64,000 nt of DNA, taken from NCBI GenBank assembly GCA_017621755.1, contig JAGASL010000025.1, positions 64,727-128,726 on the forward strand. The letters run 5' to 3'. The stretch's first letter is position 1. Each line of letters opens with the position of its first letter. This stretch comes from Clostridia bacterium (GTDB taxonomy: Bacteria > Bacillota > Clostridia > Oscillospirales > CAG-272). Below are positions 1 through 64,000 of this stretch, one piece after another. The notes under the pieces were generated by a model. The model saw only the letters and a program-made list of their open reading frames with translations. It was not told the DNA's origin and searched no databases. The position numbers and the translations under genes were made by a program.

Positions 1-5
1 TTCCC

Positions 6-3000
6 ATGAAGAGAACCAGGTTCATCCGCACAACAGCCTTCTTCCTTGCTGTGGTGATGCTTTGCGGTCTTTTTGGCGTGTCGGGCTCGGCCGCCGAAGC
101 GATCGGCAATGTTGTCAGCTCCACCAAAGAAGAACTTCTTGCGCTGTTGAACGCATCTTCCTATTCGGAGTACGATAAGAAAAACCCGGATACGAAGGGC
201 GTGGAAACGGTCGTGATCGACGCAAAGGACGTGTATTCCTATTCGGACGGTACGACTACTTACTATTACGATGCTGAAAGCTCGTCCTTCTACTCGCTCA
301 ACGAGGCTGGCGAAAAGGTAACCGCCAACGCCGATGAGCTGGCAGTAGCCTTTGGCGAGTACGGCGGCGTAAATGCGCTTCTTTCGCCTACCAGCGGCAC
401 CTTGACTTGGCAGGTCGAGATTCCTGCCAGCGGCCGCTACGGCGTAGAGATCGTGTACTATCCGCTTGGTGAAAGCTCCACGTCTGTAGAGCGTATGTTC
501 TACCTGGACGGCAAGGTTCCTTTCGCGCAGGCCAGATATCTGACCCTGTCGAAGAACTGGCGCTATGAGTATCCCACCGCAGAGGAGGGAACACTCGGCC
601 TGAACGGCGCGTACTTGGATGAGAACGGCCACGTGATCTTCCGTACCGACGTAAACGGCAACCAGCTTAAGCCTACGGCGGTGATCGACCCGAAGTGGAT
701 GACCTATCAGTTCTCGGATCCGGACGGCTTCTATCAGGGCGCGTTCGAATTCTATTTCGATAATGAGAACAATAAAACCGGCGGCCTGCATACGATCGCA
801 CTTTCCAGTACCCGTGAGGCTATGGCGATCCAGACGATCCGTGTGTTCCCGGTAGAGGAGATGCCCCGTTATGCCGACGTTCTTGCCTCTTATAAGGCAA
901 ACGGCTATCAGCCCGCCGGCAAGGATGCCAGCATTCGCATCGAGGCAGAGGCGCCTTACCGCGTTTCCGATACCTCGGTATATTCGGCCAATGACCGTAC
1001 CTCTGCCGTTACCTCGCCTAACTCGCCCGGCGCACAGCTGCAGAACGTGTTGGGTAGCAACAGCTACGATACGATCGGCCAGTGGGCAAGCTACCGCTTC
1101 ACCGTAACCGAGACCGGTCTTTACACCATCTCTGTTCGCTGCAAGCAGGATAAGCTGGCCGGTATGTATACCTCCCGCGCCCTTCGCTTGGCCGGTGGTA
1201 TTTACGGCGAGGAGCTGAGTGTTCCGTTTGCAGAGGCATACGATGCCCGCTTCAACTATGACAAGGCCTGGCAGATTGTCACATTGGGCGATGGCACGAG
1301 CGTTTTCCAGTTCTATTTTGAAGAAGGCGAGACCTACACGCTTTCTCTCGATGTCAGCCTGGGTACTCTTTCTGATATTATCGAGGGCGTTGAGCGGTCG
1401 CTCAGCGTCATCAACGATTGCTATCTTGATATTTTGAGGTTGACCGGCGCAGAGCCTGACGAATACCGCGACTATCGTTTTGGTCGCGTTATGCCGGCTA
1501 CGGTTCGTAACCTGCTGAAGGAGCATAAGAACCTTTCTGCGGTATCTGAGCAGCTTACCGCCCTGTGTGGCTCTAAGGGTGCGCACGTAGCGACCCTGGA
1601 TAAGGTTGCCTTCCTGCTGGACGTTATGGGCTCGGATGAGGATAAGATCGCCGAAAACCTGGACGATCTGAAGTCCTACATCGGTACGCTTGGTACCTGG
1701 CTGAACACCTCCAAGCAGCAGTCCCTGATGATGGACTACATCGTTGTCAGCGGCTCTGAGAATGCGACCTACGATGTGTCCTTTACCCCTGTGCTCGATG
1801 GTCAGTACAAGGTAGACGCCAACTTCTTCGAGGCTGCAGGCTTTGAAATTTCTTCCTTCTTTAATAGTTTCTTCGTAGATTACAACCAGATGGGTGTTAC
1901 CGTTACCGAAGAGGATATGGCTGATAGAACCCGCGTTGAGGTATGGCTTGCCACCGGTCGTGACCAGGCCAGCATCTGGCGTTCACTGGTTGACTCGACC
2001 TTCACCTCTACTGATGAGGGTGCCGGTATTGCCGTTGACCTGAAGCTGGTTGCCGGCGGTACGCTGCTTCCTTCGGTTCTGGCAAAGCAGGGCCCTGACG
2101 TTTTCGTAGGTCTGGATAGCGGTAGCGTTATCAACTACGCAATTCGTAGTGCTGTTCTCCCGCTGGACGATCACCCCGGCACCGAGGAGCACAAGGCCGA
2201 CCTGCAGGAAACGCTGCGGGACTTCAACGAAGCTACCCTGGTTCCTCTTAGCATGTATAACAAGATCTACGGTGTGCCCGAGACGGTTTCCTTCTCGATG
2301 ATGTTCTACCGTAAGGATGCGCTGGCTAACCTTGGTCTCGACGTTCCGCAGACCTGGGATGACCTGCTGACCTGCGTGCCTGTTCTGCAGTCCGCGAACA
2401 TGGAGATCGGTCTTTCCAGAGACTTCAACATGTTCCACTATCAGAGAGGCGGCGACCGTTGGACCTACCATGGTAGAGACTATAACGGTACCGCGTATGC
2501 CGATCTGATGGAGGATGACGCATTCTCTACTTATTTTGATTATATGCAGATCGCGTACGACGAGGACGTTGCTCTTGACGCGTTCCGCTACATGACTCGC
2601 TTCTACACCGACTACAGCTTCCCGGTTGCCTATGATGCTGCAAACCGTTTCCGTACCGGTGAGATGCCGATCGTAATTGCCGATGCCGTTGGTATGTACA
2701 ACCAGCTGACGGTATTCGCAACTGAAATTCGTGGTCTTTGGATGTTTACTAACATTCCTGGCACGCTCCGCTCGGATGGTACGATCTCCAGCGTAGCGAT
2801 CGCCGGTGTCAGCGCCGTTGTTATGATGAACGGTGTAGATGATGAGGCTGCTTCCTGGCGCTTCATGAAGTGGCAGGTAAGCCCGGATGTACAGGCTACC
2901 TACGGTAATGGCATGGTTGCCTTGATCGGCCCCTCTGCTAAGTATGCTACGGCAAACATGAAGGCCCTGTTCAAGATGTCTTGGACGACCGAGGAATATG

Positions 3001-3329
3001 AGAACCTGTACGGTCAGTTCAACAACCTGGCCACGATCCCGAACTACCCCGGTGCGTATATCATTGACCGTTATTTGAACTTCGCATTCCTGAACTCGTA
3101 CAATGACGGTGCTGAGCCTGTAGAGCAGCTGCAGGGCTACGTCAAGACGATCAATAAGGAAATTACCAGAAAGCGTCAGGAGTTCGAGCTTCCTGTGCTG
3201 GAGGATGGCGCCACCATTGATGATGCCATCGAGCAGTACCTTGATTACCTGGCAACGCTGGACGAAGCCGCGCTTGCGGAATTCGGTTTTTCTGACGCAA
3301 CGCTTTCCTATATTAAAAATCGTACTTGA
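6..3329 (+). CDS. Giant extracellular solute-binding protein (1107 aa). The ~600-aa N-terminal region has two CBM-like beta-sandwich modules and a helical segment. The C-terminal part is a family-1 sugar ABC substrate-binding domain.
   Basis: ORF track. N-terminal hydrophobic signal (FFLAVVMLCGLFGVSGSAAEA). IRIEAEA...WASYRFTVTETGLYTISVRCKQD segments resemble CBM6/35. C-terminal PDVFVGLD, YGVPETVSFSMMFYRKD and PQTWDDL motifs are typical of sugar SBPs. Confidence 0.75.
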   Translation: MKRTRFIRTTAFFLAVVMLCGLFGVSGSAAEAIGNVVSSTKEELLALLNASSYSEYDKKNPDTKGVETVVIDAKDVYSYSDGTTTYYYDAESSSFYSLNEAGEKVTANADELAVAFGEYGGVNALLSPTSGTLTWQVEIPASGRYGVEIVYYPLGESSTSVERMFYLDGKVPFAQARYLTLSKNWRYEYPTAEEGTLGLNGAYLDENGHVIFRTDVNGNQLKPTAVIDPKWMTYQFSDPDGFYQGAFEFYFDNENNKTGGLHTIALSSTREAMAIQTIRVFPVEEMPRYADVLASYKANGYQPAGKDASIRIEAEAPYRVSDTSVYSANDRTSAVTSPNSPGAQLQNVLGSNSYDTIGQWASYRFTVTETGLYTISVRCKQDKLAGMYTSRALRLAGGIYGEELSVPFAEAYDARFNYDKAWQIVTLGDGTSVFQFYFEEGETYTLSLDVSLGTLSDIIEGVERSLSVINDCYLDILRLTGAEPDEYRDYRFGRVMPATVRNLLKEHKNLSAVSEQLTALCGSKGAHVATLDKVAFLLDVMGSDEDKIAENLDDLKSYIGTLGTWLNTSKQQSLMMDYIVVSGSENATYDVSFTPVLDGQYKVDANFFEAAGFEISSFFNSFFVDYNQMGVTVTEEDMADRTRVEVWLATGRDQASIWRSLVDSTFTSTDEGAGIAVDLKLVAGGTLLPSVLAKQGPDVFVGLDSGSVINYAIRSAVLPLDDHPGTEEHKADLQETLRDFNEATLVPLSMYNKIYGVPETVSFSMMFYRKDALANLGLDVPQTWDDLLTCVPVLQSANMEIGLSRDFNMFHYQRGGDRWTYHGRDYNGTAYADLMEDDAFSTYFDYMQIAYDEDVALDAFRYMTRFYTDYSFPVAYDAANRFRTGEMPIVIADAVGMYNQLTVFATEIRGLWMFTNIPGTLRSDGTISSVAIAGVSAVVMMNGVDDEAASWRFMKWQVSPDVQATYGNGMVALIGPSAKYATANMKALFKMSWTTEEYENLYGQFNNLATIPNYPGAYIIDRYLNFAFLNSYNDGAEPVEQLQGYVKTINKEITRKRQEFELPVLEDGATIDDAIEQYLDYLATLDEAALAEFGFSDATLSYIKNRT

Positions 3330-3365
3330 GCCGTCAAGCAAAAATCTTTATAAGGAGTAAAACGA

Positions 3366-4313
3366 ATGTCACAGAATGAGGCGGTCACGCGCCCGGTAGC
3401 GCGCAAAGACATGACCAAATGGCAGTGGACATGGAAAGAGATGAAGCGCAACAAGACCGCGTATATCATGGTTATGCCCTTCATGTTGCTCTTCTTTGTG
3501 TTCACCGTTTTCCCGGTCGTATTCTCGATTTTCCTCAGCTTTACTGAGTTTAACCTGCTGGAATGGCCGAAGATGGTTGGCTTTGAAAACTATATTCGTC
3601 TGTTCCTCGATGATGAAATTTTCATTCTCGCATGTAAGAACACCCTGATCTTCGCCGCCATTACCGGCCCAGTTTCTTACCTGCTTTCCTTCCTGATCGC
3701 ATGGTTCATCAACGAGCTCCCGCCGAAGGTCCGCGCCGTTGTTACGCTGATCTTCTACGCGCCGTCTATCTCCGGCGGTGTTTACATGGTTTGGAGCATC
3801 CTGTTCTCCTCCGACTCTTACGGTTGGGTAAACGGTACGCTGATGAAGCTCGGCATTATCGACGCGCCGATCCTATGGTTCCAGGATGAAAACTACGTTA
3901 TGACGCTTTGCTGCGTTGTTGCACTGTGGACCTCGCTTGGTACGGCATTCCTGGCCTTCATCGCCGGCTTGCAGACCATTGATAAGAGCCTCTTCGAGGC
4001 TGCCGCGGTAGACGGTATTCGCAACCGCTGGCAGGAGCTGTGGTACATCACGCTGCCTACGATGCGCCCGCAGCTGATGTTCGGTGCTGTGCTTGCTATT
4101 ACCCAGTCCTTCGGCTTTGGCGGCGTTGTTACCGCCCTGGCTGGTATGCCCTCGGTCAACTACTGCGCACACACCATCATGCACCACCTGGATGACTATG
4201 GTGGTATGCGCTTTGAGGTAGGTTATTCCTCTACGATCGCGGTGGTTCTGTTCATCATCATGGTGGGCAGTAACATCATCATCAAGAAAGCACTTTCAAA
4301 GGTAGGACAATGA
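3366..4313 (+). CDS. Sugar ABC transporter permease (MalF/UgpA type), pair 1
   Basis: AAGGAG RBS 8 nt upstream. Multi-TM protein with EAA loop FEAAAVDGIRNRWQELWYITLPTMRP. Confidence 0.9.
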   Translation: MSQNEAVTRPVARKDMTKWQWTWKEMKRNKTAYIMVMPFMLLFFVFTVFPVVFSIFLSFTEFNLLEWPKMVGFENYIRLFLDDEIFILACKNTLIFAAITGPVSYLLSFLIAWFINELPPKVRAVVTLIFYAPSISGGVYMVWSILFSSDSYGWVNGTLMKLGIIDAPILWFQDENYVMTLCCVVALWTSLGTAFLAFIAGLQTIDKSLFEAAAVDGIRNRWQELWYITLPTMRPQLMFGAVLAITQSFGFGGVVTALAGMPSVNYCAHTIMHHLDDYGGMRFEVGYSSTIAVVLFIIMVGSNIIIKKALSKVGQ

Positions 4314-4314
4314 T

Positions 4315-5190
4315 ATGGCAAGAAGATTAAGAACAAGAAATCATAAAGTTGTCCTGAACCGTTCTGCAGGCGGTGACGCCGGTATTTCCTTCTTCCTGAT
4401 TCTGATGGGCGCCTTCATGTTCCTGCCGATGCTTTACATCATCATGCAGTCCTTGAAGCCGCTGGATGAATTGTGGATGTTCCCGCCGCGGTTCTACGTT
4501 ACCAACCCGACCCTTGAGAACTTTTCTGACCTGTTCGCGTTGATGAACACCTCTTGGGTGCCCTTCTCGCGTTACATCTTCAACACCGTTTTGATCACGG
4601 CTGCCGGTACCTTCGGCAACCTGATCCTGGCTTCGATGGCCGCCTACGCGCTCGCTAAGCTGAACTTCCCGGGCCGTAAGTGGATGTTTGAGATCATCGT
4701 GCTTTCTCTGATGTTCCACCAGACGGTTAACCAGGTTACGCACTTCATCATTCTGACCACGATGCGAATGGTCGATACCTACTTTGCTATCATCATTCCG
4801 GCTCTGGCAACCACCATGGGTCTGTACTTGATGAAGCAGTTTATGGAATCCTCGGTTTCTGATGCGGTGCTGGAGAGTGCCCGCCTGGATGGCGCCAGCG
4901 AGTTCAAGACCTTCCTGGTTATCGCCATGCCAATGGTTAAGCCTGCTTGGCTGACCCTGATCATTGAGTCCTTCAAGGGTCTGTGGAATACCGGTGCTTC
5001 GGTATACATTCAGTCTGAGCAGCTGAAGACCTTTAACTACGCTATCCAGCAGATCGTTAACGGTGGTGTAGCCCGTGCCGGTGCCGGTGCGGCTGCTACG
5101 GTCGTTATGATGATCGTGCCGATCACGGTGTTCGTTGTTTCGCAGAGTAACATCATTGAAACGATGGGCTCCAGTGGTATGAAAGACTAA
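4315..5190 (+). CDS. Carbohydrate ABC transporter permease (MalG/UgpE type), pair 1
   Basis: 1-nt gap to the previous gene. EAA loop LESARLDGASEFKTFLVIAMPMVKP. Confidence 0.9.
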   Translation: MARRLRTRNHKVVLNRSAGGDAGISFFLILMGAFMFLPMLYIIMQSLKPLDELWMFPPRFYVTNPTLENFSDLFALMNTSWVPFSRYIFNTVLITAAGTFGNLILASMAAYALAKLNFPGRKWMFEIIVLSLMFHQTVNQVTHFIILTTMRMVDTYFAIIIPALATTMGLYLMKQFMESSVSDAVLESARLDGASEFKTFLVIAMPMVKPAWLTLIIESFKGLWNTGASVYIQSEQLKTFNYAIQQIVNGGVARAGAGAAATVVMMIVPITVFVVSQSNIIETMGSSGMKD

Positions 5191-5204
5191 AAGGAGAGAA
5201 GAGA

Positions 5205-7340
5205 ATGAAAAAGAAAATAGTTACATTTACCCTTCTGCTCCTGTGCATGGTCACCCTGTTCGCGGCTGCAATGCCTGTTTCAGCACTCGAGCCGTATACC
5301 ACCTATACCTACTCGCCTGATGGCTTTGCGTTGAAGTCTCCCGCCGCCTACTCGCCTACCATGTCGGTAGACTACAAGACCGTAGGCCTTGAGACCAAGT
5401 GGGATGATGCCGCTGACATCTTCGTTGATGACGAGGATAAGGTCTATCTGGTAGATACGGCTAACAACCGTATCATCGTGATGACCCCCTTCTACAAGCT
5501 GGATTTCATCATCGATATCTTTGTTAACAGCCAGGGCGTACACGACTCCTTCGATAAGCCCGGCGGTGTGTTCGTAAACGAAGAGCACATCTACGTGTGC
5601 GATACGAACAATAGCCGTATCGTCATGTTTGACCGTGAGGGTAATTTTGAAAAGACCATCGAAAAGCCGGAATCGGCGCTGTTCGGTGAGGATTCCATTT
5701 ACCAGCCGGTTGCTATGGCTGTTGACCAATACGGCCGTATCTACGTGGTATCGCAGACTACCAACCAGGGCGTTATCGTCATGGATGAAAACGGTACCTT
5801 CAACGGCTTTATCGGTGCCCAGGCGGTTAACTACAACATTCTGGACATCATCTGGCGCCGCTTCCAGAGCAAGGAGCAGCGTAGAAAGACCTCCTCGTAT
5901 ATCCCGGTTTCCTTTAACAACATCTCTATTGATGAAGAGGGCTTCATCTTCGTAACCAACGATTCGATCGACGAGACCAGCCAGCTCGGCTCTATCAAGA
6001 GCAAGAGCGCCGCTTACTCGCCCGTTAAGAAGCTCAACTCGGCCGGTGACGAGATCATGAAGCGTAACGGCTTCTTCGATCCCGGTGGAGAGGTTGACAT
6101 CAAGCCGAAGCGTGATAGCAATCCGCATACCGGTGTTTCCCGTATTTCTGATGTTGCCATCGGCCCGGAGGGCACCTGGTCTATCGTAGACCCGAACAGA
6201 TGTAAGGTGTTCACCTACGATTCCAATGGTAACATGCTCTTCACCTTTGGTGACGAGGGTGAGCAGCTGGGTAACATTCGTAAGGGTGGCTCGCTTGCTT
6301 ACCAGGGCAACTACCTCCTCCTGCTTGACGTTGATAACGATACCTTTACGGTATACGAGCGTACCGAGTACGGCGACCTGCTGATCGAGGCTCTTGCCTG
6401 CGAAAATGACCGCCGTTACAATGACGCGATCGATTGCTGGAAGTCGGTGCTGCAGCGTAACAACAACTTTGATACCGCTTATATCGGTATCGGTAAGGCG
6501 CTGTACCGTGAATCGGATTATGAGGGCGCTATGGAGTATCTCCACGCCGCTTATGAAACGACCTATTATTCCAAGTCCTATCAGGAGCTGCGTAAGGTCT
6601 GGATCGCCGATTTCTTCGTGCTGATCCCGATTGTGATCGTTGTTCTTTGCGTTGCCTGGACCTTCTTTATGAAGTACGTTAAGCGCGTCAACTACGAGAC
6701 CGCTCACTCCCACGGGAAGAGAACCTACTGGCAGGAGCTTCTTTATTCCTTCCATCTGGTATTCCACCCCTTCGATGGCTTCTGGGATCTGAAGCATGAG
6801 AAGCGTGGCTCGATGCGCGCCGCCTTGACGATCCTTCTGATCGTTATCGTTGCTTTCTTCTATCAGGCTGTCGGTACCGGCTATCTGATGAATCCGGAAG
6901 AAAATTACTCTACGATCCTGGTGCAGGTAGCAGCCGTTACCGTACCGCTTCTGCTGTGGTCGGTTTCCAACTGGTGTCTGACTACGCTGTTTGACGGTGA
7001 AGGTAGCCTGAAGGATATTATTATCGCTTGCTGCTATGCACTTGCTCCCATGCCGCTCTTCCTGATTATTTCTACGCTGCTTTCTAATGTGGTAGCGCTG
7101 GAGGAGGCGCAGATCGTTTCGCTGCTTGTAACGATTTCCTTCGTTTGGGCTGCGTTCCTGCTCTTCTTTGGTATGATGGTAACGCATGATTACTCGTTGT
7201 TCAAGACGATCACCACCACCATAGGTACCGTGGTCGCTATGGCCGTTATCATGTTCGTTGCTGTTCTGTTCACAAGCCTGCTGGGTAAGATCCTGTCCTT
7301 CATTACGCAGATCTACACCGAGCTGTCTTACCGAGTCTAA
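5205..7340 (+). CDS. Signal peptide + NHL-like beta-propeller repeats + TPR + C-terminal Yip1-like polytopic membrane domain (711 aa)
   Basis: AGGAGA RBS. Repeats VYLVDTANNRIIVM, IYVCDTNNSRIVMFD, IYVVSQTTNQGVIVMD and CKVFTYDSNGNMLFTFG. TPR-like YNDAIDCWKSVLQRNNNFDTAYIGIGKALYRESDYEGAMEYL. About six hydrophobic helices after residue 468. Confidence 0.7.
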   Translation: MKKKIVTFTLLLLCMVTLFAAAMPVSALEPYTTYTYSPDGFALKSPAAYSPTMSVDYKTVGLETKWDDAADIFVDDEDKVYLVDTANNRIIVMTPFYKLDFIIDIFVNSQGVHDSFDKPGGVFVNEEHIYVCDTNNSRIVMFDREGNFEKTIEKPESALFGEDSIYQPVAMAVDQYGRIYVVSQTTNQGVIVMDENGTFNGFIGAQAVNYNILDIIWRRFQSKEQRRKTSSYIPVSFNNISIDEEGFIFVTNDSIDETSQLGSIKSKSAAYSPVKKLNSAGDEIMKRNGFFDPGGEVDIKPKRDSNPHTGVSRISDVAIGPEGTWSIVDPNRCKVFTYDSNGNMLFTFGDEGEQLGNIRKGGSLAYQGNYLLLLDVDNDTFTVYERTEYGDLLIEALACENDRRYNDAIDCWKSVLQRNNNFDTAYIGIGKALYRESDYEGAMEYLHAAYETTYYSKSYQELRKVWIADFFVLIPIVIVVLCVAWTFFMKYVKRVNYETAHSHGKRTYWQELLYSFHLVFHPFDGFWDLKHEKRGSMRAALTILLIVIVAFFYQAVGTGYLMNPEENYSTILVQVAAVTVPLLLWSVSNWCLTTLFDGEGSLKDIIIACCYALAPMPLFLIISTLLSNVVALEEAQIVSLLVTISFVWAAFLLFFGMMVTHDYSLFKTITTTIGTVVAMAVIMFVAVLFTSLLGKILSFITQIYTELSYRV

Positions 7341-7357
7341 GTATAGGAGATATGAGA

Positions 7358-10300
7358 ATGAAAACAAGAATTTTATCAATGATGCTTGCATTGTTGATGG
7401 CCTTTGGCTCTTTCGGTGTCTTCTGTACCGTTCCCGGTATTGTGGAGGCTGCTGACACAGCCACTGAGTCTGGCGATGCTGCCGGTGATACCACCGGCGG
7501 CGATGCCACCGGCGAGGAAACGCCGGATGAGGAAAAGGAGCCCTACGAGGATATCGTAAAGGCTGCTCTTCGCACCAACTATGCAAGCCCGCAGGATAAG
7601 ATCGATAGCGATGCGAATATGCGTCTGGCTGCTAAGTATGACGTATATGAGCTTTACGTGAACGATTTTACCGGTGAAATTGCCGTAAAGGATACTACCA
7701 CCGGTCAGATCCTGCTGTCGAACCCCTACAAGATCGAGGATAGTGAAACCATTCAGGTTTCTGATGCCGTTCGTGCAGAGCTGCTTTCGCAGATCCAGAT
7801 CGGCTTCCTTGAAAATGGTAACCATAAGGATTATTTCAGCTATACCGAGGCTGCCAGCCGTGGCCAGATCAAGGTAAAGAATATCAAGCAGGGTATCCGC
7901 GTTGAGTATGCCCTGGGCCGTGAGGATTCTAACTACCTCGCTCCCGGTAGTATTACCATCGAGCGTATGATCAGCGAGATCCTTAGCGTGATGAACCCTG
8001 ATCTTCCCAGCTACGATTGGGATGCGATCTTCGCAGCCGGCTCTGCCGCTACCTACGATCTGAAATCCTTCCTTTCTTACTACACCGAGATCAACCCCTT
8101 TGAGGTTGACGAGGCTGGTAACCGCGTTATGAGTGATACCGCTTATAACGACATGCTGAAGGCTTATCCCGTGCTGCAGAAGCTGCAAAAGGGCATTTAC
8201 GTCCGTTCTAAGTCTACCCCGCGTGATAAGCGTATGCTGGAAAACTACATCAAGACCTACTGCCCGAACTACACGTACGAGGAGATGGAAAAGGACCATG
8301 CAGAAACCGAGTATACCTCGGAGGAGCTGGATCCGCCGCTCTTCAAGGTAGCGCTGGAGTACACCCTGACCAAAGAGGGTCTTACCATCCGCCTGCCCGC
8401 AAACGGTATTCGCTTTGACTACTCGCTCTACACCCTGGAGTACATTACTCCCCTGCAGTACTTTGGTGCAGGCGATCTGACCAACGATGGCTACCTCTTC
8501 TATCCCGATGGCGGTGGTGCGATCTTCTATTATGAGGATCTTGCCAAGAAGGAATACGGTAGCACGACTGGTAAGGTATACGGTATCGACTATGCCTACC
8601 ACCAGATCTCTGGTGCACACCAGGAGACGATTCGCGTTCCCGTATTCGGTTCTGTTAGCACCTTAAATTCAACCGTGCAGACCACCGATGAGGAAGGGAA
8701 CGTGGTAGAGACCCCCGTTACCACCACCAGCGGCTATATGGCCATCCTGGAGGAGGGTGACGCCATGGCGAGCATCACGGCAAACTGGGGTGGTACCCGT
8801 TCTCCGTTCGCAACGGTATACACCACCTTCAACCCGCGTCCTCGCGATACTTACGACCTTTCCGGCAACAGCTCGTCCGGCGGCAGCTCTGCTTCCTCCT
8901 GGACGGTTGAATCCTCTCGTAAGTATACCGGCAGCTATAAGATGCGCATCTACATGCTCACCGATAAGCATGCCGCTACCGAAAGCACCTGCTTTGCCCC
9001 CACCTACGTTGGCATGGCAAACGCTTACAGACACTATCTGACCAATGTTGCCGGTGTTCTTTCGGCACTGGAGGTAGCAGATAATAAGAACATCCCGCTC
9101 TACATTGAAAGCTTCGGCACTGTGCCGGATATGGAAAGAATTCTTTCCGTTCCCGTAGACGTGGACGTTCCGTTGACCACCTTTGCTAATGTTCAGCAGA
9201 TGTATACCGATCTTTCCGAAAACGGTATTTCCAACATTCAGTTCAAGCTGACCGGCTTTGCCAATGAGGGTATGTATTACACCTATCCCAATCGCTTGAA
9301 GTGGATGAAGGAGGTTGGCGGCGATAACGGCTTTGCCGAGCTGCTGAAGGATGCCAATGCGAAGGGCTACGGCGTCTTCCCGGATTTCGATTTCATGTAC
9401 ATCAGAAACAGAAAGCTCTTTGACGGTATCAACCTGAAGTACGCCGCAGCGCGCACAATCGATAACCGTTATGCGAACCTCCGTGTATACGATGCAACCT
9501 ACCAGGAATTCGTTACCTTCTATCAGATCTGTGTAACGCCTGCCATGATTGAGGAGTATTACGAGAAGTTCTCCGGTAAGTTTATGAGCTTTGATCCGAT
9601 CGGTATTTCGGTTGGCTCTATGGGTAGCGATCTGAACTCCGACTTTGGTGATAAGTCGCCTACCAACCGCGATGAGGCGAAGAAGATCATTACCAGCATC
9701 TTCGCTCAGCTCAGCGAGGATTATAACGGCTCCGTTATGACCTCGGGCGGTAACATTTACGCGCTGGCCTACACCGAGCATCTGCTTGGTGCCGCCCTGG
9801 ATAGCTCGCGCTTTGCAAGCGCCAGCCGTTCCGTTCCGTTCGTTGGTATGGTTCTGCACGGCTACGTCAACTTTGCAGGCTCCGCCATCAATATGGCCGG
9901 TAATGTAAACTATCAGGTGCTGAAGGCTATTGAGAACGGTGCGGGTGTTTACTTCACCCTTTCCTATGATAATACCAGCCTGCTGAAGGAATTTGAGGAT
10001 CTGAGTGAATACTACTCGGTTAACTACAAAATCTGGGCTGGCGAGTTTGATGAAGAGGGCAACCTTGTTGAGCGCGGTGAGCTGTTTGACGTATACGATC
10101 GTGTCAACAACGCGATCGGTACGCTGCAGACCAAGCTGATCGTTGATCACCAGTTCCTGATCGGTGAGCGTGTTCCCACCGAGGCTGAGAAGGCACAGGA
10201 TGCCAAGGCTTACCAGGATGCGTGGGACGAGGCAGAAGCACTTGCTACCACCGCTGCACAGAAGGCACAGATCGCCGAGTATCGTGCAGCATACCTGGCC

Positions 10301-10591
10301 GGTCAGATGTCTGCCGGTGAGGTGATCGATGCCGTTGCTGATGAAGAGGCTATTCTCGCAGCGCTGGAGGCCGGCGGCGTTCTCGCTTCCGCCACCACCG
10401 AGTCGGAGGCCACTGCTGGTGACGAATACGAAAAGACAAAGTACTCGCTGGATGACGGCATGATCGTTATGGTCAGCTATGATGGCGGCACGTCCTTTGT
10501 TCTGAACTACAACATTTACACCATTCAGGTAAGGCTGAACGGCACCGTTTACACGATCGAGCCGTACGGCTATGCCAAGATCACTCAGTAA
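7358..10591 (+). CDS. Secreted DUF5696-like protein (1077 aa), possibly a glycoside-hydrolase-like TIM barrel
   Basis: ORF track gives 7352. The ATG at 7358 has better spacing (8 nt) to AGGAG at 7345-7349. Signal peptide MKTRILSMMLALLMAFGSFGVFCTVPGIVEA. The family call is from memory of similar sequences. Confidence 0.6.
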   Translation: MKTRILSMMLALLMAFGSFGVFCTVPGIVEAADTATESGDAAGDTTGGDATGEETPDEEKEPYEDIVKAALRTNYASPQDKIDSDANMRLAAKYDVYELYVNDFTGEIAVKDTTTGQILLSNPYKIEDSETIQVSDAVRAELLSQIQIGFLENGNHKDYFSYTEAASRGQIKVKNIKQGIRVEYALGREDSNYLAPGSITIERMISEILSVMNPDLPSYDWDAIFAAGSAATYDLKSFLSYYTEINPFEVDEAGNRVMSDTAYNDMLKAYPVLQKLQKGIYVRSKSTPRDKRMLENYIKTYCPNYTYEEMEKDHAETEYTSEELDPPLFKVALEYTLTKEGLTIRLPANGIRFDYSLYTLEYITPLQYFGAGDLTNDGYLFYPDGGGAIFYYEDLAKKEYGSTTGKVYGIDYAYHQISGAHQETIRVPVFGSVSTLNSTVQTTDEEGNVVETPVTTTSGYMAILEEGDAMASITANWGGTRSPFATVYTTFNPRPRDTYDLSGNSSSGGSSASSWTVESSRKYTGSYKMRIYMLTDKHAATESTCFAPTYVGMANAYRHYLTNVAGVLSALEVADNKNIPLYIESFGTVPDMERILSVPVDVDVPLTTFANVQQMYTDLSENGISNIQFKLTGFANEGMYYTYPNRLKWMKEVGGDNGFAELLKDANAKGYGVFPDFDFMYIRNRKLFDGINLKYAAARTIDNRYANLRVYDATYQEFVTFYQICVTPAMIEEYYEKFSGKFMSFDPIGISVGSMGSDLNSDFGDKSPTNRDEAKKIITSIFAQLSEDYNGSVMTSGGNIYALAYTEHLLGAALDSSRFASASRSVPFVGMVLHGYVNFAGSAINMAGNVNYQVLKAIENGAGVYFTLSYDNTSLLKEFEDLSEYYSVNYKIWAGEFDEEGNLVERGELFDVYDRVNNAIGTLQTKLIVDHQFLIGERVPTEAEKAQDAKAYQDAWDEAEALATTAAQKAQIAEYRAAYLAGQMSAGEVIDAVADEEAILAALEAGGVLASATTESEATAGDEYEKTKYSLDDGMIVMVSYDGGTSFVLNYNIYTIQVRLNGTVYTIEPYGYAKITQ

Positions 10592-10603
10592 GGAGGAGAG
10601 AAC

Positions 10604-11626
10604 ATGAATAATAACGTAACTGAAAAGAAGCTGTCTCTCTCTTCCGGAGAGAAGGGGATCGTCGGTCTGTGGAAGAAGGTTATTTCCTTCTTCACAGGCT
10701 CCGGCTCCCTCGAAAAGCGTAAGGCCAGAGCCGGTTGGGTATTCGTGCTCCCGTTCGTGATCGGTCTTGCTTTCATCTACATTCCCGTTATCATTGAATC
10801 CATGAAGCTCAGCTTCTGCTCGCTGCAGCCCGTTCGTCTGCCGAACGGCTCCGCTGGTGTCAAGCTGAATCCCGTTGGCTTTGCCAACTACTATGAGGCT
10901 CTGTTTGAGGATGTTGACTTTGTGCAGAAGCTGGTTGGCGGCGTACAGCAGCTGATCTTCGATGTTCCTGCCATCGTTATCTTCTCTCTGTTTGTAGCGG
11001 TTATCCTGAACCAGAAGATGCTGGGCCGTGCGGCCTTCCGTGCCATCTTCTTCGTTCCGGTTATCCTTTCCACCGGTCTGATCGATTCTATCTCGGTCAA
11101 CAACGGCGCGATTATCGACTCCACTTCAAGCGGTATTGATGATGGTACCGGCTCTAATGCATCTACTCAGATTATTGAAGCGGTGGATATCGAGCGATTG
11201 TTTGCCAACATGATGGTAGGTCAAGAGCTTGTTACGTACATTACAACGTTGGTGAATGATATTTACAATATCGTTAACCGCTCTGGTGTACAGATCCTGA
11301 TCTTCTTGGCCGGTCTGCAGTCGATCTCGCCCTCGATCTACGAGGCTTGTACGATCGATGGCGCTACCTCTTGGGAAACATTCTGGAAGATCACCTTCCC
11401 GATGATCAGCCCGATGATCTTAGTAAACGCGCTCTATACGATCATCGACTCGTTTACCAGTGCCTCGAATACGGTCATGTCCTACATCGACGGTATTTAT
11501 AACGATTCCAAAACAGTGTTGGCAACGTCAATGGCGTGGATTTATTTCGTGATCATTATGTTGATCATTGCCGCATTTATGGGTATTTTCTCAGCATACG
11601 TCTTCTACCAGAAGCGTGATGCCTAA
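10604..11626 (+). CDS. Sugar ABC transporter permease, pair 2 (MalF-like, with a long extracellular loop)
   Basis: AAGGAGG RBS. EAA loop YEACTIDGATSWETFWKITFPMISP. Ser/Thr/Gly-rich loop near residues 165-215. Confidence 0.85.
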   Translation: MNNNVTEKKLSLSSGEKGIVGLWKKVISFFTGSGSLEKRKARAGWVFVLPFVIGLAFIYIPVIIESMKLSFCSLQPVRLPNGSAGVKLNPVGFANYYEALFEDVDFVQKLVGGVQQLIFDVPAIVIFSLFVAVILNQKMLGRAAFRAIFFVPVILSTGLIDSISVNNGAIIDSTSSGIDDGTGSNASTQIIEAVDIERLFANMMVGQELVTYITTLVNDIYNIVNRSGVQILIFLAGLQSISPSIYEACTIDGATSWETFWKITFPMISPMILVNALYTIIDSFTSASNTVMSYIDGIYNDSKTVLATSMAWIYFVIIMLIIAAFMGIFSAYVFYQKRDA

Positions 11627-11643
11627 AGAAAGGAGGAGCATTC

Positions 11644-12681
11644 ATGGACGCGAATCACATTCCTGAACCCCAGGCCGCTTCCAAGGTCTTGAAAGAGACC
11701 AAGAATAAAATTCGTGTAGAATTTGAGCGTACCCCGCTTATGCAGCGCCTGAAGGCAAAGTTTCTCTCCTCCTTCTTCCTGCAGAAGGTCATTTGGTACA
11801 TCGTTCGTCTCGTTCTGCTGCTCGGTCTTGCATACGTTATTCTGTATCCGTTTATCGCAAAGATCTTCGGCTCCTTCATGGGCATGGATGACTTTGTAGA
11901 CGTTACCGTACGCTTGATTCCGAAGAACTGGACGCTGGATACGTATATCGCCATTATTATGGAGAATAACTATCTGCAGGCCTTCCTGAACACCGCCTTC
12001 CTTTCCTTGTGCTGTGCGTTGATTCAGACCCTGATCTGCTGCGTTATCGGCTACGGTATTGCAAAATTCCGTTTCCGTGGTAGCAAGCTGATCATGCTCT
12101 TCGTTGTGCTGACCATGATCATCCCGCACCGTACCATTCAGCTGGCGCTGTATCAGCATTTCCGGTATTTTGATATCTTCGGCCTGGTAAGCCTGATCAC
12201 GGGCGGCACCCTGCAGCTGACGAATACCGACGTGCCGCTGATGCTTCTGTCACTGACGGGTCTGGCATTCAAGAACGGTCTCTTCATCTTTATGATGCGT
12301 CAGTTCTTTGCCGGCGTGCCGGATGAGCTGGAGGAATCCGCTTACGTAGATGGTTCCGGCGTGTACAGAACCTTCCTGCAGATCATTCTGCCGCTGTCTG
12401 TACCGATGATGATCACCATCTTCCTGCTTTCCTTCTCTTGGCAGTGGACGGATAATTTCTATACCACGCTGTTCTACAGTGGTAGAAATGCTAAGTGGCT
12501 GATGCCGAATATCGTTTCGGTTCCGCCTTCTCTTGTAACCACCTATCCCGGCCAGGGCCTGTTCTACTCTGCGATCCATAATACCTGCGCGCTGCTCATT
12601 ATGGCGCCGCTGGTTATTATCTATCTCTTCTGTCAGAGATATCTGATTCAGGGTATCGAGCGCTCCGGTATCGTTGGTTAA
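11644..12681 (+). CDS. Carbohydrate ABC transporter permease, pair 2 (MalG-like)
   Basis: AGGAGG RBS. EAA loop EESAYVDGSGVYRTFLQIILPLSVP. Confidence 0.85.
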   Translation: MDANHIPEPQAASKVLKETKNKIRVEFERTPLMQRLKAKFLSSFFLQKVIWYIVRLVLLLGLAYVILYPFIAKIFGSFMGMDDFVDVTVRLIPKNWTLDTYIAIIMENNYLQAFLNTAFLSLCCALIQTLICCVIGYGIAKFRFRGSKLIMLFVVLTMIIPHRTIQLALYQHFRYFDIFGLVSLITGGTLQLTNTDVPLMLLSLTGLAFKNGLFIFMMRQFFAGVPDELEESAYVDGSGVYRTFLQIILPLSVPMMITIFLLSFSWQWTDNFYTTLFYSGRNAKWLMPNIVSVPPSLVTTYPGQGLFYSAIHNTCALLIMAPLVIIYLFCQRYLIQGIERSGIVG

Positions 12682-12688
12682 TGAAACC

Positions 12689-12725
12689 AAAAGACCTTGT
12701 CGCCTTTGGCGGCAAGGTCTTTTTA
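12689..12725 (+). terminator. Rho-independent terminator closing the seven-gene locus
   Basis: aaagaccttgtcgcc-tttg-gcggcaaggtcttt hairpin followed by a T run. Confidence 0.75.
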
Positions 12726-12741
12726 CATGCTGAAAAAAGCA

Positions 12742-12770
12742 TTGCACTTTTTGCTTGTATATGGTATAAT
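12742..12770 (+). promoter_or_regulatory. Sigma-A type promoter for the aldo/keto reductase gene
   Basis: TTGCAC, 17-nt spacer, TATAAT, with TGg extended -10. Confidence 0.6.
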
Positions 12771-12807
12771 ATAAAAAATCCATGTATCATTTTGAAAAGG
12801 AGCGCTT

Positions 12808-13923
12808 ATGAAAAAACTCGGCTTTGGTCTTATGCGTTTGCCCCTGCTTGATCCAAACGATGCCGGCAGCATCGATTTAGAGCAGTCTAAGCAGATGGTA
12901 GACGAATTTTTAGCCCGCGGCTTTACCTATTTTGATACTGCCTATATGTATTGTAATGGGCAAAGCGAGCACGCCGTTAAAGAGGTGCTTGTCAACCGCC
13001 ACCCGCGTGAAAGCTTTACGCTGGCTACCAAGCTGCCCCCTCACATGGTAAAAAGCAAAGAGGCGCGTGACGAGGTGTTTGCCCACCAGTTAGAAAAGAC
13101 AGGCGCCGGCTATTTTGATTATTATCTGCTGCATTGCATCAGCTCTGAAACCATCGTCACCTTTGAAAAATACGATTGCTTTACCTGGCTGCGTGAAAAG
13201 AAAAAGGCCGGCCTTGTTAAGCAAATCGGCTTTTCCTTCCATGATGGCCCGGCGCTGTTAGACCGTGTGCTGACCGAAAATCCCGGCCTTGATTTTGTGC
13301 AGCTGCAGATCAACTATTTAGATTGGGAAAGTGAAGGCGTGCAATCCCGTGCCTGCTACGAGGTAGCAGAAAAGCACGGCGTGCCGGTCATCGTGATGGA
13401 GCCAGTAAAGGGCGGTGCCCTGGCGCAGGTGCCGGAAACGGTAGAGACCATGTTCCGCGCCAAGGATGCTACGCGCTCGCCCGCCTCTTGGGCTGTTCGC
13501 TTTGCCGCCAGCCTGCCAAACGTTATGCTGGTTCTCAGCGGTATGAGCAATATGGCGCAGGTCATGGATAATACCGCCTACATGCAGGATTTTCAGCCGC
13601 TGAGCGACGAAGAGATCGCGATGGTACATACCGCAGCCGACATCATCAACGGGCAGATCACCGTGCCGTGCACAGGCTGCTCCTATTGCACCGTCAACTG
13701 CCCGCAGAGCATTGCCATCCCGCAGTATTTTGCGCTGTATAACGAGGATATGCGCATAAGCAAGGATGCCGCCGGTGCGGATGCACAGGCACAGTATACG
13801 GCATTGCTCGATAAATTCGGTGCTGCCTCTGCCTGCATTGGCTGCGGCGAATGTGAGGCCATGTGCCCGCAGCAGATCGCCATTCGCAAGCACCTGCAGG
13901 ATATTGCCAAGCGTTACGAATAA
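12808..13923 (+). CDS. Aldo/keto reductase fused to a C-terminal two-[4Fe-4S] ferredoxin-type domain
   Basis: N-terminal AKR motif (FGLMRLP...GFTYFDTAYMY). C-terminal CTGCSYCTVNCP and CIGCGECEAMCP motifs. Confidence 0.85.
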   Translation: MKKLGFGLMRLPLLDPNDAGSIDLEQSKQMVDEFLARGFTYFDTAYMYCNGQSEHAVKEVLVNRHPRESFTLATKLPPHMVKSKEARDEVFAHQLEKTGAGYFDYYLLHCISSETIVTFEKYDCFTWLREKKKAGLVKQIGFSFHDGPALLDRVLTENPGLDFVQLQINYLDWESEGVQSRACYEVAEKHGVPVIVMEPVKGGALAQVPETVETMFRAKDATRSPASWAVRFAASLPNVMLVLSGMSNMAQVMDNTAYMQDFQPLSDEEIAMVHTAADIINGQITVPCTGCSYCTVNCPQSIAIPQYFALYNEDMRISKDAAGADAQAQYTALLDKFGAASACIGCGECEAMCPQQIAIRKHLQDIAKRYE

Positions 13924-13935
13924 AGGAGAAAAAAC

Positions 13936-14334
13936 ATGAAGCCGAAAATTACAGGTGTACATCACATTGCACTAAAGGCACGCGGCTTGGCCGCCTATGA
14001 GAAGCTGCTTTCTTTTTACCATGATATTTTAGGCATGCCGCTGGTCAGAACCTGGGGCGAGGGGGAAAACCTCGGTGCCATGGTCGATACCGGTGCCGGC
14101 ATGCTGGAGCTCTTTTCAAACGCAACAGATGAGCTTGGTATGGGCGCCCTGCGCCACCTGGCCTTTGCGGTAGAGGACGTTGACGTATGCATTGAGGCCG
14201 TTCGCGCAGCGGGGTATACCGTAACCATGGAGCCAAAGGATATCGTTATTGGATCGCAGCCACCGTATCCTGCCCGCATTGGCTTCTGCATCGGCCCGGT
14301 TGGGGAAGAGGTAGAATTTTTTAAGGAACGATAA
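13936..14334 (+). CDS. VOC/glyoxalase-family protein
   Basis: ITGVHHIALKA...LRHLAFAVEDVD pattern; 132 aa. Confidence 0.75.
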   Translation: MKPKITGVHHIALKARGLAAYEKLLSFYHDILGMPLVRTWGEGENLGAMVDTGAGMLELFSNATDELGMGALRHLAFAVEDVDVCIEAVRAAGYTVTMEPKDIVIGSQPPYPARIGFCIGPVGEEVEFFKER

Positions 14335-14340
14335 GAGGGA

Positions 14341-14372
14341 AGCCTCGGGGAAAACGACTCCGAGGCTTTGCT
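14341..14372 (+). terminator. Weak hairpin terminator
   Basis: agcctcgg-ggaaaacgact-ccgaggct followed by ttgctctg. The T tract is poor. Confidence 0.35.
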
Positions 14373-14383
14373 CTGTAAAAGGA

Positions 14384-15073
14384 TTGAAAGCGATGAAACG
14401 CACGATCAAGCCCGCCTTGCTTGCCACGCTGCCGGTCATGACAGGATATTTGGTTCTTGGCTTTGGCTTTGGCATTATTATGAAGGCAAATGGCTATGGC
14501 ATCCTGCTGACCTTTGCGATGAGTCTGCTGATCTATGCCGGCTCTATGCAATACGTGGCTATTGGTCTGCTGAGCGGCGGCGCTTCGCTGCTTACGGTAG
14601 CTGTGACGACCTTTATGGTCAATGCCCGCCATCTTTTTTACGGTGTTTCGATGGTTGAAGGGTATCGGAATATTGGAAAAGGGAAGCCGTACCTGATCTT
14701 TGGCCTGACGGACGAGACCTATTCCTTGGTCTGCCGGCCGGAGGCATCAATACCGCCCGGTGAACGGGGGCACTATTGCTTCTGGGTCACCCTCTTCGAT
14801 CATTGCTATTGGGTGCTTGGTAGCCTGCTGGGCGCCTTGGTGGGCAGCCTACTGCATTTTAATAGTGAGGGGATCGATTTTGCCCTCACCGCGCTCTTTC
14901 TCACCGTCTTTTTAGAGCAATGGTTAACGGCAAAAAAGCATGCCCCCGCCGTTATCGGCGTGGTCGCTTCGCTTGTCTGTCTGCTTCTGTTCGGCGCTGA
15001 TAGCTTCTTAATTCCGGCCATGCTGGTTATCGCGCTGCTGCTTTGCTTGTACAAGGAGGAGAGCCATGGGTGA
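14384..15073 (+). CDS. azlC: AzlC-family branched-chain amino acid exporter subunit
   Basis: PALLATLPVMTGYLVLGFGFGI N-terminus and polytopic profile. Overlaps the next gene by 8 nt. Confidence 0.85.
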   Translation: MKAMKRTIKPALLATLPVMTGYLVLGFGFGIIMKANGYGILLTFAMSLLIYAGSMQYVAIGLLSGGASLLTVAVTTFMVNARHLFYGVSMVEGYRNIGKGKPYLIFGLTDETYSLVCRPEASIPPGERGHYCFWVTLFDHCYWVLGSLLGALVGSLLHFNSEGIDFALTALFLTVFLEQWLTAKKHAPAVIGVVASLVCLLLFGADSFLIPAMLVIALLLCLYKEESHG

Positions 15074-15392
15074 TCTACATACCTGGCTGGCTGTGGCAGT
15101 CATCGCGCTGGTAACGGCAGCCTTGCGTTTTTTGCCCTTTCTTTTGTTCAGCGGCAAGAAAAAAACGCCAAAGCTGATCGAAAAGCTTGGCCGTGTGCTC
15201 CCTTATGCCATTATGGGCATGCTGGTCGTTTATTGCTTAAAGGGCGTGCACGTTGCCGACATGGGTGGCTTTTTACCCGCTTTGATCGCTTGTCTGGTCG
15301 TGGGGGCTTCCTATGTGTGGCGGCGCAATACGCTGGTCAGCATCGTGCTGGGCACGGTATGCTATATGCTGCTGGTGCAGCTTGTATTTTGA
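15066..15392 (+). CDS. azlD: AzlD-family small membrane subunit
   Basis: 108-aa hydrophobic protein translationally coupled to azlC. Confidence 0.75.
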   Translation: MGDLHTWLAVAVIALVTAALRFLPFLLFSGKKKTPKLIEKLGRVLPYAIMGMLVVYCLKGVHVADMGGFLPALIACLVVGASYVWRRNTLVSIVLGTVCYMLLVQLVF

Positions 15393-15401
15393 TAAAGGAG
15401 A

Positions 15402-16163
15402 ATGGCCATGAAGAGTGGCAGTATTTCTGCAGAACGTATTTTGTCAAAGCTGGATGACTATCTACATCATAACGATTACGCAGCCGCCGAGCGGCATTTG
15501 CTTTACTGGCTGGCCGAGGCAGAGGCCTCTCTTGATGCGCGCACAGAGCTGCTTGTACGGAATGAGCTGATGGGGCTGTACCGCAAGCAGGGAAAAGAGC
15601 AAGAGGCGCTTTCTACCGTTTCTGCAGCCCTAAAAAAGATAGAAGCGCTGCAGATCGGGCATCAGGTCGGCGCGGCAACAACCTATCTCAATGGCGCAAC
15701 GGTGTATAAGGCCTTTTCCATGGCTGAGCAAGCGCTGCCCTTGTTTGAAAAGGCAAAAGAGGTCTATGAGCGCGAGCTGGCCGAGGGTGACGAGCGCCTT
15801 GGTGGGCTTTACAATAACATGGCGCTGGCGCTGGTCGATCTTGGACGCTTCCGCGAGGCAGAGGAGATGTACCGCCGGGCGATCGCCATTATGGAAAGAA
15901 CAGAGCATGGCGCCCTGGAGGTGGCGATCACGCATTTGAATATGGCCAGCGCGGCCGAGGCAGAGCACGGGCTGCTGGAGGCAGATGCGGCTATTACCGC
16001 GCATCTGCAGCAGGCAGAGGCGCTACTAGAGGGGCACCAAAAACGGGATGGATACTACGCCTTCGTGTGCGAAAAATGTGCTTCTGTTTTTGGTTATTAC
16101 GGGTATTTTCACTATGAAAATGAGTTGAAGGAGCGTGCAAAAAGGATCTATGAAGGGGCTTGA
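15402..16163 (+). CDS. TPR-repeat protein (253 aa)
   Basis: Repeated LGGLYNNMALALVDLGRFREAEEMYRRAIAI-type TPR helices. The alternative ATG at 15408 has better spacing to the RBS. Confidence 0.75.
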   Translation: MAMKSGSISAERILSKLDDYLHHNDYAAAERHLLYWLAEAEASLDARTELLVRNELMGLYRKQGKEQEALSTVSAALKKIEALQIGHQVGAATTYLNGATVYKAFSMAEQALPLFEKAKEVYERELAEGDERLGGLYNNMALALVDLGRFREAEEMYRRAIAIMERTEHGALEVAITHLNMASAAEAEHGLLEADAAITAHLQQAEALLEGHQKRDGYYAFVCEKCASVFGYYGYFHYENELKERAKRIYEGA

Positions 16164-17097
16164 GCTTTCACGCCAATTTTATCTTGCCTATGGTGCCCCT
16201 ATGCTCGAAGAGCAGTTTTCTGCCATCACGTCGCTGCTTGCGGTAGGCTTGGTCGGCAGCGGCTCGGAATGCTTTGGATATGATGACGAGTTGTCCCAAG
16301 ATCACGATTTTGAACCAGGCTTTTGCCTGTTTCTGCCCGGTGAGGACGTGATCAGCAGCCGCGAGGCCTTCGCCTTAGAGCGCGCCTATGCCAAGCTGCC
16401 AAAGGAGTTTATGGGCTACAAGCGTAGCCCGCTTAATCCCGTAGGCGGCAACCGCCACGGTGTCCTTCGCCTTTCTGATTTCTTGCGTGAAAGGCTAGGC
16501 AACGGGGATGGCTGTCTGGCACCCATGGATTGGTTCTACCTGCCGGAGCAAGCAGTGGCCGAGGTAACAAACGGCTGCATCTTTCGTGATGATGCCGGCA
16601 TATTTACCACCCTGCGTGAGGTGCTTGCCTACATGCCGGAGGACGTGCGGCTGAAAAAGCTGGCCGGCAATCTGCTGCTGATGGGGCAGGCAGGGCAGTA
16701 TAATTACAGCCGTTGCGTTGCCCGCGGCGAGCTTGGTGCTGCGCAGCTGGCTATGGCCGAATTTGTCAAGGCTGCCTTGCACGTGCTGTTTCTCTTAAAT
16801 AGGCGCTACATGCCGTATTATAAGTGGCGCTTCCGCGCCTTGCGCGAGTTGCCGCTTCTTTCCACGCTCGAGCAGCCGCTCACCTATTTGCTTGCCAGCG
16901 GAAACGGGGAGGCGGAGGCTACGCAAAAGACCGCCATGATCGAACACGTATGTGCCGAAATAATAACCGTGCTGCGAGAGCAGCATTTGACCGCGTATGC
17001 CGGCGGGGAAATGGAAGGGCATGCTTACGCGGTAAACGATTGCATTCAGGATGCGTCTATCCGCAATCTGCACGTGCTATATGCCGTCGATAACTAA
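16135..17097 (+). CDS. Pol-beta-superfamily nucleotidyltransferase-like protein with a DUF4037-like C-terminal domain
   Basis: GSGS-x11-DHD motif (residues 41-58). Overlaps the end of the TPR gene. Alternative start ATG at 16150. Confidence 0.65.
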   Translation: MQKGSMKGLELSRQFYLAYGAPMLEEQFSAITSLLAVGLVGSGSECFGYDDELSQDHDFEPGFCLFLPGEDVISSREAFALERAYAKLPKEFMGYKRSPLNPVGGNRHGVLRLSDFLRERLGNGDGCLAPMDWFYLPEQAVAEVTNGCIFRDDAGIFTTLREVLAYMPEDVRLKKLAGNLLLMGQAGQYNYSRCVARGELGAAQLAMAEFVKAALHVLFLLNRRYMPYYKWRFRALRELPLLSTLEQPLTYLLASGNGEAEATQKTAMIEHVCAEIITVLREQHLTAYAGGEMEGHAYAVNDCIQDASIRNLHVLYAVDN

Positions 17098-17100
17098 AAC

Positions 17101-17129
17101 CAAGGCCACCGACAAAGTCGGTGGCCTTG
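17101..17129. terminator. Bidirectional terminator between convergent genes
   Basis: caaggccaccgac-aaa-gtcggtggccttg perfect hairpin. Confidence 0.75.
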
Positions 17130-17134
17130 TGCTT

Positions 17135-17980
17135 TTATCGTTTCTGCTTGCGGAATTGATGGGGTGAAACGCCTTCTGCCGTGCGAAAGGTACGAATAAA
17201 GCTTGATACCTCGTGAAAGCCGCAGCGCTCTGCGATCTCACTCACAGGTAAATTGGTCGACGTGAGCATTTGCTTGGCGGCCGACAGGCGAAAAATTGTC
17301 AGATAACGGTGTGGGGCGTACCCTGTCAGCCGCTTAAATTCGCCGGAAAAGTGCGTTCTGCTCATATGCATAAGCGCGGCAAGCTTGCTGACCGAAAGAT
17401 CAAGATGATAATTGTCGGCAATATAGGTCATAATCGAGGAAACGTCAAGCGCACCGGCTGTGCCGCCTGCGGGCTGGTCAAGCAGCGTCATAAAAATTCT
17501 GTATAGAAGGGCAGAGCAGATCTCCTCGCTGCCGGCATCACGAACAAGGGACATAACACGGTCAATATAGCGTTCAATGCCGATCGCCGTGGGGATCAGG
17601 CAGGTGGAGAAACGCTTACGAATACAGGAATAGAGGCGTGCACTCTCTGCCCCTTGCAGGTGTATATACGTAAACTCCCAGCCGTCGTCTAGGGGGTGAT
17701 AGATGTGGTGTAGTTTGCAATCAATCAAGGCGGTGGTGCCGGGGGTGAGGGCATATTCTTGCCCCTCGTATAAAAGCGTTCCGCTGCCGGTTATCGTGTG
17801 TAATAATAGATAGCTGTCAAAGTCACGGCGGTCTATCATAAAATCCTTACGGCAGATAAAATGCCCCGTCCATTGCACGTAATAATACAGATCTCTCGCT
17901 TTAGAAGAGGGAATATGTATCAGATTCGTTTTTTCGTAGCAGCTCTCGTTGAAGATTCCCATGCTTTCATTCCTTGACAA
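17135..17980 (-). CDS. AraC-family transcriptional regulator (cupin sensor + HTH)
   Basis: C-terminal AraC HTH (LSVSKLAALMHMSRTHFSGEFKRLTGYAPHRYL...). Confidence 0.85.
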   Translation of the reverse strand: MSRNESMGIFNESCYEKTNLIHIPSSKARDLYYYVQWTGHFICRKDFMIDRRDFDSYLLLHTITGSGTLLYEGQEYALTPGTTALIDCKLHHIYHPLDDGWEFTYIHLQGAESARLYSCIRKRFSTCLIPTAIGIERYIDRVMSLVRDAGSEEICSALLYRIFMTLLDQPAGGTAGALDVSSIMTYIADNYHLDLSVSKLAALMHMSRTHFSGEFKRLTGYAPHRYLTIFRLSAAKQMLTSTNLPVSEIAERCGFHEVSSFIRTFRTAEGVSPHQFRKQKR

Positions 17981-18008
17981 AATGCATATTTTTCAGAACA
18001 AACTGTTA

Positions 18009-18037
18009 TTGTAATGAGATGTATATTGTCTTATAAT
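18009..18037 (+). promoter_or_regulatory. Sigma-A promoter for the glycosidase gene
   Basis: TTGTAA, 17-nt spacer, TATAAT. A tgacaa-t-ttgtca inverted repeat lies at 18051-18063. Confidence 0.5.
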
Positions 18038-18088
18038 GATAACATAATACTGACAATTTGTCAATAATTGAAAAGGGAGTATATCAAA

Positions 18089-18988
18089 ATGACCTTTATT
18101 AAGCATCAAGATGGCCCGGTTTTTGGAAATGCCCAGACCGGCACGGTGTTCGACGGTTACATATGGCACGAGGGTGGGAAATACCGCATGGACTTTTCCT
18201 GGCGCGGAAAGAAGGCCTGTGCAGTAACCTTTAGTGATGACGGCATACATTGGGGAGAGCCGGTCATCACCCTTCAAAACGATCTTAGCACCGGCTGGGA
18301 GGATGATATCAACAGAAACTGCGTGCTAAAGGTGGATGGCGTATATAAAATGTGGTACACCGGCCAGGCACGAGGCTATAGCTATATCGGCTACGCGGAA
18401 AGCATGGATGGTATTCATTTCGATCGCCCTCTTTGCGAGCCGGTCATGATTCCCGAATACCCATGGGAGCGTGAATCGGTGATGAACCCTTGCGTTTTAT
18501 ATGAAAACGGCGTGTATCGCATGTGGTATTCGGCCGGCGAGACCTATGAGCCAAACGTCAACGCCTATGCCGAGAGCGAGGATGGCATTCATTGGAAAAA
18601 GAGCCGCATAAACCCTATCTTTACCCATTGTCCTGAAAACGTATATGAGCAAGACCGCGTTGGCGGCTGTCAGGTAATCCATACAAGTGATATGGGGTAC
18701 TTGATGTTTTACATAGGCTACGAGGATATCGATACGGCGCGTATATGCGTAGCAAAAAGTAAAAACGGCATTACAGGCTGGGAGCGGTCAACCCTTAATC
18801 CGCTTGTTGAGCCAACTGCGGGCGCTTGGGATAGCGATGCTACCTATAAGCCAACCGTCCTTTGGAATGAGCAGGAAGGGAAGTGGATGCTTTGGTACAA
18901 CGGCAGAACCGCTGGTGATGAGTATATGGGGTATGCCTATTATCCCATGCGTGATCTGTTCCCCGGCGCCGTGAAGGGTAAAGACTAA
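18089..18988 (+). CDS. Five-bladed beta-propeller glycosidase/phosphorylase-like protein (GH130/GH43 clan-like)
   Basis: Repeated DGIHW/DGIHF blade motifs. The ATG at 18089 follows a GGGAG RBS. The ORF track starts at a TTG at 18068. Confidence 0.55.
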   Translation: MTFIKHQDGPVFGNAQTGTVFDGYIWHEGGKYRMDFSWRGKKACAVTFSDDGIHWGEPVITLQNDLSTGWEDDINRNCVLKVDGVYKMWYTGQARGYSYIGYAESMDGIHFDRPLCEPVMIPEYPWERESVMNPCVLYENGVYRMWYSAGETYEPNVNAYAESEDGIHWKKSRINPIFTHCPENVYEQDRVGGCQVIHTSDMGYLMFYIGYEDIDTARICVAKSKNGITGWERSTLNPLVEPTAGAWDSDATYKPTVLWNEQEGKWMLWYNGRTAGDEYMGYAYYPMRDLFPGAVKGKD

Positions 18989-19014
18989 AAGAAAAAACGA
19001 AAAGCCAAAGCGTT

Positions 19015-19035
19015 GGGTTCCTAAGGACAGTTTTA
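19015..19035 (+). repeat. Left copy of a 21-bp imperfect inverted repeat (18/21) bounding the AT-rich cassette
   Basis: gggttcctaaggacagtttta compared with the reverse complement of 20557-20577 (gggtgctaaaggacagtttta). Confidence 0.5.
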
Positions 19036-19073
19036 ACAATAAAATAACAGAAAGACAAACGGTTACAGCCAGA

Positions 19074-19196
19074 GGCTCCCTTGTGTAAAGGGAGCTGTCA
19101 GCGAAGCTGACTGAGGGATTGTTTTGGTGCAAATTTTAACTTTTACAATCCCTCCGTCACGGCAAGCCGTGCCACCTCCCTTTACACAAGGGAGGC
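19074..19196. repeat. Two inverted ~50-nt units, each folding into two hairpins. A structured intergenic repeat.
   Basis: Left unit 19074-19121, right unit 19146-19196. They share 19-nt and 8-nt conserved blocks around a variable hairpin. Confidence 0.7.
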
Positions 19197-19206
19197 TTTT
19201 TTGTTT
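19175..19206 (+). terminator. Intrinsic terminator (fourth hairpin of the repeat plus a T tract)
   Basis: cctccctt-tacac-aagggagg followed by c-tttttt-g-ttt. Confidence 0.6.
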
Positions 19207-19264
19207 GTCTGCAAGTGCGCACTTACTCACCACTAATGCGGTAGTACAATTCAAATTATGAAAT

Positions 19265-19299
19265 AAGCCTCCGACAAGGATTTTTCCTATCGGAGGCTT
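19265..19299 (-). terminator. Terminator of the XRE/TPR regulator gene
   Basis: aagcctccga...tcggaggctt hairpin immediately downstream of the stop at 19305. Confidence 0.6.
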
Positions 19300-19304
19300 A
19301 ACTA

Positions 19305-20384
19305 TTAGATTTTTTCAGCGTGTTTTTCAAGATCAGCAATTATCTTCTTGAATCTTTCTTCGTTTCTCACAAGATCAAATCTGTTATCTTCTAATGCTTT
19401 TAATCTGAGATTACAATCATTACCCTTATAGTTCTTGGACGTATTTTGATTCTTGTGTTTCAAGCGGTTTGCCATTGGGGCTGTATAACTCATATCTTTC
19501 AAATTGGCTTCAATGATTGCATATCTGCAACTTTCTTCAAGGTAGTTTAGAGTGTTTTCCTTATCACCTAATTCACCATATTGAAATGCAATATAAAGAT
19601 AATATAATGAAAGATCGTGGGCGTAAAATCCAACATTATCATCCGAAAACAAACGCTTTAATATGTCGATGGCAAAAGTGTATACCTCAATATTCTCCAA
19701 CGGAGAAAACTTTGTTTTTGAAGTCATAGTCACAGCACTCATTGCTGCACTGTGAATTAAAGTTTCAATATAACTTTGACAAGCAACAACGCCTTCTTCA
19801 CCTTGAAGAATCGTAGATTTTAATCCCTCTCTTGTTGCATGGATGCTTCCACCCATATTGGCGTAATATAAAGCTTTTTCATTATCGATGCCATCATAAG
19901 TATAGCATAAATATTGGACGGCGTGCTCTCTTTGCATTGCATTGGTTGACTTTGTTAAAAGCTCTTCTCCAAGGGCAATAATGCGATTAGCTTCGTCCTT
20001 GGGACAAGGATATTGAGCCTTCCGATTTATTGCAAACATCAATTGCTCAATTACATCGCAGTTGTTCGGAAATTCGGTATAAGCCTTTTCCCATAGTTCG
20101 AGATTTTTATCATTCTCTCCGTTATTTTGATAGATCGCGGCTTGCCGTTTATATTTAGTAATCGCTTCTTCCACTCTTACCTGATCTACACAAAGCAATT
20201 CATCAACTGTCACATCAAAGTAAAATGCGATTTTGGGTAGCAAAGTGATGTCCGGAAAACCTTCTCCGCGTTCCCACTTCCCGACGGATTGTGGAGTAAT
20301 TCCGAGATGGTTGGCGAGGGCTTCTTGGGTAATGTTTTTCTGTTGTCTTAATGAGCGTAATTTTTCTTTCAAGTTAATTTTCAT
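19305..20384 (-). CDS. XRE-family HTH regulator with a long TPR-like C-terminal domain (RNPP-like architecture), AT-rich
   Basis: N-terminal LRQQKNITQEALANHLGITPQSVGKWERGEGFPDITLLPKIAFYFDVTVDELL. Helical-repeat C-terminus. Composition is much more AT-rich than the flanks. Confidence 0.8.
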   Translation of the reverse strand: MKINLKEKLRSLRQQKNITQEALANHLGITPQSVGKWERGEGFPDITLLPKIAFYFDVTVDELLCVDQVRVEEAITKYKRQAAIYQNNGENDKNLELWEKAYTEFPNNCDVIEQLMFAINRKAQYPCPKDEANRIIALGEELLTKSTNAMQREHAVQYLCYTYDGIDNEKALYYANMGGSIHATREGLKSTILQGEEGVVACQSYIETLIHSAAMSAVTMTSKTKFSPLENIEVYTFAIDILKRLFSDDNVGFYAHDLSLYYLYIAFQYGELGDKENTLNYLEESCRYAIIEANLKDMSYTAPMANRLKHKNQNTSKNYKGNDCNLRLKALEDNRFDLVRNEERFKKIIADLEKHAEKI

Positions 20385-20410
20385 AAATTCAATCCACCTT
20401 TGTTTAGATT

Positions 20411-20424
20411 GATAAGCGCTTATC
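20411..20424. promoter_or_regulatory. Perfect 14-bp palindrome in the regulator leader (candidate operator)
   Basis: gataagc|gcttatc, located between the putative promoter and the RBS of the XRE gene. Confidence 0.4.
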
Positions 20425-20556
20425 TTGACTATATTATATTAAATATTTGTTGCAATTTCAAGAACCGCAAAGTTTATTTGCGGGCGGATTTTACAACTTT
20501 TGGTTGTTCGCACTAAAAGCTTCGGCAAGGAAACTCCCTGCCGAGGCTGATTTGTA

Positions 20557-20577
20557 TAAAACTGTCCTTTAGCACCC
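20557..20577 (-). repeat. Right copy of the 21-bp imperfect inverted repeat
   Basis: See 19015-19035. Confidence 0.5.
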
Positions 20578-20601
20578 GAGGGCAAAGCTTGTCGGTTTTT
20601 C

Positions 20602-20626
20602 TGGTACGAGTAACAGGAGTTGGATC
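20602..20626 (-). repeat. Direct copy (22/25) of the 3-prime end of tRNA-Leu (att-like fragment)
   Basis: tggtacgagtaacaggagttggatc compared with tggtacgggtaacaggagttgaacc at 20789-20813. Confidence 0.65.
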
Positions 20627-20723
20627 GGGGCGGCGACACAAAGCCGAGGGGGGCGACTTTGCTCCGCCCTTTGGTCACGCGCGGCTCTGACAGCCCATGG
20701 GGCTGTCATTCACTTCCACGCTC

Positions 20724-20741
20724 GTTCAACTCCCGTCACCC
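20724..20741 (+). repeat. Inverted copy (16/18) of the tRNA-Leu T-loop/acceptor segment
   Basis: gttcaactcccgtcaccc compared with the tRNA sense strand gttcaactcctgttaccc. Confidence 0.45.
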
Positions 20742-20755
20742 TATCAACAAAAAAC

Positions 20756-20786
20756 AAAAAGGATGCTCAAATGAGCATCCTTTTTG
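20756..20786 (-). terminator. Terminator of tRNA-Leu
   Basis: aaaaaggatgctca-aatg-agcatccttttt hairpin flanked by A/T runs. Confidence 0.75.
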
Positions 20787-20788
20787 TT

Positions 20789-20871
20789 TGGTACGGGTAA
20801 CAGGAGTTGAACCTGCACGATTGCTCACCGGAACCTAAATCCGGCGCGTCTGCCAATTCCGCCATACCCGC
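20789..20871 (-). tRNA. tRNA-Leu (anticodon UAG), class II with a long variable arm and encoded CCA
   Basis: Manual fold: acceptor GCGGGTA, anticodon stem ccgga/tccgg with loop tt-TAG-gt, T arm GCAGG-TTCAACT-CCTGT, 3-prime end ACCA. Confidence 0.9.
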
Positions 20872-20881
20872 GTACTCCTAT

Positions 20882-20910
20882 ATTTTAGCATATTCTTTTG
20901 CGCCTGTCAA
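20882..20910 (-). promoter_or_regulatory. Sigma-A promoter of tRNA-Leu
   Basis: TTGACA, 17-nt spacer, TAAAAT (with TGc extension), about 10 nt upstream of the mature 5-prime end. Confidence 0.65.
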
Positions 20911-20928
20911 GACAAAATTTGAAAGAAT

Positions 20929-20953
20929 GCGGCACCTGCTATGCAGGTGCCGC
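20929..20953 (-). terminator. Hairpin downstream of the beta-helix gene
   Basis: gcggcacctgc-tat-gcaggtgccgc. The U tract is weak on the minus strand. Confidence 0.5.
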
Positions 20954-20962
20954 TGTGCTTTT

Positions 20963-23900
20963 TTATGATGGGTCATCCGGGATAAGCGGGATGCCCTTGA
21001 TCGTTACGTCAGTACCGAAGATGTTCTTGTGCTTTTCAGCATGGATGTAATCATCCACCACCCAGTCCTCTTGCGAGTACTTGTTATCCGAGATCTCAAT
21101 GTTCATTGCACCGTGAATATGAATGGCCGGCTTCGGATTGGCGGCCGTTTCGGGCTCCTCGGGGTGGTATGTATAGTCGTTTCCGACAAAGCTGCCAAAA
21201 TCGTTGTTCACGATCTTCACGTCTTTTGCCGAGTTTACGTATACGGCATAGTCGGTGGTGCGGTTCTTGATCACGTTGTTTGAGATGGTGATGTTCTTGT
21301 AGAGCAGGTAATCCTCTTCAACAGACGAGCCAAGACCGGTGATCGAGATGGTAGCGTACAGATCTTGGTTGACGAAGTAGCCGGTGTGATCAAACAGGTT
21401 GCGGTCTACCAGCAGGTTTTCCGTAACGCCGGATTCGCCGTAATACAGCTCATACAGGATAGCCGCGCAAGCCATGCCGATATTGCGGAAGGTGCAGTTG
21501 GTAATGGTACCGTTCGAGGCCTTGATCAAAAGACCGCGAGAGCGGATGTTCTGAATCTTGCAGTTGTCAAAATTGAAGTAGTTACAGCACATGTCCATAT
21601 TATCAACCATGACCTTATGGGTGTCTTCCTGGCTGTCATCGGAAAGGTCAAAGCCCTCCAGCGCTTCCAGATTAACTGATGCGGTCGGTACAAGCACACC
21701 GTGCAGAGGAATGGTGGCACCGGGCACGGTGCTAAGCGGCTCGGTCTCCTTCAAGTCAACTGAGGCGGAAAGCGCCTTCGTATCGCATACCAAGCGACCC
21801 TGCGAGTTGTAAACGTAGACACGCTGGCCTTCTGCAAAGGCAACCCGTGGGCCATTGGAGATCAGTAAGGAGCCGTTGTTAAGAACGACTCCGCGCTTGG
21901 AAAGCGCCGGCTTGAACACGAGCATGGTCGTACCGTTGCCCTGGTCGCGTACGTCGGCCAGGCGGTCATGATGCGCGTGCTGGTTAGTGGCATCGTCGCA
22001 CATGTTTTCAAAGAGGCAGGAGGTCGCCTGCGAGCCCTCGGCACATGCAACAACGTGGGTAGCATCAATCGAGCCAATGTGGGGCAGAGAACCGCGGTGG
22101 CGGCCAAGCTCATCGATCGAAACCTCCAGATCTACGCCGTACTTCTCCTCTAACGCCAGATACTTGTTGTACAGCGTCTCGTCGATGATAAAGCCGTTTT
22201 TCGTGGTGTTGGCCACGCGGTAGTATTTCACACCGGTAAGATTTCTGTTTTCATAGAAGGCCATGCCGGTAGCAGTGCCATAAAGTGTAAAGTCGACAAA
22301 GGAAATGCTGCTGCATTTGTCAATTTGGATAGCATGATTGCTCGGACCGCTCTGCTTGCGACAGGTAAGAATGTCGCCCTTGGCAAGCATGTTGTAGACG
22401 CCTTCCGTCACTTCCATGATCATGGTAGGAACGGGGGTGCTGTTGTCCTTGGTGATGGATTTGAAGCTGGTGTCACAGTAGGCGTAGAAGGTGCCCTGTC
22501 TCTGCGCGCCCATACCGGTGGTGTTGTAATACAGCGGGTTGGTATTACCAAATTCGTTCATCATACCGGCGCCGGTCACCACGCGAATGGTGTACTTGCC
22601 AGCGCTTTGCCCCAGCTTTTCCAGCACGTAGACCTGGCCGCTGGATTGCTGCTTATAGCCCACGGTAAGCCCCTTGAAGCTGAGGTTGGTAACGCTATCG
22701 CATTTGATGGGGGTAGATACGCCGGTCTGCTGCTCCATGTATACGCCATAGGCGTAAAGCGTTGTGTTGCTGTGCGCGGCGGTCAGCGACATGGTAGAGG
22801 TAAGTGTATAGGCACCGGGCGCAATGATTACCACGTCGCTCTTCTTTGCCTGTTCAAGAATATAGGCGCTCAATATCTGCGGGCGTTCGGCGGTAAGGTC
22901 AGTCACCGTCTCCTTCAGCTCCATGCCTACGAACAGCTCCTTGTTTACGTGCGGCAGCAGGGCATCGTCAGCCCCTACCTCCAGGCGGGCATCCACATCC
23001 ATCAGGCTGTCACCGTTGTGGTTCTGGTTGCCGGTCTGTACCGTCTCGTGATCCAGCGCGTCATCGGCGTAGGTATTGCCATCGGCCAGCAGATAATTGT
23101 TGTTGTTAGCCGTCAGGCGGCCGCCCATGGCGTTGTCACATACGTAAAGGTTGGTGGTGTTGCTTGCCGTGATAGAGATCAGGCTGTTCAGCACCACAGC
23201 GGTGTTCTTGACAGCAGAGATCACCAACGAGCTTTGCGCGCCGGTGATCACGTTCTGGGCAATCAGGGTGTTCAGCATATTCTCGCCCAGCACAATGCCG
23301 GTATCCTTTTCCTGCATAGAAAGCGTGCAGTTGCGCAGGTAGCCGTCAGCTGCTGAAAGCGAGATGCCGGTGCCGGTGCCCTCAAGCAGGCAGTTATAAA
23401 CGATCGTACCGACCTTGGCGGTATCGGCAATGCCGGCCTCGGTAAAGGAAAGGCAGGAATGCAGAACCGTTAAGCCGTCTCCGCCGTTAGAAATGGCAGT
23501 TTTACCGGTTATGCGGCAATCCTCAAGCAAGAGATTAGAGGAAGCGGCATCTACCGTAAGGGCCGTTGCCTGGCTGATGATCTGAACGCCCTTCATGGTA
23601 ACGTTGGCAGCGCCCTGCAGCGTTACCTCGCCCACGATCGTCAGATCCTCCAGCACAATGTCATGCCCGCCGGCAAATACAACGCCGTTCGGTGCGATCA
23701 AGATTGCGCCTTCGCCGTCATAGGCCTTGTTGATCGCATTGTTAAAGGTCAGCGCTTTTCCATCCGTAATGCGAAAGACCTTTCCAACTCCCTTGTCGGC
23801 ACCGCGGAAAAAGCCGTTGGCGGTGATCTCCTCTGCGCCAGCATCATCATATACGGCAGGGGTCATCGCAGCAGAATCGGCTGCCAGTGTGGCGCCGGCG

Positions 23901-24130
23901 CCTTCGATAGCGGCACCGTTGCTGTACGGGGTATCTCCCGGTGTTGGCTTGTCATTGCCGCCGCTCTCGTCGGTGCCGGGGTTATCTACGGGCGGGTCGT
24001 CGCCGCTTGGTGGCGTGGGCGTTGGCGGCGTAGGGCCGGGGGCAGGGCAGGCACAAAGCGAAAAAACTGTGCCAAACGTCAGCAGCATGCATAGCAGGGT
24101 GCGGGGCCATTTCTTATTTGCTTTTTTCAC
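20963..24130 (-). CDS. Right-handed parallel beta-helix repeat lipoprotein (1055 aa), pectate-lyase-fold surface protein
   Basis: GTG start after AGGAGA. Lipobox region FSLCAC. Pro/Thr-rich linker. Many N/G/T-rich beta-helix coils (NVTMKGVQIIS, LLEDCRITG, NCTFRNIG). Confidence 0.75.
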   Translation of the reverse strand: MKKANKKWPRTLLCMLLTFGTVFSLCACPAPGPTPPTPTPPSGDDPPVDNPGTDESGGNDKPTPGDTPYSNGAAIEGAGATLAADSAAMTPAVYDDAGAEEITANGFFRGADKGVGKVFRITDGKALTFNNAINKAYDGEGAILIAPNGVVFAGGHDIVLEDLTIVGEVTLQGAANVTMKGVQIISQATALTVDAASSNLLLEDCRITGKTAISNGGDGLTVLHSCLSFTEAGIADTAKVGTIVYNCLLEGTGTGISLSAADGYLRNCTLSMQEKDTGIVLGENMLNTLIAQNVITGAQSSLVISAVKNTAVVLNSLISITASNTTNLYVCDNAMGGRLTANNNNYLLADGNTYADDALDHETVQTGNQNHNGDSLMDVDARLEVGADDALLPHVNKELFVGMELKETVTDLTAERPQILSAYILEQAKKSDVVIIAPGAYTLTSTMSLTAAHSNTTLYAYGVYMEQQTGVSTPIKCDSVTNLSFKGLTVGYKQQSSGQVYVLEKLGQSAGKYTIRVVTGAGMMNEFGNTNPLYYNTTGMGAQRQGTFYAYCDTSFKSITKDNSTPVPTMIMEVTEGVYNMLAKGDILTCRKQSGPSNHAIQIDKCSSISFVDFTLYGTATGMAFYENRNLTGVKYYRVANTTKNGFIIDETLYNKYLALEEKYGVDLEVSIDELGRHRGSLPHIGSIDATHVVACAEGSQATSCLFENMCDDATNQHAHHDRLADVRDQGNGTTMLVFKPALSKRGVVLNNGSLLISNGPRVAFAEGQRVYVYNSQGRLVCDTKALSASVDLKETEPLSTVPGATIPLHGVLVPTASVNLEALEGFDLSDDSQEDTHKVMVDNMDMCCNYFNFDNCKIQNIRSRGLLIKASNGTITNCTFRNIGMACAAILYELYYGESGVTENLLVDRNLFDHTGYFVNQDLYATISITGLGSSVEEDYLLYKNITISNNVIKNRTTDYAVYVNSAKDVKIVNNDFGSFVGNDYTYHPEEPETAANPKPAIHIHGAMNIEISDNKYSQEDWVVDDYIHAEKHKNIFGTDVTIKGIPLIPDDPS

Positions 24131-24210
24131 GGTGGTTCTCCTTGTATAAATCGGTTGGGGAACAAAATCAGGGATTTTATGGACGTATTGCCTATAAAAA
24201 ACCTATCAAT

Positions 24211-24239
24211 ATTTTATCACAAGCGCCTGCACGTAGCAA
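24211..24239 (-). promoter_or_regulatory. Candidate promoter of the beta-helix gene
   Basis: TTGCTA, 17-nt spacer, TAAAAT with TGa extension. Confidence 0.45.
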
Positions 24240-24278
24240 TGTCAGGGCAGGACATCGAAATGTCAATTTCCGACAGCA

Positions 24279-24971
24279 TTACTTCTTCTCGCCGGGAATT
24301 TCTTCCGGCACGCGCCAGTCGATGGGCGCAATACCGTTTGCCTGTAAAAAGGCATTGACCCGCGAAAACGGACGGCTGCCGAAAAAGCCGTGGTGCGCTG
24401 AAAGCGGGCTGGGGTGCGCTGATTCAAAGATGCCGTGGATGGGGTTGGTGATCAGCTGCTTCTTGGCCCGTGCGTTGCTGCCCCATAAAATGAAGGCAAT
24501 GGGGTGGTCGGCCTCGTTCAGCAGACGGATCACGGCATCGGTAAAGGTATCCCACCCTTGCCCGCGGTGGCTGTTTGCCTGGCCGCGCCGCACCGTCAGC
24601 GTTGTGTTCAGCAGCAAAATGCCCTCCCGCGCCCAGGCGCTTAGGCAGCCGTGTGAGGGGGGATCAATGCCCAAATCAGCCTTCATCTCCTTATAGATGT
24701 TTTGCAGCGATGGTGGCTGCGGCACGCCCCGCATGACCGAGAAGCACAGGCCGTGTGCCTGCCCCGGCTCGTGGTAGGGGTCCTGCCCTAAAATAACGGC
24801 CTTCGTAGCGGCGCAGGACGTTGCCTGCAGGGCGTAAAAGATATGGTACATATCCGGGTAGATCTCATAGCGGCTATATTCGTTTTTCAAAAAAAGACGC
24901 AGCTTTTTATAGTAGTCCTTTTCAAATTCAGGGGCAAGCAGCCCGTCCCAGTCGTTTCCAAGCTGAACCAT
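24279..24971 (-). CDS. ung: Uracil-DNA glycosylase (family 1)
   Basis: [18 protein letters not shown] and HPSPLSA motifs. Confidence 0.92.
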
Positions 24972-24997
24972 AGGGGCACACCTTTCTTTTTTTCTTC

Positions 24998-25026
24998 AGT
25001 ATATCATAAAAAGCGAAAAAAAGCAA
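24998..25026 (-). promoter_or_regulatory. Candidate sigma-A promoter of ung
   Basis: TTGCTT, 17-nt spacer, TATACT with TGa extension. Confidence 0.5.
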
Positions 25027-25036
25027 TTCCTTCGCT

Positions 25037-25066
25037 GCATAAAGCCGAGAAAAGAGGGGAATGATA
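25037..25066 (+). promoter_or_regulatory. Candidate forespore sigma (F/G-type) promoter of spoIIR
   Basis: GCATA, 18-nt spacer, AATGATA compared with the remembered consensus GHATR-18-CATnHTA. One mismatch. Confidence 0.35.
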
Positions 25067-25089
25067 CGGTAACCAAAAAGGAGGCTTTT

Positions 25090-25683
25090 ATGAAAAGGGT
25101 ACTTATTTACACAGCAGGGCTGGTGCTTTGCATGCTGCTTCTTGGCGTGATGCCGATCTCCGGCGAGGAAGAGATCTATGACAATGTGATCCGCCTGCAT
25201 ATTCTGGCCAATTCCGATAGCGAGGCTGATCAAGCAGACAAGCTGGCCGTGCGCAACGCGATCTTAGCGGAATATCGCACCGTATTAACAGCCGCAAGCA
25301 CCGAGGAGGCAACAAAGCGCGTGGAGACCTTGTTGCCGGAAATAGAAAAAACAGCGCAAAAAACCTTGGCAGATCGCGGCAACGCGGCAGAGGTGGCCGT
25401 CACCTTCACCGAAGAGACATACCCCGAGCGGATATATGAGGGACTGCATTTTCCGGCTGGGCGCTATCGCTCTTTGCGTGTGCTGATCGGCGAGGGGGAA
25501 GGGAAAAACTGGTGGTGCGTGCTCTTTCCGCCGCTTTGCGTAGGGGCGGCGACCGAGGAGATCTCCGTTACCCAGCCAGTCGAGCCACCGCCCGGGCTTG
25601 GCGAGAGCAGTTGGCGCCTTGTCAGCCAAAGTGGGGAATACGAGATCCGCTTCAAGCTGCTGGAATGGTTGATGGGGAAGTGA
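25090..25683 (+). CDS. spoIIR: Stage II sporulation protein R
   Basis: IRLHILANSDSEADQADKLAVRNAIL and NWWCVLFPPLC motifs. Confidence 0.88.
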   Translation: MKRVLIYTAGLVLCMLLLGVMPISGEEEIYDNVIRLHILANSDSEADQADKLAVRNAILAEYRTVLTAASTEEATKRVETLLPEIEKTAQKTLADRGNAAEVAVTFTEETYPERIYEGLHFPAGRYRSLRVLIGEGEGKNWWCVLFPPLCVGAATEEISVTQPVEPPPGLGESSWRLVSQSGEYEIRFKLLEWLMGK

Positions 25684-25717
25684 AAAATATCCTTCGGTAA
25701 TTGCCGAAGGATATTTT
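25684..25717. terminator. Bidirectional terminator
   Basis: aaaatatccttcgg-taattg-ccgaaggatatttt. Confidence 0.75.
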
Positions 25718-26665
25718 TTAATCTACGCGATTTTGCCGTCTGCCGGCAAAAAAAGCGCGAATATTGTCGGTTGCTATGGCCAGGCAGCGCGTGCGCGCTT
25801 CAAACGAGCCCCAGGCCATGTGCGGAGTCAGGCATACATTTTCCCGCTCGCGTAGCGCGTAAAACGGGTGGGTAGGCGGAAACGGCTCTTGGCTGTATAC
25901 GTCTACGCCTAAGCCGCCTAGCTTGCCGGAAAGCAGAGCATCAGCCACAGCTTGCTCGTCTGTTACGGCACCGCGCGCTACGTTGATTAGGATCGCGCCG
26001 TCCTTCATCATGGCGATGCGCTCGCGGTTGATCAGGTTGCGCGTGCTGTCTGAAAGCGGCGTGTGCAGGCTGATGATATCTGCCTCACGGCAAAGTGTAT
26101 CAATATCCACGCAATATTCCTCGGCAGACGGCGTTTTTTTGCAAACCAACAGGCGACAGCCGAGCGCGCATGCCACCGCGGCCACGCCACGGCCAATGTC
26201 GCCGTAGCCAACCACGCCCCAGGTCTTGCCGGCCAGCTCGTGATATACGGGTGTCAGCTTGTTGGCTACGCCACCGTGGCTATAGTTACCGCTTGCTACG
26301 TGCGCGCGGTAGGCAGGCAGATGGGTGGCAAGCGAAAGAGCCATGGCCGCTGTTACCTGTACGACTGACGCAGACGAATAGCCGGGCACGTTACATACGG
26401 CAACGCCGTGCTCGCGCGCGGCCGCCAAGTCGATGTTATCATAGCCGGTGGCCATTTCTGCCACCACCTTCAGCCGCTTGGCGGCGGCAAAGGCGGCGCG
26501 GTCAAGGCGCACCTTGTTCTGTACCACCACGTCGCAATCAGCCAGGCGCGCGGGCAGCTCATCCGGCGCGGTGTGCTGGTAAACGATCAGCTCACCAAGC
26601 TCTGAAAGCGGCGAGAGAGAAAGATCCTCCCCCAGCGTGGCGGCATCTAAAACAACGATCTTCAT
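25718..26665 (-). CDS. D-isomer-specific 2-hydroxyacid dehydrogenase (glycerate/hydroxypyruvate reductase-like)
   Basis: MKIVVLDAAT start after GAGGTG. GVVGYGDIGRGVA NAD-binding motif. The ORF-track start at 26677 overlaps the upstream stop. Confidence 0.85.
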   Translation of the reverse strand: MKIVVLDAATLGEDLSLSPLSELGELIVYQHTAPDELPARLADCDVVVQNKVRLDRAAFAAAKRLKVVAEMATGYDNIDLAAAREHGVAVCNVPGYSSASVVQVTAAMALSLATHLPAYRAHVASGNYSHGGVANKLTPVYHELAGKTWGVVGYGDIGRGVAAVACALGCRLLVCKKTPSAEEYCVDIDTLCREADIISLHTPLSDSTRNLINRERIAMMKDGAILINVARGAVTDEQAVADALLSGKLGGLGVDVYSQEPFPPTHPFYALRERENVCLTPHMAWGSFEARTRCLAIATDNIRAFFAGRRQNRVD

Positions 26666-26673
26666 AGGGCACC

Positions 26674-27909
26674 TCAAAATACGAAGTTGCCATCAACGAA
26701 GATGGGAATTTCTCGCCCATCCTCCGTCATGCCGGTGATTGAAAGATCCGGCGTGCCGATCATGAAATCCACGTGCGTGATCGAATTGTTTAGGCCATGC
26801 TTGCCAAGCTCCTCACGGCTCATCGTCTCGCCGTTTTCCAGGCAGGGGTAGGCCTCGCCAAAGGCGATGTGGCAGGCGGCGTTTTCATCAAACAGGGTGT
26901 TGTAGTATAGAATTTTCTGGTTCGAGATCGGGCTGTCATAGGGCACCAGCGCCAGCTCGCCAAAGTAAGAGGCACCCTCGTCTACCGTGATGGCGGCCTG
27001 CAGCACGGCCTCACCCTCATCGGCCGTGGCCTCTACGATCTTGCCGTTTTCCACGCGGAAGCGGATGCCGCGAATGATGTTGCCATCCTCTACCAGCGGC
27101 ATCGAGGCGTAGATCACGCCGTTTGCGCTGTTTCTGTCCGGCGCGGTGAAGATCTCCTCGGTCGGCATGTTGGCAATAAAGGGAATGCCCGCCTGGCTAA
27201 CGTCAGCACCGCCCATCCAAAGATGGCCCTTGGGCAGGGCAACGGTGAAGTCTGTGCCCAGGCTGTTGCGATAATGCAGGGAAGCAAAGCGGTAATCGTT
27301 TAAGATCTTGGTGCGTGCTGCCAGACGCTCGGTATGCGCCTGCCAGCGGGCTACGGCATCACCGCTGCCATTCACGCGAATGGCGGCAAAGATGGCCTCC
27401 CACAAAGCATCCATGGCCTCATCCTCGCTTTTTTCGGGGAACACGGTCTTAGCCCAGGAGGGGATCGGGATCGAGCCGATGCACCAGGGGAAGGAATTGT
27501 TCATCTGCCCGGCGTAAAAGGGGGCCATATCCCGCCCCGTGGCACGGGTCACGCGGGTCACGCGGTCGGTGTCTACACCGGCCAGGTTCATTGGGTCGGT
27601 AGCAGAGATGACCAGGTAGGCTGCCTGCTCCTTCGCGTAGCCGTTATAAAACTCCTGCTGCCAGAGCGGAACAGCATCAAACACCTCGTCTGATGCCTGC
27701 AGATAGCGCATGCGCGTCAGGGCATCGTCCTTCCAGTTCATTACCACCTCGCGGCAGCCGGCCTCATAGGCGGCGGCAGCGCACTTGCGCGCAAACCAGG
27801 CACAATCTACCGGGCATGCCAGCACCAGGGTTTGCCCCTTTTGCACGTTCACACCTACGCGCACCAGCAGCGAGGCGTATTCATCAAATCGTTTATCCTG
27901 CAGATCCAT
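26674..27909 (-). CDS. M29-family aminopeptidase (AmpS/PepS-like)
   Basis: True start MDLQDKRFDEYASLLV follows GGAGG. The ORF-track N-terminal extension to 28422 has no RBS and overlaps the asnS promoter and 5-prime coding region. Confidence 0.85.
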   Translation of the reverse strand: MDLQDKRFDEYASLLVRVGVNVQKGQTLVLACPVDCAWFARKCAAAAYEAGCREVVMNWKDDALTRMRYLQASDEVFDAVPLWQQEFYNGYAKEQAAYLVISATDPMNLAGVDTDRVTRVTRATGRDMAPFYAGQMNNSFPWCIGSIPIPSWAKTVFPEKSEDEAMDALWEAIFAAIRVNGSGDAVARWQAHTERLAARTKILNDYRFASLHYRNSLGTDFTVALPKGHLWMGGADVSQAGIPFIANMPTEEIFTAPDRNSANGVIYASMPLVEDGNIIRGIRFRVENGKIVEATADEGEAVLQAAITVDEGASYFGELALVPYDSPISNQKILYYNTLFDENAACHIAFGEAYPCLENGETMSREELGKHGLNNSITHVDFMIGTPDLSITGMTEDGREIPIFVDGNFVF

Positions 27910-28004
27910 GATGATCCTCCGTCTTTTTTTCATTAGTATAGCACAATTTTGGGGGTGATGCAAGGTAAAAAGCTGATTCCCATGTAAAAAATAGCAAAAA
28001 ACTA

Positions 28005-28033
28005 TTGAAAAACACCGCCATGTGTGGTACAAT
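28005..28033 (+). promoter_or_regulatory. Sigma-A promoter of asnS
   Basis: TTGAAA, 17-nt spacer, TACAAT with TGg extension. Confidence 0.65.
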
Positions 28034-28080
28034 AACAAAATAGAAGTCTCCGCCACCCGGCGGAATGGAGAGAAAAGAAG

Positions 28081-29475
28081 ATGAAAAGAACACAGATCAA
28101 GGAATTTTATACAGACAGTGCCGCCTTTGCCGATCAGGAAGTAACCGTTGGCGGTTGGGCACGTAGCATTCGCGATAGCAAGGCCTTTGGCTTTATCGAC
28201 CTGAATGACGGTAGCTGCTTCAAGGGCGTACAGGTCGTTTTTGAGCGCGAAAGGATTGAAAATTATGATGAGATCGCCCATCTTAACGTGGGCTCTGCCG
28301 TGGTGGTCACCGGCATTATGGTGCTGACGCCCGATGCAAAGCAGCCCTTTGAGATCAAGGCTATTTCTGTTGCCGTAGAGGGGACCTCTACCCCCGATTA
28401 CCCGCTGCAGAAGAAGCGCCACACGCTGGAATTTTTGCGTGAGATCGCCTATCTGCGCCCGCGTACCAACCTCTTCTCAGCCGTGTTCCGCGTTCGTTCT
28501 GAGATCGCGTACGCCATTCATGAGTTTTTCCACGGCCGCAACTTTGTTTACGTGCACACCCCGCTGCTCACCGCCTCGGATTGTGAGGGCGCCGGCGAGA
28601 TGTTCCGCGTGACCACGCTGGACGTGGAGAACCCGCCCCGCACCGAGGAGGGGAAGATCGATTGGTCGCAGGACTTCTTTGGTAAGAGCACCAACCTGAC
28701 CGTTTCCGGCCAGCTGGAGGGCGAGACCTTTGCCATGGCCTTTGGTAACATCTACACCTTTGGCCCCACCTTCCGTGCTGAGAAGTCTACCACCGCCCGC
28801 CATGCGGCCGAATTCTGGATGATCGAGCCGGAGATCGCCTTTGCCGATCTGGATGATAATATGCAGCTTGCCTGGGATATGATCCAGCACATCCTGCACC
28901 ACGTAAAAAAGACCTGCGCGCAGGAGCTGGAGTTCTTTAACAGCTTTGTGGATAAGACCCTACTTGAGCGCCTTGATAAGCTGATGAGCAGCAATTATAA
29001 GAAGGTGACCTACACCGAGGCGGTTGACATTCTGCAAAAGAGCGGCCAGCAGTTCCAGTACCCTGTAGAATGGGGTATCGATCTGCAGACCGAGCATGAG
29101 CGCTACCTGACCGAGCAGGTGTTCGGCTGCCCGATCTTCGTTGTTGATTACCCGAAGGAGATCAAGGCCTTCTATATGCGCCTCAACGATGATGGCAAGA
29201 CAGTTGCCGCCATGGACCTTCTCGTTCCCGGCGTTGGTGAGATCATTGGTGGCTCCCAGCGTGAGGAGCGGCTTGACGTGCTGCTGGCCCGCATGGCAGA
29301 GTGCGACCTGAAGGAAGAGGACTACTGGTGGTACGTGAACCTCCGCCGCTATGGTGGCACCAAGCATGCCGGCTTTGGCCTGGGCTTTGAGCGTATCATT
29401 ATGTATATCACCGGCGTTGCGAACATCCGCGACGTGCTGCCTTACCCGAGAACGGTCGGCCAGGCTGAATATTGA
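28081..29475 (+). CDS. asnS: Asparagine--tRNA ligase
   Basis: Class IIb aaRS with an N-terminal OB fold ([25 protein letters not shown]). Motif 3 is [12 protein letters not shown]. Confidence 0.95.
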
Positions 29476-29487
29476 TCAAAAGACAGA

Positions 29488-29524
29488 AACCTCCCGCGCT
29501 CTACCGAGCGCGGGAGGTTTTGTG
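29488..29524 (+). terminator. asnS terminator
   Basis: aacctcccgcgct-ctaccg-agcgcgggaggtt followed by tttgtg. Confidence 0.8.
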
Positions 29525-29536
29525 TCATGTAGCTTT

Positions 29537-29764
29537 TCAAAGCATGGTGGTAAATAATGTTTTTGGTGCGATACCAAAGTGTAAATAGATGTTTCCGAGG
29601 ATTTGACAGCCTAATCTCTCGGGGAGAATACCGCTTTCGATTTTTTCAAGACTTTTTATTCCAATGCCAAGCTTCTTCGCCATGGCTGTTTTGGATAATC
29701 CTTCTCGTTTCCTTATTCTTTTGATATTCTCGCATAGTGTTTTTATTTCTGTTTGGGTTTCCAT
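29537..29764 (-). CDS. Small XRE-family HTH protein (75 aa), AT-rich
   Basis: IKRIRKREGLSKTAMAKKLGIGIKSLEKIESG HTH. AGGAGA RBS. Confidence 0.75.
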   Translation of the reverse strand: METQTEIKTLCENIKRIRKREGLSKTAMAKKLGIGIKSLEKIESGILPERLGCQILGNIYLHFGIAPKTLFTTML

Positions 29765-29823
29765 TTTGCTTTCTCCTTTCGCTTTTGATTATACTCTGGT
29801 ATATAAAAAGGTGATGCAAAACA

Positions 29824-29835
29824 CACAATATTGTG
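29824..29835. promoter_or_regulatory. Perfect 12-bp palindrome upstream of the small XRE gene (candidate operator)
   Basis: cacaat|attgtg. Confidence 0.4.
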
Positions 29836-29858
29836 CGATTGTTATTTTTTCTCAAAAC

Positions 29859-29893
29859 AAAAGACCAAGTTCTTGTTTTGAACTTGGTCTTTG
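29859..29893 (-). terminator. Terminator after the MBL/DUF6472-like operon
   Basis: The minus strand reads caaagaccaagtt-caaaacaaga-acttggtcttt, then ttgttttgag. Confidence 0.7.
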
Positions 29894-29898
29894 TTGTT

Positions 29899-30096
29899 TC
29901 AATTCTGCTTCGCTACCGATTTGTATTCATCGTAATAGCGGAAGTAGGGGCAATGCTTGGTGCCGCCCGTGATATAGCGGTAGTAATCGTCCTCATCAAG
30001 GGATACGGTGCATTCGTAATCGCCCGTCTCCTCATCCATATCGTAATAGAGGCAATCCTCGCACCGTGCCTCGATCGGTTTTTTTAGCTGTTTCAT
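29899..30096 (-). CDS. Small acidic four-Cys protein (DUF6472-like, 65 aa)
   Basis: CEDC...C...HC spacing. Starts 1 nt after the upstream stop. Confidence 0.6.
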   Translation of the reverse strand: MKQLKKPIEARCEDCLYYDMDEETGDYECTVSLDEDDYYRYITGGTKHCPYFRYYDEYKSVAKQN

Positions 30097-30097
30097 C

Positions 30098-30965
30098 TTA
30101 ATGTCTCACCCTCAGCGTTGTGCCGTCGCTGGTCGCATACACGTTGCCGGCGCGGGAAAGGAATACGCGCGCACCCGCATCGCGCAGCGCGGCGGTCTTG
30201 GTCGGGTCCTCGGGGTTTTTATCCGAGCAGGTGATCACCGCGTATTCCGGCGTAGTGATCTCCAGCAGGGCAGGGAGGTTTTTAATAGCGTTGCCGTGGT
30301 AGGGCACCTTCATAAAGTCACAGTCAAGCGCTGTACCCAGCTTCAGCAGCTCGGCCACGCGATCCTCCTGCGCATCACCGCCAAAGAAATACTTGGTGTC
30401 GCCATAGGTCATGTGGATCACAAGCGAGGAGTTATTGCTCTCCTTTGTGTCATATTCGGTGGTCTCGGGTGGGTAAAGCGTCATGCTGATATCACCGTAG
30501 GTGAGAGAGGTGGCTTCCTTGACCACCGTAGCGGAAAGGCCCTTTTGGGCAAGCGCCGCGGCATATTGATCATATTCGGCGCTCTGCTTGCTTTCGTAGG
30601 TACCGTACACCGCGCCAATGGTAATACCCTCTACCATGCCGGCGGCACCGCCTACGTGGTCCTTATCGTAATGCGTTAAGATCATGGCATCCAGCCGATC
30701 GATCTTTTCTCTGCGCAGGTAAGCCAATACCTCGGCCGCATCCTCGACCTCGCCGGCATCGATCAGAATAGCGTGCTCCTCGTTATGGATCAGAATGGCA
30801 TCTGCCTTGCCGATCGAAAATACCACCGTTGTCAAAAGCGGCAGTGCTGTGGGTGATTCGTTGCCGCCGGGCCCCTCACCCGGCGTGACGGGGGGATTGA
30901 TGATCTCGCAGCCACCAAGAAGCGGCAGCGCAAGAAGAAGTAACAAGCAAATAATGCGGCGCATA
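30098..30965 (-). CDS. MBL-fold metallo-hydrolase lipoprotein (resembles the ComEC C-terminal domain)
   Basis: Start MRRIICLLLLLALPLLGGC follows GGAGG. Lipobox LLGGC. THYDKDHVGG metal motif. Confidence 0.8.
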
Positions 30966-31062
30966 GGAGCCTCCTGCATCTTTTTTTTCAGTATACCATG
31001 TTTTTGCCAAATACGCAAGTGAATATTTGGTGAATTTTTGCGTGGGAAAACGGGCAAACCGG

Positions 31063-31091
31063 TTGATTTTTATCTTGAAACCCTGTAAAAT
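31063..31091 (+). promoter_or_regulatory. Candidate promoter of the ABC exporter operon
   Basis: TTGATT, 17-nt spacer, TAAAAT. Confidence 0.45.
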
Positions 31092-31124
31092 ATAAGAAGC
31101 ATCGTTGTAAAGAAGGAGATAGCC

Positions 31125-32861
31125 GTGAAGAAACTGCTTGTTTATTTGCGTGAATATAAAAAGGAAAGCATCCTTGGCCCCCTGTTTAAGCTGTGTGAGG
31201 CCTTGCTTGAGCTATTGGTGCCACTGGTGGTGGCTGCCATTGTTGATACGGGCATAGAAACGGGGGACCCCCCGTATGTGGTGCGCATGGCGCTTTTGCT
31301 TGTTGCGCTTGGCTTGGTTGGCCTGGGCTTTTCGGTCACCGCGCAGTATTTTGCTGCACGCGCCGCCGTTGGCTTTGTGGCGCGCCTGCGCCATGCGTTG
31401 ATGGCGCATATCGGTCGGCTCTCTTATAGCGAGCTGGATGCGCTTGGCCAGTCTACCATGATCACTCGTATGACCAGCGATATGAACCAGGTGCAGACCG
31501 GGCTGAATCTTACCCTGCGCCTTCTGCTTCGCTCGCCCTTTGTGGTGTTTGGCGCCATGATCATGGCCTACGTGGTAGAGCCGCAAACGGCGCTGGTGTT
31601 CGGCCTGACTATTCTGGTTCTTTCTATCGTGGTATTCGGCATCATGCTGCTGTGCATGCCGCTTTACAAGCGGGTGCAGACCCGGCTGGATGGCGTTTTG
31701 CGTCTGGTGCGCGAAAACCTGGGCGGCGCACGCGTGATCCGCGCCTTTAACCGTGAGGAGGCAGAAAGGGAGGGCTTTGCCGAGAAAAATGACGGGCTGA
31801 CCGTGGTGCAGCGGCGCGTTGGCCGCCTTTCGGCGCTTCTCAACCCGCTCACCTTTGTGATCATCAATGCCGCTATCATTTGGCTGATGCATATCGGTGC
31901 GCTGCAGGTAGAGCACGGCCTGCTGACACAGGGCGCTGTGATCGCGCTGTATAACTATATGTCTCAGATATTAGTCGAGCTGATCAAGCTGGCCGATCTG
32001 ATCATCACCATGACCAAAAGCGTGGCCTGCGGCAAGCGCATTGCCGCCGTGCTGGAAATAGAGCCGGAGCCTACCACCGGGGCGGATATTCCCGTGCTGG
32101 AGCCGGGCGAGCCGGCCGTTCGCCTCTCTCATGCCTCTCTTACCTATCGCGGTGCTGCCGCCCCCGCCGTTTCTGATGTCAGCTTAACGGTCATGCCGGG
32201 CGAGACGGTTGGTATTATCGGCGGCACAGGCTCGGGTAAATCCTCCCTCATCAGCCTGATCTACCGTGCCTACCCGGCAAGTGAAGGTGTGGTTGAGGTC
32301 TACGGGCAGGACGTTTCTACCTACGCGCTGGATGCTTTGCGCCGTGAGATCGGCCTTGTGCCGCAAAAGGCGCAGTTGTTCCGTGGCAGCATACGAGACA
32401 ATCTACGCGTTGGCAACAAGGATGCCACCGATGAAGACATGTGGCAGGCGTTAGAGAGCGCCTGCGCTGCCGATTTCGTGCGTGAAAAGGAAGGCGCGCT
32501 TTCCTATATGCTGGAGTCAAACGGGAAAAACCTTTCCGGTGGTCAGCGCCAGCGCTTGACCATTGCGCGTGCTCTGGTACGCCGACCGCGCATCCTGATC
32601 TTAGATGATAGCGCCTCAGCGCTTGACTACGCCACCGATGCGGCGCTTCGCCGCCATTTGCGCGAGCTGCCGTATAAGCCCACCGTGTTCATCGTGACCC
32701 AGCGCACCTCCTCGATCATGCAGGCAGATCAGATTCTCGTGCTTGATGATGGGCAGGTTGTTGGCTGCGGCCAGCACGAGGCGCTGCTGGAATCCTGCCC
32801 GGTCTACCGGGAGATCTATGAGTCACAATATAAGAAGGAGGAGACGAACCATGGCTGCTAA
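31125..32861 (+). CDS. ABC exporter half-transporter A (TMD-NBD) with a degenerate Walker B catalytic residue
   Basis: GTG start after AGGAGA. Walker A GGTGSGKSS, signature LSGGQRQR, Walker B ILILDDS (Asp instead of Glu). Confidence 0.9.
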   Translation: MKKLLVYLREYKKESILGPLFKLCEALLELLVPLVVAAIVDTGIETGDPPYVVRMALLLVALGLVGLGFSVTAQYFAARAAVGFVARLRHALMAHIGRLSYSELDALGQSTMITRMTSDMNQVQTGLNLTLRLLLRSPFVVFGAMIMAYVVEPQTALVFGLTILVLSIVVFGIMLLCMPLYKRVQTRLDGVLRLVRENLGGARVIRAFNREEAEREGFAEKNDGLTVVQRRVGRLSALLNPLTFVIINAAIIWLMHIGALQVEHGLLTQGAVIALYNYMSQILVELIKLADLIITMTKSVACGKRIAAVLEIEPEPTTGADIPVLEPGEPAVRLSHASLTYRGAAAPAVSDVSLTVMPGETVGIIGGTGSGKSSLISLIYRAYPASEGVVEVYGQDVSTYALDALRREIGLVPQKAQLFRGSIRDNLRVGNKDATDEDMWQALESACAADFVREKEGALSYMLESNGKNLSGGQRQRLTIARALVRRPRILILDDSASALDYATDAALRRHLRELPYKPTVFIVTQRTSSIMQADQILVLDDGQVVGCGQHEALLESCPVYREIYESQYKKEETNHGC

Positions 32862-34608
32862 AAAAGCACCGCGTGGCACGCTTGGCAAGGTTTTGCACCG
32901 CGTGAAGCGGTATATGCCTCTTCTTATCCTCTCGCTGCTTCTTACGGCGGTCTCTGTTTTCTTTTCGCTGTATATTCCGATCCTGGTTGGCCGCGCGATC
33001 GACGTGATGGTCGATGCCGGGCAGGTCGATTTTTCCGTGATCCGCGATATGCTGATGCAGGTGGCCGTCTCGGCGCTGCTTTCGGCCCTGGCCACGTGGC
33101 TTTATAGCATGATCAACAATCGCATCACCTTTCTCGTGGTGCGCGACCTGCGGAACGAGGCCTTTTCACGCATCGGCGTGCTGCCGCTTTCCTATATCGA
33201 TTCTCACCCGCACGGCGACATCGTCAGCCGCGTGATTGCAGATGCCGACCAGTTTGCCGATGGCCTGCTGCTTGGCTTCTCCCGCTTTTTCGCCGGCGCG
33301 CTGACCATTCTTGGCACCCTGATCTTCATGCTCACCATTCAGCCGCTCGTTGCGTTGGTGGTGGTGCTGCTTACCCCACTTTCGCTGTTTATGGCGCGCT
33401 TTATCGCCTCGCGCACCTATGCTATGTTCCGCGCACAGTCTGAGGCAAGGGCAGAGCAGACCTCGCTGGTTGACGAGGTGATCGGGGCAGATAAGCTGCT
33501 GCGTGCCTTTGGCATGGCGGACGAGGCACTTGAGGCGTTCGACCAAACGAACGAAAGGCTGCGCAAGACCTCGTTACGTGCGATCTTCTTTTCGTCGCTG
33601 ACAAACCCTACCACCAGATTTATCAATAGCGTGGTGTATGCCGGTGTAGCGCTGGCGGGCGCCTTGGTTGTCATTACCGGTGGTGGCATCGCCATGACGG
33701 TTGGTGGCCTTTCCAGCTTTCTCAGCTATGCAAACCAGTATACCAAGCCCTTTAACGAAATATCCGGCGTGATCAGCGAGCTGCAGAACGCGCTTGCCTG
33801 CGCGGCGCGACTGCTTGCCTTGATAGAAGAAGAGACCGAGCCAAGCGATAGCGCCTGCACCTGCTTGCCGCCTGCACGGGGCGATGTAACGCTTTCGCAC
33901 GTTGATTTCTCCTACGTTCCCGAAAAGCCGCTGATACGAGATCTCTGTTTGGCTGTTGATGCTGGCAAGCGCATTGCCATCGTAGGCCCTACCGGCTGCG
34001 GCAAAACAACGCTGATCAATCTGCTGATGCGTTTTTATGACGTGCGCGGGGGCAGCATTACGGTAGATGGAGCCGATATTCGTGCCGTTACCCGCCACTC
34101 GCTGCGTGAAAATTATGGTATGGTGCTGCAGGATACATGGCTGCGTTACGGTACCGTGCGTGAGAATATTGCCATGGGCAAGCCGGATGCAACCATTGAG
34201 GAGATCGAGCAGGCAGCCCGTGCCGCGCATGCGCATTCCTTTATCGCCCGTCTCCCGCAGGGCTATGATACCGTGATCGGCGAGGATGGCGGCAGCCTGT
34301 CACAGGGGCAAAAGCAGCTGCTTTGCATTGCCCGCGTCATGCTGTGCCTGCCACCGATGCTGATCTTGGATGAGGCTACCTCCTCTATCGACACCCGCAC
34401 CGAGCTGCGTATTCAAAAGGCCTTTGCGCTGATGATGCAGGGGCGTACCAGCTTTATCGTGGCGCATCGCCTGTCTACCATTCGCGAGGCGGATGTGATC
34501 CTTGTCATGAAGGATGGCAACGTGATCGAGCAGGGAAGCCACGAGGCGCTGCTTTCACAGGGTGGCTTCTATGAGAAGCTGTATAATAGTCAATTTGCCA
34601 CCGTATAA
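32851..34608 (+). CDS. ABC exporter half-transporter B (TMD-NBD) with a degenerate signature motif
   Basis: The ATG at 32851 overlaps the upstream stop by 11 nt and follows AGGAGGAG. Walker A GPTGCGKTT, signature LSQGQKQ, Walker B LILDEAT. Confidence 0.9.
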   Translation: MAAKKAPRGTLGKVLHRVKRYMPLLILSLLLTAVSVFFSLYIPILVGRAIDVMVDAGQVDFSVIRDMLMQVAVSALLSALATWLYSMINNRITFLVVRDLRNEAFSRIGVLPLSYIDSHPHGDIVSRVIADADQFADGLLLGFSRFFAGALTILGTLIFMLTIQPLVALVVVLLTPLSLFMARFIASRTYAMFRAQSEARAEQTSLVDEVIGADKLLRAFGMADEALEAFDQTNERLRKTSLRAIFFSSLTNPTTRFINSVVYAGVALAGALVVITGGGIAMTVGGLSSFLSYANQYTKPFNEISGVISELQNALACAARLLALIEEETEPSDSACTCLPPARGDVTLSHVDFSYVPEKPLIRDLCLAVDAGKRIAIVGPTGCGKTTLINLLMRFYDVRGGSITVDGADIRAVTRHSLRENYGMVLQDTWLRYGTVRENIAMGKPDATIEEIEQAARAAHAHSFIARLPQGYDTVIGEDGGSLSQGQKQLLCIARVMLCLPPMLILDEATSSIDTRTELRIQKAFALMMQGRTSFIVAHRLSTIREADVILVMKDGNVIEQGSHEALLSQGGFYEKLYNSQFATV

Positions 34609-34615
34609 TGGTGAA

Positions 34616-34651
34616 AAAGGGTGCTCTTGCCGGCAGGTAAGAGCGCCCTTT
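34616..34651 (+). terminator. Terminator of the ABC exporter operon
   Basis: aaagggtgctctt-gccggcaggt-aagagcgcccttt. Confidence 0.8.
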
Positions 34652-34745
34652 CATCGTTTTGCATGGATAACGAAGAAAGGAGGGCAATAAATTTGCATAT
34701 TATTCATAAAAAATTGAAAAAAGTGAAAAAAGACAGCAGAAGGTG

Positions 34746-34774
34746 TTGACAAAACGGGGGAAAGGTTGTATAAT
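34746..34774 (+). promoter_or_regulatory. Consensus sigma-A promoter of the liv operon
   Basis: TTGACA, 17-nt spacer, TATAAT (perfect consensus). Confidence 0.75.
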
Positions 34775-34894
34775 ATTTCTATCTTTTTTCTTTTTCTATT
34801 ATAGTGAATACGCGAATTTTATTCGCCGTTTTCTCTTGTTTTTTGTGTCCCACGGACTCGAAAATAGAAAACAAAAACAAAAAGGAGAACTCCC

Positions 34895-36040
34895 ATGAAA
34901 AGCGCATGCAAGATTCTTTCCCTCGCGCTTGCACTCGTGTTCTGCCTTGGTTGCTTTGCAGCCTGCGGCGGCACGGATGACAAGACTATTCTGATCGGCG
35001 GCTCCGGCCCGCTGACCGGTGCAAACAGCCAGTATGGTGATGCCGTTCTGAAGGGCGCACAGATCGCTGTTGAAGAGATCAACGCTGCTGGCGGCTACGC
35101 TGGCTACACCTTCAAGCTGCAGATGATCCAGGATGACTGCGGTGCTGTTGAAGCAGAGAATGCTTACAACCAGCTCTTCGACCTGGGCATGAAGGTTTCT
35201 ATTGGCTCCGTTACCTCCGGTTCCGCAAAGGCCTTCGCTACTGCCGCAAAGGATGATGGCATCTTCTGCCTGACTCCCTCCGCTTCTGCTGACGACGTTA
35301 TTGCCGTTGGTAACCACTCCTTCCGTGTTTGCTTTGGCGACCCGCAGCAGGGCGTTATCGCAGCAGACGAGCTCGTAACCGAGAAGGGCTTTGCCAAGAT
35401 CGGCGTTATCTATGATACGAGCGATACCTACTCTACCGGTCTGTATCAGGCATTTGAAGAGCGTATGACCGAGCTGGAGAAGGTAAAGGGCACCGACTAC
35501 GTTGTTTATACCTTCACCAGTGAGAATAATACCGACTTCACGCAGCAGGTAACCGAGCTGAAGAACTTCGGCTGCGATGCTATTTTCCTGCCGATCTACT
35601 ACGGCGAGGCTGCTCTGATCGCTAAGTCTGCCGCTACGCATCCTGAGCTGAAGGACGTTCCCGTTCTGGGCTGCGACGGTCTGGACGGTATTGCCGGCCA
35701 GCTGGATAGTAGCGTAACCGCAGAGGTTCGTTACATCACTCCCTTTGATATCAACAGCACCGAGGCAAACGTTGCCGCATTCGTAGCTGCTTATCGCGAT
35801 AAGTACGGTAAGGACCCCAACCAGTTCGCAGCTGATGCGTATGATGCTGTCAAGATCCTTTACGAGGCTATGAAGGCTGGCGAGGTTGATCCTGCCGCTG
35901 CTGCTTCTGAGATCTGCAGCGCTCTGGCCGAGGTTCTGACTGGCGGTACCTTCAAGTACAGCGGTCTGACCGGTGACAACATGACCTGGACCGAGGGTGG
36001 CTCCGTAGAGAAGGAAGCTAAGATCGTTAAGGTTCAGTAA
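34895..36040 (+). CDS. livJ: Branched-chain amino acid ABC substrate-binding lipoprotein
   Basis: Lipobox FAAC. LivJ/LivK-type periplasmic binding fold motifs. Confidence 0.88.
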   Translation: MKSACKILSLALALVFCLGCFAACGGTDDKTILIGGSGPLTGANSQYGDAVLKGAQIAVEEINAAGGYAGYTFKLQMIQDDCGAVEAENAYNQLFDLGMKVSIGSVTSGSAKAFATAAKDDGIFCLTPSASADDVIAVGNHSFRVCFGDPQQGVIAADELVTEKGFAKIGVIYDTSDTYSTGLYQAFEERMTELEKVKGTDYVVYTFTSENNTDFTQQVTELKNFGCDAIFLPIYYGEAALIAKSAATHPELKDVPVLGCDGLDGIAGQLDSSVTAEVRYITPFDINSTEANVAAFVAAYRDKYGKDPNQFAADAYDAVKILYEAMKAGEVDPAAAASEICSALAEVLTGGTFKYSGLTGDNMTWTEGGSVEKEAKIVKVQ

Positions 36041-36137
36041 TGAATTGAAATGTGCGAGAGGTCGGATGCCTATTTTGGGCACCCGACCTGCTCGTGTCTA
36101 TGCCTCCCCTGTGTGGGGTGCCAAAAAAGGAGTTATT

Positions 36138-37016
36138 ATGGAAACTTTGATAAATGGGTTGAGTCTCGGCGGCATCTATGCGCTGATCGCTCTTGGCTAT
36201 ACCATGGTATACGGTATTGCCAAGATGCTGAACTTTGCCCACGGTGACATTATTATGGCCGGCGCCTATGCCATTTTTGTTGTGATCGGTCTACAGGGGA
36301 ATTTGCTGCTTTCCGCAGCGGCGCTTCTGGTGGCCATTCTGCTTTGCGTCACGCTTGGCATCTTGACCGAGCGCGTTGCCTATCGCCCTTTGCGCGGTGC
36401 TTCTCCGCTTGCCGTACTGATCACGGCCATCGGCGTCAGCTACCTGCTGCAGAGCATTGCACAGCTGGTATTCAAATCCGAGGGTCTGCCTGTTTCTACC
36501 GGCGCGGCCTCGCTTGGCTCTGTGCCTTTTCTTGGCACCAATCTAAAGGTTTCCTCGCTGCTTACGCTTGGTCTGTGCATCATTATTATGACTGCCCTGA
36601 CCCTGTTTGTGGATAAGACCCGTATCGGCCGTGCTATGCTCGCCGTATCTGAGGATCGCGCTGCCGCATCTCTGATGGGTATCAACACCAACTTTATCAT
36701 CACGCTTACCTTTGCCATCGGCTCTGCGCTGGCTGCCTTTGCAGCACTCTTCTATTTGATGCAGATTCCCGTTGTTACGCCCGTGCTCGGCTCCTTGCCC
36801 GGCATTAAGGCATTTACGGCCGCCGTTATCGGTGGTATCGGCTCTATCCCCGGCGCTATGCTGGGCGGCATTCTTCTTGGCGTGATTGAATGCTTCTGCC
36901 AGAGCGTGCCGGAAATTTCCCCTTATACCACAGCAATCGAATTCGGTCTTTTGATCGTCATTTTGCTGGTTCGTCCTGTCGGTCTTCTCGGTAAGAAGAG
37001 AAGGGAGAAGGTCTGA
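36138..37016 (+). CDS. livH: Branched-chain amino acid ABC permease LivH
   Basis: Start METLINGLSLGGIYALIALGYTMVYG follows AAGGAG. The ORF-track extension to 36045 is unsupported. Confidence 0.9.
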   Translation: METLINGLSLGGIYALIALGYTMVYGIAKMLNFAHGDIIMAGAYAIFVVIGLQGNLLLSAAALLVAILLCVTLGILTERVAYRPLRGASPLAVLITAIGVSYLLQSIAQLVFKSEGLPVSTGAASLGSVPFLGTNLKVSSLLTLGLCIIIMTALTLFVDKTRIGRAMLAVSEDRAAASLMGINTNFIITLTFAIGSALAAFAALFYLMQIPVVTPVLGSLPGIKAFTAAVIGGIGSIPGAMLGGILLGVIECFCQSVPEISPYTTAIEFGLLIVILLVRPVGLLGKKRREKV

Positions 37017-37017
37017 T

Positions 37018-38145
37018 ATGAAAAAAATTCGTCTTAAGCATTATATCAATTATCTGATCCTTGGTGGTGCGCTTGCTCTGTTCGTTGCGCTTGATCTTCT
37101 GGGTGCTCTGAAGCGCTCGGATGCCAGTCTGCTCACGCAGATCGGCTATAGCATCATCCTTGCTGTTTCCTTGAACCTGGTCGTTGGCTTTTTAGGCGAG
37201 CTTAGCCTTGGCCATGCCGGCTTTATGTGTGTGGGCGCTTACGTGGGCGGTGTGCTTTATAATATGCTGATCCCCGCCTGCGGCACCGTAGCCGCTTTGC
37301 TGATCGCGCTGCCTGTTGGCGGTGTTGTGGCAGCCTTTTTCGGCTTCCTGATCGGTCTGCCCGCTCTTCGCCTGAAGGGCGACTACCTGGCCATCGTGAC
37401 CCTGGCCTTTGGCGAGATCATTCGTACGGTGATCCTTAATCAAGACTTTTTCGGCGGCCCTATGGGTCTGCCTTCTCAGCGGTTTGGCGACCGTCTGTAT
37501 ATCCTTGCCTTTGCGCTGGCTATCGTTACCGTTTTCGTTTCGCAGAATCTGCGCCGCAGTAAGCACGGCCGTGCCATTCAGGCCATTCGCGATAACGAGA
37601 TCGCTGCCCGCGCCATGGGCGTTAACGTTACCTACTACAAGCTTGTTGTCTTTGCCATTGCCGCTTTCTTTGCTGGCGTGGCCGGTGTGCTGTATGCCAG
37701 CAGCACCTCGCTCGTGCAGAGCACGAACTTCTCCTTTAACTATTCAATCGAGATCCTCGTTATGGTCGTTCTTGGCGGTATGGGTAGCATCACCGGCTCT
37801 ATGATCTCTGCCGCGTTGCTCACCTTTATCACCGTTAAGCTGACGGTTGGCCTGCCCAGTGAGCTGGCCGCTATCGAGCCGCTGGTTTACGCCCTGATCC
37901 TGATCCTGGCCGTTATGTGGAACAATGCACCCTTCCTGCGCCCGCTGCGTGTCAAGCTGCATGATAAGATTGCCGCCCTGCGTGACCGCATCCTTCCGCA
38001 TAAGGAGGTAGACGGCTCTGATGCCGCCGCCACCGCCGCATGGGATACCATTCCCACCAAGATCCCCATGGATGCGCTGCTTTCGACCGATTTTACCGTT
38101 GACCACAGCTTTGATGCAGATCGCCCGGAAAAGGAGGAAAAGTGA
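37018..38145 (+). CDS. livM: Branched-chain amino acid ABC permease LivM
   Basis: LSLGHAGFMCVGAYVGG motif. 1-nt gap to livH. Confidence 0.9.
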   Translation: MKKIRLKHYINYLILGGALALFVALDLLGALKRSDASLLTQIGYSIILAVSLNLVVGFLGELSLGHAGFMCVGAYVGGVLYNMLIPACGTVAALLIALPVGGVVAAFFGFLIGLPALRLKGDYLAIVTLAFGEIIRTVILNQDFFGGPMGLPSQRFGDRLYILAFALAIVTVFVSQNLRRSKHGRAIQAIRDNEIAARAMGVNVTYYKLVVFAIAAFFAGVAGVLYASSTSLVQSTNFSFNYSIEILVMVVLGGMGSITGSMISAALLTFITVKLTVGLPSELAAIEPLVYALILILAVMWNNAPFLRPLRVKLHDKIAALRDRILPHKEVDGSDAAATAAWDTIPTKIPMDALLSTDFTVDHSFDADRPEKEEK

Positions 38146-38911
38146 TGAGTGAATGGATGCTAAAAACTGAAAACCTCGGCATTTCCTTCGGCGGTCTAAA
38201 GGCCGTGCAGGATTGCAATCTGCAAATTCGCCCTAAGGAGCTTTACGGCCTTATCGGCCCGAACGGTGCCGGCAAAACACCGTGTTTAACATGCTGACCG
38301 GCGTGTATCTTCCTACTACCGGCCGCTTCTTCTTAGACGGCGAGGATCTGACAGGTAAATCCACCGTCGAGATCAGCCACCGCGGTATTTCGCGTACCTT
38401 CCAGAACATTCGTCTGTTTTCTAACCTTTCGGTTATCGACAACGTGCTGGTTGGTATGACCAACCGCAAGCCCTGCACCATGCTTGAATCCATCCTTCGC
38501 CTGCCGCGCCACTATCGTACTGAGAAGGAGCTGCGTACCGCCGCGCGCGAGCTGCTTGACGTGTTTGGCTTGGACGGCGAGCGCCGCACGCTGGCATCCA
38601 ACCTGCCGTACGGTAAGCAGCGCAAGCTGGAGATCGCGCGTGCCTTGGCTACTAACCCGAAAATGCTGCTTTTAGACGAGCCTGCTGCCGGCATGAACCC
38701 GCACGAGACCGCTGAGCTGACAGAGACGATCCGTTTCGTGCGTGATCATTTCGATATGACCATTCTGCTGATCGAGCATGATATGAGCCTGGTCAGCGGC
38801 CTGTGCGATTCGGCTACCGTGCTGAATTTCGGTACCACGCTGGCACAGGGCAAAACGGCAGACGTGCTGCACGATCCCGCTGTTATCCGCGCCTACCTTG
38901 GCGACGATTGA
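38145..38911 (+). pseudogene. livG: livG ATP-binding subunit interrupted by a 1-nt deletion just after the Walker A lysine
   Basis: Frame 1 from the ATG at 38145 reads MSEWMLKTENLGISFGGLKAVQDCNLQIRPKELYGLIGPNGAGKTPCLTC-stop (38295-38297). Frame 2 from about 38279 continues as TVFNMLTGVY... to 38911. Confidence 0.8.
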
Positions 38912-38929
38912 TGAACGGAGGAGGGAATT

Positions 38930-39640
38930 ATGGCTTTTTTAACCGTTAATGATTTAGAGGTCTCCTACGGTCTAATCCGCGCTATCAAGGGCGTTTCCTT
39001 TGAGGTAAACGAGGGCGAGATCGTAGCCCTGATCGGTGCCAACGGCGCCGGCAAGACCACCATTATGCATTCGCTTTGTAACCTGCTGCCCAAAACAACC
39101 GGCCAGGTATTCTTCAATGGGCAGGATATTACCCATCTCCCCCCGCACAAGCTGGTGCCGCTGGGCATTGCCCAGGTGCCGGAGGGGCGCCGTATTTTCC
39201 AGGAGCTGACGGTAGCAGAAAACCTGCGCCTTGGCGCCTACACCAGAAAGGATAAGGCAGAATACACCCAGACCGTGAATAAGATGTTCGAGCGATTCCC
39301 GATCCTGAAGGAGCGCCAAAAGCAGGTTGCCGGTACGCTTTCGGGCGGCGAGCAGCAGATGCTGGCGATGAGCCGCGCGCTGATGTCGCACCCCAAGCTG
39401 CTGCTGCTTGATGAGCCCAGTATGGGTCTTTCTCCGCTGTACGTTAACACGATCTTTGATATGATCCGCACCATCAACGAAGAGGGTACCACCGTGCTTC
39501 TTGTAGAGCAGAATGCCAAAAAGGCGCTTTCGATCGCCGACCGCGCCTACGTTTTGGAGATCGGTAAGATCGCCAAAACCGGCACAGGTGCCGAGCTGCT
39601 GTCTGACGATAGCATTCGCCGCGCTTACCTTGGCGACTAA
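38930..39640 (+). CDS. livF: Branched-chain amino acid ABC ATP-binding subunit LivF
   Basis: GANGAGKTT, LSGGEQQML and LLLLDEPS motifs. Confidence 0.92.
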   Translation: MAFLTVNDLEVSYGLIRAIKGVSFEVNEGEIVALIGANGAGKTTIMHSLCNLLPKTTGQVFFNGQDITHLPPHKLVPLGIAQVPEGRRIFQELTVAENLRLGAYTRKDKAEYTQTVNKMFERFPILKERQKQVAGTLSGGEQQMLAMSRALMSHPKLLLLDEPSMGLSPLYVNTIFDMIRTINEEGTTVLLVEQNAKKALSIADRAYVLEIGKIAKTGTGAELLSDDSIRRAYLGD

Positions 39641-39643
39641 TTA

Positions 39644-39685
39644 AAAAGAAGCGCCTTTGCCTAACTGAGCAAAGGCGCTTCTTTT
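39644..39685. terminator. Bidirectional terminator
   Basis: aaaagaagcgcctttgc-ctaactga-gcaaaggcgcttctttt. Confidence 0.8.
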
Positions 39686-39697
39686 GCTTTAACGAGG

Positions 39698-40825
39698 TCA
39701 ATCAATATGTATCGATATGCCGTTGACCTGCACGTCTCCCTCCGCACGGATGAGAATGTATTTCACCCCGTCAATAGTGCGGGTCTCGATCAGGTCGCTT
39801 CGCTCGGGGGATACCTTGATCGAAACGTCCGGTGTGGCAACGGCCAGCTTACCCTTGTCGATCAGGTTGCCGGGGCAAAGCTCAGCCCCCTCGCCAAAGG
39901 CCTCGTTGCACTGCTTTTCAAAGGCGGCGGCGCTTTCCTCGCCTACACCGCAGGATTCTAATACCAGCTTCACCGTCTCGGCAGATACCACCAGCGTTTC
40001 CTTTTCACGGTTCGCCTTGTGCTCGTCTATCAGGCCGGAAAGCTGCTGCTGCACGTGCTCTACCACCTCATAGCGGCATTCCTCGCCGATCGCCTCGGCC
40101 AGCACGCGGTGAAAGGTCTCCTTCTGCTCGGCGGCCGGCGGCATCGCCGGCTCAGAGGCAAAGATGGCTGTTGTTACCTCGCTATGGTTGTTGGCAATAT
40201 CTCGCGTGTAGAACAGTGCATTGTACAGATTGGTAGCGCGATCGTCAAAGGCGGGGAAAAGAAAGCCAAATTCCGGCGCGCTAACGCCGGGATCGCCGGT
40301 CAGGCTGCGAAAGCGCTGCTCGTAGGCCAAAAAGCCCAGAGAAGGCTTTTGCACGCTTTTCAGCGGGCAAACGCAGCAAAGCAGGTAAGAGAAGACCTCG
40401 TTTGACCCCTCGTTATCATCATTGCGGTTATAGGAGGGGACGTCATAATCCTCCTGGGCCAGCAGGATCAGATAATTACCCTCTGCCTCATAGGTAGACC
40501 GAATATGCTCGTATAAAGCCGCAACCGCCTCCTCATCGCGCAGGCTCTTGCGCAGGCGGCACAGCGTTTTGTGCTCCTCGCTTTCCAGTACCTGCCTGGT
40601 CGAAAAGGGGATAGAGAGCAGATTGCGCCCCGGCGCACCCGAAAGCGTTTTGCGCAGCAGCGCAAAAAGCGCCTCGGTTTCCTCAGGTAGGGTCTCGCCC
40701 ATCGGCTGGTCGAAGGTGGAAATGATCTCCTTTTTATCGTTCACGCAGCAGCCGCGCACGTGTGTAATGGCGCTTCTTTCCGGCTTCAGCCGGCGGCGCA
40801 GCTCGCCAATCTCTCGTTGGTTCAT
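39698..40825 (-). CDS. DUF4317-like cytoplasmic protein (375 aa)
   Basis: AAGGAGA RBS. The N-terminus MNQREIGELRRRLKPERSAITHVRGCCVNDKKEIISTF resembles this family as I remember it. Confidence 0.65.
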   Translation of the reverse strand: MNQREIGELRRRLKPERSAITHVRGCCVNDKKEIISTFDQPMGETLPEETEALFALLRKTLSGAPGRNLLSIPFSTRQVLESEEHKTLCRLRKSLRDEEAVAALYEHIRSTYEAEGNYLILLAQEDYDVPSYNRNDDNEGSNEVFSYLLCCVCPLKSVQKPSLGFLAYEQRFRSLTGDPGVSAPEFGFLFPAFDDRATNLYNALFYTRDIANNHSEVTTAIFASEPAMPPAAEQKETFHRVLAEAIGEECRYEVVEHVQQQLSGLIDEHKANREKETLVVSAETVKLVLESCGVGEESAAAFEKQCNEAFGEGAELCPGNLIDKGKLAVATPDVSIKVSPERSDLIETRTIDGVKYILIRAEGDVQVNGISIHID

Positions 40826-40837
40826 GACATTCTCCTT

Positions 40838-41254
40838 TTATGACAATTGATCTTTTATGATTGATAAAATGCGTGGATCGGCATTGTAAATGCCTGAGTA
40901 AGGGCACTCAATATAAACGGCCATGTTGTGCTCGTAGACGTAGTAATGGTAAGTGCTTTGCGCTGTTTCAATAGAAATCAGGAAATAATCAGCAGCAGAC
41001 GGTGTATCATTCACGCTCATATTCCGGGTCGGCCTGGCTGCCCTTATATAGGAAAGAATGGTCTCCTGCTCTGCAAGGGGGCGTGCCGTGTCTGCGCCTC
41101 GCCGTAGCACGGTGCAGGATAGTATGGCCTCCTCCTCTGGTGTTTCGATTGGCTCTGCAAGCGGGAATATAGAATTGATGAAGGCCATGGCAAGGGCAAA
41201 AAGCAGGAGTGCGCAGACAAACGAAATAGCAAGCGTGACGGTTTTTCTATTCAT
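40838..41254 (-). CDS. Signal-anchored small extracytoplasmic protein (138 aa, DUF5301-like?)
   Basis: One N-terminal TM helix (VTLAISFVCALLLFALAMAF). 12-nt gap to the downstream DUF4317-like gene. Confidence 0.5.
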   Translation of the reverse strand: MNRKTVTLAISFVCALLLFALAMAFINSIFPLAEPIETPEEEAILSCTVLRRGADTARPLAEQETILSYIRAARPTRNMSVNDTPSAADYFLISIETAQSTYHYYVYEHNMAVYIECPYSGIYNADPRILSIIKDQLS

Positions 41255-41325
41255 AAAAGCTCCTTTTGTGGGTGTTTTATCATTATACCGCGTTTGTCCC
41301 GAAAAGGCAAGCGTATTTTCATACT

Positions 41326-41367
41326 ACTTAAAAACGGGTTCGGTAGGTTCCGAGCCCGTTTTTAAGT
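41326..41367 (-). terminator. Terminator of the sugar transferase gene
   Basis: acttaaaaacgggttcgg-taggt-tccgagcccgtttttaagt. Confidence 0.7.
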
Positions 41368-41394
41368 AGACGTGTGATGCTGGCGTGCGTAGAA

Positions 41395-42084
41395 TTATTT
41401 GCCAATGGCCTCGGCAATCAGGCGTGCAGCCTCCTTCTTGCCGGCATCATAGGTCGCTTGATCAATGCGGCCGTTTTTCAACAGGTAATCGCAAAAATCC
41501 TCGGCCGTGGCCATGCCCTCCTGGCTCACGTCACGGCGATCCAGCACGCACCCTACCGTACGCAGCAGGATCTTAAGATCGCCCCAAAAGGTGATCTTTT
41601 CAATATACTGCAGGTCATAGGCAAACTTTTCGTCCCAGCTGATGGCGTTTCGCCCGTTGACCTGTGCCAGGCCGGTTAACCCCTGGCGCACCGAATGGCG
41701 CTGCCGCTCTCGCTCGTTCATAAACACCATGTCCAGTACCAGCTGCGGCCGTGGACCAACCAAAGAAAGATCTCCGCGCAGAATGTTGAACAGAGAAGGC
41801 AGCTCGTCGATCGACAGGGCGCGAATCAGGCGGCCGTATGCCGTCAGGCGCTTTTCGTCCGGCAAAAGATTGCCGCTTTTATCACGCCGGTTATTCATGC
41901 TGCGGAATTTCAGCAGGAAAAAGATCTTGCCGTCCTTGCCCGGTCGCGGCTGTCGAAAAAACGGGTTGCCCCGCATGGCGAACGCGCCGATGATGGTGAA
42001 TAGGATCAAAAAAGGGGAAAGAATGCATATCGCTATCAGCGCAGCAAAAAAATCCAATATGCGCTTGGTATATCGTTGGTACAT
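41395..42084 (-). CDS. Undecaprenyl-phosphate sugar phosphotransferase (small bacterial sugar transferase, EpsL/WcaJ C-terminal type)
   Basis: True start MYQRYTKRILDFFAALIAI. The KFRSM, DELP and GDLSLVGPRP motifs are present. The ORF-track extension to 42798 overlaps the PHP gene. Confidence 0.85.
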   Translation of the reverse strand: MYQRYTKRILDFFAALIAICILSPFLILFTIIGAFAMRGNPFFRQPRPGKDGKIFFLLKFRSMNNRRDKSGNLLPDEKRLTAYGRLIRALSIDELPSLFNILRGDLSLVGPRPQLVLDMVFMNERERQRHSVRQGLTGLAQVNGRNAISWDEKFAYDLQYIEKITFWGDLKILLRTVGCVLDRRDVSQEGMATAEDFCDYLLKNGRIDQATYDAGKKEAARLIAEAIGK

Positions 42085-42114
42085 GTCGAACCCCCTTGTA
42101 TTTTTAACCTCTTC

Positions 42115-42143
42115 ATTATAACATAAATACGCCCACCTGTCAA
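42115..42143 (-). promoter_or_regulatory. Consensus sigma-A promoter of the sugar transferase gene
   Basis: TTGACA, 17-nt spacer, TATAAT (perfect consensus). Confidence 0.7.
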
Positions 42144-42177
42144 GCCTGCGCGATATGTAAAAAACTGCAGAAAGGTA

Positions 42178-42206
42178 TTGAAACTTTTTGAAAAATAAGT
42201 TACAAT
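42178..42206 (+). promoter_or_regulatory. Sigma-A promoter of the PHP-to-copA gene string
   Basis: TTGAAA, 17-nt spacer, TACAAT. Confidence 0.65.
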
Positions 42207-42231
42207 ATATAAAAAAGCATAGGAGAAAAGC

Positions 42232-43236
42232 ATGCGCCAGTCTATTTTTCCACAGGGTGGTGTGTTTTATAAAGCCAACCTGCATTGTCATACCGTTATT
42301 TCTGATGGTCGCTTGACGGCTGCCGAGGTCAAAGAGGCTTATCTGGCCGCCGGCTATGCCGCCGTGGCCTTTACCGACCATGAGGTGCTGATTCCGCATG
42401 ATGAGCTGACAGACGAACGCTTTATCGCGCTGCACGGCCTTGAGACGGCCGTTAAAGAGCGCCCTGCCGAGAATACGGGCGCCTTTCAAAAGGTCTATCA
42501 CTTGAATTTGCTCGCGCGCGAGCGTGAAAATACCACCCAGCCCTACGTATACGTAGAGAATATGACCCCCGGGAACTGCCGCTCTTATCTTTCGCAGATC
42601 TCGTATAACGAGGAGCTGGTTTACGAGCAAACGGTAGAAGGGGTAAATGATCTCATTCGCCGTGCGAACGAGGCCGGGTTCCTCGTCACCCTGAATCATC
42701 CTGCCTGGTCTATGATGCCTGCCGAGAAATATCTTGAGCTTTCCGGTCTTCACGGGGTAGAGGTGTTTAATACCGCCTGCTTTGCCCATGGTGATCACAC
42801 CGGGCAGCCGCTTGGCGAGTTTTTGCGCCGCGGCAAGCGCCTGCTACCCGTAGGCGGAGACGATAATCATAACGTGCACGGCTTTGCCGATAGCTTTGGC
42901 TCCTTTACCATGCTCTGCGCGCGGGAATTCAGCTATAGCGGCCTGATGGAGGCATATGCCAACGGCTGGTGCTATGCTTCAAACGGCCCGGAGATCTATG
43001 ATATATGGATAGAGGGAGATACCGTGGGCATTTCCTGCTCGCCTGTTACGCGCATCACCCTGCTTTCTGAAGGGCGGCACGTGCAGAAAAAGACAGGCAG
43101 CGATCTACGCGAGGCTTCATTTACCATCGCCCCAGATAAAACGGGCGCTTTTGTTCGTTTAGAGGTCACAGATACGCATGGCAGGTGCGCCATCAGCCGT
43201 GGATTGTTTTTAGATGAGTGGGAAGGGCTTAACTGA
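42232..43236 (+). CDS. PHP-domain metallo-phosphoesterase-like protein
   Basis: ANLHCHTVISDGRLT...VAFTDHE N-terminal PHP motifs. Confidence 0.75.
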   Translation: MRQSIFPQGGVFYKANLHCHTVISDGRLTAAEVKEAYLAAGYAAVAFTDHEVLIPHDELTDERFIALHGLETAVKERPAENTGAFQKVYHLNLLARERENTTQPYVYVENMTPGNCRSYLSQISYNEELVYEQTVEGVNDLIRRANEAGFLVTLNHPAWSMMPAEKYLELSGLHGVEVFNTACFAHGDHTGQPLGEFLRRGKRLLPVGGDDNHNVHGFADSFGSFTMLCAREFSYSGLMEAYANGWCYASNGPEIYDIWIEGDTVGISCSPVTRITLLSEGRHVQKKTGSDLREASFTIAPDKTGAFVRLEVTDTHGRCAISRGLFLDEWEGLN

Positions 43237-43874
43237 TGGAACAGGTGCTTGCATGGTTTGAGATCATTGGTATTGTGGCTGCCTCGCTTTCCGGCTCTAT
43301 GCGCGCCATTGCCAAAAAGGTGGATATGTTCGGCGTGCTGCTGCTGGGCATGGTCACGGCGCTGGGCGGCGGTATCATTCGTGATATGACGCTGGGTAAC
43401 CTGCCGCCGCGTAACTTCCTAAATTACAACCTGTTGATCATTTCTGCGATTGTTTCACTTGCCACCTTTTGGGTGGCCCGTTTCACGCAGGAGCACTACC
43501 AGCGCGAGGAGGAGATGATTGCGCGCATCAACAACGTGTTTGATGCCCTTGGTATTGGCTCCTTTGCCGTCAGCGGCGCGGCCGTTGCCATTGCTGCCGG
43601 CCATTCCTATAGTGGTGTATTGATTGTCTATGCCGGTATGATCACGGCTGTGGGGGGCGGTATCTTACGTGACGTTTTGCTGCGAGACATCCCCTTTGTT
43701 CTCAAAAAGCGCATTTATGCCGTGGCAGCTCTTCTTGGCGCCCTTACATACTATCTATTGCTATTGGCCGGTGTGCCGGATGGCTGGGCTGCCGGCGCCG
43801 GTGTGACGGTGGTATTTATTTTGCGTATGCTGGCCACCATTTTTCGTTGGAATTTTCCCAAGGCGATTGATTAG
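43236..43874 (+). CDS. TRIC/UPF0126-family cation channel-like membrane protein
   Basis: Duplicated GGGIIRDMTLG / GGGILRDVLL motifs. Confidence 0.8.
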   Translation: MEQVLAWFEIIGIVAASLSGSMRAIAKKVDMFGVLLLGMVTALGGGIIRDMTLGNLPPRNFLNYNLLIISAIVSLATFWVARFTQEHYQREEEMIARINNVFDALGIGSFAVSGAAVAIAAGHSYSGVLIVYAGMITAVGGGILRDVLLRDIPFVLKKRIYAVAALLGALTYYLLLLAGVPDGWAAGAGVTVVFILRMLATIFRWNFPKAID

Positions 43875-43879
43875 AAAGG

Positions 43880-44815
43880 ATGCGTGCCGTGCCAAAGCCC
43901 TATCGCGATCTTGCCGGATATCTGAAGGAAAAAACAGGCTGCAAGACGGCCAAAATCTGTATAGACGGCGGCTTTACCTGCCCGAATCGGGATGGCCGCT
44001 GCAGCACCGGCGGGTGCGCCTTTTGCGGCGCGCGCGGCGCGGGGGAGTTTACCATAGACCCTGCCGTCTCGATCGGCGAGCAGGTGCGTGTGCGCCTGGC
44101 AAATCCTCTTGGTGGCCGCCGCGCTGCGCGCTTTTTAGCCTATTTTCAAAATTTTTCCGCTACTTATGCGCCGGCAGACGAGTTGCGCCGGCGGTATGAT
44201 GCCGCCCTGTGCGACGAGCGCATCGTTGGTCTGGCCGTGGCTACAAGGCCGGATTGTATCGATGAAGAGATTGCCGCCCTGCTTGGCGAATATGCCGCAC
44301 GCATGCCCGTATGGGTCGAGCTGGGGCTGCAAACCGCCTCAGAGAAAACGGCCGGGCAGATGAATATTGCCTGCCCGCGTGCTGCCTTTGCTCACGCCGT
44401 GTCTCTTTTGCGTGCGCGGGGGGTAGACAGTGTGGCGCATATGATGGTGGGGCTGCCTGGCGAAGGCTTGGCAGAGGCCATGGATACGTTGCGCTTGATC
44501 AATGCGCAGCCGGTGGCCGGCATCAAGATCCATTCTTTATACGTGATGCGCGGCACCGCCTTAGAGGCGCTTTGGCGGCAGGGGGAATACACCCCCTTGA
44601 CATTTGATATGTATACCGAAACGGTTGCCCGGTTAATCGCCGGCCTGCGCCCAGATATCGTGGTGCATCGCCTGACGGGCGATTGCCCGCGGGATACCTT
44701 GCTGGCCCCTGGTTGGAGCGCAGAAAAGAACAAGGTTCTTGACCGTATTCACACCATCCTGCGTGAGCGTGGCTGGCACCAGGGCTGCTTGTATGAGAAA
44801 GATTGCTTGATATAA
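43880..44815 (+). CDS. Radical SAM protein, TIGR01212-like
   Basis: GGFTCPNRDGRCSTGGCAFCG cluster-binding region. An in-frame alternative GTG lies at 43889. Confidence 0.8.
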   Translation: MRAVPKPYRDLAGYLKEKTGCKTAKICIDGGFTCPNRDGRCSTGGCAFCGARGAGEFTIDPAVSIGEQVRVRLANPLGGRRAARFLAYFQNFSATYAPADELRRRYDAALCDERIVGLAVATRPDCIDEEIAALLGEYAARMPVWVELGLQTASEKTAGQMNIACPRAAFAHAVSLLRARGVDSVAHMMVGLPGEGLAEAMDTLRLINAQPVAGIKIHSLYVMRGTALEALWRQGEYTPLTFDMYTETVARLIAGLRPDIVVHRLTGDCPRDTLLAPGWSAEKNKVLDRIHTILRERGWHQGCLYEKDCLI

Positions 44816-44825
44816 GAGGGAAAGA

Positions 44826-46202
44826 ATGACAGCTTTACAGAAAAAACGCGATACCGATATGACACAGGGGCCGATCCTTCGTCATTTGATCGCCTTTTCC
44901 TTGCCGCTGCTGGCTGGATATCTGTTCCAGCAGATGTATAATATGGTAGATACTTGGGTCATTGGCAACTTTGCCAGTAACGAGGCCTTTTCTGCCGTGG
45001 GCACGGTTGGCTCCGCCATCAATGTGCTGATCGGCTTTTTCATGGGTCTTTCCAGCGGTGCCGGTGTGGTGATCTCGCAATATTACGGCGCGAAAAAGGA
45101 AAAAGAGGTTGGCCGCGCGGTGCAAACGGCTATGCTGATGACACTGGTGCTTGGCGTGCTTTTTACCTTCCTCGGCTTGGTGATCACGCCGTTCCTCTTA
45201 GATATGATGAACACACCAGATGATATCCTGCCGGATGCCTATACCTATCTTTCCACCTATTTTTCCGGTATCATCGGTCTTATGTTCTATAATATCGGCT
45301 CCGGCATTCTACGTGCCGTTGGCGATTCGCGCCGGCCGTTTTATTTTCTTGTCATTTCCGCCGTGATCAACACGGTGTTAGACCTGGTATTTGTTGTGAA
45401 TTTTCAGATGGGCGTTTTTGGCGTGGCACTTGCCACCATCATCGCCCAGGGCGTTTCTGCTTTGTTGGTCATCTTAACGCTGCTGCGAAGCAGGGAATGC
45501 ATCCGCTTGGTTGTAAAGTCGTGGCAGTTTGACGGCGAAATCTTAAAAAAGATCTTTCGCGTAGGTCTGCCGGCTGCGCTGCAAATGGCCATCACGTCCT
45601 TTTCTAACGTGTTTGTGCAATCCTACATCAATTATTTCCAAGGGGATTGTATGTCCGGCTGGACTGCCTATTCCAAGATCGACCAGCTGATCATGATGCC
45701 CATGCAGGCGGTTTCGTTGGCTGCCACCACGTTCGTTGGGCAGAACTTGGGGGATGGACAGATCGATCGCGCCAAAAAGGGCGTTGGCATTTCCGCCCTT
45801 GTCGCCGTGATAGCTACCGCTGTTTTGATCGTTCCTGTCATGCTGTTTGCCCCTTGGCTGGTCACCTTCTTTAATGCCAAGCCTGAGGTTGTAGCGTACG
45901 GAACGCTGTTTTTGCGCTGGCTTTCACCGTTCTACATTCTTTGTTGTATCAACCAGATCTATGCGGGCGCCCTGCGTGGCGCGGGCAATAGCCGCGCTTG
46001 CATGATCATTATGCTGGCATCCTTTGTGGTGTTCCGCCAGATCTATTTGTTTATCATGGCCAATTTCATTGCCAACGAGATCCTGCCCATCGCAATGAGC
46101 TACCCTGCCGGTTGGCTGCTTGCCAGCCTGCTATCGCAGCTCTACTATCGCCGGGTAGATCTTAACAAAACGCGCCTGGTGGAGTCAAAGGATCCAGTTT
46201 AG
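44826..46202 (+). CDS. MATE-family efflux transporter
   Basis: 12-TM profile. N-terminal GPILRHLIAFSLPLLAGYLFQQMYNMVDTWVIG. Confidence 0.9.
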   Translation: MTALQKKRDTDMTQGPILRHLIAFSLPLLAGYLFQQMYNMVDTWVIGNFASNEAFSAVGTVGSAINVLIGFFMGLSSGAGVVISQYYGAKKEKEVGRAVQTAMLMTLVLGVLFTFLGLVITPFLLDMMNTPDDILPDAYTYLSTYFSGIIGLMFYNIGSGILRAVGDSRRPFYFLVISAVINTVLDLVFVVNFQMGVFGVALATIIAQGVSALLVILTLLRSRECIRLVVKSWQFDGEILKKIFRVGLPAALQMAITSFSNVFVQSYINYFQGDCMSGWTAYSKIDQLIMMPMQAVSLAATTFVGQNLGDGQIDRAKKGVGISALVAVIATAVLIVPVMLFAPWLVTFFNAKPEVVAYGTLFLRWLSPFYILCCINQIYAGALRGAGNSRACMIIMLASFVVFRQIYLFIMANFIANEILPIAMSYPAGWLLASLLSQLYYRRVDLNKTRLVESKDPV

Positions 46203-46234
46203 TCCTTTTGGAAATGTTAAAATGAGGTGATTAC

Positions 46235-48724
46235 ATGAAACAATATATCGTTACCGGCATGAGCTGCGCCGCATGCAGCGGCAGGGTAGAGAAGGCGGTT
46301 TCCGCCGTGCCGGGTGTGACTGCTTGCTCGGTCAATCTGCTTACCGGCAGCATGGGGGTAGAGGGAAGTGCTACCTCTGAGGAGGTCGTGGCCGCGGTGG
46401 TTGCCGCCGGCTACGGTGCTACCCTGCGCGAGGCGGGGGAAGAAAAGCAGGAAAGGCCTGTAGTGCCCGCTCTGCCCGAGAATGATGTCAAGCCGTTACG
46501 CAACCGCTTGATCGCCTCTCTTGCCTTTCTTGCTTGCCTTATGTACCTGTCTATGGGGCACGTAATGTGGGGCTGGCCCTTGCCGGCAGCGTTGGCACAA
46601 AATCCGATGGCGATCGGCCTGGCACAGCTGCTGCTGGCCGCCATTGTGATGGTGATCAACCAAAAATTTTTCATCAGCGGCTTTCGTGCCGTTTGGCATC
46701 GGGCGCCCAATATGGATACGCTGGTGGCACTTGGCTCGGCTGCAGCCTTTGTCTATAGCACCGCTGTTTTGTTTGGTATGAGTGGTGCTTCGCATCACGA
46801 TGCATCACACGGCCTGCACGAGCTTTATTTTGAATCGGCTGCCATGATCCTTGCCCTGATCACGGTTGGCAAAATGCTAGAGGCACGGGCAAAGGGCAAA
46901 ACCACGAACGCCATTCGCCGCCTGATGCAGCTGGCTCCTCAGACCGCCACGCTTCTGCGCGAGGGGGAAGAGGTGATCGTGCCTGTTTGCGAGGTGCGCC
47001 GTGGGGATATCTTTGTTGTTCGCCCCGGCGAAAGCATCCCGGTTGACGGCGTGGTGATCGAGGGCGGTAGCGCTGTGAATGAATCCGCCCTTACAGGAGA
47101 GAGCATACCGGTCGATAAGACGGTGGGTGACGGCGTATCGGCCGCCACGCTGAATTGCTCTGGCTATTTGCGGTGCGAGGCTACTCGCGTAGGCGAGGAT
47201 ACCACCCTTGCCGAGATCATTCGCATGGTCAGCGATGCGGCCGCTACCAAAGCGCCGATCGCCAAGGTGGCCGATCGCGTTTCTTACGTCTTTGTCCCTG
47301 CCGTCATGCTGATCGCGCTGGTGGCTACGGTTGCCTGGCTGATCGCCGGGCAGGGGATCGGCTTTGCCCTGGCACGCGGTATTTCCGTGCTGGTCATCAG
47401 TTGCCCCTGCGCACTCGGTTTGGCGACACCGGTGGCCATTATGGTAGGCAGTGGCCTGGGGGCTAAGAACGGCATCCTGTTCAAAACTGCCGCCGCACTG
47501 GAGGAGTGTGGTCGCGTGGATATCGTAGCGCTGGATAAGACCGGCACCATTACCGAGGGTAAGCCGCTTTTGACCGATGTGCTGCCTGCTGAAGAGATTG
47601 ACGAGAGACAGCTGCTGGCGCTGGCCGCCTCGCTGGAGGCGAAAAGCGAGCATCCGCTTGCACGCGCCGTGCTGGCCGCAGCTGAGGATCGCGAGATCCC
47701 CCTTGACGAGGTAGAGGAATTTGTAGCCCTTCCCGGCAATGGCTTGCGTGCTGTTTACCAAGGAAAGGCGCTATGTGGTGGCAGCCTGTCCTTTATCGAG
47801 ACCTTGCTACCTGTACCCAACGAGATGCGCACGACAGCCATTGGTCTGGCTGAGGAAGGAAAAACACCCCTGTTCTTTGCACATGGTGATCGTTTGCTTG
47901 GCATGCTGGCGGTGGCTGACGTGCTGAAGCCTGAGAGCCGCCAGGCAGTTGCCGAGCTGCAGCAGATGGGGGTTCGCGTGGTGATGCTGACTGGGGATAA
48001 TGAGCGTACCGCCCGCGCCATTGGCCGGGCTGCCGGGGTAGACGAGGTAATTGCCGGTGTTCTGCCGGCTGGCAAGGAGGAAGTCATTCGCCGCCTCTCG
48101 GCCGAGGGAAAGGTGGCTATGGTGGGTGACGGCATCAACGATGCGCCGGCCCTCACGCGCGCTGCCGTTGGCATGGCCATTGGCGCCGGCGCCGACGTAG
48201 CCGTAGACGCGGCAGACGTGGTGCTGGTCAACAGTCGCCCAACAGATGTGCCTGCTGCTATTCGGCTTAGCCGCGCAACGCTTCACAATATTCATGAAAA
48301 TCTGTTCTTCGCATTTTGTTACAATATTATTGGCATTCCGCTGGCAGCCGGGCTGTTTATTCCGTTGCTCGGTTGGCAGCTGGCACCTATGTTTGGTGCC
48401 GCCGCAATGAGCGTTTCCAGCTTTCTGGTGGTCAGCAACGCTCTACGATTAAACCTGTTCCACTTGCGCGATCCGCGCTATTTTCACCGTAAAGCAAAGA
48501 AAAAAGGAGAAACAAAAACCATGGAAAAAACATTGAAGGTTGAAGGAATGATGTGCATGCATTGCGAGGCGCACGTCAAAAAGGCATTAGAGGCGCTGCC
48601 CGGTGTTACGGCAGCCGTTGCCAGCCACCAAGAGGGCACCGTAGTTATTACGATGAGCGAGCCGGTAGCAGACGAAACACTGAAGGCGACCATCGAGGCT
48701 GAGGGCTATCAGGTGATCGGTTAA
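46235..48724 (+). CDS. copA: Copper-translocating P1B-type ATPase with an N-terminal HMA domain and an additional C-terminal CopZ-like HMA domain
   Basis: [15 protein letters not shown] (SCPCALG), DKTGTIT and GDGINDAP motifs. C-terminal [23 protein letters not shown]. Confidence 0.92.
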
Positions 48725-48747
48725 AAAATCCCCGAAAGGATAACGCT

Positions 48748-50706
48748 ATGGTACGCAGAAAAATACCCGTATATTCCTTTGAAGAAACGGAAAGGAGACC
48801 TGTTCGCCAGGATACCTTTCTCCTTAAGAATTTCTTGTTGACCCTTCCGCCGCTTTCCGGCCTGGTAGGCAAGGAGCAGGTGCTGCTGGAAGCCAAGGGC
48901 AGCCTTTGCATCAGACTGATCTGTCGCACCCTGGATATTGACAGCACAGATGGCGAAATGCATAGCCTGCGACGTGAAAACTGCTTTGATTTTAACGAAA
49001 AGGATGAATGGATCCTGGATATTGCCTTTACCACCCGCACCAAGGAGGGGGTAGAGGAGACCTATCCGCTGCGCCTGCCGCTTTCTATGCCCGGCGTGTT
49101 GGACGAGCCGCTTTCTCTGTATTTTGACGGAACGTGGCTGCGCCTGCTTTCTCGCGGCGAGGTCTTGAATGAAAATTCCGGCATTGGCGATCTGGCTACA
49201 CCCACGCAGGTGACCGCCTGCGAGGCGATAGCCGTTTCCGCCGTGACGGCGTGTGGGGTTCGTTACCGCACTGAGGAAAGCGATATGCCGGCAGACCTTT
49301 ACTTCCCGCACGGCTTTAATACCAACGTGGGCGACGTGATGACCTTTTATCATGACGGCACCTACCATATTCTCTATCTGCACGACCGCCGCCACCATGG
49401 TAGCCGAGGCGGCAAGGGCGCCCATACGATCGCCCACCTGACAACAAAGGATCTTTTGACCTGGGAGGAGCAAGAGCTGCTTGCGGATATTGAGCATCCA
49501 TACGAGACCTTTGGCACGGGTACCATGTTCTATCACCGTGGGAAATATTATATGAGCTACGGCATCCATGCCAGCCGCCATCCAAGCGGTAAGTTTATAG
49601 AGCCGGATTATGATGCCCAAAACGGTTGCTTCCACTACAAGACCTTTGAGCAGGTCTATGCCGAGGGCGGTATGCCCCTGGGGGCTACCGTATCCGTATC
49701 TGATGACGGTATTCATTTTCAAAAATCCGGCATTCTTTACCACGGCGCGCAAAACCCCAGTGCTTATACGAACAGTAAAGGCGGCATCACGCTGTACGGT
49801 GGGTACGGCGCAGAGGGCGTTTGGGAGGCAGAGGAATTTGGAAAGCCCTTTTATAAAAGGGGCAGGAGTTTTGTTTTTAGTGGCCCTGATACGGCGCTTG
49901 GCTGCTCCTCAGAATGTCCCGCCTTCTTCAAAATGGGTGATTATCAATATTTGATTGTGGGCTTTTGCGGCTATTTTCGCACGACCGAGCCCGGCTCTGA
50001 TCAATTTGTAGATGCTATCAAGCTGGGGGAAAATATTTACGATGGTCTTTGCGTTCCCATGGTGGCTGAGCTTGCTAACGGCAGGCGGCTGATCGCCGGC
50101 TGGATCGAAAGTGCCCTTGGCTGGGGCGGGGCTCTCATGCAGCGTGAGCTGATACAGGAAGAGGGCGGCAAGCTGGGTATGAAATGGATCCCAGAGCTAT
50201 ACCCCGTTAAGCAAGGCAAGGATCTATTCCGGCAGGGCAGTGCAGAGCAAGCCTTAAAGGAAAAAGAGAATTATATCCTGGAATGCCGGGCGCAGGTCGA
50301 TGAAAACGGCATTTTTGCCCTTGATCTGCTTGGCACAGATCGCGCCGCACAGCTACGCATTGATATTCACGCCCACAAGGCGCAAATTACCGATTGCCAG
50401 GGTGATGGAAGCGTGGTCGATGAGCTAGAAACCCCCTACGAAAAACGGCAAAAGGGATACAAGGATTCCTTTAGGGCACTCGGAAATGCCACGCAAAATT
50501 ATGCCATTCCCGACGTGCCGCTTGGCAAAGAATTTTCGCTGCGCATGATTCTGCGCTATTCTACCAGAATGCGCGGTACTGTGTGCGATATAGAGCTGGA
50601 TGGCAGGCGTACCATGATCTCTTTGCGCCCGCATCTCTTTGCAAGCGTGCTAAAGCCGGTTGCCGGCAAGATCGCGCAAGGTAGTCTGTTTTCCATTATC
50701 CAATAA
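48748..50706 (+). CDS. Beta-propeller glycoside hydrolase-like protein (GH32/GH43 clan-like, 652 aa)
   Basis: GDVMTFYHDGTYHILYLHD (nucleophile-region-like) and SSECPAFFKMGDYQYLIVG (EC acid/base-like) segments. Confidence 0.5.
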   Translation: MVRRKIPVYSFEETERRPVRQDTFLLKNFLLTLPPLSGLVGKEQVLLEAKGSLCIRLICRTLDIDSTDGEMHSLRRENCFDFNEKDEWILDIAFTTRTKEGVEETYPLRLPLSMPGVLDEPLSLYFDGTWLRLLSRGEVLNENSGIGDLATPTQVTACEAIAVSAVTACGVRYRTEESDMPADLYFPHGFNTNVGDVMTFYHDGTYHILYLHDRRHHGSRGGKGAHTIAHLTTKDLLTWEEQELLADIEHPYETFGTGTMFYHRGKYYMSYGIHASRHPSGKFIEPDYDAQNGCFHYKTFEQVYAEGGMPLGATVSVSDDGIHFQKSGILYHGAQNPSAYTNSKGGITLYGGYGAEGVWEAEEFGKPFYKRGRSFVFSGPDTALGCSSECPAFFKMGDYQYLIVGFCGYFRTTEPGSDQFVDAIKLGENIYDGLCVPMVAELANGRRLIAGWIESALGWGGALMQRELIQEEGGKLGMKWIPELYPVKQGKDLFRQGSAEQALKEKENYILECRAQVDENGIFALDLLGTDRAAQLRIDIHAHKAQITDCQGDGSVVDELETPYEKRQKGYKDSFRALGNATQNYAIPDVPLGKEFSLRMILRYSTRMRGTVCDIELDGRRTMISLRPHLFASVLKPVAGKIAQGSLFSIIQ

Positions 50707-50742
50707 AACAACGGGCGAGGAATTTCTTCCTCGCCCGTTGTT
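50707..50742. terminator. Bidirectional terminator
   Basis: aacaacgggcgagg-aatttctt-cctcgcccgttgtt. Confidence 0.8.
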
Positions 50743-50760
50743 TATAGATCTGTCAATTGA

Positions 50761-51744
50761 TTACCGATCCTCGCGGTAATAGTTTAAGCCAAGCGCAGCC
50801 GGCGGCTGGCTCTCGCGACTCTTGCGGATGCTGACAAGCACCAGCACCAAAATGGTAACCACGTAGGGAAGCATTTGGATCAAGGGCATAGTCTGCATGC
50901 TGACGGGAATGTAGTTAAACAGGATATACAGACCGCCGAACAGATAAGAGCCCAGAATGCCTATCATCGGCTTCCAGGTGGCGAAAATAACCAGGGCGAT
51001 AGCCAACCAACCACGGTCGCCAAAGCCGTTGTTTGACCATACGCCGTTGGTATAGTCCATGACGTAGTAAAGACCGCCAAGACCGGCGATCATGCCGCCC
51101 AGGCAGGTAGAAGCGTACTTATAGCGTGTTACGTTAATACCGGCAGCATCGGCCGTGGCAGGGTTTTCACCCACGGCACGCAGGTGCAGACCAATGCGTG
51201 TTTTCTTCAACACCAGGGCTACGATAATAGCCAAAACGACTGCCAGATATACCATAAAGCCATAAGAAAGAAACAGGTCGCCAAACCAGCCAAGGCTATC
51301 AGCAAAGGGCAGCGTGGTCTTGTAGATCTTTGCGATCTTGGTCAGCGCGATCGAGGGGACCTCGCTATCTACCAGCTTGATCAGCGAACCGCCGAAAAAG
51401 TTACCAAAGCCAACGCCAAAGGTAGTCAGTGCCAGGCCAGTCACGTTTTGGTTGGCGCGTAGTGTAACGGTCAGAAAGCAGTAGAGCAGAGAAGCAAGGA
51501 ATGAGCCCAGCAGGCTGCAGAGCAGCGGAATGAAGATCGCCAAAAATGGGTTTAGCTTTATGCCGGCTGTGCTTTGGTAAAAGAAACCGCCAATAACGCC
51601 GCAAATGCCACCGATATACATAATGCCGGGAATACCCAGGTTCAGGTTGCCGGATTTTTCGGTCAGGATCTCACCAGTCGAGCCGAAAAGCAGAGGCGTG
51701 CCCTGTAGGATAGCGCGTTGAATGAATTGCACGATAGGAAACAT
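50761..51744 (-). CDS. Nucleoside/BMP-type ABC transporter permease (NupQ-like)
   Basis: Polytopic protein. Last gene of the xpt-bmp operon. Overlaps the upstream stop by 1 nt. Confidence 0.88.
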   Translation of the reverse strand: MFPIVQFIQRAILQGTPLLFGSTGEILTEKSGNLNLGIPGIMYIGGICGVIGGFFYQSTAGIKLNPFLAIFIPLLCSLLGSFLASLLYCFLTVTLRANQNVTGLALTTFGVGFGNFFGGSLIKLVDSEVPSIALTKIAKIYKTTLPFADSLGWFGDLFLSYGFMVYLAVVLAIIVALVLKKTRIGLHLRAVGENPATADAAGINVTRYKYASTCLGGMIAGLGGLYYVMDYTNGVWSNNGFGDRGWLAIALVIFATWKPMIGILGSYLFGGLYILFNYIPVSMQTMPLIQMLPYVVTILVLVLVSIRKSRESQPPAALGLNYYREDR

Positions 51745-52895
51745 TACGCAGCCACCTCCTTTTCAGCGTGATTCTTTTTGTTGAACTGTACACGATATTG
51801 AATAAAGAACTCACAACCGATGATAAAGAACAGGATAATACCAGTCAGTATATCCGAGAAGGAGGAGTTCAGTCCAAACTTTGAGGATACCTCTGTCGAG
51901 CCACGGTCAAGCACCACCAGCAGGCAGGTCGTTAGGATCATCATCAGCGGATTGAATTTGGCCAGCCAGGATACCATAATGGCCGTAAAGCCGCGCCCAT
52001 CTGCCAGGTTAGAGGCGATCGAATGAGAGGTACCACCAACCAGCAGCAGACCGGCAATACCGCACAGACCGCCGGAAATGGCCATGGTACGAATAATGAC
52101 CTTCTTGACGTTGATGCCAATATAGCGTGCGGTGTTTTCACTTTCACCAACTACGGAAATTTCATAGCCGTGCTTGGTGTGCTTCAGGTAAATATACACC
52201 AGCGCGGTAATCACAGCAACGATCAGAATGTTCAGCAGGTATTTCTGCCCAAAAAGAGCAGGGAACCAACCGTGCTTTAGGATGTTGGGGCCTACGGTGT
52301 TAGAGCCGCTCTTGTCGGCAACCTTGAGGAAAAATTCGATCAGCTGAATGGCAACGTAGTTCATCATCAGCGTAAAAAGCGTTTCATTGGTGCCCCAAAA
52401 CGCCTTAAAGAAGGCAGGAAGAACACCCCACAGAACACCAGCCAATACGCTGGCAACCAGCATGATCAGGATCAGCAGCGGGTCGGGCACGATGCCACCC
52501 AGGGTGAACATGCAAATAGCAGTAGCCAAGCAACCGATCAGCACCTGCCCCTCGGCGCCCGTGTTCCAGAAGCGCATCTTAAAGGCAGGGGTAACCGCCA
52601 GCGAGATGCACAGCAGAATGGCAATATCCTGCAGCGTAGCCCAAAGCCGCAGGAATTGGGTGTCATGGGCGTTACCAAAGGCGCCCTCAAAAATTGTGAT
52701 ATAGATCGAAATGGGGTTGTCACCGGTCAACAGAATGGTGATAATGCCGCAAAAGATCAGAGAAAGCAGAATGGCGGCCACGCGGATCAGCACAGCTGTC
52801 TTCATGGAAACGGCACCGCGCTTTGTAATGTGCAGCAAAGGCTCGCGTGTGCGCTTTTGCGTTTTGGGGGTATGATTATTTTGCATGGCTGACAC
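51744..52895 (-). CDS. Nucleoside/BMP-type ABC transporter permease (NupP-like)
   Basis: Polytopic protein. Overlaps the end of the ATPase gene by 20 nt. Confidence 0.88.
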   Translation of the reverse strand: MSAMQNNHTPKTQKRTREPLLHITKRGAVSMKTAVLIRVAAILLSLIFCGIITILLTGDNPISIYITIFEGAFGNAHDTQFLRLWATLQDIAILLCISLAVTPAFKMRFWNTGAEGQVLIGCLATAICMFTLGGIVPDPLLILIMLVASVLAGVLWGVLPAFFKAFWGTNETLFTLMMNYVAIQLIEFFLKVADKSGSNTVGPNILKHGWFPALFGQKYLLNILIVAVITALVYIYLKHTKHGYEISVVGESENTARYIGINVKKVIIRTMAISGGLCGIAGLLLVGGTSHSIASNLADGRGFTAIMVSWLAKFNPLMMILTTCLLVVLDRGSTEVSSKFGLNSSFSDILTGIILFFIIGCEFFIQYRVQFNKKNHAEKEVAA

Positions 52896-54417
52896 CTCCT
52901 TCCGTCTTTGTCATCAGCAAGCCAATTTCCTCCTTGGTGGTGCTTCGGGCATCCACCGTGCCGGTGATCGTGCCACCGCCAATGACCAAAATGCGGTCGC
53001 ACAGCTCCAGCAGCACGTCCAGATCCTCACCTACAAAGATCACGGCTACACCGTGTTCCTTTTGTTCGTTCAGCAGGCGGTAGATCGTATACGAGGAATT
53101 GATATCCAGGCCGCGCACCGGGTATGCTGCCATCAGCACAGAGGGGGAAGAGGAGATTTCACGCCCTACAAGTACCTTCTGTACGTTACCACCCGAAAGG
53201 CGGCGTACTGGCGTGGTGGCGCTGGGGGTCACGACCTGCAGATCCTCAATGATCTTTTCGGCAAGATCCTTCGGCTTCTGCCGGTCAAGGAAAATAGAGT
53301 GGCCGCGGCGGTAGCTGCGTAGCATCATATTGTCAATGATGTCCATATTGCCGGCAAGGCCCATGCCAAGGCGGTCCTCCGGCACAAAGGAGAGGCGAAC
53401 GCCCAGCTCGCGGATCTGTAGCGGCGTTTTGTCACGCAGGTTTACCTGCTCCTCGGTTTTAGGATCGTTGTAAAGAATGCGACCGCCATCCAGGTGGCAA
53501 AGCCCGGCAATCGATTCCAGCAGCTCACGCTGGCCGCTGCCGGCAATGCCGGCAATGCCGAGAATTTCACCGCTGCGGGCGGTAAAGGATATATTATTAA
53601 GAACGCCGATCCCCTCTGCATTGGTCATGTGCAGGTTTTCTACGATCAGTCGATCGATGGGGTTCTTAGGCTCAGTACGGTCAATGTTCAGGGAAACCTT
53701 CTGGCCTACCATCATTTCGGTCAGAACGGTTTCGTTGGTGTCAGCGGTTTCTACCGTGTCAACGTATTCGCCCTTGCGCAAAATGGCAACACGGTCAGAA
53801 AGAGCAAGCACCTCGTGCATCTTATGGGTAATGATAATGATAGATTTGCCGTCGTCTCTCATGCGGCGAAGCACGGCAAATAGCTTTTCCGTCTCTTGCG
53901 GTGTCAGCACGGCAGTCGGCTCGTCTAAGATCAGGATCTCGGCACCGCGATACAGCACCTTCACGATCTCTACCGTTTGCTTTTCCGAAACGGACATGTC
54001 ATAAATTTTCTTGTTAGGCTGAATGTCAAAGCCGTATTTTTCAGAAATGGCGGCAACCTTGTCAGCAGCCTCCTTCAGGTTGTATTTGGTCTTGTCCTCG
54101 ATGCCAAGAATAATATTCTCGGTAGCGGTAAAGACGTCTACCAGCTTAAAATGCTGGTGGATCATACCAATGCCGTAGCCAAAGGCATCCTTTGGGGAGG
54201 CGATCAGCGCGGGCTTGCCATCAATATAGATCTCGCCCTCGTCGGGATAATAAATACCCGCGATCATATTCATCAGCGTGGTCTTGCCACTACCGTTTTC
54301 ACCTAAAATAGCAAGAATTTCACCATGACGAACCTGCAGGCTGACATCATGATTGGCCAAAACGCTGCCAAAGCGTTTTGTAACGTGCTTTAGTTCGATA
54401 GCAATTGCGCCTTTCAA
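52876..54417 (-). CDS. Tandem-NBD ABC ATPase (NupO/RnsB-like)
   Basis: TTG start at 54417, 6 nt after AAGGAGG. GENGSGKTT and a second NBD are present. The ORF-track start at 54489 has no RBS. Confidence 0.88.
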   Translation of the reverse strand: MKGAIAIELKHVTKRFGSVLANHDVSLQVRHGEILAILGENGSGKTTLMNMIAGIYYPDEGEIYIDGKPALIASPKDAFGYGIGMIHQHFKLVDVFTATENIILGIEDKTKYNLKEAADKVAAISEKYGFDIQPNKKIYDMSVSEKQTVEIVKVLYRGAEILILDEPTAVLTPQETEKLFAVLRRMRDDGKSIIIITHKMHEVLALSDRVAILRKGEYVDTVETADTNETVLTEMMVGQKVSLNIDRTEPKNPIDRLIVENLHMTNAEGIGVLNNISFTARSGEILGIAGIAGSGQRELLESIAGLCHLDGGRILYNDPKTEEQVNLRDKTPLQIRELGVRLSFVPEDRLGMGLAGNMDIIDNMMLRSYRRGHSIFLDRQKPKDLAEKIIEDLQVVTPSATTPVRRLSGGNVQKVLVGREISSSPSVLMAAYPVRGLDINSSYTIYRLLNEQKEHGVAVIFVGEDLDVLLELCDRILVIGGGTITGTVDARSTTKEEIGLLMTKTEGGVSHAK

Positions 54418-54505
54418 AGCATTACCTCCTTGGATTGGTAAAACGGGGAAATAAAGAGTGGGAGGCGGGGCAGAGCAGCCCCGCCTCATAGCTATGGGGG
54501 ATAAA

Positions 54506-55801
54506 TTAAAGCTTGGTGTTCAGGTTCTCAATACCGTCAATGATGATATCGAAGTAAGGAGCGGAACGATCGCTCGATTCAGCAAAGTAGCCGTCCTTGA
54601 TAGCCTCGGTTTCCTTTACGTAGTCGCTAAAGTCATCAACGTCAGCCAGGTAGCTGGTCAGCTTCGCGCCGTTAACGGTAATGAAGTTATCCTTCGTTAC
54701 GTCAAATACGTGCAGCGTGCCAGCCTTGAACTGCTCGATAGCAGTCTTGATGGCCTCTACGGTACCCTCGGCAGCAACGTCCAGGTTGATCTCGGTCAGA
54801 ACAACAGAGCCTTCCTTGATGCCACCGCACCAGTCAGCAGCGATCTCCTCGCCGTTTACGTAGCTCTCAATGATGTACTGGAAGTAGGGAGCCCAGTTGA
54901 TAGCAGAGGAAACGATAAAGGTCTCAGGGCATGCCTGATAGGTGCTACCGTTGTAGGAAACGTTCGGAACACCGGCAACCTCGCAGGCACCGGGGGCACC
55001 CATCGAGTCAGCATGCTGGCTGATCAGAACGCAGCCCTTGCTCAGCAGGGCCTGTGCAGCCTCCTGCTCCAGAGCCTCGTCATACCATTCGCCGGTGTAC
55101 TGTACCTTCATGGTAACGCTGGGGCAAACGCTCTTGGCGCCCAGATAGAAGGAGGTAAGGCCAGAAACAACCTCTGCATAGGTGTAAGCACCTACGTAGC
55201 CCATCACAGCCTGCTCAGGGGTGATCTTACCAGCCTCGATCATCTCGTTCAGCTTCATACCGGCAGCAATACCGGCCAGGTATCTGCCCTGGTAGATAGA
55301 AGCGAATGCATTGTGATAGTTGGGGGTTTCAGCAGTGTGTGCCTGGGTACCGGTAGCGTGGCAGAACTGTACGTCCGGGAAGTCCTTGGCAGCCTGCAGC
55401 ATAAAGGGCTCGTGGCCAAAGCTGTTGGCAAAGATGATGTCGCAGCCCTGGGCAACCAGGTCGGCAGCAGCCTCATAGCAGGCATTGTCCTCGCCGATCT
55501 GCGTCTTGCAGATGAACTGCTCGTTGGTCAGACCAAACAGCTCCTTGATGCTCTCGGCAGCAACGATAAAGTTCTTATCGTAGGTCGAGTTTTCATCATG
55601 CAGGAAGATGAAGCCGATCTTGAAGTCATCCGGAATGGTGACGTCTGTGGTCAGCGTGGGGCGGGGCAGCGGAGATTCACTCAGGCCCTTCAGCTCGTCT
55701 TCGGTACCACCGTTACCGCCTTCGCCGCCGCAAGCAACCAGTGCTGCGCAGGAAAAGCACATAACAACGACCAGAAGGAAAGAAAGAATCTTCTTGAACA
55801 T
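54506..55801 (-). CDS. BMP-family ABC substrate-binding lipoprotein (431 aa)
   Basis: Lipobox LVAC. GGAGG RBS. Confidence 0.88.
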   Translation of the reverse strand: MFKKILSFLLVVVMCFSCAALVACGGEGGNGGTEDELKGLSESPLPRPTLTTDVTIPDDFKIGFIFLHDENSTYDKNFIVAAESIKELFGLTNEQFICKTQIGEDNACYEAAADLVAQGCDIIFANSFGHEPFMLQAAKDFPDVQFCHATGTQAHTAETPNYHNAFASIYQGRYLAGIAAGMKLNEMIEAGKITPEQAVMGYVGAYTYAEVVSGLTSFYLGAKSVCPSVTMKVQYTGEWYDEALEQEAAQALLSKGCVLISQHADSMGAPGACEVAGVPNVSYNGSTYQACPETFIVSSAINWAPYFQYIIESYVNGEEIAADWCGGIKEGSVVLTEINLDVAAEGTVEAIKTAIEQFKAGTLHVFDVTKDNFITVNGAKLTSYLADVDDFSDYVKETEAIKDGYFAESSDRSAPYFDIIIDGIENLNTKL

Positions 55802-55874
55802 GGTATGTTCCTCCTAAAAGAAAATGATATTTATTACGTGGGGGGAAACCCAGGTAACCAAGGGTAAGCGCCGA

Positions 55875-56450
55875 TCAGGCGTAAAATTCGATCCCCGTTT
55901 CGGGGCTCATCGCACGAATGCGGGCAAGAGAATCGATCCGAACGCCCTCGGCACGCAGCGCGTCGCCGCCGCCTTGAAAGCCTTTCTCGATCGCAATGGC
56001 ACAGCCGACTAAGGTAGCGCCCGATTGGCGAATAATAGAAAGCAGGCCGGAAAGGGCAGCACCGTGGGCAAGGAAATCGTCAATGATCAGCACGCGATCG
56101 TCAGCCGACAGCATGTCCACCGGAATGATCGCCTCGTAGGTATTGCCGTGGGTAAAGGATTTTACCTCAGCGTGATACATGCTACCAACCTGTGTAGCGG
56201 CACGGCTCTTTTTTGCAAAAACAACGGGCACCTGCATCGGTACGGCTGCCGCCGTAGCAATGGCAATGCCGGATGCTTCAATCGTAACAATCTTCGTAAC
56301 GCCCTCTCCCTCGTACAGGCGGGCGATCTCGCGCCCCATCTCCATAATAAAAGGAATGTCCAGCGTCTGGTTCAAAAAATTGCCGACCTTCAGAATATCG
56401 GCGGAAAGAACAATGGCCTCTTTTTGCAGCTTCTCCTCTAATGCCTTCAT
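55875..56450 (-). CDS. xpt: Xanthine phosphoribosyltransferase
   Basis: Start MKALEEKLQKEAIVL follows AGGAGG. The VLIIDDFLAHGAA PRPP-binding motif is present. Confidence 0.88.
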   Translation of the reverse strand: MKALEEKLQKEAIVLSADILKVGNFLNQTLDIPFIMEMGREIARLYEGEGVTKIVTIEASGIAIATAAAVPMQVPVVFAKKSRAATQVGSMYHAEVKSFTHGNTYEAIIPVDMLSADDRVLIIDDFLAHGAALSGLLSIIRQSGATLVGCAIAIEKGFQGGGDALRAEGVRIDSLARIRAMSPETGIEFYA

Positions 56451-56556
56451 AGGTCCTCCTGCCAAAACGAAAGCCCCCCTTTGCCGAAAAATGAAAAAAT
56501 ATTCGTACAGCACAAGGGGAACAAGACATAATGAAATAATAATATAAGTTAATAAT

Positions 56557-56585
56557 ATTGTAACACATTTTTTGCAAATTGAAAA
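56557..56585 (-). promoter_or_regulatory. Candidate extended -10 promoter of xpt
   Basis: TTTTCA, 17-nt spacer, TACAAT preceded by TGt. Confidence 0.4.
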
Positions 56586-56766
56586 TACCTAAGGCTAAAT
56601 AATGTTTCACAAATTTTTTCAACATTTTTTGTTAAATATGCTGAAAAATATGTAAAAAAAAGGAAAAACATCATATATATGGATGGTTTTGCGAAAGAAA
56701 AAAGAGATTTTGAGTAAAAACTAAAAACAATAACAATTTTTTGCGCTTCCAATCGTTTCAACAAGC

Positions 56767-56814
56767 AAAAAACAACGCGCATACATAGCGTGATAACGCC
56801 ATGCATACGCGCTG
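56767..56814 (-). terminator. Strand-specific terminator of the DUF975-like gene
   Basis: On the minus-strand RNA, cagcgcgtatgcatggcg-ttatca-cgctatgtatgcgcgttg forms about 17 bp including G-U pairs, followed by tttttt. Confidence 0.7.
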
Positions 56815-56831
56815 TATTAATGGTGAGAAAA

Positions 56832-57482
56832 TTATTCCGCAGCAGGGGCCTCTTCAGTAGGGCTCTCTTCGACCTTCTCAGAGGGGAGCTCGTCGCGAAT
56901 AGACTCGTAATAGCTAACGGTGGCAGCGCTCATGTAGGCATCTACCCACAGTATGCCAATGCCAAAGGCCAGGGCGCCAACGATTATCCAGCCGATAAAG
57001 CTCAGCTGCAGCAGGAACAGGCGCATTTTGTGCCCTCTGGTAATGCGAATGCTTTCGTCAAGGCACTGCTTCCAGGTGTATTCGGGATGGTCTGCGCGGA
57101 TGTAGGGAGCCATCGAGTAGGCAAAGCCCTTTACAATGCCGGGAATGATGAACAGAAGGCTCCACAGGAAGGTGAAGATCGCCGTCATCAGGCCGAGCAG
57201 CATATTTTCAACAAAGCCCTCGGTAAAGCCGTTGAACAGCTTGCCCAGCTCGGGCTGTGCGTCAGCGCTGCGCGCCAGAGGCAGCAGGAACAGAGCAAGG
57301 CCAACGGCGAATGCACCAGAGAGAAGAAGCGTGGCAATGGCGCCCACGCCAGGAAAAGCACTGATCGCGGTGGAAATAGCGCCAATGATCAGGCCGGCCA
57401 GAAGAACGTACATCCAGCGGCCGCTGAAGATATGGCCACCAAGGTACTGCCGCGCACGTGCGCGATGCTCAGAAAGTGTCAT
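56832..57482 (-). CDS. DUF975-like integral membrane protein
   Basis: Start MTLSEHRARARQYLGGHIFSGRWMY follows AAGGAGG. Confidence 0.78.
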   Translation of the reverse strand: MTLSEHRARARQYLGGHIFSGRWMYVLLAGLIIGAISTAISAFPGVGAIATLLLSGAFAVGLALFLLPLARSADAQPELGKLFNGFTEGFVENMLLGLMTAIFTFLWSLLFIIPGIVKGFAYSMAPYIRADHPEYTWKQCLDESIRITRGHKMRLFLLQLSFIGWIIVGALAFGIGILWVDAYMSAATVSYYESIRDELPSEKVEESPTEEAPAAE

Positions 57483-57681
57483 AGGGGAATCCTCCTTATA
57501 TAGTTTTGTGAGGATATTATAGCATGAAGAAAAAGGCAAGTCAAGTTGTATTCGAAAAATAGTAAAAATTCTCATTGCAAAAATCGCACAACGCGCATCC
57601 ATTTTGCAGCATTATCGATTGACAACGCAACAAAAAGAATATATAATAATAGTCAAACCCCTCTAAAAGGAGAAGAACAAG

Positions 57682-58293
57682 ATGAGCTTTGAAGAGAAAT
57701 TGCACGGCAGATGCCTTTATCGCTGCACAGATGATAGTATGGCGGCTGCGCAGATGGCCTGTCTTGAGAAGCAGTATGACTATAACCTGACCCGTCCCAG
57801 CGAGGGCGAACGCCGCGCGGCGCTACTGCGCGAGATGTTTGCCGAGGTGGGGGAGGATTGTTATATCGAGCCGCCTCTTCATGCTAACTGGGCTGGTCGG
57901 CACGTGCATTTGGGCCGTAACGTATATGCTAATTTTGGTTTGACCTTGGTAGATGATACCCATATCTACATTGGTGACTATACCATGATCGGGCCGAATG
58001 TTGTGTTGGCAACGGCCGGGCACCCTGTTTTGCCCGCTCTGCGCGAAGAGATATGCCAATATAATATGCCCATTCATATTGGCCGTAATTGCTGGTTAGG
58101 CGCCGGTGTGATCGTGCTGCCTGGTGTCACAATCGGGGATAATACCGTGATCGGCGCCGGCAGCGTTGTCACACGAGATATTCCCGCTAACGTGGTGGCC
58201 GTAGGTAACCCCTGCCGTGTGTTGCGAGAGATCGGCGAGCGGGATCGGGAATATTATTTTCGCGATTTGAAAATGCCGGCGTATATTCTATAA
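57682..58293 (+). CDS. maa: Maltose/galactoside O-acetyltransferase (hexapeptide-repeat family)
   Basis: Left-handed beta-helix hexapeptide repeats (IGRNCWLGAGVIVLPGVTIGDNTVIGAGSVV). Confidence 0.85.
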   Translation: MSFEEKLHGRCLYRCTDDSMAAAQMACLEKQYDYNLTRPSEGERRAALLREMFAEVGEDCYIEPPLHANWAGRHVHLGRNVYANFGLTLVDDTHIYIGDYTMIGPNVVLATAGHPVLPALREEICQYNMPIHIGRNCWLGAGVIVLPGVTIGDNTVIGAGSVVTRDIPANVVAVGNPCRVLREIGERDREYYFRDLKMPAYIL

Positions 58294-58306
58294 AGCAAAA
58301 AATGTA

Positions 58307-58335
58307 TTGACAAATTACCCCACATATAATATAAT
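58307..58335 (+). promoter_or_regulatory. Consensus sigma-A promoter of mgtC
   Basis: TTGACA, 17-nt spacer, TATAAT. Confidence 0.65.
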
Positions 58336-58367
58336 AATATTATATTTTTAATCGGTGGAGGTATGGT

Positions 58368-59060
58368 ATGGAAGAATTGATTCTTTGGATGCAGGGCTTT
58401 TCATTTGGAACGGTTCTTTTGCGCATGGTGTTGGCCACAGTCTTTGGGGCAGCGATCGGAATAGAACGCTCTAAGCACGGGCGCTCTGCCGGTATGCGTA
58501 CCCATATCTTCGTTTCGCTTGGCGCTTCTCTTGCTGCGCTGATGGGCTATTATATGGTCACCATCGGCTACAGCAGCGACCCCGCACGTATCGCCGCTCA
58601 GGTCATTCCCGGCATCGGCTTTCTTGGCGCTGGCATCATCTTGATTCAGAATAAGACCAAGATCGTTGGTCTGACAACGGCTGCCGGGCTTTGGAATACC
58701 GCTGTGATCGGCTTAGCCTGTGGCCTTGGCTTTTATGAGGGGGCAGTCGTTTGCTTTATCATCGCCATAATCGCCAATCTGTTCTTTCCGAAGATTGAGT
58801 ATTGGTTCAGCAAGAATGATGCGCATACGCTCGTGTACATGGAGCTTTCAGAAGCAGCCAACGTCAACCACATCTATGACGTGCTGCGCAGCTCGAATTT
58901 TGGCGAGATCCACCGCATTGATATCGGTGCGCCACGCAGCGGCACCAATGGCCGCATCGGCCTCGTTTTAACGATCACGCTGCCTAAAAAGTCAAACGTT
59001 TATACGCTGGAAAAAACGCTTTGCGAGGTAGAAGGAATATTGTTTGCCGTAGAGCTGTAA
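58368..59060 (+). CDS. mgtC: MgtC/SapB-family membrane protein
   Basis: LRMVLATVFGAAIGIERSKHGRSAGMRTH motif. Confidence 0.85.
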   Translation: MEELILWMQGFSFGTVLLRMVLATVFGAAIGIERSKHGRSAGMRTHIFVSLGASLAALMGYYMVTIGYSSDPARIAAQVIPGIGFLGAGIILIQNKTKIVGLTTAAGLWNTAVIGLACGLGFYEGAVVCFIIAIIANLFFPKIEYWFSKNDAHTLVYMELSEAANVNHIYDVLRSSNFGEIHRIDIGAPRSGTNGRIGLVLTITLPKKSNVYTLEKTLCEVEGILFAVEL

Positions 59061-59067
59061 GTTTGGT

Positions 59068-59113
59068 AATAAAAACCGTGGCAGACTGCAAAAGCAGTCT
59101 GCCACGGTTTTTA
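59068..59113. terminator. Bidirectional terminator
   Basis: aaaaaccgtggcagactgc-aaaa-gcagtctgccacggttttt. Confidence 0.85.
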
Positions 59114-59932
59114 TTACCTTTTGTTCCTTGGGGCTCTCTCTCCGGAGGGAAGATTGCCAATTATTTTCTTGTAGATGCGAGAAAAATAAGAAAGATTTTC
59201 AAAGCCGCAGGAAAGGGCGGCCGTAGATATACTCATGCCCCCCTCAATCAGGCGCTTTGCCTCCTTGCAGCGCGTTTCGTTGATGTGAGAGACCAGCGTT
59301 TGACCTGTCTGCTTTTTGAATTCACGTGATAAGTAACACTTGCTGATCCCGATCTGCCTTGCGATAATGTCCAAATTCAGGTTCTTGTCTAAATTCTCCC
59401 GGATGTAGCGAATAACCTCCTTGATCCGCTCCTGCGTTGCCTTGGTGGTAACAGCGGGCGGTGGCACAGGCTCTAAAAAACGGCGATATAGAAGCAGCAT
59501 CAGCCCCAGCACCGTATGGCGGATGGAGGCAATTCTTGTTTCACCTTGCTCGGCGTAGGCGGAAAGAACAGCCTCGTACTGTGTTGAAAGCTGTACGTCT
59601 TGAATGTGCTCCTTGAAGAACAGGTGCTCGGTGGGGATACCGTTTTCCGCGCAGAAGCGCTGGTCTGGTATCAGGCAATCGTATGCCAGGTGCGTGTCAG
59701 TATACGTGTAGTGTAGTAGGTTCGCGTTAATAACCAGAATATCGCCGGCTACCATGCGGTGCGAGCGCCCTTCACAGAAGAGAGAGCCTTCGCCCTCGCG
59801 ACAATACAGCACCTCTACATTGGCGTGCCAGTTCAGCCAGCACGAGCGGCCGGCGGCAATCACGTCATGGTGAAAGAAGAAGGGAAGCGCCTGGTCTTGA
59901 AAAATGTGCGGCTCATAGATCGGTGACAGCAT
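59114..59932 (-). CDS. AraC-family regulator (cupin + HTH)
   Basis: C-terminal IARQIGISKCYLSREFKKQTGQTLVSHINETR HTH. Confidence 0.85.
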   Translation of the reverse strand: MLSPIYEPHIFQDQALPFFFHHDVIAAGRSCWLNWHANVEVLYCREGEGSLFCEGRSHRMVAGDILVINANLLHYTYTDTHLAYDCLIPDQRFCAENGIPTEHLFFKEHIQDVQLSTQYEAVLSAYAEQGETRIASIRHTVLGLMLLLYRRFLEPVPPPAVTTKATQERIKEVIRYIRENLDKNLNLDIIARQIGISKCYLSREFKKQTGQTLVSHINETRCKEAKRLIEGGMSISTAALSCGFENLSYFSRIYKKIIGNLPSGERAPRNKR

Positions 59933-60052
59933 AAAACCCTCAAAAAAGCAAAATAGTGTTAAAAAAAGGCAAAATAGGCCTTGCTTTTTTCCTGGAATTA
60001 TTGTAACATAAAAGTGTTAGAAAAGCAAGAAAATTTTAAGGAGGTAACTTCC

Positions 60053-60907
60053 ATGTATGCTTTTCCTATTGGTGTGATGTTAGAGTCCTTTGGTCTTGAG
60101 CGCAGTGCCGCTATCAAAAAGGCGGCTGAGATCGGTGCCAAGGGTATTCAGATGTACGCAACCAGCGGTCAGAATTCGCCCGAGAATCTGGATGCCGCTG
60201 CTCGCCGCGCCCTGCTGCGCGAGGTAAAGGATGCCGGCCTGGTATTTTCCGCCCTCTGCGGGGATCTGGGCAAGGGCTTTATCAGCCCTGAGCTGAACCC
60301 TTCCTTGATCGAAAAATCCAAGCGTATCGTTGACCTAGCCTTGGATCTTGAGACAGATATCGTTACCACGCATATCGGTGTAGTACCGGCCGACCCGAGC
60401 CATGATCGCTATAAGATCATGCAGGAGGCCTGCTATGCGCTGGCACAGTATGCTGACAGCGTAGGTGCGCACTTCGCCATTGAAACTGGGCCGGAGCCGG
60501 CTGACGTGCTTTGCCGCTTCTTAGACTCTCTCGGCTCTACCGGCGTGGCCGTCAATCTTGACCCTGCCAACCTGCGTATGGTAACTGGCGATGACCCCGT
60601 TCGTGCCGTGCATACCCTGAAGAAATATATCGTTCACACCCACGCAAAGGACGGCAATATGCTGCTTAAGAGCAACCCTGAGGAGGTCTACCATATCACC
60701 CCCCTGCCGGAGGATATGAAGGATAAGGTCTGCTTTGAGGAGGTGCCGCTTGGCACCGGTAGCGTTGATTTCCCGAACTACCTTCGCGCGCTGGAGGAGA
60801 TCGGCTATCGCGGCTTCCTGACCATCGAGCGTGAGACGGGTGAATGCCCCGAAAACGATATCCGCATTGCCTACGACTTCCTGCAGAAAACGATTCGCGA
60901 GAATTAA
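60053..60907 (+). CDS. Sugar phosphate isomerase/epimerase (xylose-isomerase-like TIM barrel)
   Basis: The ATG at 60053 follows AAGGAGG. The ORF-track start at 59981 is unsupported. Confidence 0.82.
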   Translation: MYAFPIGVMLESFGLERSAAIKKAAEIGAKGIQMYATSGQNSPENLDAAARRALLREVKDAGLVFSALCGDLGKGFISPELNPSLIEKSKRIVDLALDLETDIVTTHIGVVPADPSHDRYKIMQEACYALAQYADSVGAHFAIETGPEPADVLCRFLDSLGSTGVAVNLDPANLRMVTGDDPVRAVHTLKKYIVHTHAKDGNMLLKSNPEEVYHITPLPEDMKDKVCFEEVPLGTGSVDFPNYLRALEEIGYRGFLTIERETGECPENDIRIAYDFLQKTIREN

Positions 60908-60919
60908 GGAGGGGGCCGT

Positions 60920-61792
60920 ATGCAGCTTTCTGTTAGCTCCTATTCCTTTATGCAGTACATCCGTGCTGGGAAAATGACGCAGTTAGATTGCGTGGCAAAG
61001 GCCAAGGAGCTTGGCTTTGCGGCGATTGAGTTTACTGATATCGACGGTGCGCCTGACCTTGCCACGCAGATCGAAAACGCCAAAAGGATCAAGGCAGAGG
61101 CAGATCGCCTTGGCATGACGATCAATGCCTACACCATCGGCGCCAACCTGTATCAGGAGACCGATGATGCGCAGGAAGCCGAGGTTCGGCGCCTGTGCGG
61201 CCAGGTTGACGTGGCAGAGGCGTTAGGCGCCTCTGTTATGCGGCACGATGTGTGCTATTCGCTTGGCAAAAAGGGGAATGCGCGTAGCTTTGATCTTATG
61301 CTGCCTCGCATTGCTGAGGCGGCGCGCCAGGTAACGGCCTACGCGGAAAGCAAGGGAATTCGCACCTGCTCGGAAAACCATGGCTATATTGCGCAGGATA
61401 GCGATCGTGTCGAACGGCTGTTCAACGCCGTAGCGCATGATAATTACGGTCTGCTGGTAGACGTAGGCAACTTTATCTGCGCAGACGAGGATCCTGTTCT
61501 TGCGGTATCCCGTGTGGCCCCCTATGCCATTCATGTGCACGCTAAGGATATGCTGATCCGGGAAGAGCCCATTGGCCCGGTTCGTGCAATGACCCGCGGC
61601 GGCAATTTCTTCTGCGGCTGCGTGGTTGGCGAGGGCGACGTTCCCGTTCGCCGCTGCCTGCGCGTTTTGCAGCGTGCCGGCTATGAGGGTTATATCTCGA
61701 TCGAGTTTGAGGGGCGTGAGGATTGCATAACCGCTATCTCTCGCGGCCGTGAAAACCTGCTTGGCATGCTTGACGAGCTTGGCTGGAAATAA
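60920..61792 (+). CDS. Sugar phosphate isomerase/epimerase (second paralogue)
   Basis: AP-endonuclease-2/xylose-isomerase-like fold pattern. GGAGGG RBS. Confidence 0.82.
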   Translation: MQLSVSSYSFMQYIRAGKMTQLDCVAKAKELGFAAIEFTDIDGAPDLATQIENAKRIKAEADRLGMTINAYTIGANLYQETDDAQEAEVRRLCGQVDVAEALGASVMRHDVCYSLGKKGNARSFDLMLPRIAEAARQVTAYAESKGIRTCSENHGYIAQDSDRVERLFNAVAHDNYGLLVDVGNFICADEDPVLAVSRVAPYAIHVHAKDMLIREEPIGPVRAMTRGGNFFCGCVVGEGDVPVRRCLRVLQRAGYEGYISIEFEGREDCITAISRGRENLLGMLDELGWK

Positions 61793-61802
61793 GAACACAA
61801 AG

Positions 61803-61836
61803 CAGGCGCGAACGCCAATGGCGTTCGCGCCTGTTT
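61803..61836. terminator. Bidirectional terminator
   Basis: caggcgcgaacgcc-aat-ggcgttcgcgcctg followed by ttttt. Confidence 0.8.
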
Positions 61837-64000
61837 TTATATTCTCAAGGTGTAGTGGTATTCACCGCCGGAAACGGTGTAGACCTGCTCACCGACCGTG
61901 ATATCGGCCGTAGTACCGTCAGGAATGCTTACAGAGATCTTGTATCCCTCAGCACAGCGCTCCCAGCCGGATTTGATCCTGCCGTAGGCGGTATCCAGCT
62001 CAGCCCTTGCCCAGGCCAGGCGCGGGTCGGGCACCGGCTTGATGTGAATATGCCGATAGCCGGGCTGCTCCTCATCCGGCCGGATGCCGGCAACCGTGCC
62101 GTAAAGCCAGGAGGCAACCGCGCCATAGGCGTAGTGGTTAAAGGAGTTCATGTCCTTCGACCACATCGAGCCATCCGGCTTTAGCCCATCCCAATGCTCC
62201 CAGATCGTGGTAGCCCCCTTGCGCACCGAATAGAGCCAAGAGGGGAATTCCTTTTGCAGCAGCAGGGAATAGGCAACGTCGGCGTAGCCATTGTCGCTTA
62301 GCGCATCCATCATATAGGCCGTACCGATGAAGCCGGTCTTCAGCTTGTTGCCGTTGCCCTTGACCAGCTCTGCCAGGTGCGCGGCACAGGCTGCCTTGTC
62401 TTGCACCATATCAAATTGCAGGGCAACCACGTAGGCGGTCTGCGTATCACAGGTAAGTAGCCCGTTTGCGGTTACAAATTCACGCATAAAGGCCTCTTTT
62501 ACCTCTTTTAGCCTTGCTTCGTAGGCCGTTACGTCCTCGCCCAGCACCCGCCCTGCCTTGATCACCAGGTTGCAGGAATAGGCAAGAAAGGCGGTAGCCA
62601 GCAGCAGATCGTTCGTTGCGCCGCGATAGGAGCCTTCCTCTGCGTCTAACCCCAGCCAGTCGCCAAACTGATGGCCGCCCCCCCATTCGGCCGGGCTCTT
62701 GCCCTTATTATATACGCAGTCGCACCACTTCTTCATCGAATCAAATTGGTCGGCAAGCAGCCGCTTATCCCCATAGGCGCGATAGATCTCCCACGGGCAA
62801 ACGGTGGCGGCATCGCCCCATGCAAAGGCGCCGCTGGGCGGATCGAAGGCCGGCACGATCCACGGCACGTCACCGTGCGGCCCTTGCTCCAAGGCCAGGT
62901 CGTGCAGCCACTTGCGGAAAAAGCTGTTTACGTTATAGTTGTAGGCCGCCGTGCGGCAAAAGACCTGCGCATCTCCCGTCCAGCCCAGGCGCTCGTCACG
63001 CTGCGGGCAGTCGGTGGGAATGTCCAAAAAGTTACCGCGCTGCCCCCAGATCACGTTTTGGTACAGGCGGTTGACCAGCATATCCGAGCAGGAAAAGAAG
63101 CCGGTTCGCTGCATATCGGAATGAACGACGATAGCGTAAAAATCCCCCACGTACAGCTCGTCTGTCGGGTATTCCGTCAGGCGTACGTAGCGAAAGCCTT
63201 GGAAGGAAAAGACGGGGTGATAGAAGCCGTCCTCCTGCCCGTTTGCTATATACGTGACCTGCGATTTTGCCTTGCGGTAGTTTTCGTTATAAAAATTACC
63301 GTCCTTGTCTAATACCTCGGCATGGTCAAGCAGGATGCGCTCGCCGCGCTTGCCTACCGTGCGGAAGCAAACGTAGCCGGTCACCTCTTGGCCAAAGTCG
63401 ATCACCCGCTCACCCTTCGGTGTGATAAAGATGTTCACAGCAGGGATCACCTCTGTCTGCCGTATCGGCTCGCCCTCTTGCGGTACCAGCACGTCATGGC
63501 GGCAGTCGGCCACTACGGCGCTATGCCACTCAAGCGGCATGACCGTTGCATCAAAGGTCTCGCCGTGATAGATATCGGAATAGCGGATGCCGGACTCGGT
63601 GTATTTCCAGCTTTCATCGGTCACGGTGGTCTCTTGCGTGCCATCCTGGTACAGGATAGTCAGCGCGGCGATGATAGAATTAGGCCCCACCACCGGCTCG
63701 TACGAGCCACGCGAAATCGAGCTGGCATACCACCCCTTACCTAACAGAATGCGGATCTCATTTTCCTCTTGCAGCATGGTGGTTACGTCATAGGTCTGTA
63801 CCTGAATGCGGTGCTTGTAGGCCGTCCAGCCCGGGGTGAAGTACCAATCACCCACTCGCTGGCCGTTGATGTGCGCCTCGTAAAGGCCGCAGGCCGTGAT
63901 CTGCAGGGCAGCAGAAGCCACCGGCTTTTTCGCCGTAACGTGCTTGGCAAATACGGGGCAAGCATCCGCGCTTGGCGTAGCTGTGGTAATAAATTTAGCG
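61837..64000 (-). CDS. Alpha-L-rhamnosidase (GH78). The 5-prime end runs off the window.
   Basis: LYEAHINGQRVGDWYFTPGWTAYKHRIQVQTYDV and the six-hairpin catalytic region (DCPQRDERLGWTGD). The reading frame stays open to position 64000. Confidence 0.85.
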   Translation of the reverse strand, partial: AKFITTATPSADACPVFAKHVTAKKPVASAALQITACGLYEAHINGQRVGDWYFTPGWTAYKHRIQVQTYDVTTMLQEENEIRILLGKGWYASSISRGSYEPVVGPNSIIAALTILYQDGTQETTVTDESWKYTESGIRYSDIYHGETFDATVMPLEWHSAVVADCRHDVLVPQEGEPIRQTEVIPAVNIFITPKGERVIDFGQEVTGYVCFRTVGKRGERILLDHAEVLDKDGNFYNENYRKAKSQVTYIANGQEDGFYHPVFSFQGFRYVRLTEYPTDELYVGDFYAIVVHSDMQRTGFFSCSDMLVNRLYQNVIWGQRGNFLDIPTDCPQRDERLGWTGDAQVFCRTAAYNYNVNSFFRKWLHDLALEQGPHGDVPWIVPAFDPPSGAFAWGDAATVCPWEIYRAYGDKRLLADQFDSMKKWCDCVYNKGKSPAEWGGGHQFGDWLGLDAEEGSYRGATNDLLLATAFLAYSCNLVIKAGRVLGEDVTAYEARLKEVKEAFMREFVTANGLLTCDTQTAYVVALQFDMVQDKAACAAHLAELVKGNGNKLKTGFIGTAYMMDALSDNGYADVAYSLLLQKEFPSWLYSVRKGATTIWEHWDGLKPDGSMWSKDMNSFNHYAYGAVASWLYGTVAGIRPDEEQPGYRHIHIKPVPDPRLAWARAELDTAYGRIKSGWERCAEGYKISVSIPDGTTADITVGEQVYTVSGGEYHYTLRI

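Follow-up and report, generated by a model that had tools for sequence, protein, structure and literature searches.

Seven genes on the forward strand, g1–g7, spanning positions 6–12681 of the 64-kb window (the whole stretch of DNA analyzed here), constitute one operon. On balance, we lean towards reading this operon as a CUT1 system that captures and imports a glycan through two translocators while borrowing its ATPase, and the locus as a core trait, passed on vertically, across a large lineage of uncultured Clostridia from the gut and rumen that comprises hundreds of species. The literature yielded no paper mentioning DUF5696 or PF18952, the family of the fifth gene product, and the operon is without a published study.

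All seven open reading frames (ORFs) were confirmed at the coordinates given below, with intergenic gaps of 36, 1, 14, 11, 12 and 17 nucleotides when each ORF is taken to begin at its first ATG. The initial annotation had listed the same values except for the fourth gap, which measures its 17 nucleotides if g5 begins at the second ATG (position 7358); this start is favored by the RBS spacing and was also picked by the gene caller on an identical contig (L001). An AGGAG-like RBS precedes every gene that has upstream sequence within the window. The operon is closed by an intrinsic terminator on the forward strand at positions 12689–12725, a 16-bp hairpin (−27.2 kcal/mol) followed by TTTTT, in agreement with the single strong terminator first described; the accompanying claim that no internal terminator exists also stands, as a consensus scan returned no terminator-like match in any of the operon’s intergenic gaps. 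The 12689–12725 hairpin is itself absent from the list produced by that scan, and terminator-like matches in the window were not commoner than in shuffled sequences (18 vs 13 ± 3.8). A fresh promoter proposed past the terminator was recovered in part: an extended −10 box, TGGTATAAT, is discernible by eye at ~12762, and the promoter was missed by the scan because its −35 box is weak. The 5′ leader of the operon displays no conservation among loci and no Rfam match.

The order SBP/permease pair 1/NHL-TPR-Yip1 protein/DUF5696 protein/permease pair 2 (S-a-b-Y-D-A-B) was observed in 68/68 complete genome loci seeded with DUF5696, drawn from at least 516 species matches, with the two non-transporter proteins g4 and g5 located between the permease pairs, as had been noted for this genome. 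An independent set of metagenome loci, seeded with the Yip1 protein g4, presented the same gene order in 41/41 loci that extend far enough to the left and 41/42 loci that extend far enough to the right. The anticipated conservation in relatives was thus found, and because gene order is conserved across loci, a chance arrangement is excluded. Wherever a locus has room, g4 and g5 are present, with one possible exception (L134); apparent ‘SS’, ‘DD’ and ‘BB’ arrangements represent ORFs split by frameshift, and the stoichiometry of one SBP to four TMDs is fixed in 68/68 complete loci. All close relatives derive from MAGs of uncultured Clostridia/Eubacteriales.

The first gene, g1 (6–3329), encodes a giant secreted solute-binding protein (SBP) of 1107 residues, in which a signal peptide is followed by a CBM35/CBM6-like β-sandwich region of ~450 residues, a helical region, and a CUT1-type SBP domain at ~640–1060. 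The latter is matched by Pfam SBP_bac_8 at residues 690–979 (E 1e-15; 58.8 bits, cutoff 27), and 19/33 family members match SBP_bac_1 or SBP_bac_8; the family profile searched against the PDB retrieved sugar SBPs, with Lin1841 as the best match (3e-19). Matches in the N-terminal half, distributed among the 33 family members as Golvesin_C (14), CBM_35 (9), GH115_C (3) and CBM_6 (1), bear out the earlier description of a giant CBM-decorated SBP, and the large size is maintained in the family at 985–1290 residues. Each of g1, g4 and g5 possesses a cleavable-looking signal peptide, with cleavage judged by eye from A-x-A motifs rather than by a predictor, and none possesses a conserved lipobox; among g1 homologues, A-x-A sites are present and only 8/68 show a lipobox-like motif.

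Four BPD_transp_1 domains were detected by Pfam in the operon, in g2, g3, g6 and g7. Pair 1 consists of the MalF/UgpA-type ABC importer membrane subunit g2 (3366–4313; best matches UgpA, 1.6e-16, and GlcT, 8.5e-16; median identity across loci 72%) and the MalG/UgpE-type subunit g3 (4315–5190; UgpE, 8.5e-20, and MalG, 1.8e-14; 73%). Pair 2 consists of the divergent MalF/UgpA-type subunit g6 (10604–11626; BPD_transp_1 E 3e-9), only 26% identical to g2, and the divergent MalG/UgpE-type subunit g7 (11644–12681; MalG, 1e-16, and UgpE, 2e-15), 26% identical to g3. A transmembrane map places a hydrophilic, possibly extracytoplasmic insertion of ~65–100 residues ahead of the EAA region of g6. A MalF-like plus MalG-like TMD heterodimer with an EAA loop is therefore present twice, as g2/g3 and g6/g7. 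The four intact EAA coupling loops reported initially were all found (g2 FEAAAVDG, g3 LESARLDG, g6 YEACTIDG, g7 EESAYVDG); all four permeases at 61/61 loci compared retain the core E-[AS]-x-x-[ILVM]-[DE]-G, and 74/74 g7 homologues have ESAY[IVL]DG.

Firmicute CUT1 sugar importers often share an MsmK/MsmX-type ATPase encoded elsewhere. No second SBP, regulator or MalK/MsmK-type ABC ATPase was found linked to the operon. The claimed lack of a nucleotide-binding subunit extends beyond this genome, since 81 related genome loci all lack a MalK/MsmK-type NBD across ±10 kb; here, a MalK-like NBD was absent from the operon, the 64-kb window and the 10 kb upstream, and the window holds only one 236-residue ATPase and two fused exporter half-transporters, the search for an ATPase partner in this genome having covered 64 kb plus flanks. 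The assignment of a single SBP likewise held on the 129-kb source contig: no second SBP is located upstream of g1, where instead a glutamyl-tRNA synthetase gene ends 670 nucleotides ahead of it. Among the three nearest flanking ORFs per side at 68 loci, most are housekeeping genes, the commonest being iscS, nifU, a ROK kinase, mnmA and alaS, and an AraC-like ORF occurs near only 5/68 loci. No conserved regulator, other GH or sugar-catabolic gene was found in or beside the locus in 68 genomes. Housekeeping flanks without sugar-catabolic enzymes or a regulator are atypical for a nutrient-acquisition locus.

Between the permease pairs, g4 (5205–7340) encodes a membrane protein for which a signal peptide, an extracellular six-bladed NHL β-propeller (~30–387), a TPR region (388–452) and one transmembrane helix are predicted, followed by a K/R-rich cytoplasmic segment with an invariant HPFDGFWDLKHEKRGS and a Yip1 domain (517–700) whose five helices are predicted both by transmembrane prediction and by AF2. 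Pfam assigned Yip1 (PF04893) at 517–684 (E 1e-15; 58.4 bits, cutoff 28.6) and NHL (1.5e-7), and a profile search against the PDB matched the Pizza, PknD and TRIM71 NHL propellers together with TPR; Foldseek matches of the AF2 model (pLDDT 79) were to NHL propellers only. Invariance is concentrated in motifs at the predicted cytoplasmic face (40–75%) vs the propeller (19%).

Downstream of g4, g5 (7352–10591, likely true start 7358) encodes a protein matched by Pfam DUF5696 (PF18952, E 6e-129). Its layout comprises a signal peptide, an acidic linker, an N-terminal β-sandwich, a (β/α)8 barrel (~575–940), a helical stalk (944–1007) and a conserved C-terminal β-sandwich (1032–1078); stalk expansion yields proteins of up to 2545 residues among the relatives listed. 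The AF2 model (pLDDT 77, pTM 0.73) has a predicted three-domain fold of the GH129/GH101 type with the barrel at its center. Foldseek placed ZgGH129/DagB (8rzk/5opq; E 9e-23, TM 0.66–0.69 on target) and NagBb (5wzn; 1e-16) first, followed by GH101 (E 1e-11), GH36 and GH31. The characterized GH129 enzyme NagBb scores 53 bits on Pfam DUF5696 and a close homologue 86.5, above the threshold of 25.6, so that g5 and NagBb share a Pfam-level family. DUF5696 is thus no orphan family, and the DUF5696-like giant protein of the initial annotation is of a recognizable kind by these structural matches (Foldseek E 1e-22 to 1e-16).

The relationship is distant. No match of g5 to Pfam Glyco_hydro_129 (PF11308) or Glyco_hydro_101 (PF12905) was obtained at E ≤ 0.01, the g5 family profile reached NagBb at E 0.039 over 67 residues (hhalign probability 70–88%), and identity between the g5 clade and GH129 is ~10%. 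The acid/base Glu after β5, a GH129 feature, is not retained: NagBb E478 aligns to g5 G800 (Gly in 79/81 orthologues) and DagB E517 to G799 (Gly in 63/81); the adjacent N801 is invariant, and only 41/81 orthologues have an acidic residue two positions upstream. For the nucleophile, hhalign pairs NagBb D435 with g5 D760 (Asp in 50/81), the alternative being D764 (Asp in 68/81), within a loop where the alignment is unreliable and AF2 pLDDT is <50 (760–767); phmmer puts D435 nine residues away from the published structural placement of DagB D486, and at ~10% identity the β4-loop alignment is unreliable. Elsewhere in the barrel, at least 10 residues are invariant in 81/81 orthologues, the NagBb-like motifs AART-x-D-x-R and VP..V.H persist, and the C-terminal β-sandwich keeps invariant residues even with helical inserts of hundreds of residues before it. 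By sequence and predicted structure, g5 represents an uncharacterized, catalytically divergent clade of the GH129 superfamily. An ordinary PUL built around a characterized GH family had been raised as a contrary outcome; the GH129 superfamily assignment holds, but the clade is divergent and the locus is devoid of a regulator or other GH.

A model for the operon combines these elements. Two full translocators, g2 with g3 and g6 with g7, would be powered by a MalK/MsmK-type ATPase; as the EAA coupling motif is kept in all four subunits, an ATPase encoded elsewhere would have to drive both. The ~120-kDa SBP g1, with its CBM35/6-like modules, would capture a glycan or oligosaccharide, and g5 would bind, and possibly trim, an α-linked sugar, although the GH129 catalytic residues are without conserved counterparts in g5 and the processing step may therefore not exist. 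Because the signal peptides of g1 and g5 look cleavable and neither protein has a lipid anchor, g4 could serve as a membrane-embedded scaffold keeping both at the translocators, and its conserved predicted cytoplasmic face could touch the permeases or the borrowed ATPase. We infer the substrate class, the physical contacts, the ATPase partner and any g5 catalysis in this model.

Distance matrices split the locus, with bootstrap support, into {g1, g2, g3} and {g4, g5, g6, g7}, which would correspond to two co-evolving functional modules with g1 also following the second. The g5 matrix correlates with those of g4, g6 and g7 (r 0.86–0.88) and poorly with those of g2 and g3 (0.54–0.56); g6 follows g5 (0.88) rather than g2 (0.57), g3 follows g1 (0.79, partial 0.50) rather than g5 (0.56), and g2 and g3 both follow g1 significantly better than g5. 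These mirror-tree correlations may stem from common rate classes and not from contact. They suit an unlikely though substantial alternative in which g5 is a catalytically degenerate, GH129-derived ‘pseudo-glycosidase’ that, with g4, replaces the SBP as the receptor of pair 2, leaving g1 to serve pair 1 only; loss of the acid/base Glu and variability of the nucleophile candidates, yet with the barrel and C-terminal β-sandwich residues invariant, point the same way. However, the g1 matrix also tracks those of g4–g7 strongly (r 0.78–0.85), which fits one SBP for both pairs, so that the early proposal of a non-canonical extracellular partner for pair 2 gains from the covariation of g4 and g5 with that pair and loses by that of g1. 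To our knowledge, every characterized type I ABC importer employs an SBP-fold receptor. The GH129 alignment is, moreover, unreliable precisely at the β4 loop, and DagB, an active relative, has a different catalytic constellation (PMC5698469). A fuller version, marginally more doubtful still, has pair 2 operating as a type I importer with no SBP-fold receptor, g4-held g5 delivering the ligand and the g4 cytoplasmic face recruiting or gating the borrowed ATPase. If pair 2 does use g5/g4 instead of an SBP, ABC importers would gain a new class of substrate-delivery module, and a bacterial Yip1 protein would have its first assigned role in import.

Less probable again is an ordinary Gram-positive PUL without any mechanistic novelty: one SBP would be shared by two adjacent CUT1 importers, g5 would be an extracellular exo-α-glycosidase of family GH129 in active form, and g4 a dispensable accessory. 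The GH129/GH101-like fold of g5, the inclusion of NagBb in Pfam DUF5696 and the established fact that Firmicute CUT1 systems share MsmK-type ATPases agree with it. A bifidobacterial surface GH101 enzyme with the GNB/LNB pathway offers a partial analogue (PMC8106489). Against it, a conserved regulator and other GH and catabolic genes are missing in and beside the locus across the 68 genomes, g4 and g5 occur wherever room allows (bar possibly L134), the catalytic pair is not conserved, Pfam GH129 and GH101 matches to g5 are wanting at the threshold above, and the 1 SBP:4 TMD stoichiometry is fixed. Turnover, recycling or sensing of cell-envelope glycans instead of nutrient uptake, with the NHL propeller as a PknD-like sensor, is very improbable: the core operon with its housekeeping flanks (iscS/nifU, mnmA, alaS, ROK kinase), the dcw genes mraZ and rsmH (Methyltransf_5) and a PBP gene ~7–10 kb upstream in this genome, the absent regulator and the resemblance of the g4 propeller to the PknD extracellular sensor domain speak for it, but the locus has no linked kinase, response regulator or cell-wall enzyme, the 5′ leader is unconserved and unmatched in Rfam, and a CBM-decorated SBP with importer-type TMDs suggests uptake of an external ligand.

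The favored two-translocator glycan importer can be set beside several known systems. With the CUT1 family (TC 3.A.1.1: MalEFGK2, UgpBAEC, MsmEFGK) it shares a family-1 SBP domain, MalF/UgpA- and MalG/UgpE-like TMD heterodimers and EAA loops. The canonical CUT1 unit is one SBP with two TMDs, as is the importer of the bifidobacterial mucin O-glycan route, whereas this locus has one SBP with four TMDs, a ratio fixed across hundreds of species; its SBP is ~3× the normal size, bears CBM-like modules and lacks a conserved lipobox; between the pairs lie g4 and g5, both additional and obligatory; and a linked regulator and the MalK/MsmK-type nucleotide-binding subunit are missing. In the bifidobacterial route, the surface GH101 enzyme EngBF acts ahead of GNB/LNB catabolism, likewise placing an extracellular GH101/GH129-superfamily protein before oligosaccharide uptake, as proposed here; that enzyme is demonstrably catalytic and separately encoded, with cytoplasmic catabolic genes (PMC8106489), whereas g5 is encoded inside the ABC operon.

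The predicted β-sandwich, (β/α)8 barrel, β-sandwich succession of g5 is that of NagBb (an α-N-acetylgalactosaminidase), DagB/ZgGH129 (a 3,6-anhydro-D-galactosidase) and GH101, and it shares the motifs LTTF...GG..G, AART-x-D-x-R and VP...V-H with them; g5 differs in being secreted, in its acidic linker and variable helical stalk, in its invariable location inside an ABC operon and in the catalytic positions described above. For g4, a precedent is YknW of Bacillus YknWXYZ (PMC4887032), a bacterial Yip1-domain polytopic membrane protein with genetic and functional ties to an ABC transporter; g4 shows such a tie by gene linkage. YknW, which has no large ectodomain, belongs with the membrane-fusion protein YknX and the MacB-type exporter YknYZ; g4 neighbors type I importer TMDs, with no MFP or MacB-type gene found in the operon, and carries an NHL propeller and TPR outside. 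As with PknD-type NHL sensor domains, g4 is a membrane-anchored protein predicted to expose a six-bladed propeller on the outer side of a Gram-positive membrane, but the kinase domain is absent and the membrane part is a Yip1 five-helix bundle. Gram-positive PULs combine a transporter with a transcriptional regulator and GH/catabolic genes, whereas mostly housekeeping genes flank this locus (68 loci); by gene content it is not an ordinary Gram-positive PUL. Most likely, then, the kind of importer, CUT1, is known, and what is new is a CUT1-type locus with two TMD pairs, one SBP and obligatory g4 and g5.

The seven genes g1–g7 are encoded on the forward strand at 6–12681, with the window beginning 5 nt upstream of g1, and specify in order a substrate-binding protein (SBP, g1), a first permease pair (g2, g3), an NHL-TPR-Yip1 protein (g4), a DUF5696 protein (g5), and a second permease pair (g6, g7). 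An AGGAG-type ribosome binding site precedes every gene whose upstream sequence falls in the window. The intergenic gaps are 36, 1, 14, 11, 12, and 17 nt. The initial annotation gave 17 nt for the fourth, which is the value for a g5 start at the second ATG (7358); ribosome binding site spacing and the gene caller on the identical contig both favor this start. From the first ATG this gap is 11 nt, and the other five are as reported. The strong terminator claimed at 12689–12725 (+) was recovered as a 16-bp hairpin (−27.2 kcal/mol) followed by a T-run, and it ends the operon. In a consensus scan, terminator-like sites did not exceed the shuffled-sequence level, and none fell within the intergenic gaps. 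An extended −10 box, TGGTATAAT, lies 5′ of the next downstream gene, and the first gene after the operon encodes a 4Fe-4S domain-containing aldo/keto reductase. The seven-gene finding is real and robust.

All four EAA motifs quoted for the permeases are present in the translated ORFs. The g2 and g6 products are UgpA/MalF-like and those of g3 and g7 UgpE/MalG-like; the two pairs share just 26% identity and are therefore old paralogs, which rules out a recent duplication of the permease pair. The SBP is 1107 aa long, with the CUT1 SBP domain (SBP_bac_8) occupying the C-terminal 40%, and the closest solved relative of its family profile is the Listeria Lin1841 sugar-binding protein (3e-19). Its N-terminal half returned repeated sub-threshold matches to Golvesin_C (14/33 members), CBM_35 (9/33), GH115_C, and CBM_6.

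We queried how widely this arrangement is distributed. The DUF5696 profile retrieved 5605 representative clusters (50% identity), of which 3045 reached E ≤ 1e-30, and a scan with one genome per species placed a g5 relative in at least 516 genomes. The best 80 of these are all Clostridia/Eubacteriales/Oscillospiraceae MAGs, recovered from the guts of humans, ruminants, chickens, and rabbits. Of 81 genome loci compared, 13 end at contig ends; the other 68 have enough flank, and all 68 carry the seven genes in the same order on one strand. Median identity to the window falls from 72–73% (pair 1) through 60–61% (pair 2) and 54% (g4) to 42% (g1 and g5). A reciprocal, g4-seeded scan of metagenome contigs returned the same order in all 41 loci with room on the left side and in 41/42 with room on the right. 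The proposed conservation of the arrangement in relatives is thus borne out by both scans, and the order kept in genome and metagenome loci rules out a chance juxtaposition. In the lone exception (L134, 4186–14183), pair 1 and g4 are followed by a strand switch to unrelated opposite-strand genes in place of g5 and pair 2; either a metagenome chimera or an operon that is truly split could account for it. Split ORFs explain what look like duplicated SBP, DUF5696, or permease genes in other metagenome contigs.

Upstream of the operon, the source contig (L001) carries gltX and then 670 nt in which an AT-rich spacer gives way to a GC-rich leader; this upstream sequence encodes no second SBP, NBD, or regulator, in agreement with the single-SBP claim. 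The flanks in the 68 genomes are housekeeping genes (iscS, nifU, ROK kinase, mnmA, alaS), among which no glycoside hydrolase (GH) or regulator recurs. None of the 81 loci has a MalK/MsmK-like ATPase within ±10 kb, and motif scans of all their ORFs detected just seven ABC ATPases, which are unrelated. The window itself encodes, side by side at 31125–34608 (+), two ABC exporter half-transporters in which TMD and NBD are fused, and, separately, a 236-aa ABC ATPase at 38930–39640 (+); by size and architecture, these look unlike a MalK/MsmK partner. Directly upstream of window position 1 (L001 9840–10000), a promoter-like TTGACT...TAAGAT is followed by the GC-rich leader, which covers ~130 nt ahead of g1 and is probably structured. 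This leader is common to L001 and its nearest relative, L003, only, and neither the window nor the upstream sequence returned an Rfam match to a regulatory RNA; a conserved riboswitch before g1 was therefore rejected. The sole Rfam or ARAGORN match in the 64-kb window is a single tRNA-Leu at 20789–20871 (−). Elsewhere, a TPR_12 protein gene and, after it, a DUF4037 protein gene (15402–17097, +) lie 3′ of a gene for an AzlC-like exporter of branched-chain amino acids and appear unrelated to the seven-gene locus. The L001 contig also carries, some 7–10 kb ahead of the operon and in the opposite orientation (1–2735), genes of the cell-division/wall (dcw) cluster: mraZ, a Methyltransf_5 gene resembling rsmH, a small ORF without annotation, and a PBP gene.

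The g5 protein matches Pfam DUF5696 (PF18952) at 6e-129. Its AF2 model (pLDDT 77, pTM 0.73) was ranked by Foldseek closest to the 3,6-anhydro-D-galactosidase DagB/ZgGH129 (E 9e-23) and the GH129 α-N-acetylgalactosaminidase NagBb (PDB 5wzn, 1e-16), followed by GH101, GH36, and GH31, at ~10% identity. Residues 210–628 of NagBb score 53 bits against PF18952 (threshold 25.6 bits), one 67-aa NagBb stretch alone scores 35 bits, and a close homolog rebuilt from a frameshifted gene in locus L082 scores 86.5 bits. Scores of the same sequences against Pfam Glyco_hydro_129 are lower (26.9 bits for NagBb, 32.4 bits for the L082 homolog). Because NagBb exceeds its threshold, Pfam ‘DUF5696’ already includes a characterized GH family, and DUF5696 is a GH129-related family. 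The g5 sequence has no match to Pfam Glyco_hydro_129 or Glyco_hydro_101, and its family profile reaches NagBb at E 0.039 only. The possibility raised initially, that g5 belongs to a characterized GH family inside an ordinary PUL, thus divides: the GH129 relationship stands on fold and PF18952 scores, and the ordinary PUL falls on the flanks of the 68 genomes. ‘DUF5696’ labels mask this GH129 kinship, a concrete lead for annotators and CAZy curators. The L082 gene itself (3075–4970) has two frameshifts and adjoins an AraC-type regulator.

Relative to NagBb, hhalign (greedy mode, probability 88%) paired D435 with g5 D760, and E478, which by motif position we take to be the second catalytic residue, with G800. 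The NagBb, DagB, and L082 homolog sequences were reassembled before hhalign. Among 81 orthologs, position 760 is Asp in 50, Thr in 11, Ala in 8, Glu in 5, and another residue in 7; position 764 is Asp in 68, position 800 is Gly in 79, and position 801 is Asn in all. E586, S763, F765, P770, R773, H836, N847, and E861 are each present in 81/81, and D704 in 80/81. With DagB alone, hhalign gave no significant alignment (probability 0.2%), and the phmmer placement of DagB D486 disagrees with the published structural equivalence. PMC5698469 names D435 of NagBb together with a second catalytic residue, and reports as precedent that the active enzyme DagB keeps the Asp only and relies otherwise on different acidic residues. 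Given the position counts, the DagB precedent, and these alignment caveats, g5 could be an enzyme whose catalytic center has shifted or else a non-catalytic glycan binder; we lean slightly toward hydrolysis not being universally conserved within the g5 clade. Homologs of g5 reach 2545 aa among the relatives listed. The longer homologs carry no extra domains; the added length comes from a helical, Ala/Thr/Glu-rich insert that separates the barrel from the conserved C-terminal β-sandwich. In P0083, P0080, and other homologs, this insert (window equivalent ~10181–10372) runs from tens of residues to many hundreds, suggestive of a stalk or spacer of adjustable length.

An SBP that shows no clear anchor is unusual for Gram-positives. 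Signal peptides with A-x-A ends open g1, g4, and g5, and lipobox-like motifs are rare among their homologs (8/68, 12/71, and 1/81, respectively). From its signal peptide, the g4 protein runs through a 6-bladed NHL propeller and a TPR region to one TM helix; a K/R-rich cytoplasmic segment and a Yip1 domain of five helices follow. An enzyme-like fold for the propeller was rejected, Foldseek returning generic NHL propellers alone (among them TRIM71, Brat, Pizza, and the PknD sensor). As g4 alone among the three extracytoplasmic proteins has TM helices, with two protein-interaction modules outside, we infer that it may serve as a scaffold. Its predicted cytoplasmic face is its best conserved part (HPFDGFWDLKHEKRGS, GEGS, and HDYS 40–75% invariant, versus 19% for the propeller), which hints at a conserved cytoplasmic partner. 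Named database members, all from MAGs, are called ‘YIP1 family protein’ or ‘hypothetical protein’.

Pairwise-distance matrices compared over 61 genomes fall into two blocks, g4–g7 (mutual r 0.84–0.88) and g1–g3 (0.72–0.79), with g5 correlating at only 0.54–0.56 with g2/g3. Partial correlations were 0.50 for g1-g3, 0.39 for g2-g3, 0.35 for g4-g5, and 0.34 for g5-g6. In taxon bootstraps, g2 and g3 were closer to g1 than to g5, g6 was closer to g5 than to g1, and g4 was closer to pair 2 than to pair 1. The two blocks suggest, as indirect evidence, that the locus may consist of two functional modules. The SBP correlates with all other genes at r 0.72–0.85. The boldest reading, in which the second importer needs no SBP and receives its ligand from g5 and g4, strikes us as unlikely.

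Taken together, we modestly favor a two-translocator CUT1 apparatus for glycan capture and import. The two translocators would draw on an ATPase encoded elsewhere, the GH129-derived surface protein g5 would take part in capture and import of the glycan, and the Yip1-anchored propeller protein g4 would act as scaffold. The system is widespread and unstudied, and among the matches listed it comes almost entirely from uncultured gut and rumen Clostridia; as a fixed, core-genome operon, it probably serves some basic need, nutritional or envelope-related, in a major and poorly understood part of the animal gut microbiota. Searches on DUF5696/PF18952, on YIP1 family proteins with ABC permeases, and on four-permease systems returned nothing relevant, and the searchable literature contains no description of the fixed seven-gene set, its 1:4 stoichiometry, the unanchored giant SBP, or the catalytically divergent GH129-like partner. 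The ingredients are already known: the CUT1 importer, the GH129 superfamily, and the Yip1 accessory. Gram-positive sugar ABC importers habitually have one SBP for each TMD pair, anchor that SBP by a lipid, and are linked to a regulator and enzymes; the combination here departs from all three habits, and it connects an importer with a Yip1 protein and with a protein derived from GH129.
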